From a virus: a stretch of DNA of 64,000 nt. A program made the position numbers and the translations under genes. How positions within the stretch are numbered: position 1 is the first letter of the stretch; the number at the start of each line of letters is the position of its first letter. Of this stretch, positions 1 through 64,000 are shown piece by piece. Below the pieces are notes generated by a model. The model ran no database searches. It saw nothing but the letters and a program-made list of their open reading frames with translations, and was not told the origin of the DNA. The stretch covers positions 34,353 to 98,352 of IMG/VR virus record IMGVR_UViG_3300016478_000246; one strand, 5' to 3'.

Positions 1-495
1 ACCCATAATCTTAAAGATGGCTATAAATACTATAATGAGAAAATACCATCTGACAGCAAAAATAAAGTTAGCAAGATTATGTTTAATAAGATAATTAGCG
101 AAGTGAACCTTGCGGTAATGAACGAAGTTATCAATGGCAAAACCATAACGCTTCCAGCGGGCTTTGGAACCCTATCTATTGAAAAGCAATCCACTAAAGT
201 ATGGATTGATGATGATGGTAGGTTGCAAGCAACAAAGCCTGTTAATATGCGCGAGACGCTAAAGCTATGGCACGAGGACGAAGAGGCCAGGCTTAAGAAA
301 ATATTTGTAAGGTATGATGAAGATTTTGTGTTTAGAATCACAAGTCATCGTAAAAATGTTGGGTTCACCAACATGAGATATATAAGATTTAGGCCTTGCA
401 GATATTTTAGACAAGCATTAAAAAATAAAATTATTAACGATAAAAATTACGATACGTATGAGCGTGGTAAAGTGGACAAGTTTGAAGGTTATTGA
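1..495 (+). CDS. IHF/HU-like DNA-binding protein of the crAss tail module (5' end outside the window)
   Basis: Frame is open from base 1 (THNLKDGYKYY...). HU/IHF-like motifs 'ITLPAGFGTLSI' and 'RYIRFRPCRYFRQAL'. Lies immediately before the tail tubular gene, as in crAss-like phages. Confidence 0.7.
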   Translation, partial: THNLKDGYKYYNEKIPSDSKNKVSKIMFNKIISEVNLAVMNEVINGKTITLPAGFGTLSIEKQSTKVWIDDDGRLQATKPVNMRETLKLWHEDEEARLKKIFVRYDEDFVFRITSHRKNVGFTNMRYIRFRPCRYFRQALKNKIINDKNYDTYERGKVDKFEGY

Positions 496-1153
496 GAATC
501 GACTCCTTAGGGATGAGACGTTTATAGGTATCAATTTTGAGGCCATTATAGACTACTTTCTTGACTTTATAAGTATAGTTGGTACGCCAGAGTTATTTGA
601 TGATAAGATCACGGCAGAACTTGATATAGTGGATTACAGAGCACCTCTCCCAGCAGATTTTGTTGAGGAGATTTTTGTGCATATGGACAATAAGCCCGCC
701 AAAGAATCTACTGATATTTCAGCAATTCATCGCAAGGCATTAATGGATATTGCCAAGGATGAGTTTTACGATAGAGAGCAGTCTATTACTTATAAAATAG
801 GCGGCGGATACATTTACACATCCTACGAAACCGGCAAACTAATATTGCAATATAAGTCAATTAAAGTCGATGAGGATGGCTATCCTATGGTGCCTGACGA
901 TGCGGTGTTTATGCTGGCCTTACAGAGCTATATAGAGCTACAATTCCTTAAGATATTATATCGCGCAGGTAAGATTGCCGGCACAATCTATGATGAGGCC
1001 AAGCAACAATACGCATGGAATGTGGGACGTTATGAAACGCATGCAAAACGATTAACTCCAGCCAAGATGGAATCTATTTCTGCGATGTTTAAAAACATTC
1101 ATCATCGCCGAAACGAGTTTGGCCAGAGATATAAAAATCTTTCAAGTCAATAA
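458..1153 (+). CDS. Tail tubular (ring) protein
   Basis: 231 aa with 'YRAPLPADF' and 'DEDGYPMVPD' motifs typical of crAss Ttub. Position between IHF-like and stabilization genes. Confidence 0.75.
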   Translation: MSVVKWTSLKVIENRLLRDETFIGINFEAIIDYFLDFISIVGTPELFDDKITAELDIVDYRAPLPADFVEEIFVHMDNKPAKESTDISAIHRKALMDIAKDEFYDREQSITYKIGGGYIYTSYETGKLILQYKSIKVDEDGYPMVPDDAVFMLALQSYIELQFLKILYRAGKIAGTIYDEAKQQYAWNVGRYETHAKRLTPAKMESISAMFKNIHHRRNEFGQRYKNLSSQ

Positions 1154-1155
1154 TT

Positions 1156-4100
1156 ATGCAAAATAAAAGCCAAACTTATAAGATTAAAGGCATGAATAGG
1201 GACTTATCCTATTCAGCCTTTAACCCTGATTTCTCATACGAAAACTACAATATAAGGATTACCACCACCGACAGTAATTCAATGCTTAGGGTATCAAATG
1301 AGAAGGGTAATCGAGAAATTACCTTGTATGATACCGAAGGGTCTATTACAAGTCTCGCGGGAGAAATTATTGGTTACTGTGAGATTGATAACAAGCTGGT
1401 TGTCTTTACGTACTCAGAGACGATAGATAGGATATATTTGCTGTATGACTATGACGATGGGCAAGCAAATGTTAAAACGCTGTTTGAAGCAGGCAGCCTT
1501 AATTTTAGCCCAGACCATCAAATACAAGCAATACCATTCTATGAGAGCGAAGTCATTCAAAAAGTTTATTGGATTGACGGATTAAACGAGCCGCGCTTTA
1601 TTAATGTAATGGCAGAGAACCAATCTTACAATGTAGATTCATTTAACTTCTATAGTGACTTAAATCTAAACGAAGTAGTTACTATTACAAAAGAATATGG
1701 TGATGGCTTGTTTAAGTCAGGAACTGTTCAGTACGGATTTTCATATTTTAACACTAATGGGTCTGAAACTGGGTTGGTGTTTTTGAGCGAGCCGCAATCA
1801 GTTTCTCCGATAGATAGGGGCGGCCAGCCTGACGAAATAATCCCAAACTCTTTCAGAATAAATATTGACAGTGTAGATTCAAAATTTGACTTTGTAAGAC
1901 TATACTCAGTGTTTAGGGAGTCGCTGGATGGAGTGCCGGTAGTTAAGCGTATAGCAGACTTAAGCTCAAAAGGCATTAGCCAGGTTACTTACATTGATAA
2001 AAATATTGTTGGCGATACGCTTGATGCCGACATGCTGCTAACATTATACTCTGACAGAATAGTCCCGCAGTGTATGGAGCAAAAATACAATACGCTATTT
2101 TTTGGTAATATCAAGATTGAAGAAAATTCAACTCTTGGTATATACAATCTTGAGGATTTAGACCCTCTAACCCCAATTTTTAACTGGGAATTGGATTCAA
2201 AGGGTGAGATTATCGAATCTTCCCTAACAAGCACTTCATACCCATACAGGCCGGCGTTAAATACTCGCAGCATACAAACACCGTCAGGCCCTCAAATTTC
2301 AAAAATAGCCAGGCATTTTAAATATGGAGAGACTTATAGACTTGGGCTGCAAGGGCAATATAAAGATGGCTCATGGTCTGCCCCAATTTGGATTGGCAAA
2401 GATTTTACTGTCGACAAAAGGTATTCTCAAGAGTTTATAGAGAATTATTCTGCCATAAAAATACAGAAGGTAATCGGCAGATTTTTGCTAACACAATATA
2501 AAAAATGGTTTCAAGATAACGGGTTTGTAAGGGTCAGGCCATTGATGGTTCCATTGTCATACTCTGACAGACACATTATAGCTCAAGGCATTGGTACAAA
2601 TACTCTTGGAGTTATGAGTCATAGGGTTGGCACCAATAAAAACTCCCAAGTATTTTCTATGCCAGACTACTTGGTAAGGAGCAATGGACGAACATCTCCC
2701 AATACCCAATTTAATGACGGAACGTATTTTCATTTTGACCTGCTAAAACTTAACAATGTTCACGGGTTAAGTGGAACTTCAATGCCAAGCAGTCAAAAGT
2801 ATAAGTTTATTGAGAATATGGGGACCTGCTCTGAAAATCCAGTAAGCGGCGAATATGGTGAGCCTGACTATTTAAATATAAATAGCACATTTAGGTATAT
2901 AAGTGGTGCCGGGTTTAGGTCAAAATTCCAGAAGAGTGATACTCCACAAGACAGAGATTATTTCTTTATAGATAATAACACTGTAAACATTTGGAGTCCT
3001 GAGTTTATGTATGATTATGACAACATTAACCCATACATGAACTCTGTCAGCCAATTAGGATTATATGGATTTTCCATAATAACTGGCGGAAATGATTCAT
3101 TCTCTATTGATGGGACTTTCGCCAATAGAACAGAATTCGGGTCATATGATAGGATAATATCAGTTGCTAATTATAATTATAAATTTCCACTAGTCAGTGA
3201 CACGTCTATTCCTGATAGAAATTATAGGGCTATTCTTTTAAACTACAAGTGCGGAGAAGAATCCATTGATGAATTTGTTAATCACATAGTTGTACCAATA
3301 TGGACTCCTGGTAAAATGCATCTGCAAAATTTAAAGCTAATCCCAGGACATGAAGCGTTTCCAGAGATAGAAATAGACTTTTCATCAATTAAAAAGGTTA
3401 TGAATGTTTATTGCGGATATAATTTTATCTTAAATGACGATAAAAACGCAATATATAGCATCAATAATCCAAAAATATTTTACGATGACTCAACATCTTA
3501 CTACAAAAGTAATGAGTATGACAATGAATTAAATGCTGGAAATATATTGTATTCAAAAAGGGTTAGCAAAGATTTTTCTCCTTTAGGGTATATTGCTTGT
3601 AGAGCGTCTGATAAGGACTCAAAGTTTTTGTACACATATGTCACGGGGGTGCCTGCGAGTGACCTGAGAGAAGACAATAGTGCAATAGACTGGAATCTTG
3701 AAGGATTTACTATGGAGTATTCATCATCTCCACACGCATTGTTTTCGTTTAAAGAGAACAATTCGCTTACGCACTGCCTGCCAACGTTTTCACCTAATTC
3801 TACTTCGCTAACAACAGTACCGGTTGGCACTGCTTTATGGTATCGTGGAAGTAGAAGTGGGGCGGCAGATAAGTTTATCACAGAAATTCACCCTTATAGT
3901 GTCTTTAAGAATCAAATACAAATTGGTGATTTGAATCCATTTCATCCGATAAATTATAATTCATTTCCAATCTTTGATGTGATTAAGCCGGTAGCAGAGG
4001 GTTCGCAATATGGCGGAAAGTCTAAGAGTGCATTGCTTAATAACCAGTGGATCCCATGTGGCCCAGCAGTATCAATTGATGACGAGTATTTGTACTTCTC

Positions 4101-5364
4101 TGAAGGCGACACCTATATCACACGGTTTGATTTCTTAAAATCATATGTTGATAATCTTGAAGCAGTTAACAATGTCGCATCAACCATGTCTTTTATATGT
4201 GAATCATTTATTAATCTTGATGGACGATATGATGCTAATAGATATAGGACTGATGTGTCAGTCATGCAGCCAACAAATTATGGCTTAATGAACAAGGCCT
4301 ACACGCAGAAAGACAATTACTTTACTTATGGAATTGTTGACCCTGACCGCACCAAGGCCAACTCATTTAAAAGCACTATAACATGGACAGGCACTAAACG
4401 CAATAATGAAACGACCGATAGCTGGACAAAGATTAATCTCATAAACACTATGGATTTAGATGGTACTTATGGACCAGTAAATTCAATTAATCTCGTGCAA
4501 AACAATTTGTACGCGTTTCAGGATAAGGCAATAGCCTCAATACTATTTAAAGAGCGCTCACAGCTATCAGACCAGCTTGGAAGCATATCATTAGGCACTG
4601 GGTATTTAACACCTGAATATAACTATCTGACCAATCAATATGGCACTACAAGCAAGTGGTCAGTTGTTTCGTCAAAAAGCGGACTGTACTTTGTGGACTA
4701 TGAAAACAAGCTTTTGGCTAATATTGGGAATGGGATAACCCCGGTATCAACCCTTAATGGATTTAAGAGTTGGTTTACTGAGAATACCGACAGAAACGCC
4801 CCTCTAAGGCTTTCTTACGACAAAGCTAATAGTGACATCCACATACACAATAAAACGTCGTCATTGGCCTATTCTGAGCTTCTGGGAGGCTTTACATCAT
4901 TCTATGAGTATAAGACTAATCTGCCGATGATTAACGCATGGGAACGCTTCTTATCAACCAAAGGCAGTTCATTATGGTCTGCATTTGATGGGGACTATAA
5001 CTCGTTCTACGGGACTATAAATGGCTTTAGTATTGAGTATGTGACCAACCCAGACCCGTTGTTTGATAAGGTATTTAACAACATTGATTATAGGCTTGAC
5101 AATGACAATATCAATTGGAATTACCTTGATATATCAAATCACTATCAGCATGGAGAGCTGGACTCAACCAAATACAATAAGTCCACCATTAAGAAGTTTA
5201 ATGTGTATAGGACTATACTGCCGAGAGATAATTTTTATAATCCAAAGTCTCTTGACAGAATACGATCAACATGGGCTAATTTAAAATTAAGTTGGAGGCC
5301 TCCTGAGAGCAACATAAACGAGCTATTTAGCATGCAAGATTTAACTTTGTATTACTTCATTTAA
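1156..5364 (+). CDS. Tail stabilization / muzzle protein (P22 gp10-like)
   Basis: 1402 aa, beta-rich. 'KGMNRDLS' start, 'VYWIDGLNEPRFIN', 'EGDTYITRF', 'DKVFNNI', 'DRIRSTWANLKL' are typical of crAss Tstab. Confidence 0.8.
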   Translation: MQNKSQTYKIKGMNRDLSYSAFNPDFSYENYNIRITTTDSNSMLRVSNEKGNREITLYDTEGSITSLAGEIIGYCEIDNKLVVFTYSETIDRIYLLYDYDDGQANVKTLFEAGSLNFSPDHQIQAIPFYESEVIQKVYWIDGLNEPRFINVMAENQSYNVDSFNFYSDLNLNEVVTITKEYGDGLFKSGTVQYGFSYFNTNGSETGLVFLSEPQSVSPIDRGGQPDEIIPNSFRINIDSVDSKFDFVRLYSVFRESLDGVPVVKRIADLSSKGISQVTYIDKNIVGDTLDADMLLTLYSDRIVPQCMEQKYNTLFFGNIKIEENSTLGIYNLEDLDPLTPIFNWELDSKGEIIESSLTSTSYPYRPALNTRSIQTPSGPQISKIARHFKYGETYRLGLQGQYKDGSWSAPIWIGKDFTVDKRYSQEFIENYSAIKIQKVIGRFLLTQYKKWFQDNGFVRVRPLMVPLSYSDRHIIAQGIGTNTLGVMSHRVGTNKNSQVFSMPDYLVRSNGRTSPNTQFNDGTYFHFDLLKLNNVHGLSGTSMPSSQKYKFIENMGTCSENPVSGEYGEPDYLNINSTFRYISGAGFRSKFQKSDTPQDRDYFFIDNNTVNIWSPEFMYDYDNINPYMNSVSQLGLYGFSIITGGNDSFSIDGTFANRTEFGSYDRIISVANYNYKFPLVSDTSIPDRNYRAILLNYKCGEESIDEFVNHIVVPIWTPGKMHLQNLKLIPGHEAFPEIEIDFSSIKKVMNVYCGYNFILNDDKNAIYSINNPKIFYDDSTSYYKSNEYDNELNAGNILYSKRVSKDFSPLGYIACRASDKDSKFLYTYVTGVPASDLREDNSAIDWNLEGFTMEYSSSPHALFSFKENNSLTHCLPTFSPNSTSLTTVPVGTALWYRGSRSGAADKFITEIHPYSVFKNQIQIGDLNPFHPINYNSFPIFDVIKPVAEGSQYGGKSKSALLNNQWIPCGPAVSIDDEYLYFSEGDTYITRFDFLKSYVDNLEAVNNVASTMSFICESFINLDGRYDANRYRTDVSVMQPTNYGLMNKAYTQKDNYFTYGIVDPDRTKANSFKSTITWTGTKRNNETTDSWTKINLINTMDLDGTYGPVNSINLVQNNLYAFQDKAIASILFKERSQLSDQLGSISLGTGYLTPEYNYLTNQYGTTSKWSVVSSKSGLYFVDYENKLLANIGNGITPVSTLNGFKSWFTENTDRNAPLRLSYDKANSDIHIHNKTSSLAYSELLGGFTSFYEYKTNLPMINAWERFLSTKGSSLWSAFDGDYNSFYGTINGFSIEYVTNPDPLFDKVFNNIDYRLDNDNINWNYLDISNHYQHGELDSTKYNKSTIKKFNVYRTILPRDNFYNPKSLDRIRSTWANLKLSWRPPESNINELFSMQDLTLYYFI

Positions 5365-5372
5365 AATCTAAG

Positions 5373-5415
5373 AATAGGGTATGTATATTTTTGTTATACA
5401 TATCCTATTTTTTTT
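5373..5415 (+). terminator. Intrinsic terminator after the muzzle gene
   Basis: aatagggtatgtata (5373-5387) pairs with tatacatatcctatt (5395-5409), running into a T-tract. Confidence 0.75.
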
Positions 5416-5424
5416 AGTTATTAA

Positions 5425-5456
5425 TTTGGATAAATCAAAAAAATATTGTATATTTG
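5425..5456 (+). promoter_or_regulatory. Bacteroidota-type -33/-7 promoter for the cargo/RNAP genes
   Basis: TTTG (5425-5428), 20-nt spacer, TATATTTG (5449-5456) matches the TTTG-N19-21-TAnnTTTG consensus. Confidence 0.75.
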
Positions 5457-5477
5457 CCTATATTTAAAAACATTGCA

Positions 5478-7403
5478 ATGAAAAATATATTTCCAAAATC
5501 ATTTGGGCAAGCAAATAAGTCACTGGGAACGATTGGCCAAGTCGCAGGTGGGTTACAAATGCTTACCGGAATGGCTGGTCAGGCGTCCAAATATATGGAT
5601 ACCTCTGGCATTACCCAACAAGGGTCAGAATACGAAGATATTACCAGGGGTAATATCGGTCAAGCAATTGACATCCAACAAGATCAGGCATCATTTGGCA
5701 CTATCGCTACTGATGCTGCATCATCCGCTATTTCAGGCATGGCTACATTTGGGCCCCTTGGTGCTATTGCGGGCTTAGCCCCAATCATCACCGGCGTACT
5801 TGGCAACGACGCAAAGAAGAAGGCGTGGAATGACACTATGAATAGCGAGCGTTCATTACGCATGACAAAGCAACGACAGTTTAACGAGCAAGACTTACGC
5901 ACTGGCATGGCTAATCAATTTGCTTATGGTGGACAATTTAACTCACCTCTGACAGAGTTTAATGCCGGAGGAACTCACGAGCAGAATCCAAACAACGGCA
6001 TTATGCAAGGCATGGGGTCTAATGGTCAACCAAACTTCGTTGAAGAAGGGGAGACTAAATATAATGATTATATATACTCTAACAGATTAAGCATAGATGA
6101 TTCTATTGTTAAGGCTTATAATTTGCCTACTAAAGTTAAAGGAAAGACTTTTGCGGAAGCTACTAAAATACTTAATGAGCAAGTAAAAGAACGCCCTAAC
6201 GATCCAATCAGTTTAAAGACGCTTGAAGCTAATATGTCTAAATTGGCGCAGGCGCAAGATGATTTAAAAGCCACCATAGAGCAGGACGCCGGTGTCAATG
6301 AAGCCATAGATAATCTTGGCTTTAGCGAAGAAATATTTGCCAAGGGTGGCTCTCTCAATTTCAAGTCTAATGCTGCTTATAAGAAATGGCTTGGCTATGT
6401 GCACGCCACTGGCAAAGCTGAAAGCACGCCCGGGCATCAATCAGTATCAATTAAAGGTAAAAGTCACGAAGTGAAACATCAATTAGGTGGCGCACTGTAC
6501 AATGAACTTGATGCGCTAAAAAATTCAGGGATATTTGCATACGGTGGTAATATGTATGCTACAAGGGGTCAATTAGATCTGCCTAAAACCTCTGCTGGAG
6601 ATGACGATGAAATAGCCAAAGAAATTAATTTAAACGAAATTACAATTACCCCAGAAATACCAATCTATCATGCCGAAAGTGATTATGGTGTTGAAGAGTT
6701 TACCCCAAAACCCCTGTCTGATAGCGAAATTATGGATAGGACAGAATACTTGCCAGACGAAGAAGAATTGCAGCCAATTAAAGTTGAAAGGGGCGGTGAT
6801 AATAATGGCCAATTAAACTACGCCATGTTCGCTCCCATCTTTGCCAACGCAATGCAGGGTATTAGCACAGCATTTGAAAAGCCTGCTGTTGAGAAGTATG
6901 GGCGTGTTGCTCCTGAGTTAATCACAAGCCGTATGTCTTACAGACCACTATCAACCGAGTATCTATCAAATCAAATTCAATCACAAGGTGCTGGTGTTAG
7001 ACGGTCTATTCAGGAGTCTGCACCAACAGGCGGGTCTGCAATGAGAGGTATTTTAGCTTCTAACAGAGCAACCTCTGACGCCTTATCACAAGCATACTTT
7101 CAGGCAGAAGCAGCTCGTGAAGCGCGTCGTGCAGCAGTTGAGTCTGGCAATATAAGAATACAAGGGCAAAATGTTGCTTCAAAAAATGCAGCAGCATCGC
7201 AAAACGCACAAATACGAATGGCAGAAGTAATTGCCAACATGCAAAATAGGGCTGCGCGCAATAACGCATTGCGGGGATTTGCAGCAACAATGGGTAATGA
7301 CTTGGGACAAATAGGCCGCATGATGTACGCCTCTAAAACAGGGCAAGCAATGACAGGATATGACACGGACCCATTTGGTACTGGTAAAGTTAAATATAGA
7401 TAA
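5478..7403 (+). CDS. Virion cargo (ejection) protein 1
   Basis: Gly/Ala-rich hydrophobic N-terminal segment, 'FNAGGTHEQNPNNGI' and 'VEEGETK' crAss cargo motifs, repeated FAxGG. Start moved to ATG 5478 because TTG 5454 lies inside the -7 promoter box. Confidence 0.7.
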   Translation: MKNIFPKSFGQANKSLGTIGQVAGGLQMLTGMAGQASKYMDTSGITQQGSEYEDITRGNIGQAIDIQQDQASFGTIATDAASSAISGMATFGPLGAIAGLAPIITGVLGNDAKKKAWNDTMNSERSLRMTKQRQFNEQDLRTGMANQFAYGGQFNSPLTEFNAGGTHEQNPNNGIMQGMGSNGQPNFVEEGETKYNDYIYSNRLSIDDSIVKAYNLPTKVKGKTFAEATKILNEQVKERPNDPISLKTLEANMSKLAQAQDDLKATIEQDAGVNEAIDNLGFSEEIFAKGGSLNFKSNAAYKKWLGYVHATGKAESTPGHQSVSIKGKSHEVKHQLGGALYNELDALKNSGIFAYGGNMYATRGQLDLPKTSAGDDDEIAKEINLNEITITPEIPIYHAESDYGVEEFTPKPLSDSEIMDRTEYLPDEEELQPIKVERGGDNNGQLNYAMFAPIFANAMQGISTAFEKPAVEKYGRVAPELITSRMSYRPLSTEYLSNQIQSQGAGVRRSIQESAPTGGSAMRGILASNRATSDALSQAYFQAEAAREARRAAVESGNIRIQGQNVASKNAAASQNAQIRMAEVIANMQNRAARNNALRGFAATMGNDLGQIGRMMYASKTGQAMTGYDTDPFGTGKVKYR

Positions 7404-7405
7404 TT

Positions 7406-9340
7406 ATGGCAGTAAGTAGATTTGACACAATGAATGTATCGCAGTTCAACCCTCTATCAATGGAGGAGATTTGGAAGCCATCAATGATGCTGCGAGAACA
7501 ACACGATAGACTCCAGGAGGAGTATGACCAAGCCGCTATATTATCGGCACAAGGGTTATCAGGACTAAACCCTGAGCAAGACGCTGCTGCGTTAACAGCG
7601 CATCAGACATATCAGCAAGAGCTCGAAAAGGCTGCCAATGATTTGTCATCAAAAGGATTTATAGATTCAGGGCGCAGGCAAAATTTAAGCAAACTAAAGA
7701 CTATGTATTCCACGCAGGTAATGCCCTATGAAAAGCAATTAGCTGAGCGTAAGCGCGCAGCAGAGATGCTTTGGGAGCGCAAACTTGCTGACCCATCATA
7801 CCAAGAAACATTTGACCCGTCATCAGTATCGCTCGACAGGGGGCTTAAAGACCCAAATGCTTTTAAATTTCAAGGAGTTAGTAAAAGCGCTATTGAGAAA
7901 GAAGTTGCAAGCAAAGCGGTGTTACTCAAAGACTATGCTGACAAACAACCTGAAATTGGCAAAGCAATATTGCCATTCCAAAGATTAATGAAAACAATGC
8001 AGGGGGCCAGTCTTGAAGACATACAAAAGGCATTAGCTTTAGAAGTTGGGGAGCAACCAGCAAATGCATTGATTGGCGCTTTGAACACAATAGTTAAAGA
8101 CACTGTTGGAAAATATAATGTTGATGAAATGTTTGCCGGAAGAGCTGATGTTGTTGAAGACATTTATAAAGCTGCTGGCGCAGGCCTCATAGCCGCTATC
8201 GGAGGGCCTAAGTATAGTGTTATTACAGATAGCTACGGCATGAACAAGCAGCTTGCTGATGATGCTCATGCAAGACAGATGGCTCAAATAAAGGCACAGA
8301 AGGAGGCCGAGGCAGAAGCTATGAAGGCTAAGTATTCGGTAGCATTTGCACAGCAGCCAACACAAAATACTGTTGACGAGGGTAAGAGATTATCAAGTGA
8401 TTTGTTAACTAAAAAATTTTTATTTGACCCTTCAGGCAAGCTGCTCGGAGAAGAGGTTATTAAGGCTGGATCCATACCAAGAGGAATGTCTGGGCTTGGG
8501 GTCTCTCCCAAATCCAAAGGCGTGGTAAAATCTGAAAGCATGAATGCTATTGTAAACTCTGCAAGACAGATACTTATATCTCAAAATCCTAAAAACAAAA
8601 ACTTGTCGGACAAGCAGGTTTATGAATCTTTGAGGCAGAATGAACAGCTAAGAGCAGAATCATACAAAGCTCTTAATCACACCTACTATGCCGTAAAAGA
8701 TAAGAATATGGCTGAGAACATCTATAATGATGCGTTCCTTGAAATGACTGGGAATAAATCATTTGTCTTGTATGATGAATACAATCAGTCAATTGCTGGT
8801 GGACAAAGCTTAAATGCTACACTAAAGAACACTGATATAACGGCAGATAAAGTTCAGCGTTATATCAAAGACAATAACATCAAACCGTCATTTGATGCCA
8901 CCTCTGGAATGTGGGTGTATCAGGTACCAAACAAAATGTCTGAGTCAAAGAATGGCGTACTATCCCCAGCAAGTGATTCAGACCGATATTATACCATTGG
9001 TGTTGCTACTGACGCTGAACAAACCGCCAGGGTACAACAAGTTGAGGCTGTTAGAAATGCAAAATTTTCTGGCGCTACAGCCCCTGTCAAAATTAATAAA
9101 GGCCAATTAAGCGCCGTTGTTAATGACGGTGGCCAACGAAAGACGATACCTTACGATATTTATTATGACCCAGCATCAGGCACTGTTAATAAAGTTGCTA
9201 TACACAACGGCAAGCAAGCAGTTCTTGAGTCGGTGGATAGTGACGCATACATCAATGAATTAAACTCTTATACAACCGGCCTTGACAGGCCTGGCACACA
9301 AGGGCATACATACTATCATTCAAACAGAAAGAGTGATTAA
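7406..9340 (+). CDS. Virion cargo (ejection) protein 2
   Basis: 644 aa, helical N-terminus with 'SQFNPLSMEE'. No Cys seen. Lies between cargo 1 and the RNAP. Confidence 0.6.
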   Translation: MAVSRFDTMNVSQFNPLSMEEIWKPSMMLREQHDRLQEEYDQAAILSAQGLSGLNPEQDAAALTAHQTYQQELEKAANDLSSKGFIDSGRRQNLSKLKTMYSTQVMPYEKQLAERKRAAEMLWERKLADPSYQETFDPSSVSLDRGLKDPNAFKFQGVSKSAIEKEVASKAVLLKDYADKQPEIGKAILPFQRLMKTMQGASLEDIQKALALEVGEQPANALIGALNTIVKDTVGKYNVDEMFAGRADVVEDIYKAAGAGLIAAIGGPKYSVITDSYGMNKQLADDAHARQMAQIKAQKEAEAEAMKAKYSVAFAQQPTQNTVDEGKRLSSDLLTKKFLFDPSGKLLGEEVIKAGSIPRGMSGLGVSPKSKGVVKSESMNAIVNSARQILISQNPKNKNLSDKQVYESLRQNEQLRAESYKALNHTYYAVKDKNMAENIYNDAFLEMTGNKSFVLYDEYNQSIAGGQSLNATLKNTDITADKVQRYIKDNNIKPSFDATSGMWVYQVPNKMSESKNGVLSPASDSDRYYTIGVATDAEQTARVQQVEAVRNAKFSGATAPVKINKGQLSAVVNDGGQRKTIPYDIYYDPASGTVNKVAIHNGKQAVLESVDSDAYINELNSYTTGLDRPGTQGHTYYHSNRKSD

Positions 9341-9354
9341 TTAAATAAAATTTT

Positions 9355-12300
9355 ATGGCTAAAACAATTGAAGATAAAGCATTAGGACTTGAATTTGTGA
9401 GTGATGATCCTTTAAAATCATATAACCCAAGCATTGCCGTTAAACAAACCGGGGACTTTAATGTCCCTGGTATCGGCACTGTGTCACGCGAATCCTTGGC
9501 TCCGGTAAACTTATGGCAAGCAGACCCTACTCGTCAAGAAGCAGTTGGTCAATATATGCAGGGCATTGACATGGCTGATAAATACTTATCACGCGAGAAT
9601 ATCACTCCTGAAGATTTGGATGATATTAATGAAGTGATGTATCGCAATCAGTCGACAGTAGAGGCTGTTGCTAATGGTTTTGTTTCACGGGCAATTTCAA
9701 TACTCCCAAAAACGCTTAACACTATTGGCTCAATCGGTGGACTTGGCTATGGAATGATGGATTACATGTTTGATGCAATTAATCCAAATGAAGAAGCTGA
9801 CTTAGGTCGTTCATTAAACCAAGGTCTTGATAATTTCTGGGTACGCGGTATGAACCATTGGGATGAAAGTCTTAAAGAGCTAATGCCGGTGTTTGGAAGC
9901 AAATATGGATATTACTCAGACTCATTGATGGATAATCTTTCATCAGCTAAGTTTTGGGCCGAAGATGGGTTTGATGGCTTGGCATTTACAGCATCAGCAT
10001 TTGTCCCCGGGGCTGGATGGGCCAAAGCATTAGATGCAATGTCTAAGACGGCTAAGGGCGCAAACTTTTTTGCCCAGACAGCTAAGTTTGCTAAATATGG
10101 CAAGGCTGCCCAAGCTATGAATGCTATGTCTAAAGAGCAATTAGTGGCGTCGGGGGTTGATAAGCTTACAAATATATTAACTACTGCCACCAACGTAATT
10201 AACGAGTCAGCTCTTGAAGCATATGAAGCTACAAAAAATTTTGATAAGGATACCTTCATAGCCAAGAGGTTGCAAGAAAGCCCTGAGGCTAAACGGATAA
10301 TGCAGCTTGAAGAGCAGGTATCAATGATGCGGGACGACTCTGAAATAGCTGGCTTAATTAACCCTGAAGAAGGGCCCAAGGCTATGAAGATGCGTGAACT
10401 GCAAGAGGCCAAGGACAACTTGCTTAACCAGCTTGATGAAGAGTATCTTGAGGCTAAGGGACAGTTAGGTCTTAATGTATTTAGGGCGAACAATATGGTC
10501 CTGATTCTGCCGGATTATCTACAGTCTAAATTATTTACCAAGGCTTTTGGCAATGCATCAAAGTCTATCCGCGCAGAAGCAAGACAGGCGGCTAATAAAG
10601 CTATCCGCACCACCGCTCTTAAAGAAGGATTTAAACAGGCTGGCTATGCAATTGGTCGAGAAGGATTTTGGGAGGAAAATGCTCAGACCGCAGCATCAAC
10701 ATACTATCAAGAAAAAGCGTTTGGGACTCCACGGATTGATAACGATGTTGTTGGTATTCTTGATAACATGGTTAAGAACGCTACATTTCAAGACAAAGAA
10801 GGCGCTAAGTCAATCATACTTGGTGCAGCCGCAGGTGGCTTGTCGTCATTTGGGTTAGGAGCGTACGCTCAGAAGCAAAAGAATAAAGAGTTTGATAAAG
10901 AAGAAAAACTCTGGCAAAATATATTAAACATCGCCGGGGCATCAGTTAAGACCGCTGTGGACGATTGGCGGGCACTGGCTGATGAAAATGGCAATATCTC
11001 AACTGAAAACTTTATCAAAGCATTTACGTTTGCCAAGGATAAAAAGGACGCCATTGAATCGCAGCAGGTAGCATTACTTCTTGGCAACGAGATAGCTCAC
11101 GAGCTTGGCCGTAATGACGAAATAACTAAGTTGTTTTGGGGCGAAGTAAGTTCGGTTAATGGCAGTAAATATATAAGCCAGGAAGAAGCTATTGAAGTAA
11201 TCAAGGGCAAACTCACTGCTCTTAAAGAGGTAGATGGTGCTGACAACGAAACAATCGCTATGGCTGATGGGTTCATAGCCAAGGTTGATAAATTGTCAGA
11301 GAACTTAAAGAATGCCGAAGAAACTATTAATAGAGTGATTGATTCTGAGGATAAAAATGCAGCTGATAACAAAGATGTTTTAACCAGGTCACTGTTCTTT
11401 GCGATGAACAAGCTCGCTGAAGTTAATGACCTTATAGAAAACGGTGAGACTATTTCAGACAGACAAAAAGAAGCTCTTGGTGCTCTCGCAGAAGAATATC
11501 AAGAGGCTATTGACGCTCTATCAGATAAGAACAAGGTTAAAGGCTTGGTGCAAAAATTTACTAATGATGCCAACTATCATTTAGCACTGCAAAATCAAAT
11601 TGCAGAAGAGACTGCCAAGCCTAAAGAAACTCAAGACCCAACAAAGTTAAAAGTATTAAAATATCAGCTTGAAGAGTTTTATGAAATCTATGGCTTTCAA
11701 ACCAATGCTGATAAGAAATCAAGACGTGCATGGGGTACTAATGGATTACGTTTAGGATTTGCCCCAACAGACGTTGTTAACCGTGGCACACTTGGGTTAC
11801 GTGATAAATACTTCTATGACTTGGGCCGTGATGCATTAGCGCGCAATGAAGTTGAAAGACTTATGGCTGATGTTAATGGAGATGTTACAGCAGCGGAGAT
11901 TGTATCATTTGTTGAAAGCGAAAACTTTCATTACCTGACAAAAGAAGAGGCTGATAGGCTGTCAGCAATTGCAGATTCAAAGGCTCAGGCTTTAAAAGAG
12001 GCCAAAGATAATGCTATAGTTATAAGAGATGATTTCTCTATTGACACAACGGCTTTTGATGAACTAAGCAAATCGCCAGACAATATCTTTACAGAGGCAA
12101 CCTCATCAAAGCCAAGTGAGTTAATTGGTAATGCTTATGCCAAAAAATCTCAAGAAAGAACTGAGTTTATTGGCTCAGAAGACAAAGAAATGTCTTTTGC
12201 AAATAATATACGTCGTAGACTTGCAACTAAGTTTAAACGCGACACAGATACTATGATTGAGAAGATTAATGAAGATATTGATAGTTATTCAAACATTGAA

Positions 12301-15300
12301 GCTATTAACGAACGCATTAATGCCACCCAAGATAGAATTGATGTATTTGAGCAGAGCGAGGACCATAAAGATTTGTTTAAGGATGATTCGGCGAAATTTA
12401 TTGAATCTCTTAAAGAACAAAAGGTTGTACTTGAACAGTTAAAAGGTGCTGCGCTCAACAACAAGGGTAACAAGGAAGCACTTGACACTAAACTCAAAAA
12501 CATTGAGAGCCAATCAATGATGAGCGCATTTGGACTTATGCTCGATGGCAATAAGGTTAAGATTTCTAACATGGCCTTGATTGAAAAAATTAAAGCTATT
12601 GTTGGTGTTGACGTTTTAAATAAGCTAATCTCAAACCTTGAGACTGATGGGATGGTGGGTGATTATGTCTTTATAGACAAGTTCATGCACGACCTGACAG
12701 CGGACCAACGTACGCAGATTTCTGAGGCTATCAAGGCTGAGCATGCCGTCGTTAAAGACAGATTATCTAAGAGCGTATTTAGGCTCAAAGTCGCTGATGG
12801 AAGACTTGATAAGTATGCAGCTATTCTTGAAAACCCTCAAAAGATTTTGACGGTATTCCTTGGTTCTAAGAAGATGTTTAAAAAGGGCGCTGATGGATAT
12901 ATTTTCCTAACGTCCACGACTAATAAAAAGAACATTATTGATAGATATATGATTCATGGCAATTTAGATTTGTTGCTTGAGGAAATAACTATTGACAATG
13001 GCAAAACACTGATGGCTGAAAATGTTAAATTAACAGCCCAGGATGTTACTGATGTGGTAGAGTTTTTGAAGGATATGATTCAGATGCGTAACAACGCACG
13101 AATCCTTAGCGACCTGGCATCAACGTCTGATATGAGTAAGTTTGCAAAGGCTGAAAAAGACTTGTTGACTTCAACAACTATTGGACCATCACAACAACAG
13201 CGTTCAACTATTAAGCGCATATATAAGTGGCTTGGTGATTTCAGCGACACTAAGAATAGCGGCTTCTCAGACATGTTAATTGCTAATGGTATAGCTGGTA
13301 CCGGTAAGACAATGATAGTGGCTAAAATGCTGTTTAAATTGCTTGCAAAGACTGCTGGTATCAATGTCAATAAGAATATTATGGTATTAGGTGCAACCAA
13401 AGAGGTGGCAGACAATTTATCAAACTCTATCGGCAAGACTATTGGCGCGACAAGCAAAGCTGTTGAAGATTTAAAGGAAGAAGATCTTAATGACAATATA
13501 TCAATCATAGCAGTCGATGAAATCGGTGTTCTTAATATTGTAAGACTGGGAGAACTGGCTGTTAAGTTACGCAACGTTAATGCTAAGCGAATCGAAAAAG
13601 GCTTAAATCCAATTAAATTGATTGGATTTGGGGACCCTAACCAGGTGACTGAGGTTGAAGGAGATAACGCCTCGCGTATTACAGAGCTTGAGGGGAAGGT
13701 TAATGAAGTTCAAACGACAGACTTAGTTGATATTAAGTTTGCCCCAACATTAATGGTTCAGTACCGAAGCGATATTGATGCAATCAACGAAGCAGCGGAT
13801 GAGTTTAGTGGCCGCAAAAAGCCAGTTAAAAACATCAGCGCGGTATCAAATGTAAAGAGTGATGAGTACGAAGCTAAAGATGCTAAAGGCGTTCATGCTT
13901 ACGATAATATCAACTCATTTATTCAGCGCATCGAAGGATTCTTAAAAGCTAACGAAAAGAAAACTATCACGCTGGCATATAATCTGCCTGAAAACAAGGA
14001 AGAGATCTACAAGCGTCTTTCAGACGAGGCTCGCAAAAGAGTTGTATTTAAAAACTTCTTTGAGTTGCAGGGTTTAACGATTGACAACTTGTTTATCAAT
14101 GTTAAAGTTAAAGGCACTGACCAGAAAAGGTTCAACTCATCAATGTATATGCTTTTATCTCGCGCAACTAATTATGTGGCTATTAACGATAATCATAGAA
14201 ATTTTGAGCAGAAGGTAGACCCAATATCTATGGAGAAGGTTGCCGATAGAAATGTTGAGCAAAAATCCAAGAGCAAAGATGCTTATGATAAAGTTGTTGA
14301 AGAAGAACTCGCTGTGATGGGTGATGTTGTTATAGCAAAACAACCAACGCTTAAAAAGACACCAAAAGTCAGCACTCCGCCAACACAAAACGATAAGCCT
14401 GAGCTAAATCCCGTAAATCATCAGCCTGAATCTCCAGTAGAAGAAGAAGTTGATGATACCGATGACCGCGAAATAACCCCAGAGGGAAAAGCTGAGCTTG
14501 CAGCAAAAGAAGCTGAGCGTGTTAAAGACAAGCCTGATGATGCTAAGATTGGTGATATAATCGAAGATACGTGGGAGCCAGGTCAGGTTAAGGTAGAAAA
14601 TCCAAGAGGAGCTAACTTTAAAACTGCCGATTTAAAAGACGGAGATAAACTTTTTGTTCTTAAAATTACCCCAGGCCAAATCAAGGGCGGTCCTAAAGAG
14701 GTTGCTATACTTGTAAAAGAAATTGAAGTTGCTGGAGAAAAGAAATACATTGAAGTTGCATGGCTCAATAAAAAAGAGGTCAAAGACCTTGGTCTTGAAG
14801 ACCACCCATTGTTTAAGTCAAAGAAGGGTGTGGACCGAAGCAATGATAATGATATGTACTCTGATGTTGAGCACGCAATGTTCAAAGATGAGGATGGCAA
14901 TTTAGTTCAAGTTAATGTTGACGCTGCAAGAGGATTTAAAGTTAAGTACGACCCAAATATCAAAGCTACTGGTAATATAATTAGCGATACTGCTGGATAT
15001 ATTGCAGATAAATTTAAGGTTTTGACAGGCAAGCTTAATGTTGAGTACTTTTTGCCGACACGTTCCACTATGGATAAAACAAATCCTAAGAACGCTTATA
15101 GCAATTTACCACTTGATTTGGGGGTGCCGTATTTGATCTTCACCTTGCCAAACGGTAAAACAATTCATGTCCGCTTAAATCCAAAGCCTTTTACTAAAGA
15201 TAATTCATGGACAATCAATGGAGTATCTGCTTTTGAAAGACTAAGATTATTCACTGAAGGGTCAGCAGCTATTATTAAGTGGCTGGAAGAGAATTCAATT

Positions 15301-18300
15301 GCAACATCAATAGGCTCTTTTTCGTACAGAGATTTGTTGCACGCAATAGGCTCTGACAAAGAACTGATGATAGCCCCTGATGGTGATAAGCGATTTAAAC
15401 TCATAGAGGGATTATCTGCGACCACATTTGAAGGAGCTTTTAATAATAGCATTGACGCACAAAAAATGTCAGCATTCTTTGGTGGGGATATTGATTTGTT
15501 CAATAGATTTATCACTGAAAACAGAGCCGCCCTTGAAAATGTATTAAATCAATACTTCTCTGTTAAGGAGGAGACTGAGATTATCAATATCACAAATTCT
15601 ATCAAAGAGGGAGACCCGTATAAATTAGGTGGTGCATTTGAAGTGTTTGCAGATGTTGTTAATAACAAATTTGCAGAAATGATTTCAGGACCACTTGCTG
15701 CTGAGCTGGCCAAAAATAATCCATCAAGAGAAGCTGTACTTGAAATATTTGGAATAGAGCTCGAATTAACCAAAGATGGCGTCCCATCTGAAAGTGAGTC
15801 AAATAAAGAAAAGCTTGCCGCTGCTGAAAAATTTTCAAAAGAGTTTGAAAAGCTTCATAGGGTCCACATAACAAAAGAAAAGCTTGCCGAAATAGCTTTT
15901 AAATCATGGACTGCGTTTGAAGAAGGCCAAATGTTTCCAAAAGGCTCATCAAAGAAAATATCAAGCAATGGAAGCGAACAGAATGCCTTTAAGATAATCC
16001 GTGACTTATACAAGCAAATGTTGGTGTTTAGTCCAATAGAGCATGAAGATGAGAACGGTATTATATACAAATGGCATGCGGAATTTAACAACAAAAAAAT
16101 TGATGGCAAACATGTTATTACCAGGGCGTACCCAGGAGAAGAAGATAGGCCGTTCATAGTTCAGGGGCGTACAACTCAAAATTCTCCAATACAAGCTATC
16201 CTCAACAACGTAGCGCGCTCCAACAAAACTATCAATGGTAAAAACCTGCGCAAGTACGCTCCTAAGAAAAGAGTGCTTGTAACACACTATGAGAGTGATG
16301 CTGTAACGTTGCTATGGGAGAAACGCATTGATAAGACAACCGTTGATCATCCAGTGGTAGAAAATATGCACCTTGATGCAAGGGCTCATGGAGTTAATGA
16401 AGAGGCTCTCGTGAAGTACATATCTATCAGAGATGCTGCTATTGCTGAATACAATAAAGCCAAGGGTTACGCATCAAACAAAGACCATACTGATGAAGAC
16501 AGGGTTGCTATCCAGTCAGTATTACAAGAGTCTATCGAAGAAGAGTTGATTGATAGTCTCGTTAAAAATGAGGCTGACACCAACTGGGCAATGGATGATC
16601 TTGATGAAATACTTTCAGGGAATACTCGTCGTCAGATTGTAAGCAACGAAATCCGTGATGCTAATAAAAACGGTCTTGCTGCTATGCGAGAATATCAGGA
16701 AAACTTCTCATCAGACTTTGCTGGCATCCAGGAAAGTACTTTAATTATCAAAAGAGATGTGCCTTCCGCTAAGCCAGAGCAAGCTCCTGCTGAAGCCGCC
16801 GCAGCTCCACAAGAACAAATTGATGTAGTTCCTGAAGAGGAAACTGAGGCTGGTGTCGGATTACTTGATATTGGTGGAAGCCTTAGCGATATTGGTATGC
16901 CCAAAGATGATTTTGATGACGCGTTCTTAGTCAAAGAGGGTACATCTCAAGAGCAACTTGGTAGGGTTATTAATGTAAACACAGCATTGGCTTATTTAAG
17001 GCGCTTATTTCCTAACGCAGACATTAACACATTTAGATTCTTAGAGTCTGTTAGAGGGCAAGGAAAAGATGTTTTTGGGCGTTTTGTTGACGGTATAATT
17101 GAAGTTGAAAAAATTGCTAAATCAGATAACCTCTATGAGAACATAGTTCGTCATGAAGCATTCCATAAAGTGTGGCGTGAGTTCATGACCGCATCGGATA
17201 GAAAGATAGTTGTTGAGGCTTACCTTAAAACACTTCCTAAAGATGAGCAAGCTAAATATAGCAATATGAGTTATGCTTATTTGGCTATGGAACTTGAAGA
17301 GCACATAGCAAGGGCTTATCAGGTCTATAATAAAAACCAGGATATTAAACCAGGACCAATGCGCAAAGCCATGTTATTCTTAAAGAGAATATTTAGAGAC
17401 TTGATGCACTTCCTAACTGGCAATCCGGCAGAGTTAAACCATTATTTCAACTTGATTGACTATGGATTCTTTAATACTCAGTTTGATCAGTTTAGAGGCT
17501 CCAAAGGATACTATGGTATTATTAAAGACTTTCAGAGTGTTGATAACTATATCTACGCTAAAGAGTTTGTTGCAGAGACTTACAAGTATTTCTTGTTTAA
17601 TGGACGCGGGCCTTCAAAAATCCCAATGTCTCAGCAAGAAATGAACGCAGCAGTTATTTTAGTGGCTCAAGATAGACTCAATAAGCGCAAAGCGTTTCTT
17701 AACGCCAATGCTCAAAAGTATATGGACAAGGAGCTTACTAAAGAGCAGGTTGAAAAATATGAACAAGCTGAGAAGGAAGCTAAGGCTTATGAGATGTTAT
17801 TACTATCTGACAAGGTTTTAAAAGACACTGAGAAGTTAAATGATTACAAAAAGATACTTGATGACGAAGCTATTGATAAAGAGTCTAAGGAATACAAGGA
17901 GGCTAAAGAGGCGTATGACAAAACTATTACACGAATCAATAAGGCTAAAAACCAGGACTTCCCAAGATTCTCAAAAATACTTGATGAGATTTTACCAGGC
18001 CGTGCAGACAATAAACTGGCCGCTGGTGTTTTAACGGTTGGGGATAAAGTTGAAGACACTGAAATCGACTACGAGGATGAAGAAGAGTTTAAAGACCCAT
18101 CTGCCGACTCTGGCGTAACAGCATTATCTCCGTTTGAAGCCAACTCTGACAAGCACGATAGGGAGACTAAAATGTTTGCAAGCGTTAAACACGCTTTATC
18201 AACTGCAAGAAATCTCCAATATAATACATTTATTGATGGTGGTTTGGCGTTTAGGATGGTGTTTAAGTGGTTTGAAGGATTGAACAATGATTCAAACGAA

Positions 18301-21300
18301 ATCCTATTGCAAGTGCGCAACAGAATGATTAATGACGTTTTCAAAGGCGACCATAAAATTACTGATACTGAACTGATTAAAGATTATGGCAATAGGGAGG
18401 ATGTGTCAATGTATTTTGCCCTTAAAGAAATATATGACATTGCATCGTCAAACTTTTATAGCAAAAGGTATTATGATGCAAATCCTGAACTGAAAGGCAG
18501 TAGGCTTGAGGATAATATCGCAGTAATCCTTGACAGCAAGGGTGACGTCGCTCATCTTGCAGTTCATAAAAAGGGTGAGGATATTAGCAAGGCTTTGTTG
18601 CAGGACTTAAAGAACAATGCTGATGTTATATTAATATCTGCAAAAGACCTTAAGCTTGATAAAAACAACAAACATTTATTGCTCGTTCAAGAAATGATTG
18701 CTAAGGCAGCAAAAGAAGGGCTTACCCTTAAAGACTATGAAATCTCTGCGGTAATGCAAAAGGAGATATTTAGAAATACCTGGGTTGAAATACAAAACAC
18801 TTTCTCCTCAATGAAAGAGTCGAACCTAATAGTTGTTAAACGAAAAGATTCTTTTAAAGGTATTGAATACTCAGTTTCATCCGGGGCGAGCACTGAAAAG
18901 CAACAGTTGGTTATTAATAATGTCAAAGACGAGATTGCTAAGAAGTTTAAAACTAAGTCTGAGTTTATGGCATGGATTAAAACTCAGGCAACAACTTTTG
19001 ATTTAAAGTCCGCAGACATTGATGCGATGACCGATGAGCAGCTTAAAGAAACTATCAAAGCATTCTTTAAGAGTATCGGCATAACAAGCAAGCCTGACTT
19101 TAAGAACACTACAAGAGTTGTTTGGGACTCAGTTGTGAGAGAATTAAATTGGTTTAGCTCTGCGAACATGGTTAAATGGGCGGAGTCACAAGAGGCTAAA
19201 GCCGTCGACAAGGCTGCTGATGAAAACGACATGATTGCTGGTCGCAAGGATGAAGAAGATGCTGATTATATTGATGAGGTATTTGAAGAAGAGGGAACTA
19301 TTCTTAACAAACTCGCGTCTGTAATATCAGCAGAAAATACTAAAAGACGCGCAGGCTCATTCAGAGGCGCTGACGACAGAAAGCGATATACTATTGTTAT
19401 GTCGGAGTTTGCGACTAAGGTTATAACCCAACTCAAGTCGCATGAGTTTGGAGTGAGAGGCGGCAACATTAAGCTACCAGATTACTTAAAGACTGACTTC
19501 ATGCGTGCTAACCCAATTCTTGCGGGATTGCAAAAGATTCACAAATTCCACTTGCATGGTGGTAATAAATACTCAAACAATTATAGTGAAGATAAAGTAA
19601 TTGACTACAATAAAGAAGGATTCCAGCAGTACATGGAAAGGTCATTTATGGCCTACTTCATGCGTGGATTTAAAAAGGGTGGAAGTTCTGTTGAATACTT
19701 CCAGCCAGTGTATGTAAAATCTAACAGAAAAGATACTACTCCCGCAAAGATGAATGTCTTGACATCTGAAAAGATTATAAACACAATTTATCCACAGATA
19801 TTTAATCAGCAATTATTACAAGACCCAGACTTGGGAGACAAATGGAATGTTGATGATGAAGGAACTCCGGTAGATGTATTTAAGTTTGTTAACATGGGGC
19901 CGTTAAAACAGGCTGTCATAGATGCAACTGGCAATAAATTTACCAAAGAAAAGTTTATTGAAATGATGCGTCAGGGTAAGACCTGGAATGATTTAGACTC
20001 CATATTTGGTGAAGGCACTATAAACAAGGTCAAAGAAAATCTCAACAAATACTTTGATGGTATTGCAAAACAGCTTGCTCAGCGCATGGTTACGGAAGGG
20101 GTTAAATTGCATGTTGATATGGCACAGATGGTTGAAAACTTGCTTGTGTTTGATGGCATGGACCCAAAGGTTGCTAAAGAAACTGTTGAAAAAGAGTTTA
20201 AAGACTTTGGTACTAATTTATTTCAGAGTGCAAGTGCTAATGCTAAAAAAGAAGGCAAAGGTATATACTCTAACAAAGCATCAATGCTTGAGGCCGCAGT
20301 AAGATTATTTGCTATGAACAACGAAGTTAATTCATATGCGCTTAATCAAATATTCACTGGTAATCAAAATGTGTTTGGCAAAGGAGTTTCGATACTTAAG
20401 CGTATGTCTGTCATCTTTGGTCCTGGTATGGGTATAGCTGTTGGACCTATGGGTGCAAAAGTTAAATCAAACGTGCTTGTGCTTAAAGACCCAACCTATG
20501 GTAGCGAATATAGGAAGTTAATTTATGGGCAAGTAGGATTGACTGAGAGCGAAATAAGTGAGCTTCTTTCAAAGAACTCCAGAGGTGCAATAAATTACGC
20601 TGATGGACAGGGTTATATAACTCCTAAAAGAGCACAAGAGCTTAGACGGGCTGTTGGAGCATCCTACAATCTATCAACAGTTGGTAAGCCTTTGTGGTAT
20701 GATATTGATGAAAATGGCGTTGCCCATGCAATTAAATACTCATGGATTGAGCTTACTGACGAGATTGTAAATAGTGACAGCACGGGAGGGTTAAAGGCCC
20801 TTAGGGAGCTTATGGAGAAGCATGATGTTGATGAAGCAGTATTTGCATCAGCCGTTAAGGTTGGATTGCCAAAAGGCGTTGTTGACTGGGATGCCGTTAT
20901 GAACAAGACTGCTGATGACGACATGGTTTCAAAAGCGATGCTTCAAATGAAAAATGCTAACTATCGCTTGCAGCTTAACCCTGAGCATGGATTTGGTGAT
21001 AATAACACCACCGTTCCATCACAGTTAATGTTTATCCTCAATATTTTAAACAACAATGTTGAAGAAGCTGATAAAGCTTATGATGCATTAATGAATTTAT
21101 ATAAGATTGGATTTAAGGAGCTTTCAGAGAAAATCAAGAAACATGGTAAGCTTAGTGAAGAGAAGGTTTTAGACACCCTTAAGACTAAGTTTAAATCATC
21201 TCCATCAGCAGAGATTGAATCTAATCTTTTGGATGAAGGTGTGACCACCGATTGGCCAGCAATCACTAATAAAGCATTTAGCCAGATGACATCGTTATTC

Positions 21301-24300
21301 TCAAAGAACACTATTAACCAAAGGCTTAAAGGTGGTAAGACGGTATTGATGGCGTCAAATGGCGTTACTGTCAATGGCAGAGAATTGTCTTATAGCGTTG
21401 AAGTTGATGCTGATGGAAGAAAGACGATAATGTCGGAAGCCGTTTTAACAAGAGAAGCTGCCAAACAAATATTAACTCCTGAAGAATATAAAGAGTTGAA
21501 TGATGCTATTGCAAAAGGCAGGACTCCTAATCTTATATTTACTAATGGTAATTTATTTGGCTATCGTATCCCATCTTCTGAATTGCACAGTGGTGTAGCT
21601 CTTAAGATAGTTGGACTTATTGATGGACCAGGAGTTAACATTGTTGTTCCTAAATACATTGTAGAGGTTCATGGTAGTGACTTTGACGTTGACTCGTTAT
21701 TTGTTATTGGACGTGAAGTGGTTTATAATAAAGAAGGAGTTCTTATCAATTACGATTGGGATAAAAAGAATAATCGCTATGAATTAAGAATTGCAACTGA
21801 GGATGAAATCGAAGCATTGCCTATTAAAGACAAGAAGCGCTACTATAAAAACATTGTAACAGAAATGCTTTTAAAAGCTATCTCAAAGCGTGAAAACTTT
21901 GTTCGTACCAACTCGGCCATCTCCCTTGCAGCCCTTGAAGGACTAAGGGTTAAGATTGCCAGAGAGACCGGTGGCAGCGTTGTAAAGAGTGAAAAGAACT
22001 TATCAAATGTTTTAGAGGCATTTGAAGTTCACCAATCATCACACAACGGTAGTGATGGTGTAGGTATCTTTGCAAGCTCATTTAAAGCCATAGCTTACGC
22101 TATGAGGGCTGGTCTCAACAAAGCAATCCCAAGAGTGACCATCAATGATAATGATGATAGACAGAAGATTGTGTTTAATGGCAAATTAATTGATTTGTTG
22201 TCAAACAAGATAACAACTTTTGAAATGATTGATGCGCTTGTAAATGCTGCGGTTGATAACGTTAAGGAGCAAATACTTCCGTATTTTAATCTTAATGCAA
22301 ACACCATGTCATCATTTGTTGGAATGCTGGCATTAGATGCAGGTGAAACTAATGGCATCAGCAATTCAAATGAATTGGCTGGGCGTATGGCAAGACAGTT
22401 GTTCTTTAAGAATATCGCTGACTATAAATCTGGTAATAGCTTCATGGCGACTGCCGGAGTTATCAATGACATTGCAGAAGCGCTTAAAAAACTTGGCAAA
22501 GATATTCCTGAAAGTTACGAAGACTTGACCACCGAAGAGTTGACAAAAGCTTTAGCGTTTAACGAAAAGGCTGGTATTAACTCTTTAAATGAGCTGTATG
22601 AAAAACTTAAAAATACAACCGATGCAGAACTTATTGATTTTGCAGCACAACAAGTTAAATTCTTTGAGTTTTACAAGAGCTTTAATAAAGTGGGTGAGGA
22701 TTTGTCTAAGTTGTCTGGATTGATGTCGATACTAAGAGAGTTTCCATCTGATGCAATTGCCCTTGAAACTAAAGTAAAAGATTTTGGCTCAGTGTTTGAA
22801 GAAGTTGATGAAAAGATTGCTAAGCCTATAGATGGGGATTTAGAGAGAACTATTGATTATTCAAAAGTAAAATCTAAAGATTCATTTAGCATAGATCTGC
22901 AAGAGCTGTTTATTACCGCACCGCACTTAGCTGAGGCGCACAAAGTATTAACAGAGCTGTATTTAGCGACAGAGTTTTATTTCTTTAAACATAGCAAGGA
23001 GGTTAAAGCATTTGTTGAACAAGTATCTGGGATTACTGGTAAAATTCTTAACGAGACCAGCAACGAAGAAATTGCCGAGGGTGACAAAGAAGAAGGTGAA
23101 AGTAAATCATCCATGAAGCAAGACGTTAAGACTAAAGTCTCTATGCGTGATGATGTTATTAAGTTCTTAATTAATGCCATTAATTGGGACCCAGCATTTC
23201 CTGGGTACAACAATTTACCACCGGCAGAGATTGAGGTTAATAAAGAGAAGCGTACAGTTGCTGGTGTTGATGCGTTTAAAAAGCACTTTGGCGAAAAGAT
23301 ATATGCTCTGAAAGAGCACTTAAAAACTGTTTCATCAGAGCAGGGTGTTAACAAGAAAATCCTTATCAACAAGTTCATTAATGAACTATCACCACGCGTC
23401 GGTTGGGGTGGTATCACTGAGTGGTCTATGCCGCGCTCGGTTGATTTTAAATCTGAGGATTTAATACGTCTTAAGGCTGATTTTGAAAAGCTTAACAAGT
23501 ATGATATTAAATACAACGAAGAAACTAAAAAATGGGAGGTTTCTGAAACTGATGATTTAAGTTACAAAGAGTGGCAAAAAGATTTTGTTAGATATGGAAC
23601 TATTGTTAATGGTATGTCTTTTGGGGCATCAAGCTTTTCACTTGCTTTACCATCTGACTTGTACATGGGGCTTTCTGATGGGCTGAGGGCTATGGTTGAA
23701 GTTATTAAAAACAATCCAAAAATGCTTTATAATAACAAACATAGATTCTTTATTCAATACGCTTTTAACAACATATTAAAAGTTAAGTCTATTGACACCA
23801 AGGCTGAGAAAGAAGGAGCGTCATACTCCGGGTTTGTTGAGATTCAGGACAAGGAACATTTCTTTAATTTAAAATTCCCTCTTGAAGTTACCAAGGATAA
23901 GGATAACAATGAAGTTGTTCATGACAACATGCCATCGTTAATTCGTAGGACTGGTAATAAAATCTCCGACATATTCATGCTTGTTGGTACTAAAGATAAG
24001 CATGCATATTATATAAGGCTTGGAGCACAACGCCCAACAATGACTTACAATACAACTGAAGAAGAGTTTGTGGCAGCAGCCAGCACTGAATTTAAAGATA
24101 ACAAAGACACTATTATGAGTCTTAATGAGTTTAAAGGAATGTCTGAAATTGATGCTGAGGCTGTATGGTCCACCCTAAACGAACAAGTTAGGGCTGAAAG
24201 ATTATTCTCGGTTAAAGTTGATACAACCATGCCGCATATTATAGTACCAAACACTCTTGAAGATAAATTTAAGGTGCAACCAGATTTAGTTGAAATGCTT

Positions 24301-24564
24301 GCTAAAAAATATGGTTCTGAACCATTTATGGCAATTGTTAGAAATCAGTCTGACATCACAATATCAAATCCAAGAGTTGTTATGCTTAAAAAGCGGTCAA
24401 GTGACTCGTTGGCGGTGGTTGGAACAAAAGAAGATGTAGTTGACAATACATCATGGGAAGCTGTTAAAGATAATAATGTTATCAAGAGCAGCGGCTGGAC
24501 TAAAGAAGACTGGGATGCAAAGTCACAGGAAGAAAAGGATCAATTTATTAAATGTTACGTATAA
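9355..24564 (+). CDS. Giant virion-packaged RNA polymerase polyprotein (SF1 helicase + zincin + two-barrel RNAP)
   Basis: 5069 aa. Catalytic DFDVD (21679-21693) preceded by 'GYRIP'; also 'DGQGY', 'FASAVKVG', 'AAVDNVKE'. SF1 motifs GIAGTGKT (13288-13311), DEIG, GDPNQ, QYRS, QGLT, YMLLSRA. HEAFH zincin (17152-17166). Confidence 0.88.
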   Translation: MAKTIEDKALGLEFVSDDPLKSYNPSIAVKQTGDFNVPGIGTVSRESLAPVNLWQADPTRQEAVGQYMQGIDMADKYLSRENITPEDLDDINEVMYRNQSTVEAVANGFVSRAISILPKTLNTIGSIGGLGYGMMDYMFDAINPNEEADLGRSLNQGLDNFWVRGMNHWDESLKELMPVFGSKYGYYSDSLMDNLSSAKFWAEDGFDGLAFTASAFVPGAGWAKALDAMSKTAKGANFFAQTAKFAKYGKAAQAMNAMSKEQLVASGVDKLTNILTTATNVINESALEAYEATKNFDKDTFIAKRLQESPEAKRIMQLEEQVSMMRDDSEIAGLINPEEGPKAMKMRELQEAKDNLLNQLDEEYLEAKGQLGLNVFRANNMVLILPDYLQSKLFTKAFGNASKSIRAEARQAANKAIRTTALKEGFKQAGYAIGREGFWEENAQTAASTYYQEKAFGTPRIDNDVVGILDNMVKNATFQDKEGAKSIILGAAAGGLSSFGLGAYAQKQKNKEFDKEEKLWQNILNIAGASVKTAVDDWRALADENGNISTENFIKAFTFAKDKKDAIESQQVALLLGNEIAHELGRNDEITKLFWGEVSSVNGSKYISQEEAIEVIKGKLTALKEVDGADNETIAMADGFIAKVDKLSENLKNAEETINRVIDSEDKNAADNKDVLTRSLFFAMNKLAEVNDLIENGETISDRQKEALGALAEEYQEAIDALSDKNKVKGLVQKFTNDANYHLALQNQIAEETAKPKETQDPTKLKVLKYQLEEFYEIYGFQTNADKKSRRAWGTNGLRLGFAPTDVVNRGTLGLRDKYFYDLGRDALARNEVERLMADVNGDVTAAEIVSFVESENFHYLTKEEADRLSAIADSKAQALKEAKDNAIVIRDDFSIDTTAFDELSKSPDNIFTEATSSKPSELIGNAYAKKSQERTEFIGSEDKEMSFANNIRRRLATKFKRDTDTMIEKINEDIDSYSNIEAINERINATQDRIDVFEQSEDHKDLFKDDSAKFIESLKEQKVVLEQLKGAALNNKGNKEALDTKLKNIESQSMMSAFGLMLDGNKVKISNMALIEKIKAIVGVDVLNKLISNLETDGMVGDYVFIDKFMHDLTADQRTQISEAIKAEHAVVKDRLSKSVFRLKVADGRLDKYAAILENPQKILTVFLGSKKMFKKGADGYIFLTSTTNKKNIIDRYMIHGNLDLLLEEITIDNGKTLMAENVKLTAQDVTDVVEFLKDMIQMRNNARILSDLASTSDMSKFAKAEKDLLTSTTIGPSQQQRSTIKRIYKWLGDFSDTKNSGFSDMLIANGIAGTGKTMIVAKMLFKLLAKTAGINVNKNIMVLGATKEVADNLSNSIGKTIGATSKAVEDLKEEDLNDNISIIAVDEIGVLNIVRLGELAVKLRNVNAKRIEKGLNPIKLIGFGDPNQVTEVEGDNASRITELEGKVNEVQTTDLVDIKFAPTLMVQYRSDIDAINEAADEFSGRKKPVKNISAVSNVKSDEYEAKDAKGVHAYDNINSFIQRIEGFLKANEKKTITLAYNLPENKEEIYKRLSDEARKRVVFKNFFELQGLTIDNLFINVKVKGTDQKRFNSSMYMLLSRATNYVAINDNHRNFEQKVDPISMEKVADRNVEQKSKSKDAYDKVVEEELAVMGDVVIAKQPTLKKTPKVSTPPTQNDKPELNPVNHQPESPVEEEVDDTDDREITPEGKAELAAKEAERVKDKPDDAKIGDIIEDTWEPGQVKVENPRGANFKTADLKDGDKLFVLKITPGQIKGGPKEVAILVKEIEVAGEKKYIEVAWLNKKEVKDLGLEDHPLFKSKKGVDRSNDNDMYSDVEHAMFKDEDGNLVQVNVDAARGFKVKYDPNIKATGNIISDTAGYIADKFKVLTGKLNVEYFLPTRSTMDKTNPKNAYSNLPLDLGVPYLIFTLPNGKTIHVRLNPKPFTKDNSWTINGVSAFERLRLFTEGSAAIIKWLEENSIATSIGSFSYRDLLHAIGSDKELMIAPDGDKRFKLIEGLSATTFEGAFNNSIDAQKMSAFFGGDIDLFNRFITENRAALENVLNQYFSVKEETEIINITNSIKEGDPYKLGGAFEVFADVVNNKFAEMISGPLAAELAKNNPSREAVLEIFGIELELTKDGVPSESESNKEKLAAAEKFSKEFEKLHRVHITKEKLAEIAFKSWTAFEEGQMFPKGSSKKISSNGSEQNAFKIIRDLYKQMLVFSPIEHEDENGIIYKWHAEFNNKKIDGKHVITRAYPGEEDRPFIVQGRTTQNSPIQAILNNVARSNKTINGKNLRKYAPKKRVLVTHYESDAVTLLWEKRIDKTTVDHPVVENMHLDARAHGVNEEALVKYISIRDAAIAEYNKAKGYASNKDHTDEDRVAIQSVLQESIEEELIDSLVKNEADTNWAMDDLDEILSGNTRRQIVSNEIRDANKNGLAAMREYQENFSSDFAGIQESTLIIKRDVPSAKPEQAPAEAAAAPQEQIDVVPEEETEAGVGLLDIGGSLSDIGMPKDDFDDAFLVKEGTSQEQLGRVINVNTALAYLRRLFPNADINTFRFLESVRGQGKDVFGRFVDGIIEVEKIAKSDNLYENIVRHEAFHKVWREFMTASDRKIVVEAYLKTLPKDEQAKYSNMSYAYLAMELEEHIARAYQVYNKNQDIKPGPMRKAMLFLKRIFRDLMHFLTGNPAELNHYFNLIDYGFFNTQFDQFRGSKGYYGIIKDFQSVDNYIYAKEFVAETYKYFLFNGRGPSKIPMSQQEMNAAVILVAQDRLNKRKAFLNANAQKYMDKELTKEQVEKYEQAEKEAKAYEMLLLSDKVLKDTEKLNDYKKILDDEAIDKESKEYKEAKEAYDKTITRINKAKNQDFPRFSKILDEILPGRADNKLAAGVLTVGDKVEDTEIDYEDEEEFKDPSADSGVTALSPFEANSDKHDRETKMFASVKHALSTARNLQYNTFIDGGLAFRMVFKWFEGLNNDSNEILLQVRNRMINDVFKGDHKITDTELIKDYGNREDVSMYFALKEIYDIASSNFYSKRYYDANPELKGSRLEDNIAVILDSKGDVAHLAVHKKGEDISKALLQDLKNNADVILISAKDLKLDKNNKHLLLVQEMIAKAAKEGLTLKDYEISAVMQKEIFRNTWVEIQNTFSSMKESNLIVVKRKDSFKGIEYSVSSGASTEKQQLVINNVKDEIAKKFKTKSEFMAWIKTQATTFDLKSADIDAMTDEQLKETIKAFFKSIGITSKPDFKNTTRVVWDSVVRELNWFSSANMVKWAESQEAKAVDKAADENDMIAGRKDEEDADYIDEVFEEEGTILNKLASVISAENTKRRAGSFRGADDRKRYTIVMSEFATKVITQLKSHEFGVRGGNIKLPDYLKTDFMRANPILAGLQKIHKFHLHGGNKYSNNYSEDKVIDYNKEGFQQYMERSFMAYFMRGFKKGGSSVEYFQPVYVKSNRKDTTPAKMNVLTSEKIINTIYPQIFNQQLLQDPDLGDKWNVDDEGTPVDVFKFVNMGPLKQAVIDATGNKFTKEKFIEMMRQGKTWNDLDSIFGEGTINKVKENLNKYFDGIAKQLAQRMVTEGVKLHVDMAQMVENLLVFDGMDPKVAKETVEKEFKDFGTNLFQSASANAKKEGKGIYSNKASMLEAAVRLFAMNNEVNSYALNQIFTGNQNVFGKGVSILKRMSVIFGPGMGIAVGPMGAKVKSNVLVLKDPTYGSEYRKLIYGQVGLTESEISELLSKNSRGAINYADGQGYITPKRAQELRRAVGASYNLSTVGKPLWYDIDENGVAHAIKYSWIELTDEIVNSDSTGGLKALRELMEKHDVDEAVFASAVKVGLPKGVVDWDAVMNKTADDDMVSKAMLQMKNANYRLQLNPEHGFGDNNTTVPSQLMFILNILNNNVEEADKAYDALMNLYKIGFKELSEKIKKHGKLSEEKVLDTLKTKFKSSPSAEIESNLLDEGVTTDWPAITNKAFSQMTSLFSKNTINQRLKGGKTVLMASNGVTVNGRELSYSVEVDADGRKTIMSEAVLTREAAKQILTPEEYKELNDAIAKGRTPNLIFTNGNLFGYRIPSSELHSGVALKIVGLIDGPGVNIVVPKYIVEVHGSDFDVDSLFVIGREVVYNKEGVLINYDWDKKNNRYELRIATEDEIEALPIKDKKRYYKNIVTEMLLKAISKRENFVRTNSAISLAALEGLRVKIARETGGSVVKSEKNLSNVLEAFEVHQSSHNGSDGVGIFASSFKAIAYAMRAGLNKAIPRVTINDNDDRQKIVFNGKLIDLLSNKITTFEMIDALVNAAVDNVKEQILPYFNLNANTMSSFVGMLALDAGETNGISNSNELAGRMARQLFFKNIADYKSGNSFMATAGVINDIAEALKKLGKDIPESYEDLTTEELTKALAFNEKAGINSLNELYEKLKNTTDAELIDFAAQQVKFFEFYKSFNKVGEDLSKLSGLMSILREFPSDAIALETKVKDFGSVFEEVDEKIAKPIDGDLERTIDYSKVKSKDSFSIDLQELFITAPHLAEAHKVLTELYLATEFYFFKHSKEVKAFVEQVSGITGKILNETSNEEIAEGDKEEGESKSSMKQDVKTKVSMRDDVIKFLINAINWDPAFPGYNNLPPAEIEVNKEKRTVAGVDAFKKHFGEKIYALKEHLKTVSSEQGVNKKILINKFINELSPRVGWGGITEWSMPRSVDFKSEDLIRLKADFEKLNKYDIKYNEETKKWEVSETDDLSYKEWQKDFVRYGTIVNGMSFGASSFSLALPSDLYMGLSDGLRAMVEVIKNNPKMLYNNKHRFFIQYAFNNILKVKSIDTKAEKEGASYSGFVEIQDKEHFFNLKFPLEVTKDKDNNEVVHDNMPSLIRRTGNKISDIFMLVGTKDKHAYYIRLGAQRPTMTYNTTEEEFVAAASTEFKDNKDTIMSLNEFKGMSEIDAEAVWSTLNEQVRAERLFSVKVDTTMPHIIVPNTLEDKFKVQPDLVEMLAKKYGSEPFMAIVRNQSDITISNPRVVMLKKRSSDSLAVVGTKEDVVDNTSWEAVKDNNVIKSSGWTKEDWDAKSQEEKDQFIKCYV

Positions 24565-24566
24565 TA

Positions 24567-27500
24567 ATGAATAACTGTGTAAATATGAACCATAAGGATT
24601 TTAAAGACCTGGCAGAAATGTCAGGTCTAAATCCTTTGGATTTGGCGCTCAAGATGGGCGTATGGATGAATAATAACAATACGACAGAATGGCCAACATT
24701 AGAGCAATTAGGAATTAAAGCTGTAAAACAAATTGAATTGGTCCAAAGACAAGGCTTACAAGCATCTGAGCCTAAAACCTTTAAGGCTCCAATATTTAAA
24801 AAATGGACCGCTCAATTTAAGGGTGAAAGGTTTGGGCTTAAGTCTATTCTCAAAGATATTACAGGGCTTTCAAAAAACATGAGTTCTCTATTGAACTTTT
24901 TATTGAAAAATGTCAATGGCGATGTTCAATTCCAGATAATCTCAAGAGAGCAGATTATTAAAAAGTTTGGGCAAAAGATGGCTAATTCAAGGGGGTTTTA
25001 TGATACTGATTCAAACACAATCTACTTAAGCTCTGACAGCAAAAACAATCTTGACAATAAAGATTTGCTAACAACAATTCTACATGAGTTAGTCCATAAC
25101 GTATCAGTCAGTAAAATTAAAGCTATTCAGTCTGAGTTAAGGCGGGGAGTGATGAAAAATTCTGGAGTATATACGGAGCTGCAAGACTTATACAATAAGC
25201 TAAAACCGCTCTTGCAAAATAGATTCCCTGAGTATTTTCAAGATGAACTTGGGAATGACTCATTGATTGAATTTATTGTGGCATTATCAGATGAAAAGTT
25301 CACAAAGGCCCTTAATGCTCTTGAAGAAGATAAAGTATCGTTCTTTAAAAAGATTATCAATTGGTTTAAGAATCTGTTGGGAATCAAAGCAAATACCTTG
25401 CATGATAGATTGATGGACGCTTTATACCAATTATCTTCAATGACTATCAGCGAAATTGATAACGTTCAACTCAACAAAACCTTTGCACGCGTTCAGAATT
25501 TTTATGAATTCAATGAAACAACCAAAAAGATTTTAGCTGAAAGCGAGGATTTATCAGTTCAAATGGTTAAGGATGAAGATGGTAATGAAGTTGAGGGTGA
25601 AGTGTATGAAGACGTAAGAAGCGGTAAATTATATAATCGTATCACTTATGGAGCCAAGTCACTATTAAAAGCGTTTGTGCCCAAAAAGTTTGATGGAGAT
25701 TTTTCTCAAAACAAGGCTGATGAAATATGGAAAAACCTTGACCATGATTTTAAAATCAATATAGAGGGGACGTCTTATACTTATGATGAATATCTGTCCA
25801 AGTTGAGAGATAGTTTTAAATTTGGCACCACTCGCGGTCGAATTATGGACCATATCAATCAGTTAATTAATGAGACTGACCCTATGGAACAGTCCAGAAT
25901 TAAAGCATTAATTGCTAAAGAAGCTGCAAAAGGAGGTGTTGAAGAATCAAGGTATAACTGGTTATTTGATGATGTACTCGACCATAAAGGTGCTAAAACC
26001 GGTCAGCAAGTTTATGAGAAAATGTATGAACAGCTTGGCGTTAATAAATTTAAAAAATATGTCAAGGCAGAACTGCGTGACAAGGTTACTACTCAGGTGA
26101 CTGTTGCTTCGGATTTATTAGGATACGCGGGGTCTATAGACATGCTTGTAGAGCACCAAGAAAACTTTTATGGCAAGGATGGAGAGATAGCTGGTAAATA
26201 CCTAAGTATTTATGACTTGAAATCCGGTAAGTCGCAGCTTAACGAAATAGGTATGCATTTGCTGCACTATGGAGAGCAGAACAAATGGATTACCAATGGT
26301 GGGTTAGATATGGCTAAATTACAGATTGCAATTTATGCAATGATGATTAAGCTAAACAATCCTGAGCAGCGATTTAAAAACCTGCAAGTGGTATCAGTGC
26401 AAAATAAATATGAAGCTATGCGCTTTAATAAGCACACCCTGGTTGAAGTTGAATCATTTATCCCCATGATGGAGGCCTTCTTTAAAGATAAAGGCTTAAT
26501 GAAAGAGCTTGGTCTTGACCCCAACATAGCAGCAGATATGGTGCGGCAAAGCCCTGATGTGTTTAATTACAACCATTATCAACATGTTGAGTTCGTTGAA
26601 GATGAAATAAATACTCTTGAAAAAATCAACTTTAAAATAGCTTTAAACGAGCAAATACGCAGGGAGTCTAACATATCAAATGAAGAGAAGTATCGCCTTG
26701 AGAAGGAGATGCAAGAGCTCTTGAAGAAAAAGATTATGTACGAGGAGGATGAGAGTACTGCGTCAGAGTTTTTAAGCCAAAAGAAAACCCCATCAACATC
26801 ATTTGTTGCAAGATGGCTTGGCGGTCTTGGTGATTCAAACCACCCTCTTGTGAAGGCTTTTAAATCAGCGTGGGACAGGGCTTATAATAGGCATACTATT
26901 AATATGCTCGCTAAAGGTGATGAGATTGAAGTAGTTGTGGATGCGCTTAGAAACGATTATAAGAAGCGCAAGACTATTTCTGAAATGGTTGAGGGCGATA
27001 ATCTCACAATGTATGATGAGTTATTAAAAGATGATTTTGTTGAAGGCGTAGGTAATGTTGAACGACTAATCCTCGAAAAAGATGCTGAGTGGTCAAGACT
27101 GAGTGACGCGCAACAAAATTTTATCAAACTTCATGAGAAAATGATGAAAGAGTATTTTGTTGGTAAGGGAGCATATCTCAACACCCAGGCTTCACAAGAC
27201 ATTCGTAAAAAGTCAGTATCTCATCTGCAACTACAAGCGCCAGGTTTTACATATTACGAAGGATTCTTTCCAAAGACTGCTCCATCAGATATGGATCTAA
27301 AGCGTCGATATGGCAAAGGAAATGCCCTTACAGGTGCTATTTTAAGTCTTGAATATAAGAAAGCCCTGCTTGCAAGAAAGTTTAGCTTTGCTGAAGAGTT
27401 TATGTTTGAAAACTATGGTAACGAGCGCATAGCTCTTCCAATTAAATACTTAGGCTCAAGAAAAAATGATGATGAAAAGTATTATTCACATGACTTGGGG

Positions 27501-29162
27501 GCATCATTAACTAAATTTGTTGAGTGGTTAGAGTATAAAAAAGAGATGGACCCGGTTTACGCTATGGGCAAAGCTATTAATTATACAGTCCTGGCTGAAA
27601 CTGCAAGGCTTAGAAATCAAGATAAAGATAAGGAGGCTGATAAGGTTTTGGCCGAAATGGATATTCTTAAAGGATTTTTAAGAAAAGGTGTGCAACGAAT
27701 TTCAAAAGACGATACAATGTGGTTTGGTGAGTTTAATATGAAAATCACTAATCCAGCCACTGGCAAGCCAATATTTTTTGCCCCTGAAAAGTTTTTACGC
27801 GCCCTATCAAAGTGGGCCAGAGACACTACTATGTGGTTTAAGCCTTTTGCCGCTGCTGGTAACACTGTGCAGCAACAGTGGCTGCTTAATCGTAAAGCAA
27901 TTGATGACGCATGGGCAAATAAATGGTTTGGGGATTCTAATAGCCAAACAGACATGGGGCCTAAAGATATGGCATTTGCGACAGAAATATTTATTGGTAT
28001 TGGTCGCGACATAATTCTTGGCAAGCTTAAAGAAAATAAAGCCTGGGCTATGATGGAGCAATTTAACTATATTGACGGCAACACTATGGCTGCTTTAGAA
28101 CGCAGATACCATACTATGAGAGAGCGTACGTCGTTTGACGAGGCAGCTCTTATAATGCATACTATGGGTGAATTTTATGCTCTTACATCAACAATGTTTG
28201 CGCAAATGAACCACATGAAGCTTAAAGACGGTCGTTCATTTTATGACGCTTATGAATACAAGGATGGTAAATTAACATGGACTGGCGGAGTGCGCGCCAA
28301 AATTAAAATGGGTAATGGTCAATATAAAGATTTGATGGGCTTAGACTCAAAAGAAATAGCCAGGTTTAAAAGAATCCATGAAAGAATGCTTGGCAACTAC
28401 CGCTCTGATGAGTTTTCAGGGCTTGAGTTATATGCTTTTGGACAGTTCTTTGTGACTCTTAAAAAATACTTCCAGCGTATTGTGTTAAACCTTGTTGACT
28501 CAAAAACCATAGATCCTCTATTAGGCGAATACAGGCCAACAGGGACCATGAGAGATGCCGGGATGGAGTACGATGTGGTTGTGTGGCAAGGGCGCCATAT
28601 TGAGGCTAAATTTACGTCTGCAATGAGATTGTTTGCGCTACCATTTTGGTTCTTTAAAGGGCAATATAAAGACAAAATAAATGCTCTTACGTTTGAGCAA
28701 AAACGTAACATGCTTGAGTTTGCACATACTTACATTGAATTAGCTGTTTTAGCCATATTATTTTCAACATTCTTTTCAGATGTTCCAGATGATGATGCCA
28801 CAAAGAAATGGGCTAAGATGTATCTTATAGACAACCTGGCGCAACAGTATAACCCTGTGGATATATTGAGAACTATGAGCAACTTAACACCGGTTGGATT
28901 CACCAAGTCTTTTAGGACTATGGAAAATATGGTATTGTTTAGCGGCTCGTTAATAGCTCTTGGAGAAGGCGATAGAGATAGGGCGTTCACGCAGCAAGGC
29001 AATTTGCGAGGATTTATTGAAATGCAAAAATCAATTCCTGGATTAGCAGCATATTACGACCTTACGAGAAAACTTGATTCTATTGAATTCTTAAACCCTG
29101 ACAACGAGACGAGTAATTATATGACTCAAATGTTTAATGAAAAGGGTATGATTTTCAGATAA
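24567..29162 (+). CDS. Large virion cargo protein with zincin and PD-(D/E)XK nuclease-like domains
   Basis: 'RGFY...TILHELVH' (HELVH 25083-25097) with downstream 'EF'. 'GSIDML...IYDLKSG...QIAIYA' is a RecB/Cas4-like motif set. Likely start ATG 24567, just after the RNAP stop. Confidence 0.72.
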   Translation: MNNCVNMNHKDFKDLAEMSGLNPLDLALKMGVWMNNNNTTEWPTLEQLGIKAVKQIELVQRQGLQASEPKTFKAPIFKKWTAQFKGERFGLKSILKDITGLSKNMSSLLNFLLKNVNGDVQFQIISREQIIKKFGQKMANSRGFYDTDSNTIYLSSDSKNNLDNKDLLTTILHELVHNVSVSKIKAIQSELRRGVMKNSGVYTELQDLYNKLKPLLQNRFPEYFQDELGNDSLIEFIVALSDEKFTKALNALEEDKVSFFKKIINWFKNLLGIKANTLHDRLMDALYQLSSMTISEIDNVQLNKTFARVQNFYEFNETTKKILAESEDLSVQMVKDEDGNEVEGEVYEDVRSGKLYNRITYGAKSLLKAFVPKKFDGDFSQNKADEIWKNLDHDFKINIEGTSYTYDEYLSKLRDSFKFGTTRGRIMDHINQLINETDPMEQSRIKALIAKEAAKGGVEESRYNWLFDDVLDHKGAKTGQQVYEKMYEQLGVNKFKKYVKAELRDKVTTQVTVASDLLGYAGSIDMLVEHQENFYGKDGEIAGKYLSIYDLKSGKSQLNEIGMHLLHYGEQNKWITNGGLDMAKLQIAIYAMMIKLNNPEQRFKNLQVVSVQNKYEAMRFNKHTLVEVESFIPMMEAFFKDKGLMKELGLDPNIAADMVRQSPDVFNYNHYQHVEFVEDEINTLEKINFKIALNEQIRRESNISNEEKYRLEKEMQELLKKKIMYEEDESTASEFLSQKKTPSTSFVARWLGGLGDSNHPLVKAFKSAWDRAYNRHTINMLAKGDEIEVVVDALRNDYKKRKTISEMVEGDNLTMYDELLKDDFVEGVGNVERLILEKDAEWSRLSDAQQNFIKLHEKMMKEYFVGKGAYLNTQASQDIRKKSVSHLQLQAPGFTYYEGFFPKTAPSDMDLKRRYGKGNALTGAILSLEYKKALLARKFSFAEEFMFENYGNERIALPIKYLGSRKNDDEKYYSHDLGASLTKFVEWLEYKKEMDPVYAMGKAINYTVLAETARLRNQDKDKEADKVLAEMDILKGFLRKGVQRISKDDTMWFGEFNMKITNPATGKPIFFAPEKFLRALSKWARDTTMWFKPFAAAGNTVQQQWLLNRKAIDDAWANKWFGDSNSQTDMGPKDMAFATEIFIGIGRDIILGKLKENKAWAMMEQFNYIDGNTMAALERRYHTMRERTSFDEAALIMHTMGEFYALTSTMFAQMNHMKLKDGRSFYDAYEYKDGKLTWTGGVRAKIKMGNGQYKDLMGLDSKEIARFKRIHERMLGNYRSDEFSGLELYAFGQFFVTLKKYFQRIVLNLVDSKTIDPLLGEYRPTGTMRDAGMEYDVVVWQGRHIEAKFTSAMRLFALPFWFFKGQYKDKINALTFEQKRNMLEFAHTYIELAVLAILFSTFFSDVPDDDATKKWAKMYLIDNLAQQYNPVDILRTMSNLTPVGFTKSFRTMENMVLFSGSLIALGEGDRDRAFTQQGNLRGFIEMQKSIPGLAAYYDLTRKLDSIEFLNPDNETSNYMTQMFNEKGMIFR

Positions 29163-29202
29163 TCAGGGGCGTTAAATTTTTTCAAATATCACATAAAGAA
29201 GC

Positions 29203-29240
29203 AAATAGGGGATTACTCACGTAGTCCCCTATTTTTGTTT
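29203..29240. terminator. Probable bidirectional terminator between the convergent halves
   Basis: aaataggggattac-tcac-gtagtcccctattt hairpin followed by Ts, located between convergent stops at 29162 and 29258. Confidence 0.8.
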
Positions 29241-29257
29241 AAATTAATAATCCCCTA

Positions 29258-29776
29258 TTAGTTTAAATTCTCCACGACAGTTAATAAGTCGGAGTTACCA
29301 TCCTTCTCTATGAAGTATGGTAGTGTCCGCATGTACGTTAAGTCATCGTGATCCATAACGTATTGTTGAGTTGCTCGTATTATAAGCATCTCATCGCTAA
29401 TGCCATATTTTTCAATAAAACGCATTAGTTTATTTTTAACAAGTTCTTTGTTTCCTCTCCAATAAATACCCGTATCTTGCTTGACCCCCTCAGGGAACAA
29501 GTTTTGTAATGACTCTGCAAGAGATAGAACCTTCTGTTCATTGTAATATAAATCTCTGCTTAAATCAAGGGTATTTAGTAATTTTGTTCTGCCAGCCTCA
29601 GTGATAGAACACGCCCCGTTATTGAACGAGACGTATTCTTTTGATAATAATCCTGCTGGTGGGGCTTCTCTCACCTGGTCATAGTATAAAAAGTTTAGTA
29701 AAAATGTAAACTCTTTAAAAAATAGCCCTGATTTTTGAACCCTTATTGAATTAATAATTATTTCATTTCTCAACAT
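29258..29776 (-). CDS. wHTH/replication-initiator-like protein, paralog of 50248..50811
   Basis: Shares FPEGxK, YWR-N, ATQxYV, MRxLPYFIEKxGxSxLL with the protein upstream of DnaB. Start set at ATG 29776. Confidence 0.55.
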   Translation of the reverse strand: MLRNEIIINSIRVQKSGLFFKEFTFLLNFLYYDQVREAPPAGLLSKEYVSFNNGACSITEAGRTKLLNTLDLSRDLYYNEQKVLSLAESLQNLFPEGVKQDTGIYWRGNKELVKNKLMRFIEKYGISDEMLIIRATQQYVMDHDDLTYMRTLPYFIEKDGNSDLLTVVENLN

Positions 29777-30032
29777 TAGTTTTAATAAGTTTGCGCAAAT
29801 CATCAACACTCATTGAACCAACTTTTGTATCTATGATTTTATTTTGTTTCACAAACACCATCATTGGAACTCCTCTCACTCCATACGCATTTGCCATATC
29901 AATTTCTTCCTCAACATCAACTTCTTCAATAATGACTTTATCCTTGAACTCTGGCAAAACAATTTCAAGATTTTTAGCTAAAGTCTTACATGGGCCACAC
30001 CAGGTGGCACTAAATTTTAATATTTTAATCAT
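29763..30032 (-). CDS. trxA: Thioredoxin
   Basis: 'FSATWCGPCK' active site and 'VRGVP' cis-Pro motif. Confidence 0.92.
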   Translation of the reverse strand: MIKILKFSATWCGPCKTLAKNLEIVLPEFKDKVIIEEVDVEEEIDMANAYGVRGVPMMVFVKQNKIIDTKVGSMSVDDLRKLIKTNVEK

Positions 30033-30355
30033 CGGTTATCTCCACTTCCTGATATTACATGACGACTACGACGTGACTCAAGTTTTAATATATTCATCTC
30101 CATTATCTCTTCAAGACTGGAATCTAAATCATCCGCTAAAGCATTACAATACCATAGCACATCCCCAATCTCTTTAAGAATTTCAATCCGCTCCTCGGGA
30201 CCGAACTTGCCCCCTTTATCCCTAAGCACTTTTTTAACCTTTTCAGCCACTTCACCAGCTTCACCATTAAGTCCCAGTACTGGGTAAATGATTTTATCAC
30301 CTTCGCCATATGCGGCTGTTGCTAACGCTCTTTCTTGATACTCTTTTATATCCAT
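30029..30355 (-). CDS. MazG-like nucleotide pyrophosphohydrolase
   Basis: 'LGLNGEAGEVAEKVKK...KEIGDVLWY' and C-terminal 'GSGDNR'. Confidence 0.9.
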   Translation of the reverse strand: MDIKEYQERALATAAYGEGDKIIYPVLGLNGEAGEVAEKVKKVLRDKGGKFGPEERIEILKEIGDVLWYCNALADDLDSSLEEIMEMNILKLESRRSRHVISGSGDNR

Positions 30356-30356
30356 A

Positions 30357-30860
30357 TTAAAATATTACGTAACCGTTTTTATCCTTTTTTAATTTACTCA
30401 ATTGCTGCCATGTCATACCAAACGTTTTTTCAAAGTGTGGCATATCTTTAAACTTCCAGTCGCCACCCCACGTCCATCCATGACGTTTAAATATCTCAAC
30501 AACTTCAAGCCAATCAGCCTTTCCATCACTATCAAAATCAGTCTTTACATCCCACGATGCTTGTTTAGTATTATTAAGGAGCAATACTATATCAAATGCC
30601 AGGCCATAATTGTGTGTTGACTGACCACCCTTGACGTTTGTGACGATACCTAATCGCTTGCCTTTGGCATCATACAACTTAGACCTTCCTTGTGCATATA
30701 ATACGTTTTGCTCGGCATCAGTCCTTAAAGTATATGCAAATCTACAAATAGCCTTGCCAGCTAAGGCGGGAACTATTTCTTCAAGATATACTTTCATCAC
30801 CTCATCCCGGACTTTAGGATGAAGAAATTTAATTCGTTCTACTGTAAGTTTATCAATCAT
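30357..30860 (-). CDS. Endolysin, M15-family (L-Ala-D-Glu) peptidase
   Basis: 'RTDAEQNVLYAQGR', 'STHNYGLAFD', 'WGGDWKFKDMPHFE'. Confidence 0.9.
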   Translation of the reverse strand: MIDKLTVERIKFLHPKVRDEVMKVYLEEIVPALAGKAICRFAYTLRTDAEQNVLYAQGRSKLYDAKGKRLGIVTNVKGGQSTHNYGLAFDIVLLLNNTKQASWDVKTDFDSDGKADWLEVVEIFKRHGWTWGGDWKFKDMPHFEKTFGMTWQQLSKLKKDKNGYVIF

Positions 30861-30863
30861 TAT

Positions 30864-31139
30864 TTATTGTTTATTAATTTGATTAGTCCATAATGGCTCT
30901 ACACTACTAATAGCATCATCAAAAACCTCAATAGTAGGGTCTCCATTGTTTTCTTCTGGAGTTATTTCCTCTTCTGTATCGTAAAGTATTTCATACTCGC
31001 TAAATCCAAGAGATTCATCGCATATACTATTTATTGAATTATTTTTTTTAAGTATTTCTATTAACTTATTCATATCCGCATCATCTTTAAGATGAATACG
31101 CCCCCAAATAGTTACTTTTGTATCAATGTATTTACTCAT
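30864..31139 (-). CDS. Hypothetical protein
   Basis: 91-aa ORF with ATGA coupling to the upstream gene. Confidence 0.6.
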   Translation of the reverse strand: MSKYIDTKVTIWGRIHLKDDADMNKLIEILKKNNSINSICDESLGFSEYEILYDTEEEITPEENNGDPTIEVFDDAISSVEPLWTNQINKQ

Positions 31140-31924
31140 ATAATCTTTTCTTTAATAAGCACTTCTTCAACCTTCTCCACCAACTCATCAATAGTTCCGC
31201 TGTTAATTATCATATAATCAAAATCATCACTATCATCTAATGCTGATTCTGATATATGCGGGTCCGGCTCAATAGGCGGCCTTGACACTCTGATGCATAT
31301 ACCACCCCTATCTTTGATAGCTTTTAATTCATTAGGAAATCTAACATCACTAATTATCCATTGAGGATAAAATAAACTTCCTTTTAATTCTCTTTCAACA
31401 GGTTTGTAATCAGCAAATGTAGCATTTACCCACGTATCAGGATGAAATTGACGTCTAAACAAATCTGTGCCAATTTTAGTTAATAGATAACGATAGGTTG
31501 ACTTAAACAATATTGGGTTGCTAAAATAACAATCATCTTCACATTCTTCTTTTCTGATTAAAGCTTCTTTTTCAGAAGAATAATACTCTGTCCAGATTTC
31601 ATATCCAGTAGATATATGCAATTCCCACTTATGCCAAATTTCAGGCAGTTCAGATTTTTTAAACTCCTGGTCTTCCAAATCAGCTCTTGTACACCCTGTT
31701 AATAAGCATATAATATCTTTAAGTTTATCAGCATATTTAACCACTTTGAACCCAGACATTGCTTTACCCAAATTATTATTATTGATAAAAGAGTTAAGAG
31801 TTAAACTCATATAATCTCTTCTATTCATCTCAACATCCCTTCTCCAGATTAAGTATTGTATAATATTAGCTATTAAGTCTTTACCGCTTTCAGATCGACC
31901 ACTAATTCCTATAAGATTTGTCAT
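31136..31924 (-). CDS. Deoxynucleoside monophosphate kinase
   Basis: 'GISGRSESGKD' P-loop, 'YADKLK', 'IISDVRFPNE', 'HISESALD'. Confidence 0.88.
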   Translation of the reverse strand: MTNLIGISGRSESGKDLIANIIQYLIWRRDVEMNRRDYMSLTLNSFINNNNLGKAMSGFKVVKYADKLKDIICLLTGCTRADLEDQEFKKSELPEIWHKWELHISTGYEIWTEYYSSEKEALIRKEECEDDCYFSNPILFKSTYRYLLTKIGTDLFRRQFHPDTWVNATFADYKPVERELKGSLFYPQWIISDVRFPNELKAIKDRGGICIRVSRPPIEPDPHISESALDDSDDFDYMIINSGTIDELVEKVEEVLIKEKII

Positions 31925-31930
31925 AAGTTT

Positions 31931-33022
31931 TTAAACAATACTTTTGTTTTGAGTTAAATAGCGATAAGAAATAAATCCTCTGAAATTATCACACCATCCA
32001 GGAGTGTTATTGTTAATATCATGCTCCAAAGAATCACCATCTCCATATCCATCTTTGACGAGCACTCTACCTTTGGCAAACTCATAATACTCATCGTCAT
32101 TCATAGCTCTTGCACAATGTTCAAAAGGGCTGTAGTGTTTAGACTCTAATAGCTGGTCATGTAATTTAACATCTTTTTCGTAGTTAATCTCCCCATCAAA
32201 AGTCATATATGATAAACGGGCGCACCGGGCAGTTGCTACTTTAATTCCATATTCAGACATATCTTTACCCCATAATTCTGTTATGTTTGGTAAAAAATTC
32301 CATTTATGTAATGCGTAGTCTATCTTATCATTAAAAGGAATATGCCATTGACCACTTTCTAACTGCTTAGGAGTAGATTCATTCATAGCATCCCACATAG
32401 CTTCAGCTAATGCTTGAATATGAATTTCTGCCTGAGATTTATTGATTAATAACCAATCCAAATCAGATAAAGAATTTAAATAATTTCTATCTTTTTCAAA
32501 CCCTTTACCTAAACCGTGTGTATATGAATTAATACAATCTTTTTTACTTTTAAATATCTCTGTTTTATATTCATATTGTGGGCAACGCAATTCAAAAAAG
32601 TTTCTAAAATTAGTTCCAGTAAGCAATACTGTATGCCACATGAAAGGTTCAAGAAGTCTGTTGCAAATTTGTTTGGTGACTCCAGCATAGTGTAACATCC
32701 TTGCCTGGTAAATTGCCTTATTACGAGCCTGTAGCCATTCTAAATCCATTTTATCAGACTCTTCTTTACTCCAGTATTCAGTCCCCTGCATTCCTTTATG
32801 GTCTTTTTGCCAAGCAATAGGGATAAATGGGTCTTCTTCAACCATCTTAACCATCTTCTCAAACGGTATAGCCCTGCTTGATGCAGAGTTACGGCTAAAC
32901 ATTCTATGGGTCATCAACTCCCCGTGAATAAATCTTGGGTAAGTTAATAAAAAAGTAGTGATTCTATCGCCTTGCGGGTTAATAGAATCAGCTACTATTT
33001 GTGCGGATATTTGTTTTTTCAT
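31931..33022 (-). CDS. thyX: FAD-dependent thymidylate synthase
   Basis: 'ELMTHRMFSRNSASSRAIP', 'KQICNRLLEPF', 'ARCARLSY', 'HYSPFEH'. Confidence 0.85.
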   Translation of the reverse strand: MKKQISAQIVADSINPQGDRITTFLLTYPRFIHGELMTHRMFSRNSASSRAIPFEKMVKMVEEDPFIPIAWQKDHKGMQGTEYWSKEESDKMDLEWLQARNKAIYQARMLHYAGVTKQICNRLLEPFMWHTVLLTGTNFRNFFELRCPQYEYKTEIFKSKKDCINSYTHGLGKGFEKDRNYLNSLSDLDWLLINKSQAEIHIQALAEAMWDAMNESTPKQLESGQWHIPFNDKIDYALHKWNFLPNITELWGKDMSEYGIKVATARCARLSYMTFDGEINYEKDVKLHDQLLESKHYSPFEHCARAMNDDEYYEFAKGRVLVKDGYGDGDSLEHDINNNTPGWCDNFRGFISYRYLTQNKSIV

Positions 33023-33291
33023 TAATCTACTTGTTTTGGTGATGGCCCTAAATAAATCATAATATTAAATGCTGCTTTATCATTTGTCCTTAGCTTTTTG
33101 CTATACTTATTAACTATCCCTGTTAAAACATGCCTTTTGATTGTATAATCCATAAATGGGATTAAAATCTTGCCTTCTTCATTGCGCGGAGATTTTTCTT
33201 TTAGTTCATTAAAATCTGCTGGTGGACTTGCATTTTTATAGATTTCTACAAAACAATCATTTATCTTCCTCACTAATTTTGCTTCTGTCAT
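33022..33291 (-). CDS. Hypothetical protein
   Basis: Operon-packed ORF, probable start ATG 33291. Confidence 0.55.
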   Translation of the reverse strand: MTEAKLVRKINDCFVEIYKNASPPADFNELKEKSPRNEEGKILIPFMDYTIKRHVLTGIVNKYSKKLRTNDKAAFNIMIYLGPSPKQVD

Positions 33292-33871
33292 AATTGTCAG
33301 ATTTTTTATCAAATATTTCCATTAATTCATCATACGAAATCGGGGCGTAATTGTTATTATCAACCCCAATGTCATACCGCATAAAGTGTTCAGGCACTTT
33401 TTCAGCTGATTTGCTGTTTGGCCCTCCATGTACATGGCCATGCAGTTGAAAAAATCCACTCTGCCAATACATATATGGATAGTGACTAATAACAAACTGC
33501 TTGTTATTATCTTCACGCACCAGCAATGTTATCATATCTGCCTGAGCATTTATCATTGGCATTTGAGAAAACACTTCCCTATCAAGCTTGTTTTGATAAT
33601 CATGATTACCCATAATCCAATAAATAGTGCCATTAAGCCTATATAATACAGATTCTATTGATTGTATATTACTGGTAAAGAAAAAGTCCCCTGCGACAAA
33701 TACAATGCCGTCAATAGGGACTTTTTCATTCCACAGCCTAATCAATTCTTCAGTTTGTTCCTCGCTATTGTTAAAAGGCCTATCGCAAAACTTAATTATA
33801 TTACCATGAAAAAAATGTGGATCACTGGTAAAAAATAACTTATCTTTGCTGCCTTTATAATCTAATCTCAT
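33257..33871 (-). CDS. Calcineurin-like metallophosphoesterase
   Basis: 'SDPHFFH', 'AGDFF', 'GNHD', 'SHYP', 'LHGHVH'. Confidence 0.9.
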   Translation of the reverse strand: MRLDYKGSKDKLFFTSDPHFFHGNIIKFCDRPFNNSEEQTEELIRLWNEKVPIDGIVFVAGDFFFTSNIQSIESVLYRLNGTIYWIMGNHDYQNKLDREVFSQMPMINAQADMITLLVREDNNKQFVISHYPYMYWQSGFFQLHGHVHGGPNSKSAEKVPEHFMRYDIGVDNNNYAPISYDELMEIFDKKSDNYDRSKISEEDK

Positions 33872-34584
33872 TAGTTAATAACATTAATAAACACTTCGCC
33901 TGTGTTGGTTTCAAATGTGAGATACTCAAGTTTTCTATCAAGACAATCAGTGAAATAAATATCACATCCATTAATACTTTCTTTATGAATAGCGCTCACT
34001 CTTGAATGACCAACGATTTGCGTATAGCCTGGTAACGGCCTAACAAACTCACTCTTATCTTGCCAAAATGGTCCTGGATATAAATCTCCTCCACCCCTGC
34101 AATACCCAACAGTAAGCATAGCATTAAATTGTTCCTTATCTTTTGGATTATCAAGTTGATAAGATATATTGATACTTTTATTGCCCTCAAACTCGTTATT
34201 GAACCATGACTCTGATACTCCGGCATGAGTCAATAAGAAGGTGTTTGAAAAAACCATTGAGCTTTTAAAGCAATTACTGTTAATTGGATTGTGAAGTATT
34301 TCATGCACCTGTGGGATTATCGCATGCCTTGTGCCAGAACATCTGGCTTCTCCTTTCTTAGGGTATAAATATGGCAACTCGTGATTGCCATACAACAACT
34401 TACAAAACTCTTTTGATTTAGCAAACTCAACAATCTCTTTAAAGTTATCAAGTGCTACCTCATCAGACACATCTCTGCCATCAAGGTAATCTCCTAAAAA
34501 CATCCAATATCTAACAGACTTATCCTCGACGATTTTCTTCCAAATATCTTTACCGTGGAGGTCTGGTATAACACCTACTATCAT
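33871..34584 (-). CDS. Calcineurin-like metallophosphoesterase (second)
   Basis: 'PDLHG', 'LGDYLD', 'GNHE', 'THAG', 'VGHS'. Confidence 0.9.
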   Translation of the reverse strand: MIVGVIPDLHGKDIWKKIVEDKSVRYWMFLGDYLDGRDVSDEVALDNFKEIVEFAKSKEFCKLLYGNHELPYLYPKKGEARCSGTRHAIIPQVHEILHNPINSNCFKSSMVFSNTFLLTHAGVSESWFNNEFEGNKSINISYQLDNPKDKEQFNAMLTVGYCRGGGDLYPGPFWQDKSEFVRPLPGYTQIVGHSRVSAIHKESINGCDIYFTDCLDRKLEYLTFETNTGEVFINVIN

Positions 34585-34826
34585 TTCTTAGTAATTTGAG
34601 CTGACAAACCTACTGCCGCACAAAATGCGATTATATACCCGGCAACTTTAAATATAAACGGGCTCACCCCCAGAGCTACTAAATCAAGCAGACTGTTTGC
34701 CCCTACAACCGCAAAAGCCCCACCTCCAATTGTAATTGCCAGATTTCTGGCTTTTTTCCAAAATGATGGCGACTCAGCATTCCATCGTAACACTAATTCA
34801 TTGTAAATATCTATAATTTTTCGCAT
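34581..34826 (-). CDS. Putative holin
   Basis: 81 aa with two hydrophobic helices, 'ESPSFWKK' before TM1 and a basic C-terminus. Confidence 0.55.
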   Translation of the reverse strand: MRKIIDIYNELVLRWNAESPSFWKKARNLAITIGGGAFAVVGANSLLDLVALGVSPFIFKVAGYIIAFCAAVGLSAQITKK

Positions 34827-34827
34827 A

Positions 34828-35181
34828 TTAAATAGTTATTTTTAGTAAGTTTTTTTTAAGTAAATAGCCAAGTACTTTTAAGTCTCTGTTAAGGGATGGC
34901 CTGGCATTAATAGTTGGTGACATTGAATACACAACCCCGTCCATCATTACGTCAAAAGTTGTCCTAGGCCTAACACCAACATACCAATTGTCTATGAGGC
35001 GACTAAGTATTTTGATAGTGATTTCAAGTTCTTTCATATAATCCATGTAGATTAAAGCCTTCTCCAGATTTTTACCCTTATAATAATAAGGCATTTCTTT
35101 TGAAAATAATTTAGACACTTTAACTAATTCTCTTTTAGAATGCCAACGTAACGTTTTTAGAATAAAATTTTTAAAATCCAT
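34828..35181 (-). CDS. Hypothetical protein
   Basis: 117-aa ORF overlapping the upstream stop. Confidence 0.55.
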   Translation of the reverse strand: MDFKNFILKTLRWHSKRELVKVSKLFSKEMPYYYKGKNLEKALIYMDYMKELEITIKILSRLIDNWYVGVRPRTTFDVMMDGVVYSMSPTINARPSLNRDLKVLGYLLKKNLLKITI

Positions 35182-35866
35182 TATCTTCCATTTCTTTAAT
35201 TAATTTAATCGAATTAGGCCACAAATAAGCATCTTCCGTGGTCAATGAGCAATCTATACCATAACCATGCTTGATTGCCCCTATGAGCTCATAAGTAGGC
35301 TCTATGGACATCCCAAGGTCCCTGGTGTTCTGAAATACTCTTACATTGCCAGGCTTGATGTCAACGCCAAGATTATCTTTGATAAGATACTCAATATCCT
35401 GGCTATATTTGTCAAATGGCATATGAATAACAAAGATAGTATCCTTTTTAAAAGGTATATCCGCTATCTTCATGCACTTATCAAAAGTTATAAACCCATT
35501 TTTTGAACTGACATTAAACAGCACCGGTTCACCCTCTATAAGAATATGCGCATGTTTTGCAAAGTTTTGCAAATTGCAATACATTTTTGTAGCTGCCATA
35601 TCATCTGCCAGATGAATAAAGTACATTTCATTTCCTGCGTTTGAACGGTAGTATTGATTTTGCTTCACCACCCCTGCAACTAAAATGTTTTTTTCGTTGC
35701 AATCAAACTCTTGAAGCTCCTTGAGCCTGGCAATGTTATTATAGCCATAATGGTCAATTTTTAGCTTTTGATCGCCAATTATTGATGTTATATTAAAGCC
35801 AATAACTTCTCTCTCAAGCTCAAGGAGTTCACGTTTTGTTAAGTTTTTAAGAATCCGCTTCGCCAT
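35171..35866 (-). CDS. Stand-alone DnaE (Pol III alpha) C-terminal OB-fold-like protein
   Basis: 'LLELEREVIGFNITS' resembles DnaE 'LxxEkevlGfylS'; 'ILVAGVV...NAGNEMYFIHLADD...ILIEGEPVLF' resembles the DnaE OB fold. No catalytic domain. Confidence 0.62.
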   Translation of the reverse strand: MAKRILKNLTKRELLELEREVIGFNITSIIGDQKLKIDHYGYNNIARLKELQEFDCNEKNILVAGVVKQNQYYRSNAGNEMYFIHLADDMAATKMYCNLQNFAKHAHILIEGEPVLFNVSSKNGFITFDKCMKIADIPFKKDTIFVIHMPFDKYSQDIEYLIKDNLGVDIKPGNVRVFQNTRDLGMSIEPTYELIGAIKHGYGIDCSLTTEDAYLWPNSIKLIKEMEDNGF

Positions 35867-36149
35867 TAAATACTAACACAAATCCAACATCTTCAAAATA
35901 CTTAATGTCAATAACTTTGCCAAGATTTTCATACTCGTCACTTGCCATATTCTTAACAACTAATGGCGCCCCTACATAAATCCTGGGGCATTGATTTATT
36001 TCAAGATATGAGCCAAATTCTTCATCGTCTCCAACCCTGTAAGTATTGTCGCCTAAATAAATTTTAGCGGCTCTGGTTTTTGGATTTTCAGATAATGGTG
36101 TTAAAAACCTGGCAAATAAATTTGTCTTTTTAAATAGTTTATATACCAT
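35847..36149 (-). CDS. Hypothetical protein
   Basis: 100-aa operon-packed ORF. Confidence 0.55.
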   Translation of the reverse strand: MVYKLFKKTNLFARFLTPLSENPKTRAAKIYLGDNTYRVGDDEEFGSYLEINQCPRIYVGAPLVVKNMASDEYENLGKVIDIKYFEDVGFVLVFNGEADS

Positions 36150-36158
36150 AATCTTTTG

Positions 36159-36659
36159 TTATTTAACCCAAACAACCATCTTATCAAAATCAACAGTCCA
36201 TTTATGTTCTTGAAAGAATTTAGAGCCAAGCAATCCAGCTATTTCATAGCCTTTATTAATTTCCGGGTCATCAAACAAATCCAAGTCTGCTACTGAAAAC
36301 TCGTTATACCCAAAAGATTTTTTGTTATGAAAGACTTCTTCGTGGAATCCCTGACTTTGAGCCATTTCTCCAGAGGCTGTCATTACTGATGAGTTATCAT
36401 CTTCAACAATCGCTGCTCCAACTTTATCCAAATACTTGGTCCTAACAATATTAATTGTCGACCCCGTATCAAGAAGAAAATAAGCTGAAAGACCACCAAT
36501 TTTTAGTTTTACCAATGGTGCCCTAAACGCCTTTAACTCTTTAAGAAAATTAATTTCATATTTATATTGCTCCTTTAATTTTCGGTTCATGTCCAACACC
36601 ATAAAACCTAATAATAGTACAATTATCAACAACACTATTACAACACCTACTTGTCCCAT
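36159..36659 (-). CDS. Membrane-anchored retropepsin-like aspartic protease
   Basis: N-terminal TM helix, 'FLLDTGS' catalytic motif, 'GLLGSKFF', 'VDF'. Confidence 0.85.
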   Translation of the reverse strand: MGQVGVVIVLLIIVLLLGFMVLDMNRKLKEQYKYEINFLKELKAFRAPLVKLKIGGLSAYFLLDTGSTINIVRTKYLDKVGAAIVEDDNSSVMTASGEMAQSQGFHEEVFHNKKSFGYNEFSVADLDLFDDPEINKGYEIAGLLGSKFFQEHKWTVDFDKMVVWVK

Positions 36660-36667
36660 AAATAAAT

Positions 36668-37696
36668 TTAATTAATGTTAATACTTTTTGTTCCACCATT
36701 TTCATAAGTTTTTCTATCATATGAAAATAGTTGGTTTTCATAATGCCAATGCATATCTTGAAACAAATCCTGCCATGTGGTGTTATATGTTTCAATGATT
36801 TTATCGGCAATGCCGTCAGGGTCATCATCAACCCATATCATCGGTGATAGGTTGACTTTGTTTATGACGACAAATCTGAATGGTAATAACTCATAATCTT
36901 TGAAGAAATCATCTTTTAAAAGATTATCTTTAAGCACAGTGCTATACAAGGGACTTTGAATCCAGTAGTTCCATTCAAAATAGGACTTATTAAATTTATA
37001 CTCAGGCTTGCCGGTAGTCTTTAAGTCCATTGGGATAATTGTTTTGTAAAGATGGTTAACCTTTACGATGTCAAGCATAATCTTAACCGGTATTCCTTTG
37101 ATGTCAGATTTAAATTTAAGCTGGTATAGAAGCTCTTCATTCTCTTCGTCAATATCAAATATACCTGAGGTAAACATATGCTCTTTAAGAGCTATTACAG
37201 TGGCTTTGGCGGCCTCTGCTTCCGCCTTAGTGACAATCTCTTTACCTTCGGAGTACTTTAGTAGCTTGTAATAATCAGAGCCATCTTTGATAACGTTTCT
37301 AATCTTAGCCGCTGGGCCCCAATTTGATTGCCAATCTTCAAGCTCTATGTATGGCAGCATATCTTCACCAACTTCTTCAAGACTATCAAATATCTGCCCG
37401 TAATTTTCATAAATTAAACCAACAGTTTTTTTGATAAAATCTGATGTTTTGTGAGTATCAGCTACAAAAAATCTTTCATTGAAATTCTCAGCATCTGTCA
37501 ATATGCAGTCCACTAAAGAGCCAAAAGTAAGTGAGTCGGTCTTTTTATCTTGCGGCTTAATAAGCCCCATAGGGCCTTCATTAAGCAACCTTGATGCTCT
37601 TGAATAAGAGTATGCAGGATCTTTCCGAAAGACATCTTCAGACACTTGCCATGATATGTCAAAAAGTGATTTTCTATTGTTCATAAATTTCTCCAA
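36668..37696 (-). CDS. PD-(D/E)XK exonuclease (RecE/DUF3799-like)
   Basis: 'YSYS', 'FGSLVDCIL', 'KIMLDIV', 'MDLKTTG', 'YWIQSPLY'. Confidence 0.8.
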   Translation of the reverse strand: MEKFMNNRKSLFDISWQVSEDVFRKDPAYSYSRASRLLNEGPMGLIKPQDKKTDSLTFGSLVDCILTDAENFNERFFVADTHKTSDFIKKTVGLIYENYGQIFDSLEEVGEDMLPYIELEDWQSNWGPAAKIRNVIKDGSDYYKLLKYSEGKEIVTKAEAEAAKATVIALKEHMFTSGIFDIDEENEELLYQLKFKSDIKGIPVKIMLDIVKVNHLYKTIIPMDLKTTGKPEYKFNKSYFEWNYWIQSPLYSTVLKDNLLKDDFFKDYELLPFRFVVINKVNLSPMIWVDDDPDGIADKIIETYNTTWQDLFQDMHWHYENQLFSYDRKTYENGGTKSININ

Positions 37697-37919
37697 GTGA
37701 TTCTAATTGTTTTGTTAAATGAAAATACAGCTCTTGTAAGTTACAAGACCTTTCGCTAATATTTCCAGGAGTTGATTTCATAGACTCTTTTTTTAATTCA
37801 GATACAGTTATTTCCCACATAGATGTGAAATCTCTTTTAGAAAAAAACTTCTCCATTAAAGCCTGATCTTTTTCATTGAAATTATTGCGTATTAACGGCT
37901 CTATCTTAGACCACTTCAT
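37674..37919 (-). CDS. Hypothetical protein
   Basis: 81-aa operon-packed ORF. Confidence 0.55.
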   Translation of the reverse strand: MKWSKIEPLIRNNFNEKDQALMEKFFSKRDFTSMWEITVSELKKESMKSTPGNISERSCNLQELYFHLTKQLESLGEIYEQ

Positions 37920-37921
37920 AA

Positions 37922-38386
37922 TTAGTTTTTTAAGTTTTTAATAAATTCAATACAGTCATTAACTTGTTTTTGATTATGTGGTTCCCAAAATATAGGCGTG
38001 ATTTCATCATTTGGCCTATATGTAGCTTCAAGCCACTTTAAAAACAGTTTACGCTTTGTAGGGTAATCATCATTAGCATAGCCCTTACACTCTATAAATA
38101 TATGATAATTGCCTTTTTTGACAACAAAATCAACTTTATAGGTTTTAGCATCAATTTTAAATCTTTGCTTCATAAGGCCCTTTTGCTTACCACTCTCAAC
38201 AGGGTAGTACACTTCTGTACTGTTCAGTTCAAACGAAGGGATAAGGTCAACCCTCATCCCCTCGTATTCAAAATCAAAATTATTGCTTATGAGTTTTTTG
38301 TAAGTGTATAGCTCAAGCTTACTTCTAAACTTAATATCATCATATACAACTTCCTCAGCACCTATCACTCGTTTGTTTTTACTCAT
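37922..38386 (-). CDS. Endonuclease / Holliday junction resolvase-like (DUF1064/T7 endonuclease I-like)
   Basis: 'DDIKFRSKLE', 'TYKVDF', 'IECKG'. Confidence 0.8.
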   Translation of the reverse strand: MSKNKRVIGAEEVVYDDIKFRSKLELYTYKKLISNNFDFEYEGMRVDLIPSFELNSTEVYYPVESGKQKGLMKQRFKIDAKTYKVDFVVKKGNYHIFIECKGYANDDYPTKRKLFLKWLEATYRPNDEITPIFWEPHNQKQVNDCIEFIKNLKN

Positions 38387-38396
38387 AATTCATTAG

Positions 38397-39821
38397 TTAC
38401 ATTCTTATTGGCGTCTCATATTTTTGATCGTCATCAAGGAATATGTCAAGAGCACCATTTATGTCTAAATGCACTATTGCTGAGTGATTAAACTCATAAC
38501 GACGCGCATCAATATACTCCATCAATATCTTTTCAATATCAGTTCCTTCATATGCATGCTTGATAACGCGCGAAAGGGTTACACCATTAATATCCGCATT
38601 ATCATCTTCTGCAAAATCAAGAATTGCCATAATTATTAATAGCCAATTGATAATCTTTCCGGTATTAAATGTTGGGCCATGAAGCCTGAATTCAACAGTT
38701 TTGCCTTTATTATCAAATAGCAGATTAATTAAATTGAACCAAAAATAACGAAGATTATTTTCCCACTTATGGTCAAAATTTGGATTGCGGGGATGCTTTT
38801 CAAAGAAATTACCCTTTTTGTAAGACATATTTGTTGCTGACAGATATGAGTATAACTCATCAAAATCAGTCACTATTGATGGAAGTCTATTGCAATAATC
38901 TTTGCCAGACTCTTTATAGGCAGAGGTTCTAAATACATTTCTATGGAACATTAAAGCCAAATCATCCTGAATGCGATAAGCCAGGTTCCATAGTTTAGTA
39001 ATTTTTGCTTCATCAAGCGGAAAGTTACCAAGATGGATGTGAAGTGAACACTCTTTATCAAATGTACAATATTTGTTCAGGAGTTTAGTCTGATAGAATA
39101 TGTTATTGATGCCTTCAAGACCTGCCATTGGTATAGAGGTGTATTCAATGCCAGAGATAGAGCCATCTCTAAGTGGGATTAACCCAGCCTTATAGCACTC
39201 GTTTTCAGGAATAATGCCACTGGATGTCTCGTACTCAATGCCAAACGAATATTTATTAACCATTTCAATAAGTCGTTTGCTCTGAACTTTTGGATTAAAA
39301 AAGTCTGGCAAAACAACTTCCTTACGGGCATCCACAAACGTCTGAATTAAATCCGCAGAGTTATATAGCCTTGGGATTGTTCTGTATGGAAAATGATCGC
39401 TTTTAGGCCGTTTACGATGAAAATAATTCATCCTTATGGCTTGAGTATAGTCCACATGCTCTCCAGAGTCAAGATAAACTTTTGGTATTGATTCAAAAAC
39501 CTCATCATTCATGACAATATTCTTGCCATGCCTACTGTTGATATATAGTGCAACAAGTCTATTTGCTTCAAAATGACCAAAATCATACTCTCCGGTGTTT
39601 TTATTATAACTGATTATTCCATAATGGATATTTTCGTTAACCAAACGATATTCATTATGTTTTTTGTCGAAATAGATTTTAGGGTGATTCTTTCGATACC
39701 ACTTTCCTTCAATAGATACGCAATCAACCCCCTTTTTATAGAAATTGTCGCCAATTTTAATACACTCTTTTCTCAGGACTTTTTCTCCTGATACGTTAAC
39801 TACAAGTTCATTCGCTTTCAT
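38397..39821 (-). CDS. Putative amidoligase (glutamine synthetase-like fold, Amidoligase_2)
   Basis: 'FGIEYE', 'RDGSISGIEYTS', 'CSLHIHLG', 'RYFWFN', 'TVEFR'. Confidence 0.82.
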   Translation of the reverse strand: MKANELVVNVSGEKVLRKECIKIGDNFYKKGVDCVSIEGKWYRKNHPKIYFDKKHNEYRLVNENIHYGIISYNKNTGEYDFGHFEANRLVALYINSRHGKNIVMNDEVFESIPKVYLDSGEHVDYTQAIRMNYFHRKRPKSDHFPYRTIPRLYNSADLIQTFVDARKEVVLPDFFNPKVQSKRLIEMVNKYSFGIEYETSSGIIPENECYKAGLIPLRDGSISGIEYTSIPMAGLEGINNIFYQTKLLNKYCTFDKECSLHIHLGNFPLDEAKITKLWNLAYRIQDDLALMFHRNVFRTSAYKESGKDYCNRLPSIVTDFDELYSYLSATNMSYKKGNFFEKHPRNPNFDHKWENNLRYFWFNLINLLFDNKGKTVEFRLHGPTFNTGKIINWLLIIMAILDFAEDDNADINGVTLSRVIKHAYEGTDIEKILMEYIDARRYEFNHSAIVHLDINGALDIFLDDDQKYETPIRM

Positions 39822-41389
39822 TGTTGTGTTATTGTAAAGTTTTTAATTTCACCATTATTACTATAAGCATCTTCTTCAATTTTAATGATTAAGTCAATAA
39901 TCATTTCTTCAAGCTGATCTTCAGGGATGCTTCCTGCAAGGATCTTACTATCAAATTCAACGTATTTGGCCGGTCTTTTATAAGTTGGAGAATATTTGTA
40001 TTGTGTATGACTGGTTATTATTCCAGCATTACAATCATATTCAACAGCCTCAGTCATAAATGATGGAGTAAAACTATCATCAGTTGGTTCAAGCTTGCCA
40101 GATTGATAATCAATACCATAAAACACAGTATCTTTTGTTACCGGGTCTTCGTATGGCACGGGATCAACTGAAAATGGGGCTAAATAAATATCAAGCATTT
40201 CATCTCCATTTGACGACTGCCTGTAATCTTGAAGATAAAACTCTGCCGCAAGGAAATGAAAATATGATTTCATTAGTATCCCATTAATAAACCAATACGG
40301 TTCAGACATTGCATAATGTACAGTATTAGTATTTATATAGCCAGTTTTGGTTGCATCATACCTGCCATTACACCTTTTATTATTCACATAATAGAAGCCG
40401 TCAGTTCTATAATGGATTTCATTAACTATGCCATAAGCATATTTTGTTAAGATTCCACTACTGGCAACACCCGTGTTTTTATTTGTTGTGGTTCCAGTAC
40501 CCAGGAATTTGTTCTTATTCCATTCAGTTGAATAAGTAGACCTACGAGTGTCTTCAATTCCATCCCAATAGCCACCATAGCCACCATAGCCATCATAATA
40601 AGTCCTTGCATTAGTATATACTTCAAATTCAGCTTGATAATTATTTGATCGGTCATATTCTATTGAATCAATTACATTGCCATCTTTTAAGACAAACAGC
40701 GTGTTTTGTTTTAAAGAATAAACTTCAACATTGTATTTGTTAATGCACTGCAATGACTCTTCAATTGATGAAAACCAAAAGCCGCCTTTATCATTCATAA
40801 AAAACAATGGTCTCTCAACTACCAGGGTTTTATCATGCCCATTTTTATAGTTGCGAGAAGCTCCTTTGAAAACTTTAATCAATGAATCACCGTTATTATG
40901 CTCATAAAACACAAAAGCACCAGCGCCATTGTACTCACTAAGCACATGATAGCCAACTTTATATACAATTTTAGCAAAAATCTGTGAGTCTGTTTCCGAT
41001 GCCAGAAATGGAACTTCGTATTTATTTGCCAACTCTTTGTAGTTTAAAAGAGTGCCATTGTGGATCATCGCAAATACAATTTCTCCGTTATCATCAGTTA
41101 TAGTTACAGGCTGTGCCTGCTGGAGCCCAATGGCCCCAACAGACGCTTTACGACAGTGTCCAAGTGCAAAGTCATCCCATGTAAAGTCAATAGCTTTCGC
41201 TTCTTTTGACTCAAGGAACTTCTTATATAGTTTAGTCTTGTCGTGCCCATAATGAACTGCGGTTGGACTTTTTTTCTTCTTAATCAAGACTCCGCAAGAA
41301 TCACCTCCACGAGTATCATTATAAAGACCAAGGATGTGAAATCTATATGTGTCTCTTGTTTTACCTACGTTTCCAAATATTCCGCACAT
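39818..41389 (-). CDS. Class II (Ntn) glutamine amidotransferase
   Basis: N-terminal 'MCGIFG', 'RGGDSCG', 'GHCRKAS', 'HNGTL', 'TDSQ', 'ERPLF'. Confidence 0.9.
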   Translation of the reverse strand: MCGIFGNVGKTRDTYRFHILGLYNDTRGGDSCGVLIKKKKSPTAVHYGHDKTKLYKKFLESKEAKAIDFTWDDFALGHCRKASVGAIGLQQAQPVTITDDNGEIVFAMIHNGTLLNYKELANKYEVPFLASETDSQIFAKIVYKVGYHVLSEYNGAGAFVFYEHNNGDSLIKVFKGASRNYKNGHDKTLVVERPLFFMNDKGGFWFSSIEESLQCINKYNVEVYSLKQNTLFVLKDGNVIDSIEYDRSNNYQAEFEVYTNARTYYDGYGGYGGYWDGIEDTRRSTYSTEWNKNKFLGTGTTTNKNTGVASSGILTKYAYGIVNEIHYRTDGFYYVNNKRCNGRYDATKTGYINTNTVHYAMSEPYWFINGILMKSYFHFLAAEFYLQDYRQSSNGDEMLDIYLAPFSVDPVPYEDPVTKDTVFYGIDYQSGKLEPTDDSFTPSFMTEAVEYDCNAGIITSHTQYKYSPTYKRPAKYVEFDSKILAGSIPEDQLEEMIIDLIIKIEEDAYSNNGEIKNFTITQQ

Positions 41390-41426
41390 TATGTTTGTTT
41401 GTTTTTAAATTAATAATTTTAAAAAA

Positions 41427-42518
41427 TTAAATTACTTCGTTAATTGCTTCACCAGCGTCTATATTCCTGGCTTCCCGATCACGCTCTCTTATAGCGGCAT
41501 CAAGTATTTGATTAAAGACTGCTCCACCTTGTAGTTTTACACCGTCAACCTGTGCAAAATCTATTGGTCTTGGTGCTACCCACCGAACATTAGCATCTTC
41601 CCAGGCGGCCTGCTTTTTAACAGGGTCCCTTAAAGGATCAATTGGTGCGTGTTTATCAAAGATAGCCTTCTTCTTTTGATTGTAATAAAAATACTGCTCA
41701 CGGATTTCATCCGGCACCAGGATATTATACTTTTCAATTAACTCTCTGGCAATGTCAGTATCGCCATTGTTGATACACGAAATAATCATGTTTTTATCTT
41801 CCTGGATTCTTTCAATGCCATTAAGATTTAGATAACCAATGGCTTTCATAATCTGATTGGTAGCAAATTCAAGCAAAAGACGGTTTGATAGCAGCATGCC
41901 GGAAAGAACGCGATACTCTACCCCAAAAGATGTAAATCTGAAACATCCAGCCTTGCCATACAATTCGCGACGACGAGTATCATTGTCGATTAATACAAAT
42001 GGCACGCCAAGGAACAAGTCCATAGCCTTAATCAAATTCATAGCGTCATCATCTGACACTTCATCAAACCCAACATGGAAATGGCATCCAGCGGAACGCA
42101 ATTGCAAATTCTCAGCAGTTGGTGGAATGTTAATCATCCCATCAAACCATGCATTAAAGTCTGGCGAACACCCAAATTGTTTAGCCTCATCACTCTCTAA
42201 CTCATGTTGTGGATAGATCATTGACGCGCCGAACGATGGCTCAAGCCCTTTAGGCTCCAGGAAGGTGTACAAATACTCAATCATGTTTGAAATATGTGTA
42301 ACCACTTCATATGGTGTATGACAGACTGGGATGTTGAACTCCCCTAATACATTATCTATTTGAAGTCCAAAACCCTCTCCAAGCTCTGGTATTGGCGTTG
42401 CTTTACCCTTAACTCCATCAATAATTCCAATTGATGATACTGGTTCGCCATCTTCTATATCTATAATGAAGAATTCAGGGTCACTTCCTAATGTAATGTT
42501 TTTAAAGATTGGTTTCAT
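41427..42518 (-). CDS. COOH-NH2 ligase type 2 (phiEco32-like)
   Basis: 'LGSDPEFF', 'DNVLGEFNIP', 'FGCSPDFNAW', 'RSAGCHFHVG', 'RRELYGKAGCFR', 'GVEYR'. Confidence 0.88.
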   Translation of the reverse strand: MKPIFKNITLGSDPEFFIIDIEDGEPVSSIGIIDGVKGKATPIPELGEGFGLQIDNVLGEFNIPVCHTPYEVVTHISNMIEYLYTFLEPKGLEPSFGASMIYPQHELESDEAKQFGCSPDFNAWFDGMINIPPTAENLQLRSAGCHFHVGFDEVSDDDAMNLIKAMDLFLGVPFVLIDNDTRRRELYGKAGCFRFTSFGVEYRVLSGMLLSNRLLLEFATNQIMKAIGYLNLNGIERIQEDKNMIISCINNGDTDIARELIEKYNILVPDEIREQYFYYNQKKKAIFDKHAPIDPLRDPVKKQAAWEDANVRWVAPRPIDFAQVDGVKLQGGAVFNQILDAAIRERDREARNIDAGEAINEVI

Positions 42519-43180
42519 TTTTTAATAATTTTAGAAATTAATTTGTTGATGTAATTTAATGTTTTTCCCTCCATATCACTTTCGGGATTCATATATTCAG
42601 GATGGCCCTGGACACATAAAGAATTTGTCTTTGGATAATAGACAATTTCGGGCTCTTTGAAAGACTCTGAGAATTCTACATACCCATCCACAGCATAATA
42701 TGAAGCGGAGCGCTTAGGCGCAGCCCAGGCGATAAGCTCATACTCATTATCTTGTAGAATATAAGGATTCATCATTTGATGGTGAGTTGAAGTAATAAAC
42801 AATTTCTCACCATCAGCAGTTTCTATCGGGTGCAAGCCCCCCATAGCATGACTCTGAACATCCTGAAATAAAACACCGCCATTCATTACCGTAAGGAATT
42901 GACTTCCACGGCAAATACCAACGAGTAGCTTACCAGATTCTTTGTAAGAGTCAAACACGGACTTTTCATGCACATCTCTTGAAAGATTAGACCCTGTCGT
43001 TGGAGACCGCTTTACTTCAATTGGATATAATGATGGGTCAACATCTTCTCCACCAGTAAAAATAATAATATCAGCCTCTTCGGCGTTATTCACAAGAGTG
43101 TAATTTGTTAAGAAATTAGCATAGTGTGAATCGTTGCTATATGCTGACTGATTAATCACATAGACCTTTAAATCTTGCAT
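42515..43180 (-). CDS. Class I glutamine amidotransferase / peptidase C26 (gamma-glutamyl hydrolase-like)
   Basis: 'FTGGEDVDP', 'GICRGSQ', 'STHHQ', 'VQGHPE' give the Cys-His-Glu triad. Probable start ATG 43180. Confidence 0.88.
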   Translation of the reverse strand: MQDLKVYVINQSAYSNDSHYANFLTNYTLVNNAEEADIIIFTGGEDVDPSLYPIEVKRSPTTGSNLSRDVHEKSVFDSYKESGKLLVGICRGSQFLTVMNGGVLFQDVQSHAMGGLHPIETADGEKLFITSTHHQMMNPYILQDNEYELIAWAAPKRSASYYAVDGYVEFSESFKEPEIVYYPKTNSLCVQGHPEYMNPESDMEGKTLNYINKLISKIIKK

Positions 43181-43964
43181 GTTGAAATAATGTTTCTTTA
43201 AGTTTTTTGTTAATTTTGTTTTTTTCAAGATCCTGCATAACATCATCTTCTGATTCAGGAGATATCTGTTTTGGTAGTGCTCCATTTCTCTGACAGCTAA
43301 TGAATTGATTGACATTCATGAAATCTGAAATAGCGTGGTCAAACCTACTCTGCAAAGAATCATTGTCAAATATATCTGTTGACCCTTCATTGTATCTATC
43401 ATAATGAATAGAATGACCTGGATTATCGTTTTCAAAACAATTTAATGCCAATGTAAATCTTTGTGCTAAATCAAGGTCCATAAAATCAATTTCTTTGCCC
43501 ATTAAAAACGCCAACTTAATAACGTAATTATAATTATTTTCAAACAAAACTCTTACCATCGCGGGGATAAGCCTTATTTGATAGAAGTTAACATCTTTAT
43601 TGGTGGTACAAGTAATCAAAATATAATCCTCATCATAATCCTCGCAAAGAAAAGTCCAATAGCCCATTGATATGTGAGTTAATAGCCCTAAATACTCTTT
43701 AACTTGCTCTTTGGTTATAAGACAATAATTATTAAGTCTTTTGGTGTTTTCTTTGTCAGTTATGCAAATTTTAATTTTAATGTGTCCATTAAAATCATAT
43801 CCATTTGGAGCATTATTATATAACTCTGAAAAACACACATAAGCAGAATTTAAATATTCTTCACCCCTAACGAGCTTTTTATCAATAGCGTTTCCTTTTT
43901 TACGCGTTAATTCATACGAATAATAAACCTGATAAACCAGCCCCTTAACCTTCATAATTATCAA
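43152..43964 (-). CDS. Hypothetical protein within the amidoligase cluster
   Basis: 270-aa ORF overlapping both enzyme neighbours. No family recognised. Confidence 0.65.
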   Translation of the reverse strand: MIIMKVKGLVYQVYYSYELTRKKGNAIDKKLVRGEEYLNSAYVCFSELYNNAPNGYDFNGHIKIKICITDKENTKRLNNYCLITKEQVKEYLGLLTHISMGYWTFLCEDYDEDYILITCTTNKDVNFYQIRLIPAMVRVLFENNYNYVIKLAFLMGKEIDFMDLDLAQRFTLALNCFENDNPGHSIHYDRYNEGSTDIFDNDSLQSRFDHAISDFMNVNQFISCQRNGALPKQISPESEDDVMQDLEKNKINKKLKETLFQHARFKGLCD

Positions 43965-44751
43965 TCATTTTTTTAAGTTGAACTTTATATTTTTCTAACC
44001 CCACTTCCCCTAAGCTTGACGCTGAATTAGTTTCTAAAATTACAAACTTAGGAATAAAGTCATTTTTACGGCCTTTTGATGTCTGGACCTTAACGTCACA
44101 TGAACAAATATCAAGACCTATGGCTTGCATAGCCTTAACGCATTCAGCAACAATATCATCCCAATTTGTTGGTCTGTCAAACAAAGGGTTTTCCTCAAGA
44201 ATCCACACTGAATTAACATCGTGACGGTGCCAGCGATCTTCGGCATCATTCTTTAGCATTTTACGACAGGCATAAAAGCAACCATCTTTTGTTACATGCA
44301 AACGATATTCTTTTGAGTACGACAAATACTTTTCAATAATATACTTGCTTAAAGAGTCTTTATGCTCATCAACAAATGCATTTAATTGTTCCTGGTTTTC
44401 AATAAAATAAATACCCTCACCTTTTGATGAATGAATGTGCTTAATAATCATTGGAAATTGCTTTTCTTCCTCAACATCTTCAAAGTTAATAAAATCTTCA
44501 AGGTGACTCCAGGGAGCGGTTTTGATTTCATGCTGGTCAAACAGCTCTTTCATAAGGATTTTATCCCCACTATTACGGCATGCTTCAACTGTATTAATTT
44601 CAATGATTTTACGACCCTTAGCAACTCCCTTAGGGAAGATGGCTTCAGTTGGTGTTGTGCTACCTAAGCGAAATACTGCTCTTACCGGCATTTCAATAGC
44701 GTCTTTAAGACCGTCAGCACTGTAGTTTTTAGTTCTAATCTTTAATTTCAT
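43945..44751 (-). CDS. ATP-grasp ligase (RimK/YheCD-like)
   Basis: 'DKILMKELF', 'FPMIIK..HSSKGEGIY', 'IIEKY', 'EYRLHV', 'GLDICSCDV', 'ILETNSASSL'. Confidence 0.85.
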   Translation of the reverse strand: MKLKIRTKNYSADGLKDAIEMPVRAVFRLGSTTPTEAIFPKGVAKGRKIIEINTVEACRNSGDKILMKELFDQHEIKTAPWSHLEDFINFEDVEEEKQFPMIIKHIHSSKGEGIYFIENQEQLNAFVDEHKDSLSKYIIEKYLSYSKEYRLHVTKDGCFYACRKMLKNDAEDRWHRHDVNSVWILEENPLFDRPTNWDDIVAECVKAMQAIGLDICSCDVKVQTSKGRKNDFIPKFVILETNSASSLGEVGLEKYKVQLKKMIDNYEG

Positions 44752-44763
44752 AATACTTAATTG

Positions 44764-45138
44764 TTAATAATTATTTTTGTTTTTAATCCAGCATCCAGAC
44801 TCAACTATTGGCTTATTTGCACAAAAGCTATTCCTTTGTGGGGCAAGGTAGTATAGCGTAGTTTCAATGCTTTCTGATAATTTGATTGTTTCTTTAAGAT
44901 ATAATGATGGATAACCTTCATACATATCAATTTCTTGTAAAGTTGTTTCGTCGCTGATTTCATAAGTCTCAAGATAAATAGGGTGCAACTCTTTACTCTT
45001 AATTAAAGCCGGGTAAGGGCCCAGGTCAATCATTTTAAAACCAATGTCATGGAATCCCACATGCACTAACTTTGCCTTGCCCAGCTTATAATGAGCCAGA
45101 AAACCCTTTTTTAACGTGCCATAAACCGATAATAACAT
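44764..45138 (-). CDS. Gamma-glutamylcyclotransferase (AIG2/GGCT-like)
   Basis: 'VYGTLKKG', 'GPYPAL', 'ETYEI', 'IDMYEGYPSLY'. Confidence 0.9.
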   Translation of the reverse strand: MLLSVYGTLKKGFLAHYKLGKAKLVHVGFHDIGFKMIDLGPYPALIKSKELHPIYLETYEISDETTLQEIDMYEGYPSLYLKETIKLSESIETTLYYLAPQRNSFCANKPIVESGCWIKNKNNY

Positions 45139-45141
45139 GAA

Positions 45142-46140
45142 TTAAATTAATAAATTGTTTAAAACTTTTAAAAAAACATCTTTCCCATGATTTTTATACA
45201 AATCGCTCGGGTCTTTCGATTCATATTCTGATGGAATTTCAATTTGTTTGAATCCATACATGCTTGCTAATTTCTCACCATTAATACGTCCCCAATTATT
45301 TTCACCATTAAAATCATTGTCATAAAGAACATATTTGTTTGTAAACCTTGAGTTTAACAAATCAACCACATGGCTCTTAAACACAACTGACTCCGCCTGC
45401 CCAGAAGTTGATGGGATATTAAGATTTTCCCATAAACACAAAGCATCTTTTCTTGAAGATGTTATTATAACCTTATCACCACTCTCTGGCAATTTAGACC
45501 ATAAATCCCATACGGACTTATTATGATTATTTATCCATTTGTAATCCTTACTGTATGGTTGATAGATTTTATATGTGGGAGTGTTGTCTTTAAACTCAAC
45601 ATACACATACGCATATTTCTCGGCCGGCACAGTGAAAGAAACGCCTTGTTTTTCAATGAAAACGTGAGTTATAGGGTATATGTCACCAAACTCTAAAAAT
45701 GGCTTAGAAATGCCGTATTTAGCCCAAAAATCAAGGTCATAATTACGCCACTCCCTGGTCTTAACTTGTATTTTAGTTGGGACAGATTTAAACTCACGCT
45801 TAACGCCTTTATAATCTATTTTAATAAGCTCACCAGGTGGTATTTTTAATATTACCTCTTCATAAACTTTGTTTAAAACGTCTTGAAATGATAATTTATA
45901 CATCTTCATAAGCAAATCAAATACTCCTCCAGCATCACGCGTCGAGTAATCATAATAAACAAGTTTGCCGCTTTCATTGTAATACAACCCAAAGGAAGGA
46001 CGGGTATCGTCCTCCCTTAGTGGGCTGCATATAACTGTTGGCAGATTTGTTATGCCAAGGTAAAATTCAAGAATTTTGGCTTCGTCGATATAGCAAAGTA
46101 TGTCATCAGGAGTTGTCGTCCTATTACCCTTTACTATCAT
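45142..46140 (-). CDS. DNA primase (crAss DnaG-type)
   Basis: 'SPLREDDTRPSF', 'KIYQPY', 'ITSSRKDALCL', TOPRIM 'YDND', 'KDPSD'. Confidence 0.85.
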   Translation of the reverse strand: MIVKGNRTTTPDDILCYIDEAKILEFYLGITNLPTVICSPLREDDTRPSFGLYYNESGKLVYYDYSTRDAGGVFDLLMKMYKLSFQDVLNKVYEEVILKIPPGELIKIDYKGVKREFKSVPTKIQVKTREWRNYDLDFWAKYGISKPFLEFGDIYPITHVFIEKQGVSFTVPAEKYAYVYVEFKDNTPTYKIYQPYSKDYKWINNHNKSVWDLWSKLPESGDKVIITSSRKDALCLWENLNIPSTSGQAESVVFKSHVVDLLNSRFTNKYVLYDNDFNGENNWGRINGEKLASMYGFKQIEIPSEYESKDPSDLYKNHGKDVFLKVLNNLLI

Positions 46141-46145
46141 AATGA

Positions 46146-47045
46146 TTATTGATTAAACCAATCGTCAGCTATAGAAGAGTCTGCACCACTACCCATCAAT
46201 GGGTCAGCTTCAATTGCTGCGCCAGGAGACTCGAATGATGTTGCATTTAAAGTATAGCGACGCATGGTAAAGTCTGATGGTCCAAAGTCAACATTAGCAT
46301 AAGCCCCTGCTGCTTTACGCTCCATAAGGTCTTTAGTGAGATATTGTAAGTCGCGAGTGCCAAACTTAAGTGGCTTTTGTGTAAACCATGTGTGATATTG
46401 CTTGTTATCATCAGTGGTTCTTACACCAACAAGCATTTTCATTTTATTTTCGTTGTAAGTCTTTAAAACTGATGCAATTTCTTTAACATCACCCGTAAGG
46501 AACTTTTTAATGTCAGAGAATGCAATCTTAGCATCGTCAAGATTAGCTATCATCTTGCCTTTGTACTCGCGATTAGGCACATTTAAGTATTGGCGCAGGA
46601 ACATAATCACATCCGCCTCACCAACATATGCTGCACGCATTCCATCAGGACTAAAAAAGCTTAAATTTTCAGGGATTGTTTTCGACTGAATATCTTCTTT
46701 AGTTAGCCAAGTTGTTTCTCCATATACATTAATTACTTCAAATTTTGTCTTGTCTTTATTTGCGCGTGGACGGTCTTCAAGAAAATAAGCTATTTTGTCA
46801 ATAACTTCAACATTACAATCTTTAGTTAAAACTGTTTTAATGATAAAGTCAAGACGCAGTTTTTTAACCATCTTCCCATCAACATCTTCTTCTTTAAGAT
46901 ATTCAGGCTCTTTTTCGAGCTCTCGCCCATAAATCTTTTCAAGTTCTTTCTTTGTCGGATTAACCGCCAAAATAGTGAATGGTACTACACCTGTGAACAA
47001 AATCTTCTCTCCAAATTCAACCGTTTTTCTACCTGTTACTACCAT
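46146..47045 (-). CDS. Putative single-stranded DNA-binding protein
   Basis: 'LFTGV...AVNPTKKEL', 'RAAYVGE', acidic/aromatic C-terminal tail 'DDWFNQ'. Between ATPase and primase, as in crAss-like phages. Confidence 0.65.
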   Translation of the reverse strand: MVVTGRKTVEFGEKILFTGVVPFTILAVNPTKKELEKIYGRELEKEPEYLKEEDVDGKMVKKLRLDFIIKTVLTKDCNVEVIDKIAYFLEDRPRANKDKTKFEVINVYGETTWLTKEDIQSKTIPENLSFFSPDGMRAAYVGEADVIMFLRQYLNVPNREYKGKMIANLDDAKIAFSDIKKFLTGDVKEIASVLKTYNENKMKMLVGVRTTDDNKQYHTWFTQKPLKFGTRDLQYLTKDLMERKAAGAYANVDFGPSDFTMRRYTLNATSFESPGAAIEADPLMGSGADSSIADDWFNQ

Positions 47046-47263
47046 GTTTTGTAAATTTTTAAAAGTTCTTTTTTAACATTATTTAAATACTTAATCTCAT
47101 CTGCATTATGCGGGCTTACACAACCCAACATCTCATCTACGCATTTAATTGTAAAATTAAAAGTTGTCCATTTTAAAGGATTTCTATCTTCATCAAAGAC
47201 GGAAAACTCTTCTAACAAATGTTTTGCTTTATCAGCAGCAGTTGTTATTAATTTGCCGCTCAT
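47039..47263 (-). CDS. Hypothetical protein
   Basis: 74 aa, 'CVDEML...YLNNVKKEL' small phage protein pattern. Confidence 0.55.
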   Translation of the reverse strand: MSGKLITTAADKAKHLLEEFSVFDEDRNPLKWTTFNFTIKCVDEMLGCVSPHNADEIKYLNNVKKELLKIYKTW

Positions 47264-47265
47264 AA

Positions 47266-47610
47266 TTAAATTTTGTAGTATTTCCTAATAGTGTCATCAA
47301 CTAATTTGAGGCTATTAGGTATTAAAAAATCATCAAACATTCCTATTGGACTCTTGGCCGAACTTTGGTTGGCTTTAGTCTCAAAACAAAATGTGTTATT
47401 TCCATCTCCATCTGACTCTACATTGGTAAACAGACAAATGGGGTAAAAACTTTCTGGTGGCTGACGCTTAGACTTTTTACCAATTACACTAAGCATCTTT
47501 TTCTCTTTGCCATTAACATCAGTAACCAATTCTACGTGACCCATAATATATGCTATCTGGTCTGGACGTAACAAAGTGTTACATAATGTATTTATTTCTA
47601 TCAAATCGTT
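47266..47610 (-). CDS. AAA ATPase (AAA_24/Sak4-like), exon 2
   Basis: Begins AAC right after the intron's terminal G. Contains 'IMGH', 'GKK', 'SAKSPIGMF', 'IPNSL'. Confidence 0.85.
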   Translation of the reverse strand, partial: NDLIEINTLCNTLLRPDQIAYIMGHVELVTDVNGKEKKMLSVIGKKSKRQPPESFYPICLFTNVESDGDGNNTFCFETKANQSSAKSPIGMFDDFLIPNSLKLVDDTIRKYYKI

Positions 47611-47654
47611 CAATTTTGTTATCGCACAAGCTCTTTATCTTATGCTTCTATACA

Positions 47655-48635
47655 TTACTGCATAGTTCGGACTATATCTTCATCATCACTATTCGTGATG
47701 AGCGAGGCACTCGTGTCAGCATTACTATCCTCAGCATTATCTGTTTGGATTCGGCTGTTAGTCTCTGAACCTTCAAAAGCATTACTGCTTAAGCTTGGCT
47801 GCTGATCGTCCTTTCCAGGGTTTCCCAGCAATTCACCTCGTTTTACATAACCAATGAATTTTGTTTTATCATATATTTTTCGCAACATAGAATCGCATAA
47901 GTATTCTTTAATTGTCTCTGTAAATAACTCTCTACTTTTAACTTGAATATAAATAACAAATTTGTCTTTGTTTTTATGAATAGAGGCGTGTATGCCAAAA
48001 TTATCATATAAAACTTTAACAAGTTTTTCAACATATTCGTAATCAAATCCATTTGTAGATAAGTAGTAAGAAGACATGTTTGAAGATCCATCATCCATAA
48101 ACCAAATAGCTAGTCCAAGAGGATTAAGTCTATATACAGAGTCAGGTACTATTTTTTTATGCTTATACCATTCTTCCCTATAAATATTAAAAGATATATT
48201 TACTTGTGATTCAATCCTTATATAGCCATTATCTTTTATCTTTCTTCCTTTTATGTAGCTATCAAATTTTCTTTCGGCACATTCTCTTATTTTCATCTCG
48301 AGCCCATATTTTTTTAATAATTCGTATTTATGCATAACATAATCTTTTTGGACTAAACTATGGTTGATAGTAAACATTCCATTAGATTTTTTAATTATGC
48401 ACCCATCACCAAGAAGACTTCCAATTATAATTTGGTCAACTTCTGGGGAAATTATTAATGGCTTCGAGGCATTCATTTTATTCCTATGAGCCATATATTC
48501 TGAGAATGTAACTGTTGAGAATTCAGCCTTAAATTCTTTTGCTTTTGTAAGCTTAATGTTGAATTTCTCCGAAAGCTCTTTAGCTGTAATAAACTTGTTT
48601 TCTTCAAATGCTTTTTTTATTAATTCTATATCCAT
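47655..48635 (-). CDS. Intron-encoded LAGLIDADG homing endonuclease
   Basis: 'IIIGSLLGDGCI' and 'GLAIWFMDDGS' motifs. The C-terminal tail is translated through the ribozyme core. Likely start 48635 (alternative 48656). Confidence 0.9.
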   Translation of the reverse strand: MDIELIKKAFEENKFITAKELSEKFNIKLTKAKEFKAEFSTVTFSEYMAHRNKMNASKPLIISPEVDQIIIGSLLGDGCIIKKSNGMFTINHSLVQKDYVMHKYELLKKYGLEMKIRECAERKFDSYIKGRKIKDNGYIRIESQVNISFNIYREEWYKHKKIVPDSVYRLNPLGLAIWFMDDGSSNMSSYYLSTNGFDYEYVEKLVKVLYDNFGIHASIHKNKDKFVIYIQVKSRELFTETIKEYLCDSMLRKIYDKTKFIGYVKRGELLGNPGKDDQQPSLSSNAFEGSETNSRIQTDNAEDSNADTSASLITNSDDEDIVRTMQ

Positions 48636-48657
48636 TTGTATAAATTTTAAATTCATA

Positions 48658-48688
48658 CAAATATACGAAAAATATTTGAATTATGCAA
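48658..48688 (-). promoter_or_regulatory. Bacteroidota-type promoter inside the intron, driving the homing endonuclease
   Basis: TTG (48688-48686), 20-nt spacer, TATATTTG (48665-48658). Confidence 0.65.
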
Positions 48689-48689
48689 T

Positions 48690-49049
48690 AGCTATGTCGC
48701 GCCATTGATCAAATGAAAGGCGACGCCTATCATTATATTCTTTGTACGCGAGATATAAGTTAATCGTATCAAGCGCAACGGACTTAATAGCTGGATTTTT
48801 AGATATTAAAGTTAACATCTTCTTAATCTCATTAATGTCATTAGTTGCAATTGTGTTACGATTCTCTTCGCTCCACATTCCACCGGGGATAGGCAAATCT
48901 TTCATATCTAAATTAAATATAAAGTGGGATTTTGGGTCCATACCTTTATACCCTTCTTTAGTGAAATTAACCGACCCGTCAGGATTTACAATTGTTGAGG
49001 TTGTTTTACCTTCACCCGACATACCAAATATGCCACAAATTTTTGCCAT
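48690..49049 (-). CDS. AAA ATPase (AAA_24/Sak4-like), exon 1
   Basis: Walker A 'GMSGEGKTT', Walker B 'VALDT'. Ends at the U of the 5' splice site. Confidence 0.85.
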
Positions 49050-50248
49050 AAATTAATTTTGTTTTGTTTGTTTATAATAGTTAAACTCATCTCTCTCTCT
49101 TCATCACCACCAAAACCTCTTATGGTTTGTAGTCGTTTATACACTTGCTCTATTTTTTGCTTTTCATGGGGTAATGGCAACTCCTTGAAGTAGTTAACTG
49201 CCCCATCAAAAAATAGCGGGGCAACCATTCCCCCTCCACCTTCTCGTCCTCCAAGTATCTCCAGGAAGCGTATGTTGTCTTTAAGCTTAAAAATATCGTA
49301 GCCCTCATAGTTCTGTATTGCATGCCTAAACGGACTAAACAATCCCAATATAACATTTGCATCTTGTTGAGTACTTTTATTCTCTGATAGACCGTCAAGG
49401 GTGGGTTTTAACTTGCCCAATTTAGCATTTTCATTGGATTCCTGTCCAGGCATTTGCTGTTGAACTCCAGCAATAATATAGCCATACTTATTTCTAAGTT
49501 TAATCGCATAGTCACTGGACCATTTACCAATAGTTTGCATTAGATTTAATCCAATACCATTCTCTTTTTCAGTCTGAAAGAGCTTATAGTGGTCAACAAT
49601 AACCATTCGATATTCACCCGGGTCGTCCTGAACATAGTAATCATCAACTTCTTTAGTCTCAAGGATATTCCCCTGATTATCTTTAAAGTCAATTTTCTTA
49701 TAATATTGAGTACCCTTACGTTTAGCATAATCCTTGAGAAATGTAAATATCCCTGTTGGATGCCTTATGTCATCAATAAAGACAACGTTTTCTTCAAAGA
49801 ACTTAAAATATTCAATATATTCAGGGGACGCTATTAAGTCAAATATATACTCTGGCAAGGGATTATCTTTATCGGTTGACCTCAACCTTTTAGTGTCAAT
49901 ACGAATCTTCCCCTTAGACAATACAAATAGTATATGACATATAAACTGCCTATATTTCTCTTCCGCGCTCATTTCAAGAGTGAAATAAAAGATTTTAATC
50001 CTTATCTTATCTCTATTATGAAACGCATAGAAAAAAGGGCTATACAACATGATTGCATCACAAATTTGAGTCTTACCAACCTTACTATTGGCAGTAAATA
50101 GGTAATATCTTGATTGCTCTATGCCAGGCAATTCCGCTCTAAATCTCTCAAAAGGCAATGGTATGCAGTTTATATTGCCAGACAATACCCGCTCTCTTCG
50201 CTTCCTTAAGTCTTCAACAACACGATTATATAATTTTAATTCATCCAT
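48986..50248 (-). CDS. dnaB: DnaB-like replicative helicase
   Basis: 'TANSKVGKT', 'FTLEMS', 'IVDH', 'VQQQ', 'QDANVILGLFSP'. Start at the TAATG overlap at 50248. Confidence 0.85.
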   Translation of the reverse strand: MDELKLYNRVVEDLRKRRERVLSGNINCIPLPFERFRAELPGIEQSRYYLFTANSKVGKTQICDAIMLYSPFFYAFHNRDKIRIKIFYFTLEMSAEEKYRQFICHILFVLSKGKIRIDTKRLRSTDKDNPLPEYIFDLIASPEYIEYFKFFEENVVFIDDIRHPTGIFTFLKDYAKRKGTQYYKKIDFKDNQGNILETKEVDDYYVQDDPGEYRMVIVDHYKLFQTEKENGIGLNLMQTIGKWSSDYAIKLRNKYGYIIAGVQQQMPGQESNENAKLGKLKPTLDGLSENKSTQQDANVILGLFSPFRHAIQNYEGYDIFKLKDNIRFLEILGGREGGGGMVAPLFFDGAVNYFKELPLPHEKQKIEQVYKRLQTIRGFGGDEEREMSLTIINKQNKINLWQKFVAYLVCRVKVKQPQQL

Positions 50249-50811
50249 TACATTAACGTAGATGTCCACATATCATCATTGCTATTAATTTCAACATTAT
50301 CAATATTTTCTATAATAGACAATAACTCAGACTCACCATTTTTTTCAATAAAATATGGCAGTATCCTCATAAGAGTTTTATCATTTCTAAAGCTATCAAC
50401 ATACTTTTGAGTAGCACTAATTACATCCTGGACAGTAACATGTCTGTTATCTGAAAGAAACACCTTTAGCTTCTTAAACACATTAGCTCTGTTGTCCCGC
50501 CAATACTTATTTGTACCAACCTTTTTGCCCTCTGGAAACATTGAACGTAGTATTTCAACCATTTCAATAATTTCTTCGTCAGGAGGCCCTCCAGAGGCTT
50601 TTAAATCGCTATCTATAGCCTTTAATAACGCAATGCCATCATTTGTTATGCTACTTTCATACATGCCGTCATACAGCACGTATTTGCGCTCAGCGAGAGA
50701 TTTAATATCTATCGGTGGGTTTAATGCTGGCTCATAAGACAACATGTTGAGGAATAAATACTCCAACATACTTATCTTATGCTTTTTTAAAATTTTACTT
50801 GGTACTTTCAT
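50248..50811 (-). CDS. wHTH/replication-initiator- or helicase-loader-like protein
   Basis: Coupled to DnaB. wHTH-like N-terminus ('KSLAERKYV...ITNDG'). Paralog of 29258..29776. Confidence 0.55.
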   Translation of the reverse strand: MKVPSKILKKHKISMLEYLFLNMLSYEPALNPPIDIKSLAERKYVLYDGMYESSITNDGIALLKAIDSDLKASGGPPDEEIIEMVEILRSMFPEGKKVGTNKYWRDNRANVFKKLKVFLSDNRHVTVQDVISATQKYVDSFRNDKTLMRILPYFIEKNGESELLSIIENIDNVEINSNDDMWTSTLM

Positions 50812-52022
50812 TTAACTCCTATTTGATAATTTATATACTCTGCTGGAATCCCTTTCAGGATTTTCTTCAAATAATCCTCATCTCTTGTATTGCGATACAC
50901 TAATATATATACTATTGGCTTGGGATGTCTTACGCTTCGACCTAACTTCTGAATAAATATACGATCAATATTATCAAGTTGAGTTACTACTGCTATCTGG
51001 GTGTCAACCAAGTTAACGCCCTCTACAAGCATCCCAACGGCAAATATTTGATTACGCTTCAATTCATTGAACTCATTTAAAATGCGATTGTTTTGTTTCA
51101 CCTTGCTGTGAATAACATTGTTTTTGCCAACTTCATTAGCCTGCTCAATAGACCCGCAGAAACAAATTAATCGTTTGTCTTTAAGAGAATGAATTAGCTT
51201 CTTTAGCTCAGATGTTTTGCTTTCAGACAATGTTCGTTTACGCTGAATACTATAATTCATAAGAATCTTTTCGTATCTTCCCAAGCCTTCCTCGTCAATC
51301 TTTTCTTGCAGCCTTTCAATATGCGCATCATAGAAATCATATTTTTCTTGTGCACTACATTTAGCCCTCATTATAAGATTCGGATACTTTTTTGTGTTAT
51401 AAACATATTTGTCCATAGTATTTATATCACACTGCACATTTATTGCACTCTTGGAATCACCTCTTTTGATTTCAATAAACTGATTTTTAATGTTTTGCGG
51501 TAAATCAAGCAAGACAACATTAACTACCGGCTGTGGAAACAGCCCCAGCTTAACCGCTTGATCAATTGTTATTGTAAAAGTAAACGTCGCCCCAAACATG
51601 TATTTAAAATCATATTTATCAATAGCATCTATTGTTGCTGATAGACCGATAACTCTGTCAGCTTTAATCTTCTCAAACAAATGTTTACGAGCCTCAGTGA
51701 ATACGTGATGGCACTCATCAAGGATTACAAGGTCATAGCTTTCTTTCACATGCTTCTTTAGTGATTGATAGCATATTATCTTAGTATTGCCAAATAAATG
51801 AATAAATCCATGCTTTTTGTATTCATCAGTCCAAGTCTGCTTGTGAGCAGTCTCAGCGACGCATATAAGCGTCTTAGGGCGTCCCAATGATGCTTGTAAT
51901 GATATTGCATTATAAGTTTTTCCAAGGCCCGTAGGAAACTCAAGAATGATGTTCCTAAAGACTTTAAATTTCTCTAATGCATAATTTGTTATTTTCTCTC
52001 TATTTTTCTGTTTGTCAATCAT
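50808..52022 (-). CDS. Superfamily 2 (DExH) helicase
   Basis: 'PTGLGKT', 'ILDECH', 'LSAT', 'EGVNL', 'QKLGRSVR'. Probable start ATG 52022. Confidence 0.9.
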   Translation of the reverse strand: MIDKQKNREKITNYALEKFKVFRNIILEFPTGLGKTYNAISLQASLGRPKTLICVAETAHKQTWTDEYKKHGFIHLFGNTKIICYQSLKKHVKESYDLVILDECHHVFTEARKHLFEKIKADRVIGLSATIDAIDKYDFKYMFGATFTFTITIDQAVKLGLFPQPVVNVVLLDLPQNIKNQFIEIKRGDSKSAINVQCDINTMDKYVYNTKKYPNLIMRAKCSAQEKYDFYDAHIERLQEKIDEEGLGRYEKILMNYSIQRKRTLSESKTSELKKLIHSLKDKRLICFCGSIEQANEVGKNNVIHSKVKQNNRILNEFNELKRNQIFAVGMLVEGVNLVDTQIAVVTQLDNIDRIFIQKLGRSVRHPKPIVYILVYRNTRDEDYLKKILKGIPAEYINYQIGVK

Positions 52023-52034
52023 TTTAATTTGTTT

Positions 52035-52067
52035 TAAACCCACCCTTTAAATTTAATAAAGGGTGGG
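52035..52067 (-). terminator. Hairpin (terminator/attenuator) upstream of the replication block
   Basis: cccacccttta (52039-52049) pairs with taaagggtggg (52057-52067). Short T-run after it on the minus strand. Confidence 0.55.
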
Positions 52068-52089
52068 GCTAACTAAACAACAACAACAA

Positions 52090-52473
52090 TTAATTAAAAA
52101 CAACTTTGTATTTAACAGATATTCTTGAATAAACAATCTTTATGACTTTAAGGCCAGTTTTATAAGAATATATTTCTAAAAGGCAATACTCTTCTTCTAC
52201 AAAGCTATAACATGGTATAGAAAGCAACTCCCCCCACTCATAGCTGGCAGAATGATTGCTTAAAATCTTTAAATACTGTGCATCTTCACTTTGAATGCTA
52301 ATTAAGTTAGATTCAGTGTCAATGGTAAATGGTATTTCAACTGAAACCCATTTCCCCCACGATGCATCAGAATTGTCCTTCATAACTGCGTGTGTCGTTG
52401 TGCCGGTAAATATTTCAGCACTTGCTGCGATGCTTAGCATGGCAACACAAAATAGCAATAATAGTTTTTTCAT
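52090..52473 (-). CDS. Secreted/periplasmic protein
   Basis: Sec signal peptide 'MKKLLLLFCVAMLSIAASA'. Confidence 0.7.
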   Translation of the reverse strand: MKKLLLLFCVAMLSIAASAEIFTGTTTHAVMKDNSDASWGKWVSVEIPFTIDTESNLISIQSEDAQYLKILSNHSASYEWGELLSIPCYSFVEEEYCLLEIYSYKTGLKVIKIVYSRISVKYKVVFN

Positions 52474-52670
52474 TACATTTGTTTTTTAGACCTAAACTCC
52501 CGGATTGCTGCTTCAATACTGTTGCAGAAGGTCAGGAGGCTATTGTCTTTGATTTGAAATTTTTTAATTCTCATTTTACGTGCATGAATACGCCTATAAA
52601 TCATAGGCTCTTGAAATAGTATTATCCCTGCCTTGGTGGATATTACCGGCATTTTGTGGCGTGTTCTCAT
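52473..52670 (-). CDS. Hypothetical small basic protein
   Basis: 65 aa, overlaps both neighbours. Confidence 0.5.
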   Translation of the reverse strand: MRTRHKMPVISTKAGIILFQEPMIYRRIHARKMRIKKFQIKDNSLLTFCNSIEAAIREFRSKKQM

Positions 52671-52924
52671 AGCTCAACAAAAGAGTATCCATAACCTTCG
52701 TCGCAACGTTTCAGGTAACTGGACATTCTTTGGCCGGGCTTCATGTTTTTCCAGATAAACGGCTTTTCCCATGATGGACACATGCCATGAATCCATGATT
52801 TAATTACGCTACCGTCAATTTTCGTTTTCCTTGCGCAACGCACATGTTTTGTGTCATTAAATTTACCAACTCTCGGCTTCAAATTAACTGTTAAAAGAAT
52901 TCCTTCTGACATAATGATTTCCAT
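52667..52924 (-). CDS. Hypothetical protein
   Basis: 85 aa with 'CPSWEK..WK' motif. Confidence 0.55.
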   Translation of the reverse strand: MEIIMSEGILLTVNLKPRVGKFNDTKHVRCARKTKIDGSVIKSWIHGMCPSWEKPFIWKNMKPGQRMSSYLKRCDEGYGYSFVEL

Positions 52925-53029
52925 GCCCTTGGATTATTAAAGTGGCATTTTAGGTTTGTTGTCCCCCAACCATATAGTTTTTATGAGATAGCTACTGTGC
53001 TTCACTTCTACTGAAAAATCTATAAAAAA

Positions 53030-53893
53030 TCAAAATATATAGCGAATTTTATTCCAGGGAATAATTTCATCATGAGTTTTGGTAAATTCTCTGATTAAAT
53101 TATGCCTAAAGCCTGGTTTATAGCAGATATTATTATCACCATTAGATGATATTTTGCCTGCCTGAATACTTGGGTTCCAAAGCATAGATTCTCCTGGGAG
53201 ATTGTTTTTGACATTATACTCATGTTTGGATTCATTATGAGTTAAAAATATAACTTCACAATGAACTTTATCTTTGTATTTATCTAAAACTATTTTATCT
53301 ATAATTTGAAAGAGTTCTGCATAATCTCTTTTAAAATCTGGCGTGTAAATCACCGGACTAAAATTGATATGCACATCATAACCTGCCACTGCAAACTCAT
53401 TAATAGCGCCAATCCTGCGTATGATAGACGAAGTTTTTGGTTCAAGTATTTTTGAGTATGCGGGTGGCATAAGACTAAAACGAATTCTTACCTTGTTTTT
53501 AGGGTTATACTCTAAAAGAGATTCATTTACATATTTTGTAGCGAATGATGCATAAGCTATTTCGTGATTAGCAAAAAAATCAAATATTTTACCAACATCA
53601 TAATACTTAGCGTGCAAAGCAAAATCTTCATTACACGATATATCATAAGTAATATACTTGTCGTGCGTTTGATTGGGTTTGTCTACAACTGCAAACCATG
53701 CATGATGATCTATTTCTGAAAGAATTTGATTAATATTAGTTGCTATTGTAAGTCCTTCGGGCATATGACGCTTCATGTAGCAATAACTACAATTATATAA
53801 ACAGCCATGCCCGAATGATGGAGAAATGAAATCCGTGCTACGACCACTTGGCCTAATAATCATTGATTTTCGCTCAACGAAATTAATTTTCAT
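53030..53893 (-). CDS. Spore photoproduct lyase-like radical SAM protein
   Basis: 'GHGCLYNCSYCY' CxxxCxxC motif, 'FATKYVN', 'RIRFSLMP', 'HINFSPVI'. Confidence 0.85.
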   Translation of the reverse strand: MKINFVERKSMIIRPSGRSTDFISPSFGHGCLYNCSYCYMKRHMPEGLTIATNINQILSEIDHHAWFAVVDKPNQTHDKYITYDISCNEDFALHAKYYDVGKIFDFFANHEIAYASFATKYVNESLLEYNPKNKVRIRFSLMPPAYSKILEPKTSSIIRRIGAINEFAVAGYDVHINFSPVIYTPDFKRDYAELFQIIDKIVLDKYKDKVHCEVIFLTHNESKHEYNVKNNLPGESMLWNPSIQAGKISSNGDNNICYKPGFRHNLIREFTKTHDEIIPWNKIRYIF

Positions 53894-53894
53894 T

Positions 53895-54110
53895 TCACAT
53901 TACCTTGATTTGTTTGGAATAAATCAAATAATTTCCTCTTGCATAATTCAATAAAGCCCTTCTGCGCCTTCCTTTCAAATAATCCAAATCTTTACTTTGT
54001 TCGCAAAGCTCTTCAATAGGCGATGATGCATACATTTTATAAATCCCTTCTCCTGGGTGATAATAAATTGAGATTAATTTATTAAGCTTTCTAAGTAATT
54101 TTACTTTCAT
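53895..54110 (-). CDS. Hypothetical protein
   Basis: 71 aa, 'MKVKLLRKL' start, ATGA coupling. Confidence 0.55.
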   Translation of the reverse strand: MKVKLLRKLNKLISIYYHPGEGIYKMYASSPIEELCEQSKDLDYLKGRRRRALLNYARGNYLIYSKQIKVM

Positions 54111-54349
54111 AAATTCTCTTGTCTTAAAAGTTCGTCTGCAATTTCATAGGCATCTTTTACAAGCTCTATGTCACCATTTTCAAATTTATATGCTAAATTA
54201 TCCATATAGACATGGTTTGATAGAAGTCCCTGCATAGCCATACAAGCTGCGTAAAATCGTTTTGACATACCTTCTTGCAAATAACCATTCTCTGATGTTC
54301 CATACATACACGCAAATGCTGGCTCTTGACCTAATTTTTCGTCGTTCAT
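54107..54349 (-). CDS. Conserved phage hypothetical protein
   Basis: 'PAF...GMSKRFYAACMAMQGLL...AYEIADELL' is a common small phage protein pattern. Confidence 0.65.
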   Translation of the reverse strand: MNDEKLGQEPAFACMYGTSENGYLQEGMSKRFYAACMAMQGLLSNHVYMDNLAYKFENGDIELVKDAYEIADELLRQENL

Positions 54350-54840
54350 AACAATGGTTTTGCAATTTCCAACAAATCCCTGAAGTTTTCTAGAAATTCA
54401 TCTCGTAATTTTCTTTTTTTAAAAAATAAAATACGTTGAGATGCAATAAGATAATCTCTAGCGAATTCATTTCTAACAACTGTAATAACATATTTTTGCG
54501 AGTTATCTTTCCAATCAGGCTCCCATCCATCATTATAAATATTTCTCAGATATAATAATTGACATAATGCCAACATTGCTTCAGCAAGTTTTATGGTAGG
54601 GAGACTATTTTTATTATGGCATTCAATTATTCCTGTGTTCACAGGTTTGATAAGAGAATCAGAACTGACAAAATACCCATTTAGATGAACAATATCTTCC
54701 CACTTCTTAGGCAACTTTGGCTTAATTCCCAACTCTTCGTCGCTAAAGTTCTGCTTAATCAACATATCCATAGCTTCGTCTTTACCGAGCATTTGTTTTG
54801 CAAGGTCTAAAGACATTTTAATTTGTTTTTCTGTGTTCAT
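54346..54840 (-). CDS. Conserved phage hypothetical protein
   Basis: 'AMLALCQL..LR..YNDGWEPDW' and 'RDEFLENFRDLLE' pattern. Confidence 0.65.
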   Translation of the reverse strand: MNTEKQIKMSLDLAKQMLGKDEAMDMLIKQNFSDEELGIKPKLPKKWEDIVHLNGYFVSSDSLIKPVNTGIIECHNKNSLPTIKLAEAMLALCQLLYLRNIYNDGWEPDWKDNSQKYVITVVRNEFARDYLIASQRILFFKKRKLRDEFLENFRDLLEIAKPLL

Positions 54841-54870
54841 TTTACTTGATTTATTATGTTAGTACTTAAT

Positions 54871-55305
54871 TTATAGTCTAATTAGATTATATTTTTTAAA
54901 TTTTTCATTATCTATAAAAAATTTTGTTAATATGCTGCTAGCCATATCTTTTTCTAAATACTCATCAAAAAGCTCTATGCCGTCACATCCATTACTTGAA
55001 TTCCACATACCTCCGTTTGTAAGATGTATTGTATAGCCATATGCACCATTTGAAAATGATTTTACAATGTCTTCTTTTTTAAGTACATCTATAAGTTCTT
55101 TTAAAGTATAATAATGTAAGTTAGGATACTTTTTGGAAAGATAATCATATGTAAAAAATCTTTTTAAACAAAGTTCTTTATCACTATTAGATAATTTATT
55201 TTTAAATTCTGGTATATTATTTATAGCCCAAACAATATATTGAGTGTCTGTTTTTAAAACATGTGAAAAATCTTTACCGTTGTGCTTGCCAAAATTAAAT
55301 TTCAT
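54871..55305 (-). CDS. Protein with N-terminal FGKH(x)G (DUF3820/ExoX C-terminal-like) domain
   Basis: 'FNFGKHNGK...DTQYIVWA'. Confidence 0.6.
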   Translation of the reverse strand: MKFNFGKHNGKDFSHVLKTDTQYIVWAINNIPEFKNKLSNSDKELCLKRFFTYDYLSKKYPNLHYYTLKELIDVLKKEDIVKSFSNGAYGYTIHLTNGGMWNSSNGCDGIELFDEYLEKDMASSILTKFFIDNEKFKKYNLIRL

Positions 55306-55556
55306 TTCACTTGATTTATTGTGTTTAAAATTGATTGCTTGTTTACTTCGTGGATAAACCCACTGCTATCATCTGATGTTTCGATGCTATTTATTTCAGC
55401 ATTTTCAACAGCTAATTCAAGAACTTGTTTACAGGCAGCTTTCATTGCAACTAAACATTTTTCAACAGAAGCACTATCTCCTGGAATAAAAACATATTTA
55501 TTAGGGTTTTTACCCATAGATTTTTTTAAGATTTCTTCTAAATTAATTTCTTTCAT
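55302..55556 (-). CDS. Hypothetical protein
   Basis: Start reassigned to ATG 55556 (MKEINLEE...). C-terminal 'VNKQSILN'. Confidence 0.6.
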   Translation of the reverse strand: MKEINLEEILKKSMGKNPNKYVFIPGDSASVEKCLVAMKAACKQVLELAVENAEINSIETSDDSSGFIHEVNKQSILNTINQVK

Positions 55557-55558
55557 GA

Positions 55559-55690
55559 CTACCTCCCTGCATTTACCAACAAATAAGCAAATCCTATCCC
55601 TGCCGCAATGGCAGCCGCAATGGATGCGACTAAACAAATTGTATCAACGATTTTTTGAGCAATTTCGCCCACATCCTGATTAAATCTCAT
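55559..55690 (-). CDS. Small single-pass membrane protein (43 aa, not in ORF track)
   Basis: MRFNQDVGEIAQKIVDTICLVASIAAAIAAGIGFAYLLVNAGR fills the gap between neighbours almost exactly. Confidence 0.55.
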   Translation of the reverse strand: MRFNQDVGEIAQKIVDTICLVASIAAAIAAGIGFAYLLVNAGR

Positions 55691-55694
55691 AATG

Positions 55695-56045
55695 TTATTG
55701 CTTTAATTTACCGCAAAGTGAACCGTCGAGGAAAGTGTAATCTTTTAACAGAGCTTCGTATGTAATATTAGAAGTACAATCTTCATCAAAAAACGTAAGA
55801 AGTTCAATCCAATTTTCGTCTTTAGATTTTATTATTTTCCCAACAAGCTGTTCAGCATCTTCAAAACTAAACGGGATGTACTCCGGTTCTTTGGGTTGTT
55901 TTTTTATGCGGTAGTCAAATGATACCCAGTCCCATTCTGGTTCAGTTTCTTCTTTCCAATCTCCAACAACGATTGGTTTTGCTTCAATCTCTGCACCGTT
56001 TTCAAACGCCTGCATTACCTCAATCATTTCTTTTGTTGTTTTCAT
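55695..56045 (-). CDS. Conserved phage hypothetical protein
   Basis: 'IEVMQAFENGAEIE...PEWDW..FDYRIK' and 'YTFLDGSLCG'. Confidence 0.65.
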   Translation of the reverse strand: MKTTKEMIEVMQAFENGAEIEAKPIVVGDWKEETEPEWDWVSFDYRIKKQPKEPEYIPFSFEDAEQLVGKIIKSKDENWIELLTFFDEDCTSNITYEALLKDYTFLDGSLCGKLKQ

Positions 56046-56059
56046 AATGTTATTGTTAA

Positions 56060-56392
56060 TTATTTGTATTTAATTGGTCGATAATGAGTTACTACATTCC
56101 AATCGGACTCACAGCTCCATTTTGACTTATTTATAAGATGTGCTACCCCATATTTTATGACAGGGTTCATTCCACCAGTTGATATTTTGACAAAATAAAC
56201 CTCATAATCACCGTTTGGATATTTAGCATTATCGAAAACCGGCAACTCTTCTTCGACCGGTATCCATCTTTGAATTTGTCTTGCCATCTCATAACAGGCA
56301 ATTTCAAGGTCTATTCTTTGCCAGCCAGATTTCTCACAATACATGTCAGCATCTATAGCTATTTGCTCTGCAATTTCTTGTTCTGTTTTCAT
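56060..56392 (-). CDS. DUF551-like protein
   Basis: 'RWIPVEEELP ... VTHYRPI'. Confidence 0.65.
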   Translation of the reverse strand: MKTEQEIAEQIAIDADMYCEKSGWQRIDLEIACYEMARQIQRWIPVEEELPVFDNAKYPNGDYEVYFVKISTGGMNPVIKYGVAHLINKSKWSCESDWNVVTHYRPIKYK

Positions 56393-56439
56393 TATGCATT
56401 ATTGTTATTATTTGTTTTTTAAGATATAAATGCAATCAG

Positions 56440-56470
56440 GTTACATATATATCGGTGTTATGGGTAAATT
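56440..56470. repeat. attC-like cassette-end repeat, copy 1
   Basis: 25/31 identical to 58330-58360. Abuts the stop codon of the HD gene. Confidence 0.6.
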
Positions 56471-56904
56471 TAAAAAGAAACAATGCGATTATATGCAGTG
56501 TGATACTTTTTAAGTCGAAGTAAATCTTTTTCTGACAATTCAGGAAGTCTTGTAATATCCATATTGTCTAATAAGTCAAATTTTTTGACAAGTCGAGCGT
56601 CTGAATTTTCTAAAACCTGACTTATATAATCGTCATAGCTTTGACCTTTTTTATGTGTCATTGCTACAATTCCATTTATAACTCTTTGATTAAAAAAACA
56701 CGATAATGATTTTTCGTTCCATTCTGTGCAATCTTCTAATAAATCGTGAAGTAAAGCAATACACTTTATTTCATTGTTTATGTTTGGGTGTTGAACACAT
56801 ATTGAATTTTTAACTCGTTCTAAGTGCTGAAAATAAGGCTTACCAGCTTTATCGGTTGCGCCTTTGAATGCTTCTTGAGCAATTTTGAAAGCCATTTCTA
56901 ACAT
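56470..56904 (-). CDS. HD-domain (p)ppGpp hydrolase-like protein (SpoT/Mesh1 family)
   Basis: 'DKAGKPYFQHLERV', 'ALLHDLLED', 'VKKFDLLDNMD'. Confidence 0.82.
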   Translation of the reverse strand: MLEMAFKIAQEAFKGATDKAGKPYFQHLERVKNSICVQHPNINNEIKCIALLHDLLEDCTEWNEKSLSCFFNQRVINGIVAMTHKKGQSYDDYISQVLENSDARLVKKFDLLDNMDITRLPELSEKDLLRLKKYHTAYNRIVSF

Positions 56905-57023
56905 ATTTTGAATTTTAAATTGTTTTACGAAAAGAAAATTAATAAAAATCTACTCATAATCGAGTGGACTGCCCTGCCGGAAGTCAACACCCAAATTCCC
57001 CTTTATTGATATTCAATTGCTTC

Positions 57024-57485
57024 TTAAATTAATTTAAGTGTTTGAAATAATCCAGTTTCGAGAGCTTCTTCATATGAATTAAATAATTCATTCCAATTCC
57101 ACTTTAATTTACCTTTAAATATATAATATTTAATTTCATTTGATGAAATCATGCATGATATAATTGTAGTATGAATCCGGTGCTTTTCTCTAAGCCATTT
57201 CTGAAGTAACGCCTGTGTCGGGGCTGAGTAAGTCTCTAAGTAACCCTTAGACTTGCTACAACCAAAGCATCTACTTCCATCTTTTTTAGTTAGAAACCTG
57301 TCATTCCAATTCTCAATGAGCTCCTCGTATTTAAAAGTAACTTCTTCACCGTAATAACCATGAGTCGTATTTAATATGTTTTCTCTAAGCTCACCGTCCT
57401 CAAAATAATAATTAAGGCAAAGCTCTTTAAACCCTTTATCCTTAGCTAACTTAGCTACTTCAAATCCTACTATTTGTTCTTGCAT
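57024..57485 (-). CDS. Conserved phage hypothetical protein (paralog of 57787..58233)
   Basis: 'VGFEVAKLAKDKGF', 'APTQALLQKWLREKH', 'SYEEALE'. Confidence 0.65.
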   Translation of the reverse strand: MQEQIVGFEVAKLAKDKGFKELCLNYYFEDGELRENILNTTHGYYGEEVTFKYEELIENWNDRFLTKKDGSRCFGCSKSKGYLETYSAPTQALLQKWLREKHRIHTTIISCMISSNEIKYYIFKGKLKWNWNELFNSYEEALETGLFQTLKLI

Positions 57486-57811
57486 AACTTTTTAATTTGT
57501 GGTAAAGCTACTCCAAAATCGCCCCATTTCAAATCCATACAACCTTCTCCCCACCAAACCCATAAAGGTTTAGATGAAGCTACTACTTTATGAAATCTAC
57601 CCTTTGAATTCCATGTTTCTGGTCGATAATGATATGGTAATTCATGAGAATAACCTATACTAACTCTACCTAATTGATTACTAGATGAATTGTAAACCCA
57701 CGTTCCATCTCCACATGATTTCCATCCGTCTGAATGACTTATAGGTTTTTGTTCGTATTCTATTTCGAATTCAATTCCATGATGAATTACTGTCGCTCTT
57801 TTTGTTTGCAT
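57470..57811 (-). CDS. Hypothetical protein
   Basis: 113 aa, Trp-rich, overlaps both neighbours. Confidence 0.5.
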   Translation of the reverse strand: MQTKRATVIHHGIEFEIEYEQKPISHSDGWKSCGDGTWVYNSSSNQLGRVSIGYSHELPYHYRPETWNSKGRFHKVVASSKPLWVWWGEGCMDLKWGDFGVALPQIKKLCKNK

Positions 57812-58233
57812 AATTCTATTACTTTTAAAATTGCTTGTTCACGTGCTTCTTCGTAGGAATAAAAAATAAAATTCTCATTATCCAATTTATTCCTAACCGT
57901 TATAGAATTGATTAATTCCTTGTTTTTATAAATTTTACACCATGCCTGAAATGGATATGCTCCCTCATAAGAATCATAGTATTTCCCCATGTCTATAAAT
58001 ACAAATATACCGTGTTTCTCTTTGAGCCAATCCATGCATTGCTGCCAGAGAGGGGCAAGAACTGATTCGCCTTCGTTATGATATTTATGAGCATACCGCA
58101 TTGTTTTCAAATCAATACCATAGATTAATTCTTCGTCAGGATTGTAATATCCAAAACAAAGTTTATTAAACCCCAACTCTTTCATTGCTAATGCAATATC
58201 ATAAGTCACAAACAGCTCTTTCATACTTTTCAT
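57787..58233 (-). CDS. Conserved phage hypothetical protein (paralog of 57024..57485)
   Basis: 'VTYDIALAMKELGF', 'APLWQQCMDWLKEKH', 'SYEEARE'. Confidence 0.65.
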   Translation of the reverse strand: MKSMKELFVTYDIALAMKELGFNKLCFGYYNPDEELIYGIDLKTMRYAHKYHNEGESVLAPLWQQCMDWLKEKHGIFVFIDMGKYYDSYEGAYPFQAWCKIYKNKELINSITVRNKLDNENFIFYSYEEAREQAILKVIELCKQKERQ

Positions 58234-58329
58234 TTCTTTTTGATTTTTACTGAAATTTTCTTCATATTACGCTTAATGCTTCTATTGTTCATCCAAATAT
58301 CATGGCCGCTTAAGTATCTTTTCCAATGA

Positions 58330-58360
58330 GTTGTAGATATATCGGTGTTATCGGCAAGTT
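58330..58360. repeat. attC-like cassette-end repeat, copy 2
   Basis: Shares exact atatatcggtgttat with 56447-56461. Abuts the stop codon of the 58359 gene. Confidence 0.6.
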
Positions 58361-58745
58361 AACGAGAGAATATCGCAGTGTTATTTTTAAAATCCAAATC
58401 GCCATCGAACACAAAAGTTTCTGAATTATCCCATTCAACTTCTTCTAAGTATTTTACTACTTCTTCATTTATTAAAATTTGGTCAGGTGTAATTTGTAAA
58501 TATACTTTTGTTCTATTGCATAATTCACCAGATTTTTCTTCATTATATTCAAAAGAATTTTGATAAAGCAAATATAGCCCGTAAGATATTTCATTAATAA
58601 TTTTACAGAGTTCCTCTTTGTTCTCTGTTACTCTATCATTCCACTTTCTTGCGTTTTTAATTGTTTCCAATACACCATAAAAACAATTGTAAAAATCATT
58701 ATCACCAAATTTGATTGCTATTTTCATATTGCTTAAAATAAACAC
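58359..58745 (-). CDS. Hypothetical protein (cassette-like)
   Basis: About 122-128 aa, acidic, bounded by cassette-like sites. Confidence 0.6.
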   Translation of the reverse strand: MFILSNMKIAIKFGDNDFYNCFYGVLETIKNARKWNDRVTENKEELCKIINEISYGLYLLYQNSFEYNEEKSGELCNRTKVYLQITPDQILINEEVVKYLEEVEWDNSETFVFDGDLDFKNNTAIFSR

Positions 58746-58823
58746 ACCCTAATAATGTATATAGCAAATTGGGGGTGCATTCCAATACGCTACATTTGTG
58801 TAATTAATTTATATTTTAAATTT

Positions 58824-58920
58824 GTGGTCAAGGCGGGATTCGAACCCGCAACCATTTTCATGGTGAATTACCTCGATATTTCTATCTTCAATCGCTGTCT
58901 ACCAATTCCGCCACTTGACC
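58824..58920 (-). ncRNA. tRNA-like RNA lacking a canonical anticodon loop
   Basis: Acceptor GGTCAAG/CTTGACC, Leu/Ser-type D arm TGGCGGAATTGGTAGAC, perfect T arm GCGGG-TTCGAAT-CCCGC. The centre holds GATA-GAAA-TATC and ACCAT-GAAA-ATGGT hairpins. Confidence 0.7.
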
Positions 58921-58931
58921 GTTTTTATAGG

Positions 58932-59003
58932 TGGACGAAGAGAAACTCGACTTCTCTTACCAATTCCCGCTTCATGAGTTACCATTAGCGGTACACATCG
59001 CCC
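58932..59003 (-). ncRNA. Degenerate tRNA-like RNA 2
   Basis: Acceptor GGGCGA/TCGTCC, T-arm-like GAGAA-GTCGAGT-TTCTC, central CCGCT...AGCGG stem. Confidence 0.45.
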
Positions 59004-59008
59004 ATTTT

Positions 59009-59112
59009 GTAGTTTCGCCCCCTGTATAGATAGTTTATACTCTATCAGATGCTCAAGGTCAGCCTTGACTATTCAGGAATAATCAATTGATTATTAAGGG
59101 AGCCACCTCTAC
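59009..59112 (-). ncRNA. Multi-hairpin structured RNA candidate
   Basis: GTAG/CTAC and GCTCCC/GGGGGC closing stems. Internal AATAATC/GATTATT, TCAAGG/CCTTGA and GATAG/CTATC hairpins. Confidence 0.5.
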
Positions 59113-59116
59113 TTAG

Positions 59117-59194
59117 CGAGGATTATAGGATTTCAACCTACTACATGTCCAGACACCTGACTTGCATTGTAATGTCAGCTAGCTTCCAATCCCC
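59117..59194 (-). ncRNA. Degenerate tRNA-like RNA 3
   Basis: Acceptor GGGGATT/AATCCTC, T arm GTAGG-TTGAAAT-CCTAT, central CTGAC/GTCAG stem. Confidence 0.5.
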
Positions 59195-59205
59195 TTTATT
59201 TTTAA

Positions 59206-59409
59206 AAAACACTCACATCCAACTATGCAGGTTGGAGTAATGAATAGTTTAGTATTTACACCATATAATAATGGGATTATTTCTATTCATTGCATCTACC
59301 AAAACATTCAACCACTGCTATGGTTTAGTGTGACAATTAGTTTCTTCCTTGTCAATAGCTTACATCCAACTGACTTGGCACTTGATTTCGTTTCGATTGT
59401 GAGTGTTTT
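59206..59409. ncRNA. ~200-nt structured element closed by a 12-bp inverted repeat
   Basis: aaaacactcaca (59206-59217) pairs with tgtgagtgtttt (59398-59409), enclosing several hairpins. Confidence 0.5.
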
Positions 59410-59418
59410 AAATCATTT

Positions 59419-59922
59419 TTACTGTAAATCTAAATTAAAGTTTCTAATAACAGTACCTCTTGGCACTTTAAAAATCCATTGTACATCAGGGTATAATTTT
59501 AATCCTTTCGTAAAGAAGTTTGGATTTTTAGGTTCTCGTTCTACTCTCATTAAAATTGGCTTTCCATCCCATTCTTGTACCCTACACTTAGAAACATCTA
59601 ATTTAGAGTGTTTAAACCCATGACTATCCTTTGAGTAGAATACAAAGTATTGCTTCTCTTGAATTCGACCAGACCCTAATGCAAATTTACCATTCACTTG
59701 AGAGTCGTCTTGCAGATTATAAAGGTAGCAATGAGGATATTCATTGTCAATGTAATCTATAGAGCAACTAATTGACCTTTCTACGATTAGTCCTACTCCT
59801 ATTCCAATTACAACTCCGTAAATACCGCTTAAAATGATATCGAACGAACTTACATAATTTCTATACCCGATCACCAACCCTCCAATTAAGGAAATAATAA
59901 CAATTATTAAAGATATCCACAT
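59419..59922 (-). CDS. Membrane protein
   Basis: Two N-terminal TM helices, 'GKFALGSG' motif, C-terminal 'VPRGTV..NFNLDL'. Confidence 0.65.
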   Translation of the reverse strand: MWISLIIVIISLIGGLVIGYRNYVSSFDIILSGIYGVVIGIGVGLIVERSISCSIDYIDNEYPHCYLYNLQDDSQVNGKFALGSGRIQEKQYFVFYSKDSHGFKHSKLDVSKCRVQEWDGKPILMRVEREPKNPNFFTKGLKLYPDVQWIFKVPRGTVIRNFNLDLQ

Positions 59923-60016
59923 AACTATTTAGTTTTTAAAAGTTTTATCAATTTTCCATTTACTATGAGCGCTTTATAGCATCCAGGGCTGAACCTAACC
60001 AACCCTGGCTTAATTG

Positions 60017-60364
60017 CTACTCGGCTTTCAGCTCTTCGTATTGCCCTTTCAGGAATACTATGGTTTTACGATGAGCCTCAAGGCGGTCTTCGGCTTCAGT
60101 GAGGTTGTTTTGAGCCTCTACAAGACCAAGAACATATCTGTTGCGATCCGTAATTTCTTTGCCGTTATTAGCACGGGCGAGACGGAGCTTTTCTTTGGCA
60201 GATTCAACATCTTCTTCTTTTGAGATAAGGTCGCCTTCTGCTCCGGCAATTGCTACTTTAAGGGCTGCTTCGCCTTGACGCCATACTTTTGCTGCTAAAG
60301 CTTCGGTATCATCACCTTTAATAATAGCCACAAATTCTCTCATAAATGCATTTAACTTGTTCAT
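60017..60364 (-). CDS. Coiled-coil hypothetical protein
   Basis: 115 aa, Ala/Glu/Leu/Lys-rich helical. Confidence 0.65.
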   Translation of the reverse strand: MNKLNAFMREFVAIIKGDDTEALAAKVWRQGEAALKVAIAGAEGDLISKEEDVESAKEKLRLARANNGKEITDRNRYVLGLVEAQNNLTEAEDRLEAHRKTIVFLKGQYEELKAE

Positions 60365-62220
60365 AATGTAATTGTTTTAATTGGATTAATAAATAATTTG
60401 TTTGTTTTGTTTGTTTTGATTGTAATAGTCAACTCAGGCACCTGCTGGTCTTCAAGAACAATAGGGTCTGCTTGGTTTGATTTGAGGATGATGGGCTTAT
60501 TTTCAAAAACAACACCCTCCCCGGGATCTGAAAACACAGCAGCTCTTTCTCCTCTGGCGAGCCACCGCCTTTCAAGCTCTTTATCCACTTCTTCTGGAGT
60601 GGCAAACCTTAGTTCTTCTTTTCTGAAGTAGAATATACCACCATCCTTGTCAGTTAAAGTTACTGCATATGGAGTAGCTCTTGACTTGTTAACTTGAAAG
60701 ATTGTGCTTGTTTGTGGCAGGGACAAGTTATTATATCGAGGTAAGCGCTCTACAACCACCCAATCATTAACCTCAAAGTCATCGTCATCGTAAGATCGTA
60801 TTAATTTAAAAGATTTTTCGTCTGCCATTCCATCCCAATATCCGGAATTAGCATTTGAAAACCCCAGGGTTCTGGTAGTTTTATAACCAGGGTTGTTGTT
60901 GTACTCTCCCAATTTAAGTATTGTTACCTGCTCACCAAGGCATTCTTCCCTATATCCCGATCCACTTTTAATGATTTCTACTATATCACCCACTTTAAAC
61001 TTATAGTTTAATGAATCTGATTTAGGATCATTAGGTTTTTCTTCAGGAAATAGTTTATAGACTTCTGTCATATCAGTTATTAACTCAGGGATGCCGTGCC
61101 TACTTATTGAAAGAACTCCATATTCACAATGTTTGTAGTTGTCATGGGGTGTTCCAGATATTGAGCACCAAAATTGATCTTTATTTAAGCTACTGAATTT
61201 AGCAATCCATTCGCCCATTTTATACCATTTACCAACAATATATTCAGGATGAGCTTTAATCTTATCAGGATGGTTATCAGGCAGATATTGTTGAATTTCT
61301 GATAAATCAGTTAATTCATACCAAGTTCCTTCATCCACATATCCAACACCTGTACTTCCTTCTGGGAATGATTCATATCTATCATCATGTGTAATAATAT
61401 CTGAATATACTATAGCATATTTAGAATTACGTACTTCTTTTTTAAGATATTTTATAGCATAATTATACCCTTCACATTTATACCACTTACCAACTTCAAA
61501 CTTAGGTTTATCAAATGATTCAGCAAATTCTTTAAATCCTTCAGCGCGAAGATAAACTTCATTAGTACCAGGTACTAAAAATCCTACAGTCCCATCAATT
61601 ACTTTGAAAGATTTAATTTTTCTATCATAAATAAAACCACTATTACACATGCGCCAGCCTAAATATTCATTTTCTTGATAGCGATTATCCCCGGCCAAAG
61701 CCCACTCATTGAGTATATTAAAAGGTAATTCATCTCCAACACTTAACCCATAAGTATTAATTTCTGGTTGTTTTGGTTCTTCAGTGATTATTTCAGCCCA
61801 TTCATTTTGGCCCCAAACTACTCCATAAACTTCAATGTCTCTTATAAGTTGCTTTTCATATAGCCATTGAAATTTACCGGAAGATATGTAGTTGAATTTA
61901 TTAAAAATAGATTTAAATACAGTTCCTACTGGATATTTCTCTTTAGCCTCTTTAATCAAATAATCAATTTGTAACTGTTTGATTACTTTGTTTAAGTCTT
62001 CAAGAGTTTCTGTTTCAGGAAATGCCCCTTTTGACTCATATCCAACAATACTTTGAATATAAGAATATTTATCTACTTTTAAATCCTGAAATATCTTTTC
62101 AACATCCCAGCCAGTTCCAGCTAAAAAATAATTTTTAGTTGCTGACGTCAACGAAACCTTAAAACAATAAAGCCCGATAGTTAATTCTTCATCTAATTCA
62201 TAATCCTTAAATTCAATCAT
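60361..62220 (-). CDS. Modular protein of repeated small 'F-x-V-G' domains
   Basis: YPVGTVF, LSVGDEL, FEVGKWYK, YIVGKWYK, FKVGDIV, FEVNDWV. Confidence 0.65.
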   Translation of the reverse strand: MIEFKDYELDEELTIGLYCFKVSLTSATKNYFLAGTGWDVEKIFQDLKVDKYSYIQSIVGYESKGAFPETETLEDLNKVIKQLQIDYLIKEAKEKYPVGTVFKSIFNKFNYISSGKFQWLYEKQLIRDIEVYGVVWGQNEWAEIITEEPKQPEINTYGLSVGDELPFNILNEWALAGDNRYQENEYLGWRMCNSGFIYDRKIKSFKVIDGTVGFLVPGTNEVYLRAEGFKEFAESFDKPKFEVGKWYKCEGYNYAIKYLKKEVRNSKYAIVYSDIITHDDRYESFPEGSTGVGYVDEGTWYELTDLSEIQQYLPDNHPDKIKAHPEYIVGKWYKMGEWIAKFSSLNKDQFWCSISGTPHDNYKHCEYGVLSISRHGIPELITDMTEVYKLFPEEKPNDPKSDSLNYKFKVGDIVEIIKSGSGYREECLGEQVTILKLGEYNNNPGYKTTRTLGFSNANSGYWDGMADEKSFKLIRSYDDDDFEVNDWVVVERLPRYNNLSLPQTSTIFQVNKSRATPYAVTLTDKDGGIFYFRKEELRFATPEEVDKELERRWLARGERAAVFSDPGEGVVFENKPIILKSNQADPIVLEDQQVPELTITIKTNKTNKLFINPIKTITL

Positions 62221-62503
62221 AATAAATCAGTTTTTGAATGGATTTAACACTAACAGAATCTATAATGCCCACAGACTCATTTAAGAGCTTTTCAAGGTTG
62301 TGCTTAACCTCGCCTTCGTTTTCAGCCTTAACCCTCATACTGAGACTATCTGCAAGGGCGTAATAAGTGCCATCCTCAACGTTGTAGCCATAAGTAGTAT
62401 ATTCCACCATGTAAGTGTCAAAACTCTCATAGAAAGCCATTGTGAACACAAACATGGTGGATAATACCAGTAGTAACAATCCAATAAAATCAAGGCTTTT
62501 CAT
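62213..62503 (-). CDS. Membrane-anchored hypothetical protein
   Basis: N-terminal hydrophobic helix. Confidence 0.55.
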   Translation of the reverse strand: MKSLDFIGLLLLVLSTMFVFTMAFYESFDTYMVEYTTYGYNVEDGTYYALADSLSMRVKAENEGEVKHNLEKLLNESVGIIDSVSVKSIQKLIYYD

Positions 62504-62636
62504 CTTCCTTGACTTTAGCGATTACCTTACCATTATAAAAGACTTTCTTGTCTTTGATTGTTATTTCTGCTGGGAACTGATTAGCATATTTATAAAGCTT
62601 CTCCAGAGATACACATACGATTTCTTTTCTTGCCAT
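62490..62636 (-). CDS. Small hypothetical protein (48 aa, not in ORF track)
   Basis: MARKEIVCVSLEKLYKYANQFPAEITIKDKKVFYNGKVIAKVKEDEKP, with an A-rich leader. Confidence 0.45.
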   Translation of the reverse strand: MARKEIVCVSLEKLYKYANQFPAEITIKDKKVFYNGKVIAKVKEDEKP

Positions 62637-62676
62637 AATGATTGTTGTTTTTGTTGTTAATAAAATTTGTTTGTTG

Positions 62677-62838
62677 TTAATTACGCTTTTGGTAAGAATA
62701 AATCTTTTCTTTAAACACAGGCTTCATCCATAAAGGATACTCAGCCATTTTGTCTTGAATTGACTTAACGGCATTAAGCCTTAACTTTTCAATCATCTCA
62801 TCTCTGTCAGAGCTGATTGTGAGTGTCATTTTAAACAT
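62677..62838 (-). CDS. Small hypothetical protein (53 aa, not in ORF track)
   Basis: MFKMTLTISSDRDEMIEKLRLNAV...YQKRN fills an intergenic gap. Confidence 0.45.
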   Translation of the reverse strand: MFKMTLTISSDRDEMIEKLRLNAVKSIQDKMAEYPLWMKPVFKEKIYSYQKRN

Positions 62839-62861
62839 GTTTTTGTGGGTTAATACTAAGT

Positions 62862-63497
62862 TTATAAATTTTCTTCAATCCATTTATCAAGTTGCTCATG
62901 AAATATTTTATTGAACTTATCATTAAAAACTATATTAGCATCTAATGATTTATGAAGTAATTCAATAACTTCTTCTCTACTCCAACTTTCTTTTATTTTA
63001 CGGATAGTTATTGTTCTTTCTCCTCCCCTACCTCGTTGAATTATTCCTTTTTCATTATACTCAACTTCAACTTTTTTAATAACATTACCCTTATTATACT
63101 CCTCAATCCATTTTTCAATGAATTGTTGAGGTATTTGAGGTAAATTTAATGAGGAATTAGTTGTTGCAGTGATTTTTTTACAATCAGACACTAAAACTTC
63201 TATAAATCTATTTGGTAACTCCAGAAAATCTTTATCTGAGGTGACTATTGTTTTGCTATTATTTGAACTGTCAAAATGATGAACTCTAAACACTTCCTTT
63301 CTACTTAAATGGTAAATCCAACAACCTTTTTCAATTTCTTCATCAGAAGTAATATAAAGATGTTGACATTCATGATAAACCGCTCCTTCATTAAAATAAT
63401 AAAGATGTGGTTTATTAAACATTGCTTGAGGATTTAATCCTATTTTACTTCTACCGTTTTTAGATGGCAACATATTTACTTGTTTTTTTAACCACAT
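62862..63497 (-). CDS. Conserved phage hypothetical protein
   Basis: 'QHLYITSDEEI', 'CKKITATT', 'LPQIPQQFIE', 'SWSREEV'. Confidence 0.65.
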   Translation of the reverse strand: MWLKKQVNMLPSKNGRSKIGLNPQAMFNKPHLYYFNEGAVYHECQHLYITSDEEIEKGCWIYHLSRKEVFRVHHFDSSNNSKTIVTSDKDFLELPNRFIEVLVSDCKKITATTNSSLNLPQIPQQFIEKWIEEYNKGNVIKKVEVEYNEKGIIQRGRGGERTITIRKIKESWSREEVIELLHKSLDANIVFNDKFNKIFHEQLDKWIEENL

Positions 63498-63499
63498 AA

Positions 63500-63691
63500 T
63501 TATATCCTTTCAACTGATTTAACAATGATATTTGTTCGGTAACCATTTTTATTGTCATTCAAAAATTCTTCGATTTTATATTCTAATTCTTTTGCAAGAA
63601 TATTATCTTCAAAAAATTTAATGGTTTCGTCAATATAAGGATTTCCTCCAGATGGTGATTTTTGAGCATATTGAAATTTTACTATAATCAT
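63500..63691 (-). CDS. Hypothetical protein
   Basis: 63-aa ORF ending 2 nt before the next start. Confidence 0.5.
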   Translation of the reverse strand: MIIVKFQYAQKSPSGGNPYIDETIKFFEDNILAKELEYKIEEFLNDNKNGYRTNIIVKSVERI

Positions 63692-64000
63692 AATGATTTG
63701 ATTTTAAAAATTAGTTTATTTATTAACACCGTTGTCACCACCTATTACGGTCAAGCTTAGCACTCATTTGTGTTGGGTAGGCTTCATTACTCTCTACCTA
63801 AATCAGAATTGATAGCTTGCTAAAGGCTACAACATATTCAGATTTACATCTGATATTCTTATTTATACTTGTGTCAATGTTTTCCAAGTGTCTTTTCGTT
63901 ATAATGTAATTCTCTATGACAGTTTGCACATAATAAAATACATTTATCTAATTCTTTTTTAAATTTATCGCTAAACTTAGCTTTTAAATTATAAAAAGAT

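Follow-up and report, generated by a model that had tools for sequence, protein, structure and literature searches.

The stretch of DNA analysed here, called the window in what follows, comprises 64,000 nucleotides of a viral record (IMG/VR IMGVR_UViG_3300016478_000246, positions 34,353 to 98,352). On its plus strand, a muzzle-like gene is followed by two cargo genes and by genes for a giant virion RNA polymerase (RNAP) and a gp65-like protein, with the following features.

1156..5364, plus strand: muzzle-like protein of 1402 aa with a match to phrog_28748 (virion structural protein, E 8e-77)
5454..7403, plus strand: cargo protein 1, 649 aa from TTG 5454 or 641 aa from ATG 5478, no Cys
7406..9340, plus strand: cargo protein 2, 644 aa, no Cys
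9355..24564, plus strand: virion RNAP fusion protein, 5069 aa, single Cys at residue 5067
21679..21693, plus strand: DFDVD catalytic motif of the crAss-type virion RNAP, residues 4109-4113
24442..24561, plus strand: RNAP C-terminal helical module, last 40 aa, with the Cys in the predicted final helix
24553..24555, plus strand: codon (TGT) for Cys5067, the last residue but two of the RNAP (KCYV*)
24567..29162, plus strand: gp65-like zincin protein, 1531 aa from ATG 24567, single Cys at residue 4
24567..24710, plus strand: N-terminal module of the gp65-like protein, 48 aa, far better conserved than the remainder of the protein
24576..24578, plus strand: TGT codon of Cys4 (MNNC), a column invariant in alignments of 7 and of 10 sequences
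25083..25097, plus strand: HELVH zincin-type metal-binding motif, residues 173-177

This order of muzzle, two cargo genes and RNAP module lies on a single contig of 98,352 bp, as expected of a Crassvirales genome of ~100 kb, and the position of the cargo protein 1 gene after the muzzle gene is that seen in phi14:2 and crAss001. The giant protein is an in-frame fusion, in which an N-terminal part of ~2,790 aa, similar to gp67/gp47, precedes a catalytic part similar to gp66/gp50. In BLASTP searches its residues 113-510 matched phi14:2 g067 (E 4e-19), residues 2459-2658 matched crAss001 gp47 (E 8e-5), and residues 3645-4118 matched phi14:2 g066 (E 4e-17), the last match ending at the DFDxD motif of g066; a motif of this type has been described for the crAss virion RNAP (bioRxiv 10.1101/2020.03.07.982082). 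A tblastn search with the fusion protein matched 16 phage records, mostly Crassvirales, and Crassvirales RNAPs were among the matches. The downstream protein matched phi14:2 g065 across the HExxH region (E 9e-5, BLASTP), and its similarity to the Pfam family DUF6782/SprT-like was weak and below the cut-off. By these features the window carries a virion RNAP module of the phi14:2 g067/g066/g065 type. Proteins of this module were found by mass spectrometry to be packaged in virions of phi14:2 and crAss001, and their ejection is expected.

The four consecutive cargo proteins (649, 644, 5069 and 1531 aa) contain two Cys in 7,893 aa when counted by a script, where ~83 would be expected from the Cys content of control open reading frames in the window and 14 related loci (0.025% versus 1.05%). 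A sequence-only reading of this DNA, made by manual scan, had claimed exactly this: two Cys in about 7,900 aa, none in cargo proteins 1 and 2, one at the third position from the RNAP C-terminus and one at residue 4 of the next protein, with many in the neighbouring muzzle protein. All these statements were confirmed and no further Cys was found in the four proteins. The muzzle-like protein, with 9 Cys in 1402 aa, is a contrast case from which Cys has not been purged, and open reading frames of the window outside the cargo set mostly contain 1-3% Cys. Such a content far below background is also the mark of Cys-suppressed ejected proteins of the N4 gp50 type.

Both remaining Cys lie within four residues of termini that face each other. 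This placement is not due to chance, because it recurs in all 12 related IMG/VR loci and at 19 of 20 junctions between proteins of the virion RNAP module in 16 genomes, and because such positions are rarely occupied in control open reading frames (Cys at residues 2-6 in 5.7%, in the last four residues in 6.2%). In the 12 IMG/VR loci, which represent the clade of the window, the upstream frame ends ..C[LYF]x0-2* and the next one begins M(x)xxC[IV]N. These loci were found with an alignment as the query, single-protein queries having returned none. Neither a nucleotide search with the junction region nor a tblastn search with the 60-aa N-terminal module gave a match among GenBank phages, and the clade has no close relative among the phages deposited there. 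The set of 16 genomes covers Steigviridae, Suoliviridae, Intestiviridae, FpV4 and the window, and its module proteins contain only 0.14% Cys.

The start of the gp65-like gene bears directly on this pattern, since three in-frame ATG codons (24552, 24567 and 24585) make it ambiguous from the window alone. Counted from the first of them, which opens the longest frame, the Cys would be residue 9; counted from the last, it would fall outside the protein. A start at 24567 is supported by comparison with the homologues, which begin MxxC[IV]N, aligned with MNNC of the window, and have no Met upstream, so that 24552 was rejected. The third ATG was rejected as well, because at its position the homologues carry Ile, Thr or Gly, never Met. 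That the two Cys have no function, as chance leftovers or through the late start, is scarcely credible, and the conservation in relatives refutes it: both residues are invariant where the terminal regions are only 12-27% identical, and the pattern extends over Steigviridae, Suoliviridae, Intestiviridae, FpV4 and the clade of the window. In an alignment of 10 sequences of the C-terminal 300 aa of the RNAP just two columns are invariant, one of them the Cys. Against the rule, 13 of 24 non-self matches to this region, which include the distant homologues P0011-P0031, lack the C-terminal Cys; most of these are short predicted proteins, which may be truncated or may be genuine exceptions.

Comparison of genomes with differently divided modules indicates, at the level of sequence, that the Cys pair covaries with gene fission, fusion and order. 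In phi14:2 and crAss001 the module is divided among three proteins and shows two Cys pairs; these proteins are homologous to those of the window and follow the same rule. In phi14:2 all four Cys in 5,398 aa lie at the two junctions g067|g066|g065, and at the crAss001 junctions gp47|gp50|gp49 Cys is found at -3 in gp47, at 5 and -9 in gp50 and at 5 in gp49. The first two proteins are fused in the window, therefore one pair remains, and no Cys occurs near residue 2,790 of the fusion, the equivalent of the lost junction. The sequence-only reading had proposed, as a check, conservation of terminal Cys in consecutive cargo genes of Crassvirales, genomes with a split polyprotein included; the outcome agrees with it, and in phi14:2 and crAss001 a pair stands at every split. 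Intestiviridae have these genes in swapped order, and there the C-terminal Cys belongs to the zincin protein, with MSC or MANNC at the start of the RNAP fusion. At its outer ends the chain is devoid of Cys in all 16 genomes. The pattern acts at the level of protein rather than DNA, as judged from the sequences, because in crAss001, IAS virus and cr126_1 the upstream partner ends in Cys even though its gene is on the opposite strand, and because both codons occur at the C-terminal position (16 TGT, 3 TGC). The same opposite-strand arrangement led us to reject a cause in the DNA or in translation coupling for the TGT codons.

The rule has irregularities. The spacing of the Cys from the terminus is not strict (-9 in crAss001 gp50, -11 in cr10_1), and the downstream Cys is absent at one junction, gp055|gp056 of IAS virus, a record with ambiguous bases and overlapping coding sequences. 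Terminal Cys without an obvious partner occur in crAssphage gp47 (at -2) and FpV4 gp30 (residue 5). Such orphans would be accommodated if the terminal Cys were not paired with each other at all, being bonded instead to the portal, muzzle or capsid, sharing a metal ion, or carrying a thiol modification as a label of chain ends; the Cys-rich muzzle and tail proteins could offer partners, and disulfides between tail hub and ring proteins are present in crAss001 particles (PMC10172136). We nevertheless regard this as quite improbable, since within the RNAP module C-terminal and N-terminal Cys are equal in number in each of the 16 genomes except IAS virus, the outer ends of the chains carry none, and in Intestiviridae, with their swapped gene order, the Cys changes sides as well. 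A metal site is further disfavoured by the lack of a conserved His or second Cys nearby, a His at +5 being missing in L007, L012 and phi14:2.

Other known roles of terminal Cys were rejected. A split intein or trans-splicing does not fit with only 0-10 residues after the C-terminal Cys in the set of 16 genomes, Pfam scans gave no HINT or intein family, and the Asn preceding the downstream Cys is not conserved. A lipobox was rejected as the N-terminal Cys (residues 3-6) is not preceded by a hydrophobic leader, and CaaX lipidation as the C-terminal Cys ranges from the first to the eleventh residue from the end rather than being fixed at the fourth.

According to AlphaFold2 models, both facing termini are small, confidently predicted helical modules. 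In the model of the C-terminal 300 aa of the RNAP, confidence was reached for residues 261-300 only (pLDDT 63-85), with helices at 272-277, 281-285 and 289-299. Residues 1-50 of the gp65-like protein (pLDDT 78-87) were modelled as a coil (1-9) followed by helices at 10-19 and 23-37, and residues 54-121 with low confidence; apart from the modules themselves, the two terminal regions were of low confidence throughout. The N-terminal module retains C4, N6, F12, L15, S19-G20, M30, W33-M34, N37, T39 and E41-L48 as invariant columns among seven sequences, and M1, C4, N6, L15, P23, L26, M30, V32, M34, N37-T39, P43 and Q47 among ten. We propose that these 48 residues are the docking site for the C-terminal helix of the RNAP.

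A precedent for such an arrangement comes from cyanopodophage A4 (Anabaena phage A-4L), in whose pre-ejectosome a disulfide between Cys1715 of gp27 and Cys5 of gp26 was demonstrated by cryo-EM (PNAS 2025, PMC12002296). These are the sole Cys of gp27 (1717 aa, ending NPCQF*) and of gp26 (1114 aa, beginning MSKHC). As in the window, consecutive genes encode a giant upstream protein, whose only Cys precedes the last two residues, and a downstream protein whose only Cys falls within residues 3-6. In A4, the C-terminal helix of gp27 docks on gp26. That an identical signature is a Cys-Cys bond there also argues against other partners for the terminal Cys. The gp65-like protein showed no similarity to A4 gp26 (best E 4.4, BLASTP, a comparison confined to these two proteins), and because of this the precedent serves as an analogy; the relation between the two systems may be one of analogy, or of divergence too great to detect. 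There is one link in A4, whereas crassviruses have one to three depending on gene splitting, and the ordered pentameric ring of A4 contains no RNA polymerase among its ejection proteins.

It is possible to read the A4 case differently, since the bond was described there as further stabilising the insertion of the gp27 helix in a cleft of gp26 within the pentameric ring atop the portal (PMC12002296), that is, as part of a packed pre-ejectosome and not as a towing link. By this account a disulfide would form in crassviruses as well but would staple the packed cargo, securing co-packaging of RNAP and zincin protein at 1:1, with no ordered towing and perhaps broken or irrelevant at ejection. The predicted terminal modules, which resemble docking domains, would suit such a role. 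However, for a staple the Cys would not have to lie, in almost all lineages, one to four residues from the end of each chain, the idea leaves unexplained both the pairs placed exactly at sites of gene fission and the purge of other Cys, and no ordered cargo density for the RNAP-module proteins was seen in crAss001 (PMC10172136). We consider a purely structural bond unlikely, although more probable than bonding to other partners.

The sequence pattern and the A4 analogy suggest instead that a disulfide between Cys5067 and Cys4 ties the RNAP to the gp65-like protein end to end. In our opinion the best explanation, to which we would assign a probability of about 0.7, is that this inter-chain bond joins the two into a linear chain that is ejected and later reduced. 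The two modules would first dock non-covalently, and the disulfide would lock them when the particle meets oxidising conditions, giving a single covalent chain of ~6,600 residues that is nearly linear, with no more than 2-3 residues overhanging at the joint. That disulfides do arise in crassvirus particles is shown by those of the crAss001 tail (PMC10172136). Purging of other Cys would avoid branched or looped cross-links unable to pass the portal, tail channel or periplasm. In relatives with split polymerase genes, the Cys pair would stand in for the peptide bond lost at each split. The chain would leave the capsid in one piece at infection, bringing the RNAP and its partner into the cell together and in fixed stoichiometry, and thiol reductants of the host cytoplasm could then part them. 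We infer that the bond forms in crassviruses, that the modules dock, that the link has a role in ejection with ordered threading through the tail, and that reduction in the cytoplasm releases the proteins. The sequence-only reading, which had proposed such a disulfide with threading of the unfolded proteins in order and their separation in the reducing cytoplasm, is thus supported in part. It counts against oxidation that virions are assembled in the reducing cytoplasm and that gut crassviruses inhabit an anoxic lumen.

A bolder version, which we offer tentatively and judge rather less probable than its opposite, would be a terminal cysteine code, general in Crassvirales and evolvable, in which a Cys pair replaces the peptide bond at any split of the RNAP module, so that one linear covalent thread of up to ~1 MDa is extruded through the tail in fixed order and cytoplasmic reduction both frees the subunits and activates the polymerase and the zincin protease. 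The A4 paper treats the bond as a structural detail and describes no conserved rule for terminal Cys (PMC12002296). The crAss001 atlas (PMC10172136) and the phi14:2 RNAP preprint make no mention of the terminal Cys, and a literature search for Crassvirales with cysteine or disulfide yielded no description of terminal Cys in crassvirus cargo.

Crassviruses, described as the phages most abundant in the human gut (PMC10172136), have to pass several megadaltons of protein, a multi-part RNA polymerase among them, through a narrow tail. How they do so is left by the crAss001 structure paper to 'interactions with one another' of the proteins (PMC10172136). A conserved covalent head-to-tail link, if true, would provide a concrete and simple mechanism for stoichiometric and ordered delivery. 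It would also explain why one polyprotein in some genomes corresponds to two or three proteins in others, as well as the extreme purge of Cys. What has been one structural observation in a cyanophage would then apply to an entire viral order, whose proteins are unrelated to those of the cyanophage. Both phi14:2 and crAss001 are cultured phages that carry the pattern, so the idea is directly testable.

Absence of Cys from ejected proteins is known from N4-like phages, in which the giant virion RNAP and its partner ejection proteins (N4 gp50, DEV gp71, gp72 and gp73) are almost free of it. The earlier statement that the ejected RNAP of N4 is Cys-free holds, N4 gp50 and the ejection proteins of Schitoviridae being Cys-suppressed, which was interpreted as an adaptation to passage through the periplasm (PMC11445570). 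Suppression in Schitoviridae is almost complete (0.00075% Cys in gp71 homologues), and the few Cys in gp72 homologues were ascribed by the authors of the DEV paper to errors of annotation or sequencing (PMC11445570). The RNAP of Schitoviridae is a single chain, and the enzymes belong to unrelated families, T7-like in N4-like phages and the DFDxD two-barrel type in crassviruses.

Large genes in series on the + strand of the window, with script counts of Cys in their products
1156-5364, + strand: muzzle-like protein (1402 aa), 9 Cys
5454-7403, + strand: cargo protein (649 aa), 0 Cys
7406-9340, + strand: cargo protein (644 aa), 0 Cys
9355-24564, + strand: virion RNA polymerase (RNAP) fusion (5069 aa), single Cys at residue 5067 (KCYV-stop, TGT 24553-24555)
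24552/24567-29162, + strand: gp65-like zincin protein (1531 aa), single Cys (TGT 24576-24578)

At the Cys share of control ORFs (1.05%; taken from 14 related loci as well as the window), ~83 cysteines would be expected in the 7,893 residues of the four Cys-poor proteins, whereas two are present; the first 5,066 residues of the RNAP fusion are Cys-free. The manual count of the sequence-only reading (0, 0, 1 and 1, at these positions) was thus borne out. Three in-frame ATGs (24552, 24567 and 24585, window 24552-24587) are available to the gp65-like gene. Because its homologs start MxxC[IV]N, without an upstream Met and with Ile, Thr or Gly at the position of Met 24585, ATG 24567 was taken as the start, and the Cys is residue 4, where it had been placed before. 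Gene callers choose the longest start, giving MLRIIMNNC in database proteins P0001 and P0002, and this extension overlaps the Cys codon of the RNAP.

The 5069-aa protein, encoded on a single contig of 98,352 bp, matches the solved crAss-type virion RNAP, phi14:2 gp66 (E 4e-17), and bears the DFDVD motif at residue 4109, while its residues 113-510 match phi14:2 gp67 (E 4e-19) and residues 2459-2658 match crAss001 gp47 (E 8e-5). Judged from these alignments, it is a gp67/gp47-like and a gp66/gp50-like protein fused, with the equivalent of the gp67/gp66 boundary near residue 2,790; being a fused case, the window has a single junction, that to the zincin protein. Within the gp67-like half, residues ~1305-1447 (window 13267-13695) carry a P-loop helicase signature of the AAA_30 / PIF1-like kind, which passes the Pfam cut-off (AAA_30, E 5.5e-7) and accounts for the 'DNA helicase' annotation of relatives. 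The downstream protein aligns with phi14:2 gp65 across the HELVH zincin region (HELVH at residues 173-177).

Database homologs of the downstream protein comprised two near-identical and four distant proteins only; in the distant ones, which all begin MxxC or MxC, similarity was confined to the first ~50 residues. An alignment-driven scan yielded 12 related IMG/VR loci, in all of which the upstream ORF ends in NCL, KCL, NCY, PCFS or ACFGA directly before the stop codon and the downstream ORF starts M(x)xxC[IV]N. When the C-terminal 300 residues of the RNAP were aligned, the Cys was one of just two invariant columns. The 48-residue N-terminal module of the downstream protein (24567-24710), with its conserved part ..MGVWMxxNNTxEWPTLEQL and an invariant Cys, is conserved far above the remaining ~1,480 residues, and it is kept in relatives without other likeness to the gp65-like protein of the window. 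AlphaFold2 gave a small, confident helical module at either terminus. In the model of the 300 C-terminal RNAP residues it comprises residues 261-300 (pLDDT 63-85), with the Cys in the final helix; in the gp65-like model it comprises residues 1-50 (pLDDT 78-87), where Cys4 lies in an N-terminal coil followed by two helices. Low-confidence sequence adjoins both terminal modules, extending for ~70 residues after the 48-residue one, which we regard as a predicted docking module.

The comparison was extended to RNAP-module proteins of annotated phages, giving 16 Crassvirales genomes together with the window; the Cys share of these proteins is 0.14%. A pair, i.e. a C-terminal Cys upstream and an N-terminal Cys downstream of the junction between two such proteins, was present at 19 of 20 junctions; among 210 control ORFs, Cys occurs at residues 2-6 in 5.7% and within the last four residues in 6.2%. 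The sole junction lacking the pair is gp055/gp056 of IAS virus, whose record has ambiguous bases and overlapping CDS. The Cys lies farther from the C-terminus in crAss001 gp50 (-9) and in cr10_1 (-11).

Cysteines of RNAP-module proteins (-n, nth residue from the C-terminus)
phi14:2 g067, 1797 aa: single Cys, final residue
phi14:2 g066, 2180 aa: two Cys, residues 3 and 2179
phi14:2 g065, 1421 aa: one Cys, residue 3
crAss001 gp47: one Cys, at -3 (C-terminus ..RCNS)
crAss001 gp50: Cys at 5, 1334 and -9 (C-terminus ..ICGANTLYEL)
crAss001 gp49: one Cys, at 5
Suoliviridae with fused RNAPs (cr50_1, cr1_1, cr56_1, cr109_1, cr118_1, cr10_1): single pair, RNAP/zincin junction
FpV4: single pair, RNAP/zincin junction
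Intestiviridae (crAssphage, crAss002, cr3_1, cr8_1): zincin protein first, ending ..SCM, ..VCS, ..FRC or ..TCK; RNAP fusion starts MSC or MANNC (in crAss002 only from Met33 of the annotated CDS)

In crAss002 gp33 (L019:10151-10249), Met33-Ser-Cys lines up with the MSC at the beginning of crAssphage gp44 and cr3_1, and translation probably begins 32 codons downstream of the annotated start. Under table 11, in-frame stops are numerous in all four module genes of cr109_1 (9 to 70 per gene), and at least two occur in cr56_1 gp40 (L022:3999-5798), the only gene of that genome in which they were counted; these stops point to a reassigned stop codon, and both genomes nonetheless retain the terminal Cys pair. 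A profile-free search with the last 600 residues of the RNAP as a query reached distant proteins with the same ends as the RNAP-module proteins; in P0016 (2,826 aa), for instance, the only cysteines are residue 4 and the one at -2. Thirteen database homologs of the RNAP C-terminal region, counted as listed, complete or not, have no C-terminal Cys.

Four features speak for pairing between the C-terminal Cys of one protein and the N-terminal Cys of its successor. The pair is found at every split, and no Cys stands at the equivalent place in fused proteins; neither outer end of a chain (N-terminus of its first protein, C-terminus of its last) ever carries Cys; the Cys-bearing side tracks the swapped gene order in Intestiviridae; and the upstream partner retains its C-terminal Cys in crAss001, IAS virus and cr126_1 even though it is encoded there on the opposite strand. 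Given this last feature, overlap of stop and start signals does not account for the pattern. Conservation of the terminal cysteines in consecutive cargo genes, which the sequence-only reading had predicted, extends to split genomes as well as to the window's own clade, and its disulfide interpretation is partly supported by these patterns and, as regards the chemistry, by a solved precedent (A4, below).

Suppression of Cys has been documented for N4 gp50 and ejected proteins of Schitoviridae, and was attributed to the route of these proteins across the periplasm (PMC11445570). In cyanopodophage A4 (A-4L), the C-terminal helix of the ejection protein gp27 inserts into a cleft of gp26, and a disulfide between gp27 Cys1715 and gp26 Cys5 stabilises this arrangement (PMC12002296). 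In the A-4L genome these are the sole cysteines of gp27 (1717 aa) and gp26 (1114 aa). The terminal-Cys signature is identical to that of the window, and in A4 the bond was seen in a structure. Since no similarity between A4 gp26 and the gp65-like protein was detectable, A4 is an analogous case, not a homolog. Disulfides also form in crassvirus particles: the crAss001 atlas, in which the word cysteine is absent, reports them between tail hub and ring proteins, in the tail and not in cargo (PMC10172136). The terminal Cys go unmentioned in the phi14:2 RNAP preprint, and in the literature searched we found no description of a terminal-Cys rule for Crassvirales.

The most probable explanation is that the RNAP fusion and the zincin protein are joined by an inter-chain disulfide, which would produce one nearly linear chain. 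In this explanation all other cysteines are purged to keep branched or looped cross-links from arising; the bond, in a phage assembled in a reducing cell, would have to be oxidised at some stage, the linked chain would be threaded in order, and the bond would be reduced in the cytoplasm. The main rival is that the bond would act as a structural staple, the role described for A4.

Two smaller cargo proteins bear orphan terminal cysteines with no obvious partner in the neighbouring gene: crAssphage gp47 (L017:551-3124, 857 aa; sole Cys at -2) and FpV4 gp30 (L018:1096-2892, 598 aa; sole Cys at residue 5). A small thioredoxin gene lies near the RNAP module of the gut crassviruses crAssphage (L017:25941-26219), cr108_1 (L025:25950-26219) and cr8_1 (L026:26659-26928); a relation to the terminal Cys pairs and a role in ribonucleotide reduction only are both conceivable. 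A 523-aa ORF of the window (39818-41389, - strand; genome 74170-75741) starts MCGIFG, which we take to resemble the catalytic Cys at the N-terminus of glutamine amidotransferases of class II; if this likeness holds, its Cys would be an ordinary terminal one, unrelated to the cargo pattern.

Follow-up and report, generated by a model that had tools for sequence, protein, structure and literature searches.

A seven-gene block beside the primase of a crAss-like phage as a predicted variant of the phiEco32/LUZ24-type amidoligase cassette

Genome analysis brought the phiEco32/LUZ24-type "amidoligase / putative peptidoglycan-modification" cassette to light in 2009 (Iyer et al. 2009, Mol Biosyst 5:1636). 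Among its members in Escherichia phage IME267 and Pseudomonas phage TL are a COOH-NH2 ligase (PF14395), an Amidoligase_2 with a class II GATase beside it, a GGCT and an ATP-grasp enzyme of RimK type; these virulent phages carry it in their early/replication region, where in TL it adjoins primase/helicase. Two crAss-like phages of the Steigviridae also carry the cassette. In Cellulophaga phage phi14:2 (Crassvirales, Akihdevirus; NC_021806) genes g037-g041 directly follow the primase, and in the uncultured phage cr108_1 (Pipoluvirus; MT774385) the genes are gp_22626-gp_22632. Both records already annotate the cassette, and the cluster is thus not newly seen here. As for characterised enzymes, the pupylation pair PafA/Dop consists of a GS/GCS2-like carboxylate-amine ligase and a deamidase using ATP-dependent acyl-phosphate chemistry, while in the lipid II amidotransferase MurT/GatD a class I glutaminase and an ATP-dependent ligase turn a stem-peptide carboxylate into an amide.

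The block studied here lies at 38397-45138 of the analysed window, a 64,000-nt stretch of virus record IMGVR_UViG_3300016478_000246 from a freshwater/wastewater crAss-like phage. It consists of seven tightly packed minus-strand ORFs of the same direction which, from the primase side, encode GGCT, an ATP-grasp ligase, a conserved protein that we call UNK, a class I GATase/C26 (GAT1), a COOH-NH2 ligase, a class II GATase (GAT2) and an Amidoligase_2. At the gene junctions the overlap is at most 29 nt and the gap at most 37 nt, and two junctions are 4-nt ATGA overlaps, one placing the stop of the C26 gene over the start of the COOH-NH2 ligase (42515-42518) and the other the stop of the class II GATase over the start of the amidoligase (39818-39821). 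The DNA primase (45142-46140, minus strand; phrog_12622 E 4e-47) is the upstream limit of an exchangeable slot, for which a DUF1064/Holliday-junction-resolvase-like gene (37922-38386, minus strand; PF06356 E 2e-8, phrog_190 E 1e-11) is the downstream limit in this genome. This packing and these flanks agree with the operon originally proposed between primase and resolvase, but the block does not form an operon of its own, since it is embedded in a long co-directional replication array and promoter and terminator scans (consensus, sigma-70-type only) gave nothing above chance.

Six of the seven genes match named families in Pfam and PHROGs and keep their catalytic residues (conservation scored over 12-42 relatives, depending on the gene), in line with the family calls and intact motifs of the original prediction, whose statement of kinship with phiEco32-like clusters, for which a role at the cell wall has been proposed, likewise matches the literature and phage records. 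Judged from its sequence, the block is a crAss-like variant of the phiEco32/LUZ24-type cassette, i.e. of a known kind. It shares with phi14:2 the slot, the replication-module context and the order GGCT, ATP-grasp, COOH-NH2 ligase, class II GATase and amidoligase, the two amidoligases sharing 29% identity across 85% of their length; phi14:2 differs in having neither C26 GATase nor UNK, and in having a UDG-like gene downstream, whereas no UDG was found in the whole 98-kb record of the present phage. In cr108_1 the slot and order again agree, this time with the C26 GATase and UNK-family proteins in place (BFVD models of two hypothetical proteins fit our UNK model with TM 0.73-0.74), and the COOH-NH2 ligase is 49% identical. 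The cr108_1 cassette, however, is without GGCT, carries two UNK paralogues where ours has a single UNK, is followed by a UDG downstream and has a COOH-NH2 ligase without the lineage-specific C-terminal tail of ~95 aa seen in ours. The phiEco32/LUZ24-type cassettes are unlike the present one in gene order and have no recognisable GAT1 or UNK: the small protein that follows the COOH-NH2 ligase (TL gp16, IME267 gp081) is not recognisable as a GATase, no UNK counterpart is detectable by sequence, and the UNK fold gives only a weak fold-level hint towards LUZ24-like and phiEco32-like hypothetical proteins. The likeness to PafA/Dop concerns the ligase superfamily, the acyl-phosphate chemistry and the deamidase/hydrolase partner, and membership is not claimed: the cassette ligases have no sequence match to solved PafA/Dop chains, no Pup-like gene was identified, and VIA alignment of UNK reaches Dop only at Z 3.2. 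MurT/GatD follows a similar pairing logic, except that the cassette ligase is GCS2-like and not a Mur ligase.

Taking the genes from the primase side (all on the minus strand), the first (44764-45138) encodes a GGCT/GGACT-like gamma-glutamyl cyclotransferase of 124 aa (PF06094 E 9e-17; phrog_2520); across 12 relatives, conservation is at least 95% both for its YGTL motif (residues 6-9) and for E74, its putative catalytic residue. The RimK/Ddl-like ATP-grasp ligase (43945-44751, 268 aa; PF02222 E 1e-9, RimK PF08443 E 3e-5, phrog_2599 E 4e-27) has K104, E140, D219, E240 and N242 conserved in 42 relatives; its NCBIfam matches, of which the top ones include D-Ala-D-Ala ligase (E 9e-11), all fall far below the curated cut-offs, and it is therefore not an equivalog of any characterised enzyme. 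For GAT1 (42515-43180, 221 aa; PF07722 E 2e-15, phrog_7218 E 2e-39) the start is most likely at M46 (43180) and not at the first ATG (43315), because all homologues align from M46; conservation of the triad C135/H238/E240 (positions as in the 266-aa ORF) is at least 95% across 40 relatives, and the best NCBIfam match is gamma-glutamyl-CDP-amidate hydrolase at E 1e-4, below the cut-off. The phiEco32-like COOH-NH2 ligase type 2 of the GCS2/YbdK superfamily (41427-42518, 363 aa; PF14395 E 3e-9, phrog_3815 E 4e-58) has D13-P14-E15, E60/N62, H146/H148, R183/R184 and E201/R203 invariant in 16 relatives, and no solved relative was found by sequence or profile search. GAT2 (39818-41389, 523 aa; PF13522 E 3e-13) is of the Ntn type with the N-terminus MCGIFG and conserved R27/G28, H110-N111-G112 and T133-D134-S135. 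Its likeness to PurF/GlmS structures is confined to residues 1-140, and the C-terminal half is poorly conserved, without matches, synthase domain or sign of an ammonia channel. The Amidoligase_2 (38397-39821, 474 aa; GS-like; PF12224 E 9e-6, phrog_2443 E 4e-17) has no assigned domain in its N-terminal ~190 aa; all 17 relatives compared keep E196/E198, H261/H263 and E377/R379 unchanged, and no solved relative was found.

The remaining gene, UNK (43152-43955/43964, minus strand), matched nothing in Pfam, PHROGs or NCBIfam. It had been put down as an unknown protein of 270 aa; it is taken here as 267 aa and belongs to a conserved family with ~30 representatives among 1.84 billion proteins. R135, E139 and H181 are invariant and C41, F42, K147 and A149 at least 90% conserved. 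The AF2 model is confident (pLDDT 92.8, pTM 0.92), yet no solved fold matches it, with a best Foldseek E of 0.019 and a best VIA Z of 4.0. UNK is present in one or two copies wherever GAT1 occurs, and no covered cassette has one without the other; they are fused in two contigs (L027:6800-8335 and L030:6840-8348) and jointly missing from two cassettes (phi14:2 and L104). From these patterns UNK is predicted to be the seventh component of the cassette and the partner of the C26 glutaminase, and is newly described here.

A survey of 80 relative loci anchored on the primase was used to follow the cassette. Its genes stand together at one site in 30 relatives, of which 23 are fully and 7 partly covered, and are jointly missing in 41; the cassette is inherited as a block, and a failure of the genes to co-occur in relatives, originally named as a refuting outcome, was not observed. 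GGCT is carried by only a subset, 12 of the 23 complete cassettes lacking it alone. The slot from primase to UDG/resolvase holds one of three cassettes and never two, namely the amidoligase cassette, an E1(ThiF)+JAB cassette or a GHKL ATPase, and this swap site is newly described here. In most relatives a UDG lies just downstream of the cassette. Outside the survey, a search with the COOH-NH2 ligase retrieves 312 phage records, most of them from LUZ24-like phages of Pseudomonas and phiEco32-like phages of Escherichia; the hosts named in phage records are Pseudomonas, Escherichia, Vibrio, Aeromonas, Cellulophaga and Leptolyngbya. The gene sets of phage TL, IME267, cr108_1 and phi14:2 were inspected directly: GAT2 adjoins the amidoligase in every lineage inspected, and GAT1 adjoins the COOH-NH2 ligase wherever it is present. 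In cyanophage Lbo-JY46 a PRPP synthetase adjoins the cassette.

Our main reading, to which we give a probability of about 0.7, is that of a crAss-like variant of the phiEco32/LUZ24-type cassette that would be expressed with the replication genes and act by paired ligase/glutaminase chemistry. The literature found reports no cassette product, and since it holds no biochemical or genetic test of any member, each step below is what we infer from gene pairing and family chemistry. The class II GATase with Amidoligase_2, and the C26 GATase (with UNK) with the COOH-NH2 ligase, would form two translationally coupled pairs. In each, the ligase may activate an acceptor carboxylate to the acyl-phosphate at the expense of ATP, and the glutaminase may either supply ammonia from glutamine to give a carboxamide or hydrolyse a gamma-glutamyl/amide bond. 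Two glutamine-utilising enzymes, as originally proposed, are thus one possible reading, but both could be gamma-glutamyl/amide hydrolases, the class II enzyme having no recognisable synthase domain. For the ATP-grasp enzyme the expected step is attachment of an amino acid, probably Glu, and GGCT would strip a gamma-glutamyl unit with free alpha-amine as 5-oxoproline. The pairs are not obligatory, as GGCT is missing in most crAss-like copies and GAT1 with UNK in phi14:2.

For the acceptor, a protein or peptide of the infected cell (pupylation- or glutamylation-like tagging) is tentatively put slightly above peptidoglycan precursors and small metabolites. The original suggestions (action on the host envelope, on proteins or as a signal molecule) are speculative. 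The Pup ligase PafA belongs to the GS/GCS2 ligase superfamily, RimK adds glutamate to the C-terminus of a protein, and epsilon-(gamma-glutamyl)-lysine is a substrate for cleavage by GGACT. The E1+JAB cassette in the same slot of sister phages, never beside the amidoligase cassette, was counted weakly in its favour, as were missense changes that arose in parallel in GAT2 and the amidoligase when a LUZ24-like phage was evolved experimentally; a common slot does not prove common function, the unrelated GHKL ATPase cassette using it too, and the cassette has no evident tag-like small protein, which counts against tagging. The standing hypothesis (Iyer et al. 2009, taken up again in later genome work) instead lets the ligases and GATases amidate or extend cytoplasmic stem-peptide carboxylates of the peptidoglycan precursor (D-iso-Glu alpha-carboxyl, mDAP epsilon-carboxyl), the altered wall excluding superinfecting phages or readying lysis. 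This is possible though somewhat doubtful: the idea recurs in the literature, D-Ala-D-Ala ligase is among the sub-threshold ATP-grasp matches and the hosts in the phage records are mDAP-type Gram-negatives, yet no supporting experiment was found in that literature, no member matches the Mur-ligase family in Pfam, the stem peptide offers GGCT no obvious substrate because the D-Glu amine is acylated, and the crAss-like swap partner is E1+JAB and not wall-related genes. There are biochemical precedents: precisely these two carboxylates are the amidation sites of MurT/GatD (ligase and class I GATase) and AsnB1/LtsA (class II GATase), and branch amino acids are put on by ATP-grasp ligases.

That the cassette makes a free metabolite, gamma-glutamyl or amidated (for instance a signal, an anti-defence molecule, a cofactor tail or a modified polyamine), with the gamma-glutamyl as a transient protecting group taken off by GGCT and the C26 enzyme, seems unlikely. 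The gene arrangement is like that of biosynthetic gene clusters with several enzymes, and the hydrolase match of GAT1 and the PRPP synthetase in Lbo-JY46 would fit. PuuA/PuuD (GS-like ligase and C26 hydrolase), butirosin BtrJ/BtrG (ATP-grasp and GGCT-type deprotection) and EgtA/EgtC (GCS2 ligase and class II GATase-like hydrolase) are precedents. Against this, Pfam and PHROGs show no transporter, carrier or tailoring enzyme (PLP, redox, methyl-transfer) in the cassette, and UNK matches no small-molecule-enzyme fold. Decoration of a phage DNA base by the ligases is least supported and very improbable, with only a ThyX-like gene and no ThyA-type hydroxymethylase, no kinase or glycosylase-fold transferase in or beside the cassette and no TET/JBP match (a weak absence, control genomes giving none either), even though the cassette lies among replication genes between primase and resolvase, the present genome is without the UDG of most relatives, and Lee et al. 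2021 report viromes in which some viral contigs carry amidoligase and amidotransferase genes beside the thymidine-hypermodification genes 5-HMUDK / aGPT-Pplase.

Whatever the acceptor, the dN/dS values against the nearest relative (0.06-0.26 across the cassette, with GGCT at 0.08 and UNK at 0.26, and 0.06 for the primase) point to purifying selection on the cassette genes.

The seven minus-strand genes at window positions 38397-45138 are a crAss-like variant, with one extra gene pair, of the long-known amidoligase cassette of phiEco32- and LUZ24-type phages. The extra pair consists of a class I glutamine amidotransferase (GATase) of the C26 family (42515-43180, minus strand) and a 267-aa protein without family assignment (43152-43955, minus strand), referred to here as C26 and UNK. 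The gene-content marks of the phiEco32-type cassette are present, namely a PF14395 ligase, a PF12224 gene adjoining a class II GATase (39818-41389, minus strand), and both a RimK-like ATP-grasp ligase and a GGCT/AIG2-like cyclotransferase inside the block. The cassette is known from comparative genomics of phiEco32, LUZ24 and many other podophages; a search with the COOH-NH2 ligase gave 312 phage records, mostly of Pseudomonas and Escherichia phages, and the cassette composition was also read directly in Pseudomonas phage TL (LUZ24-type) and Escherichia phage IME267 (phiEco32-type). The adjacency of amidoligase and class II GATase is common to TL, IME267, Cellulophaga phage phi14:2, the gut crAss-like phage cr108_1 and the window. 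It is the C26 and UNK pair that makes the window copy a variant, since the LUZ24 and phiEco32 cassettes, unlike the window, have no recognisable C26 enzyme. TL gp16 and IME267 gp081 were considered as class I GATases and rejected, as they are not of that family. The records of phi14:2, a cultured phage, and of cr108_1 already carry annotations of the cassette, which follows the primase there too; therefore the original prediction described a real amide-enzyme cassette, with intact motifs and co-occurring genes, but not a new one, and its interpretation is borne out in part. Few unexplained enzyme sets of virulent phages are as widespread as this cassette, and the window copy leaves this general picture unchanged while adding UNK, natural 'minus' variants and a swap site. 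Our literature search found no identified product or experimental characterisation of the cassette. One indirect datum on the cassette comes from an experimental evolution study of a LUZ24-like phage, in which two lineages were each reported to have gained missense changes in the genes for the amidoligase and the class II GATase.

The window covers the last 64 kb, at the 3′ side, of an IMG/VR virus record of 98,352 bp with an estimated completeness of 97%, and it contains an ORF of 5,069 aa, as is typical of the virion RNA polymerases of crAss-like phages. The phage has been detected in metagenomes of freshwater and wastewater that come from several studies; no public RNA run is listed as containing it, and megablast found no near-identical DNA for the block among 50,697 phage records. 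The block consists of back-to-back ORFs flanked, as predicted, by a DnaG-type primase and a DUF1064 resolvase-like gene. It was also called an operon, a term that is only loosely right: the genes are tightly packed, but they are embedded in a long co-directional replication array, and consensus scans (sigma-70-type only) gave no promoter or terminator above the shuffled or chance expectation. M46 (43180) is almost certainly the start of the C26 gene, since the alignment of every homologue begins there.

The six family names originally given to genes of the block (GGCT/GGACT, ATP-grasp, class I GATase/C26, COOH-NH2 ligase type 2, class II GATase and Amidoligase_2) are borne out by Pfam and PHROGs. 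The COOH-NH2 ligase scored 36.8 bits against PF14395 (cut-off 25), with phrog_3815 at E 4e-58, and was above the cut-off in the search of its own genome also; the corresponding values are 26.2 bits for the amidoligase (PF12224, cut-off 22), 50.5 for the class II GATase (PF13522, cut-off 27), 57.7 for C26 (PF07722, cut-off 20.5) and 62.2 for GGCT (PF06094, cut-off 22.8). No cassette enzyme, ATP-grasp included, reached an NCBIfam equivalog cut-off. Conservation of the diagnostic residues, read across 12-42 relatives depending on the enzyme, agrees with the claim of intact motifs. GGCT keeps the substrate-binding YGxL motif (Y6-G7-T8-L9) and the putative catalytic Glu E74, ATP-grasp keeps the ATP-binding K104 and the Mg-binding E240-x-N242 in 42 relatives, and among 40 relatives the conservation of the C26 triad (C135 in GICRG, with H238-P239-E240) is 95% or more. 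The class II GATase starts with MCGIFG, which provides the N-terminal nucleophile Cys, and has R27/G28, N111-G112 and D134 conserved; its residues 1-140 align with PurF/GlmS. For its residues ~215-523, the part in which GlmS, PurF and AsnB have a fused synthase or acceptor domain, no Pfam family, PDB profile or Atlas match was found (structural TM <0.3), and the invariant positions are four Gly only. Conserved residues are E15, H146/H148, R183/R184 and E201/R203 in the COOH-NH2 ligase, and E196/E198, H261/H263 and E377/R379 in the amidoligase. For these two GS/GCS2-like ligases no solved relative was found in the PDB by single sequence or profile; an HIV RT and a tail protein listed as such were rejected as chance matches. 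In the comparison with the nearest relative (L050), the cassette genes have dN/dS values of 0.06-0.26, with UNK the fastest and the primase at 0.06. It may be noted that a C-terminal extension of ~95 aa in the COOH-NH2 ligase (residues ~268-363, window 41427-41714) is common only to the closest relative (L003/L050), the ligases of all other lineages being ~265 aa long without it. Also, two ORFs of 150 and 124 aa (or 190 and 148 aa) stand in place of a single COOH-NH2 ligase gene in L035-L042, L055 and L083, and the C26 gene is divided into ORFs of ~89 and ~110-199 aa in L023, L052 and L077; these are probably intron or homing-endonuclease insertions.

Relatives were surveyed from two anchors, the COOH-NH2 ligase (41 IMG/VR loci) and the primase (the best 80 of at least 570 loci). 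The crAss-like gene order is fixed: DnaB, a ~300-aa protein, primase, GGCT (where present), ATP-grasp, one or two UNK genes, C26, COOH-NH2 ligase, class II GATase, amidoligase, UDG (where present), resolvase and exonuclease. The genes do co-occur in relatives, as 9 of the 23 fully covered cassettes have all seven families and 12 lack GGCT alone; one further cassette is without C26 and UNK, and one is without C26, UNK and GGCT. UNK and C26 occur together in every covered cassette that has either, UNK often in two paralogous copies, and both are missing from phi14:2 and L104. These last two, together with the many copies without GGCT, are 'minus' variants that define optional steps, and phi14:2, which grows on Cellulophaga baltica, provides a cultured system carrying the cassette. 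The set of UNK, C26, COOH-NH2 ligase, class II GATase and amidoligase is found also on viral contigs of 117-218 kb (L018, L019, L022, L032, L034, L039 and L040-L042) that have no crAss-like primase and resolvase context, therefore the variant with C26 and UNK is not confined to Crassvirales. A cyanophage copy (L049, Leptolyngbya phage Lbo-JY46, PP438436: 19732-28545) lies directly after a PRPP synthetase gene; its ATP-grasp protein is 536 aa long, and it includes additional genes resembling class I GATases.

UNK itself has no Pfam, PHROG or NCBIfam family, and a k-mer protein search gave only 4 close relatives. When 1.84 billion representatives were searched exhaustively with HMMER, about 30 relatives (245-320 aa) were obtained. 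R135, E139 and H181 are invariant among them, and C41, F42, K147 and A149 nearly so. With the family alignment, the AF2 model reached a pLDDT of 92.8 and a pTM of 0.92, as against a pLDDT of 54 with a shallow alignment. When this model was compared with solved structures, the best Foldseek match in the PDB had E 0.019 (none at E ≤ 0.001) and the best Z in the wide VIA search was 4.0, a value at which no fold call is possible. The assignment to DUF2927 or peptidase M10 that ESM Atlas features offered (0.85) was rejected, as UNK has no HExxH motif and the score is under the trust level. In BFVD the model matches two hypothetical proteins of cr108_1 (TM 0.73-0.74) and, weakly, uncharacterised proteins of LUZ24-like, phiEco32-like and Aeromonas phages. 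BLAST, HMM and hhalign comparisons of UNK with the LUZ24 and phiEco32 hypothetical proteins encoded upstream of the COOH-NH2 ligases were all negative, and hhalign found no relation to the ligases and GATases of its own cassette. Natural fusions with C26 at the N-terminus and UNK at the C-terminus are present on two related contigs, at L027:6800-8335 (511 aa) and L030:6840-8348 (502 aa), and each lies beside another UNK gene and another C26 gene, both unfused. This order, glutaminase followed by UNK, resembles that of glutaminase-synthase fusions and thus suggests that UNK may be an acceptor-binding or adaptor partner of the C26 glutaminase. Being conserved, confidently modelled, without a solved-fold match in these searches and genetically tied to C26, UNK lends itself to structural and interaction studies.

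The pairing of genes suggests that the cassette works as three units. The class II GATase and the amidoligase adjoin in every lineage read (with a 4-nt overlap in the window), C26 and the COOH-NH2 ligase adjoin with a 4-nt overlap, and ATP-grasp and GGCT adjoin wherever GGCT exists; the units would then be class II GATase with amidoligase, C26 (with UNK) with COOH-NH2 ligase, and ATP-grasp with GGCT. To judge from the chemistry of these families, the ligases would each use ATP to activate a carboxylate; the partner of each would be either a source of ammonia from glutamine or a hydrolase of a gamma-glutamyl or amide bond, with GGCT releasing 5-oxoproline.

The interval between primase and UDG or resolvase (the slot) is an exchangeable site. 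The primase-anchored survey (loci L050-L128) has the amidoligase cassette in 30 loci, and in the 41 loci without it the slot is still filled, by 3.9-7.0 kb (examples of the slot are L072:11011-16763, L063:10992-16900 and L057:10956-15074). About 39 loci, partly covered contigs counted, have a conserved five-gene set with a ThiF/E1-like protein (PF00899, E 2e-14 to 3e-20) and a Prok-JAB match that is consistent but sub-threshold (6 of 6 divergent members, E 6e-5 to 6e-4), and seven loci have a GHKL ATPase of ~775 aa instead. Among the loci surveyed, the best 80 of at least 570, none carries more than one of the three cassettes. ThiF/E1 (PF00899) had no match in the 98-kb window genome, the controls being positive, and is absent from five complete amidoligase-type genomes as well; conversely, PF14395 is absent from five complete E1-type genomes, with the window genome as positive control. 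On a primase tree built by a quick method the cassette types interleave, with 6 changes of the amidoligase label (at least 2 forced by well-supported branches) and 10 of the E1+JAB label (at least 4 forced), which indicates that replacement happened more than once.

This swap site yields a protein-tagging idea that competes with the peptidoglycan hypothesis. Among the acceptors considered we rank a protein or peptide first, if tentatively, in view of the alternation with the E1+JAB cassette in the slot and of superfamily precedents for tagging (PafA/Dop and RimK, with GGACT acting on gamma-Glu-epsilon-Lys). Slot sharing is weak evidence, however, because the unrelated GHKL cassette uses the same slot, and as to PafA/Dop membership neither GS/GCS2-like ligase has a PDB sequence or profile match. 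The more specific reading, to which we give a probability of about 0.2, is a pupylation- or glutamylation-like tagging of proteins or peptides that is functionally interchangeable with the ubiquitin-like E1+JAB cassette in the slot of sister crAss-like phages. If so, crAss-like phages would have repeatedly replaced one tagging machinery based on amide bonds by another, with UNK, for which no solved fold counterpart was found, serving the C26 enzyme as its acceptor or adaptor subunit. A peptidoglycan precursor, for which biochemical analogy is the one argument, may be the acceptor and comes a close second, but is doubtful; the idea that the cassette modifies peptidoglycan peptides is credited to Iyer et al. 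2009 in later papers and is still treated as a prediction in papers of 2023-2025. A small metabolite, ranked third, is an unlikely acceptor. A nucleic acid comes last and is improbable, as the genome has no match to the ThyA-like dUMP hydroxymethylase (PF00303; controls positive), its thymidylate gene is ThyX-like only, and the search for a TET/JBP oxygenase (PF12851) was negative too, though here the controls gave no match either.

A few other genes may be mentioned. The genome containing the window has no UDG, and most relatives (L055-L128) carry one immediately after the slot, on its downstream side. The GQDPY and HP motifs of this UDG are retained in most relatives of the amidoligase type, so that a 'dead UDG' is not the rule in the sample; that of phi14:2 is degenerate (GKEPY). 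Two stretches of a 363-aa ORF (31931-33022, minus strand) match ThyX (PF02511) below the threshold; the ORF probably encodes a flavin-dependent thymidylate synthase of divergent sequence. Also, a 166-aa ORF in the replication module (36159-36659, minus strand) matches retropepsin-like aspartyl proteases (PF13650, E 6e-7; PF13975, E 9e-6).
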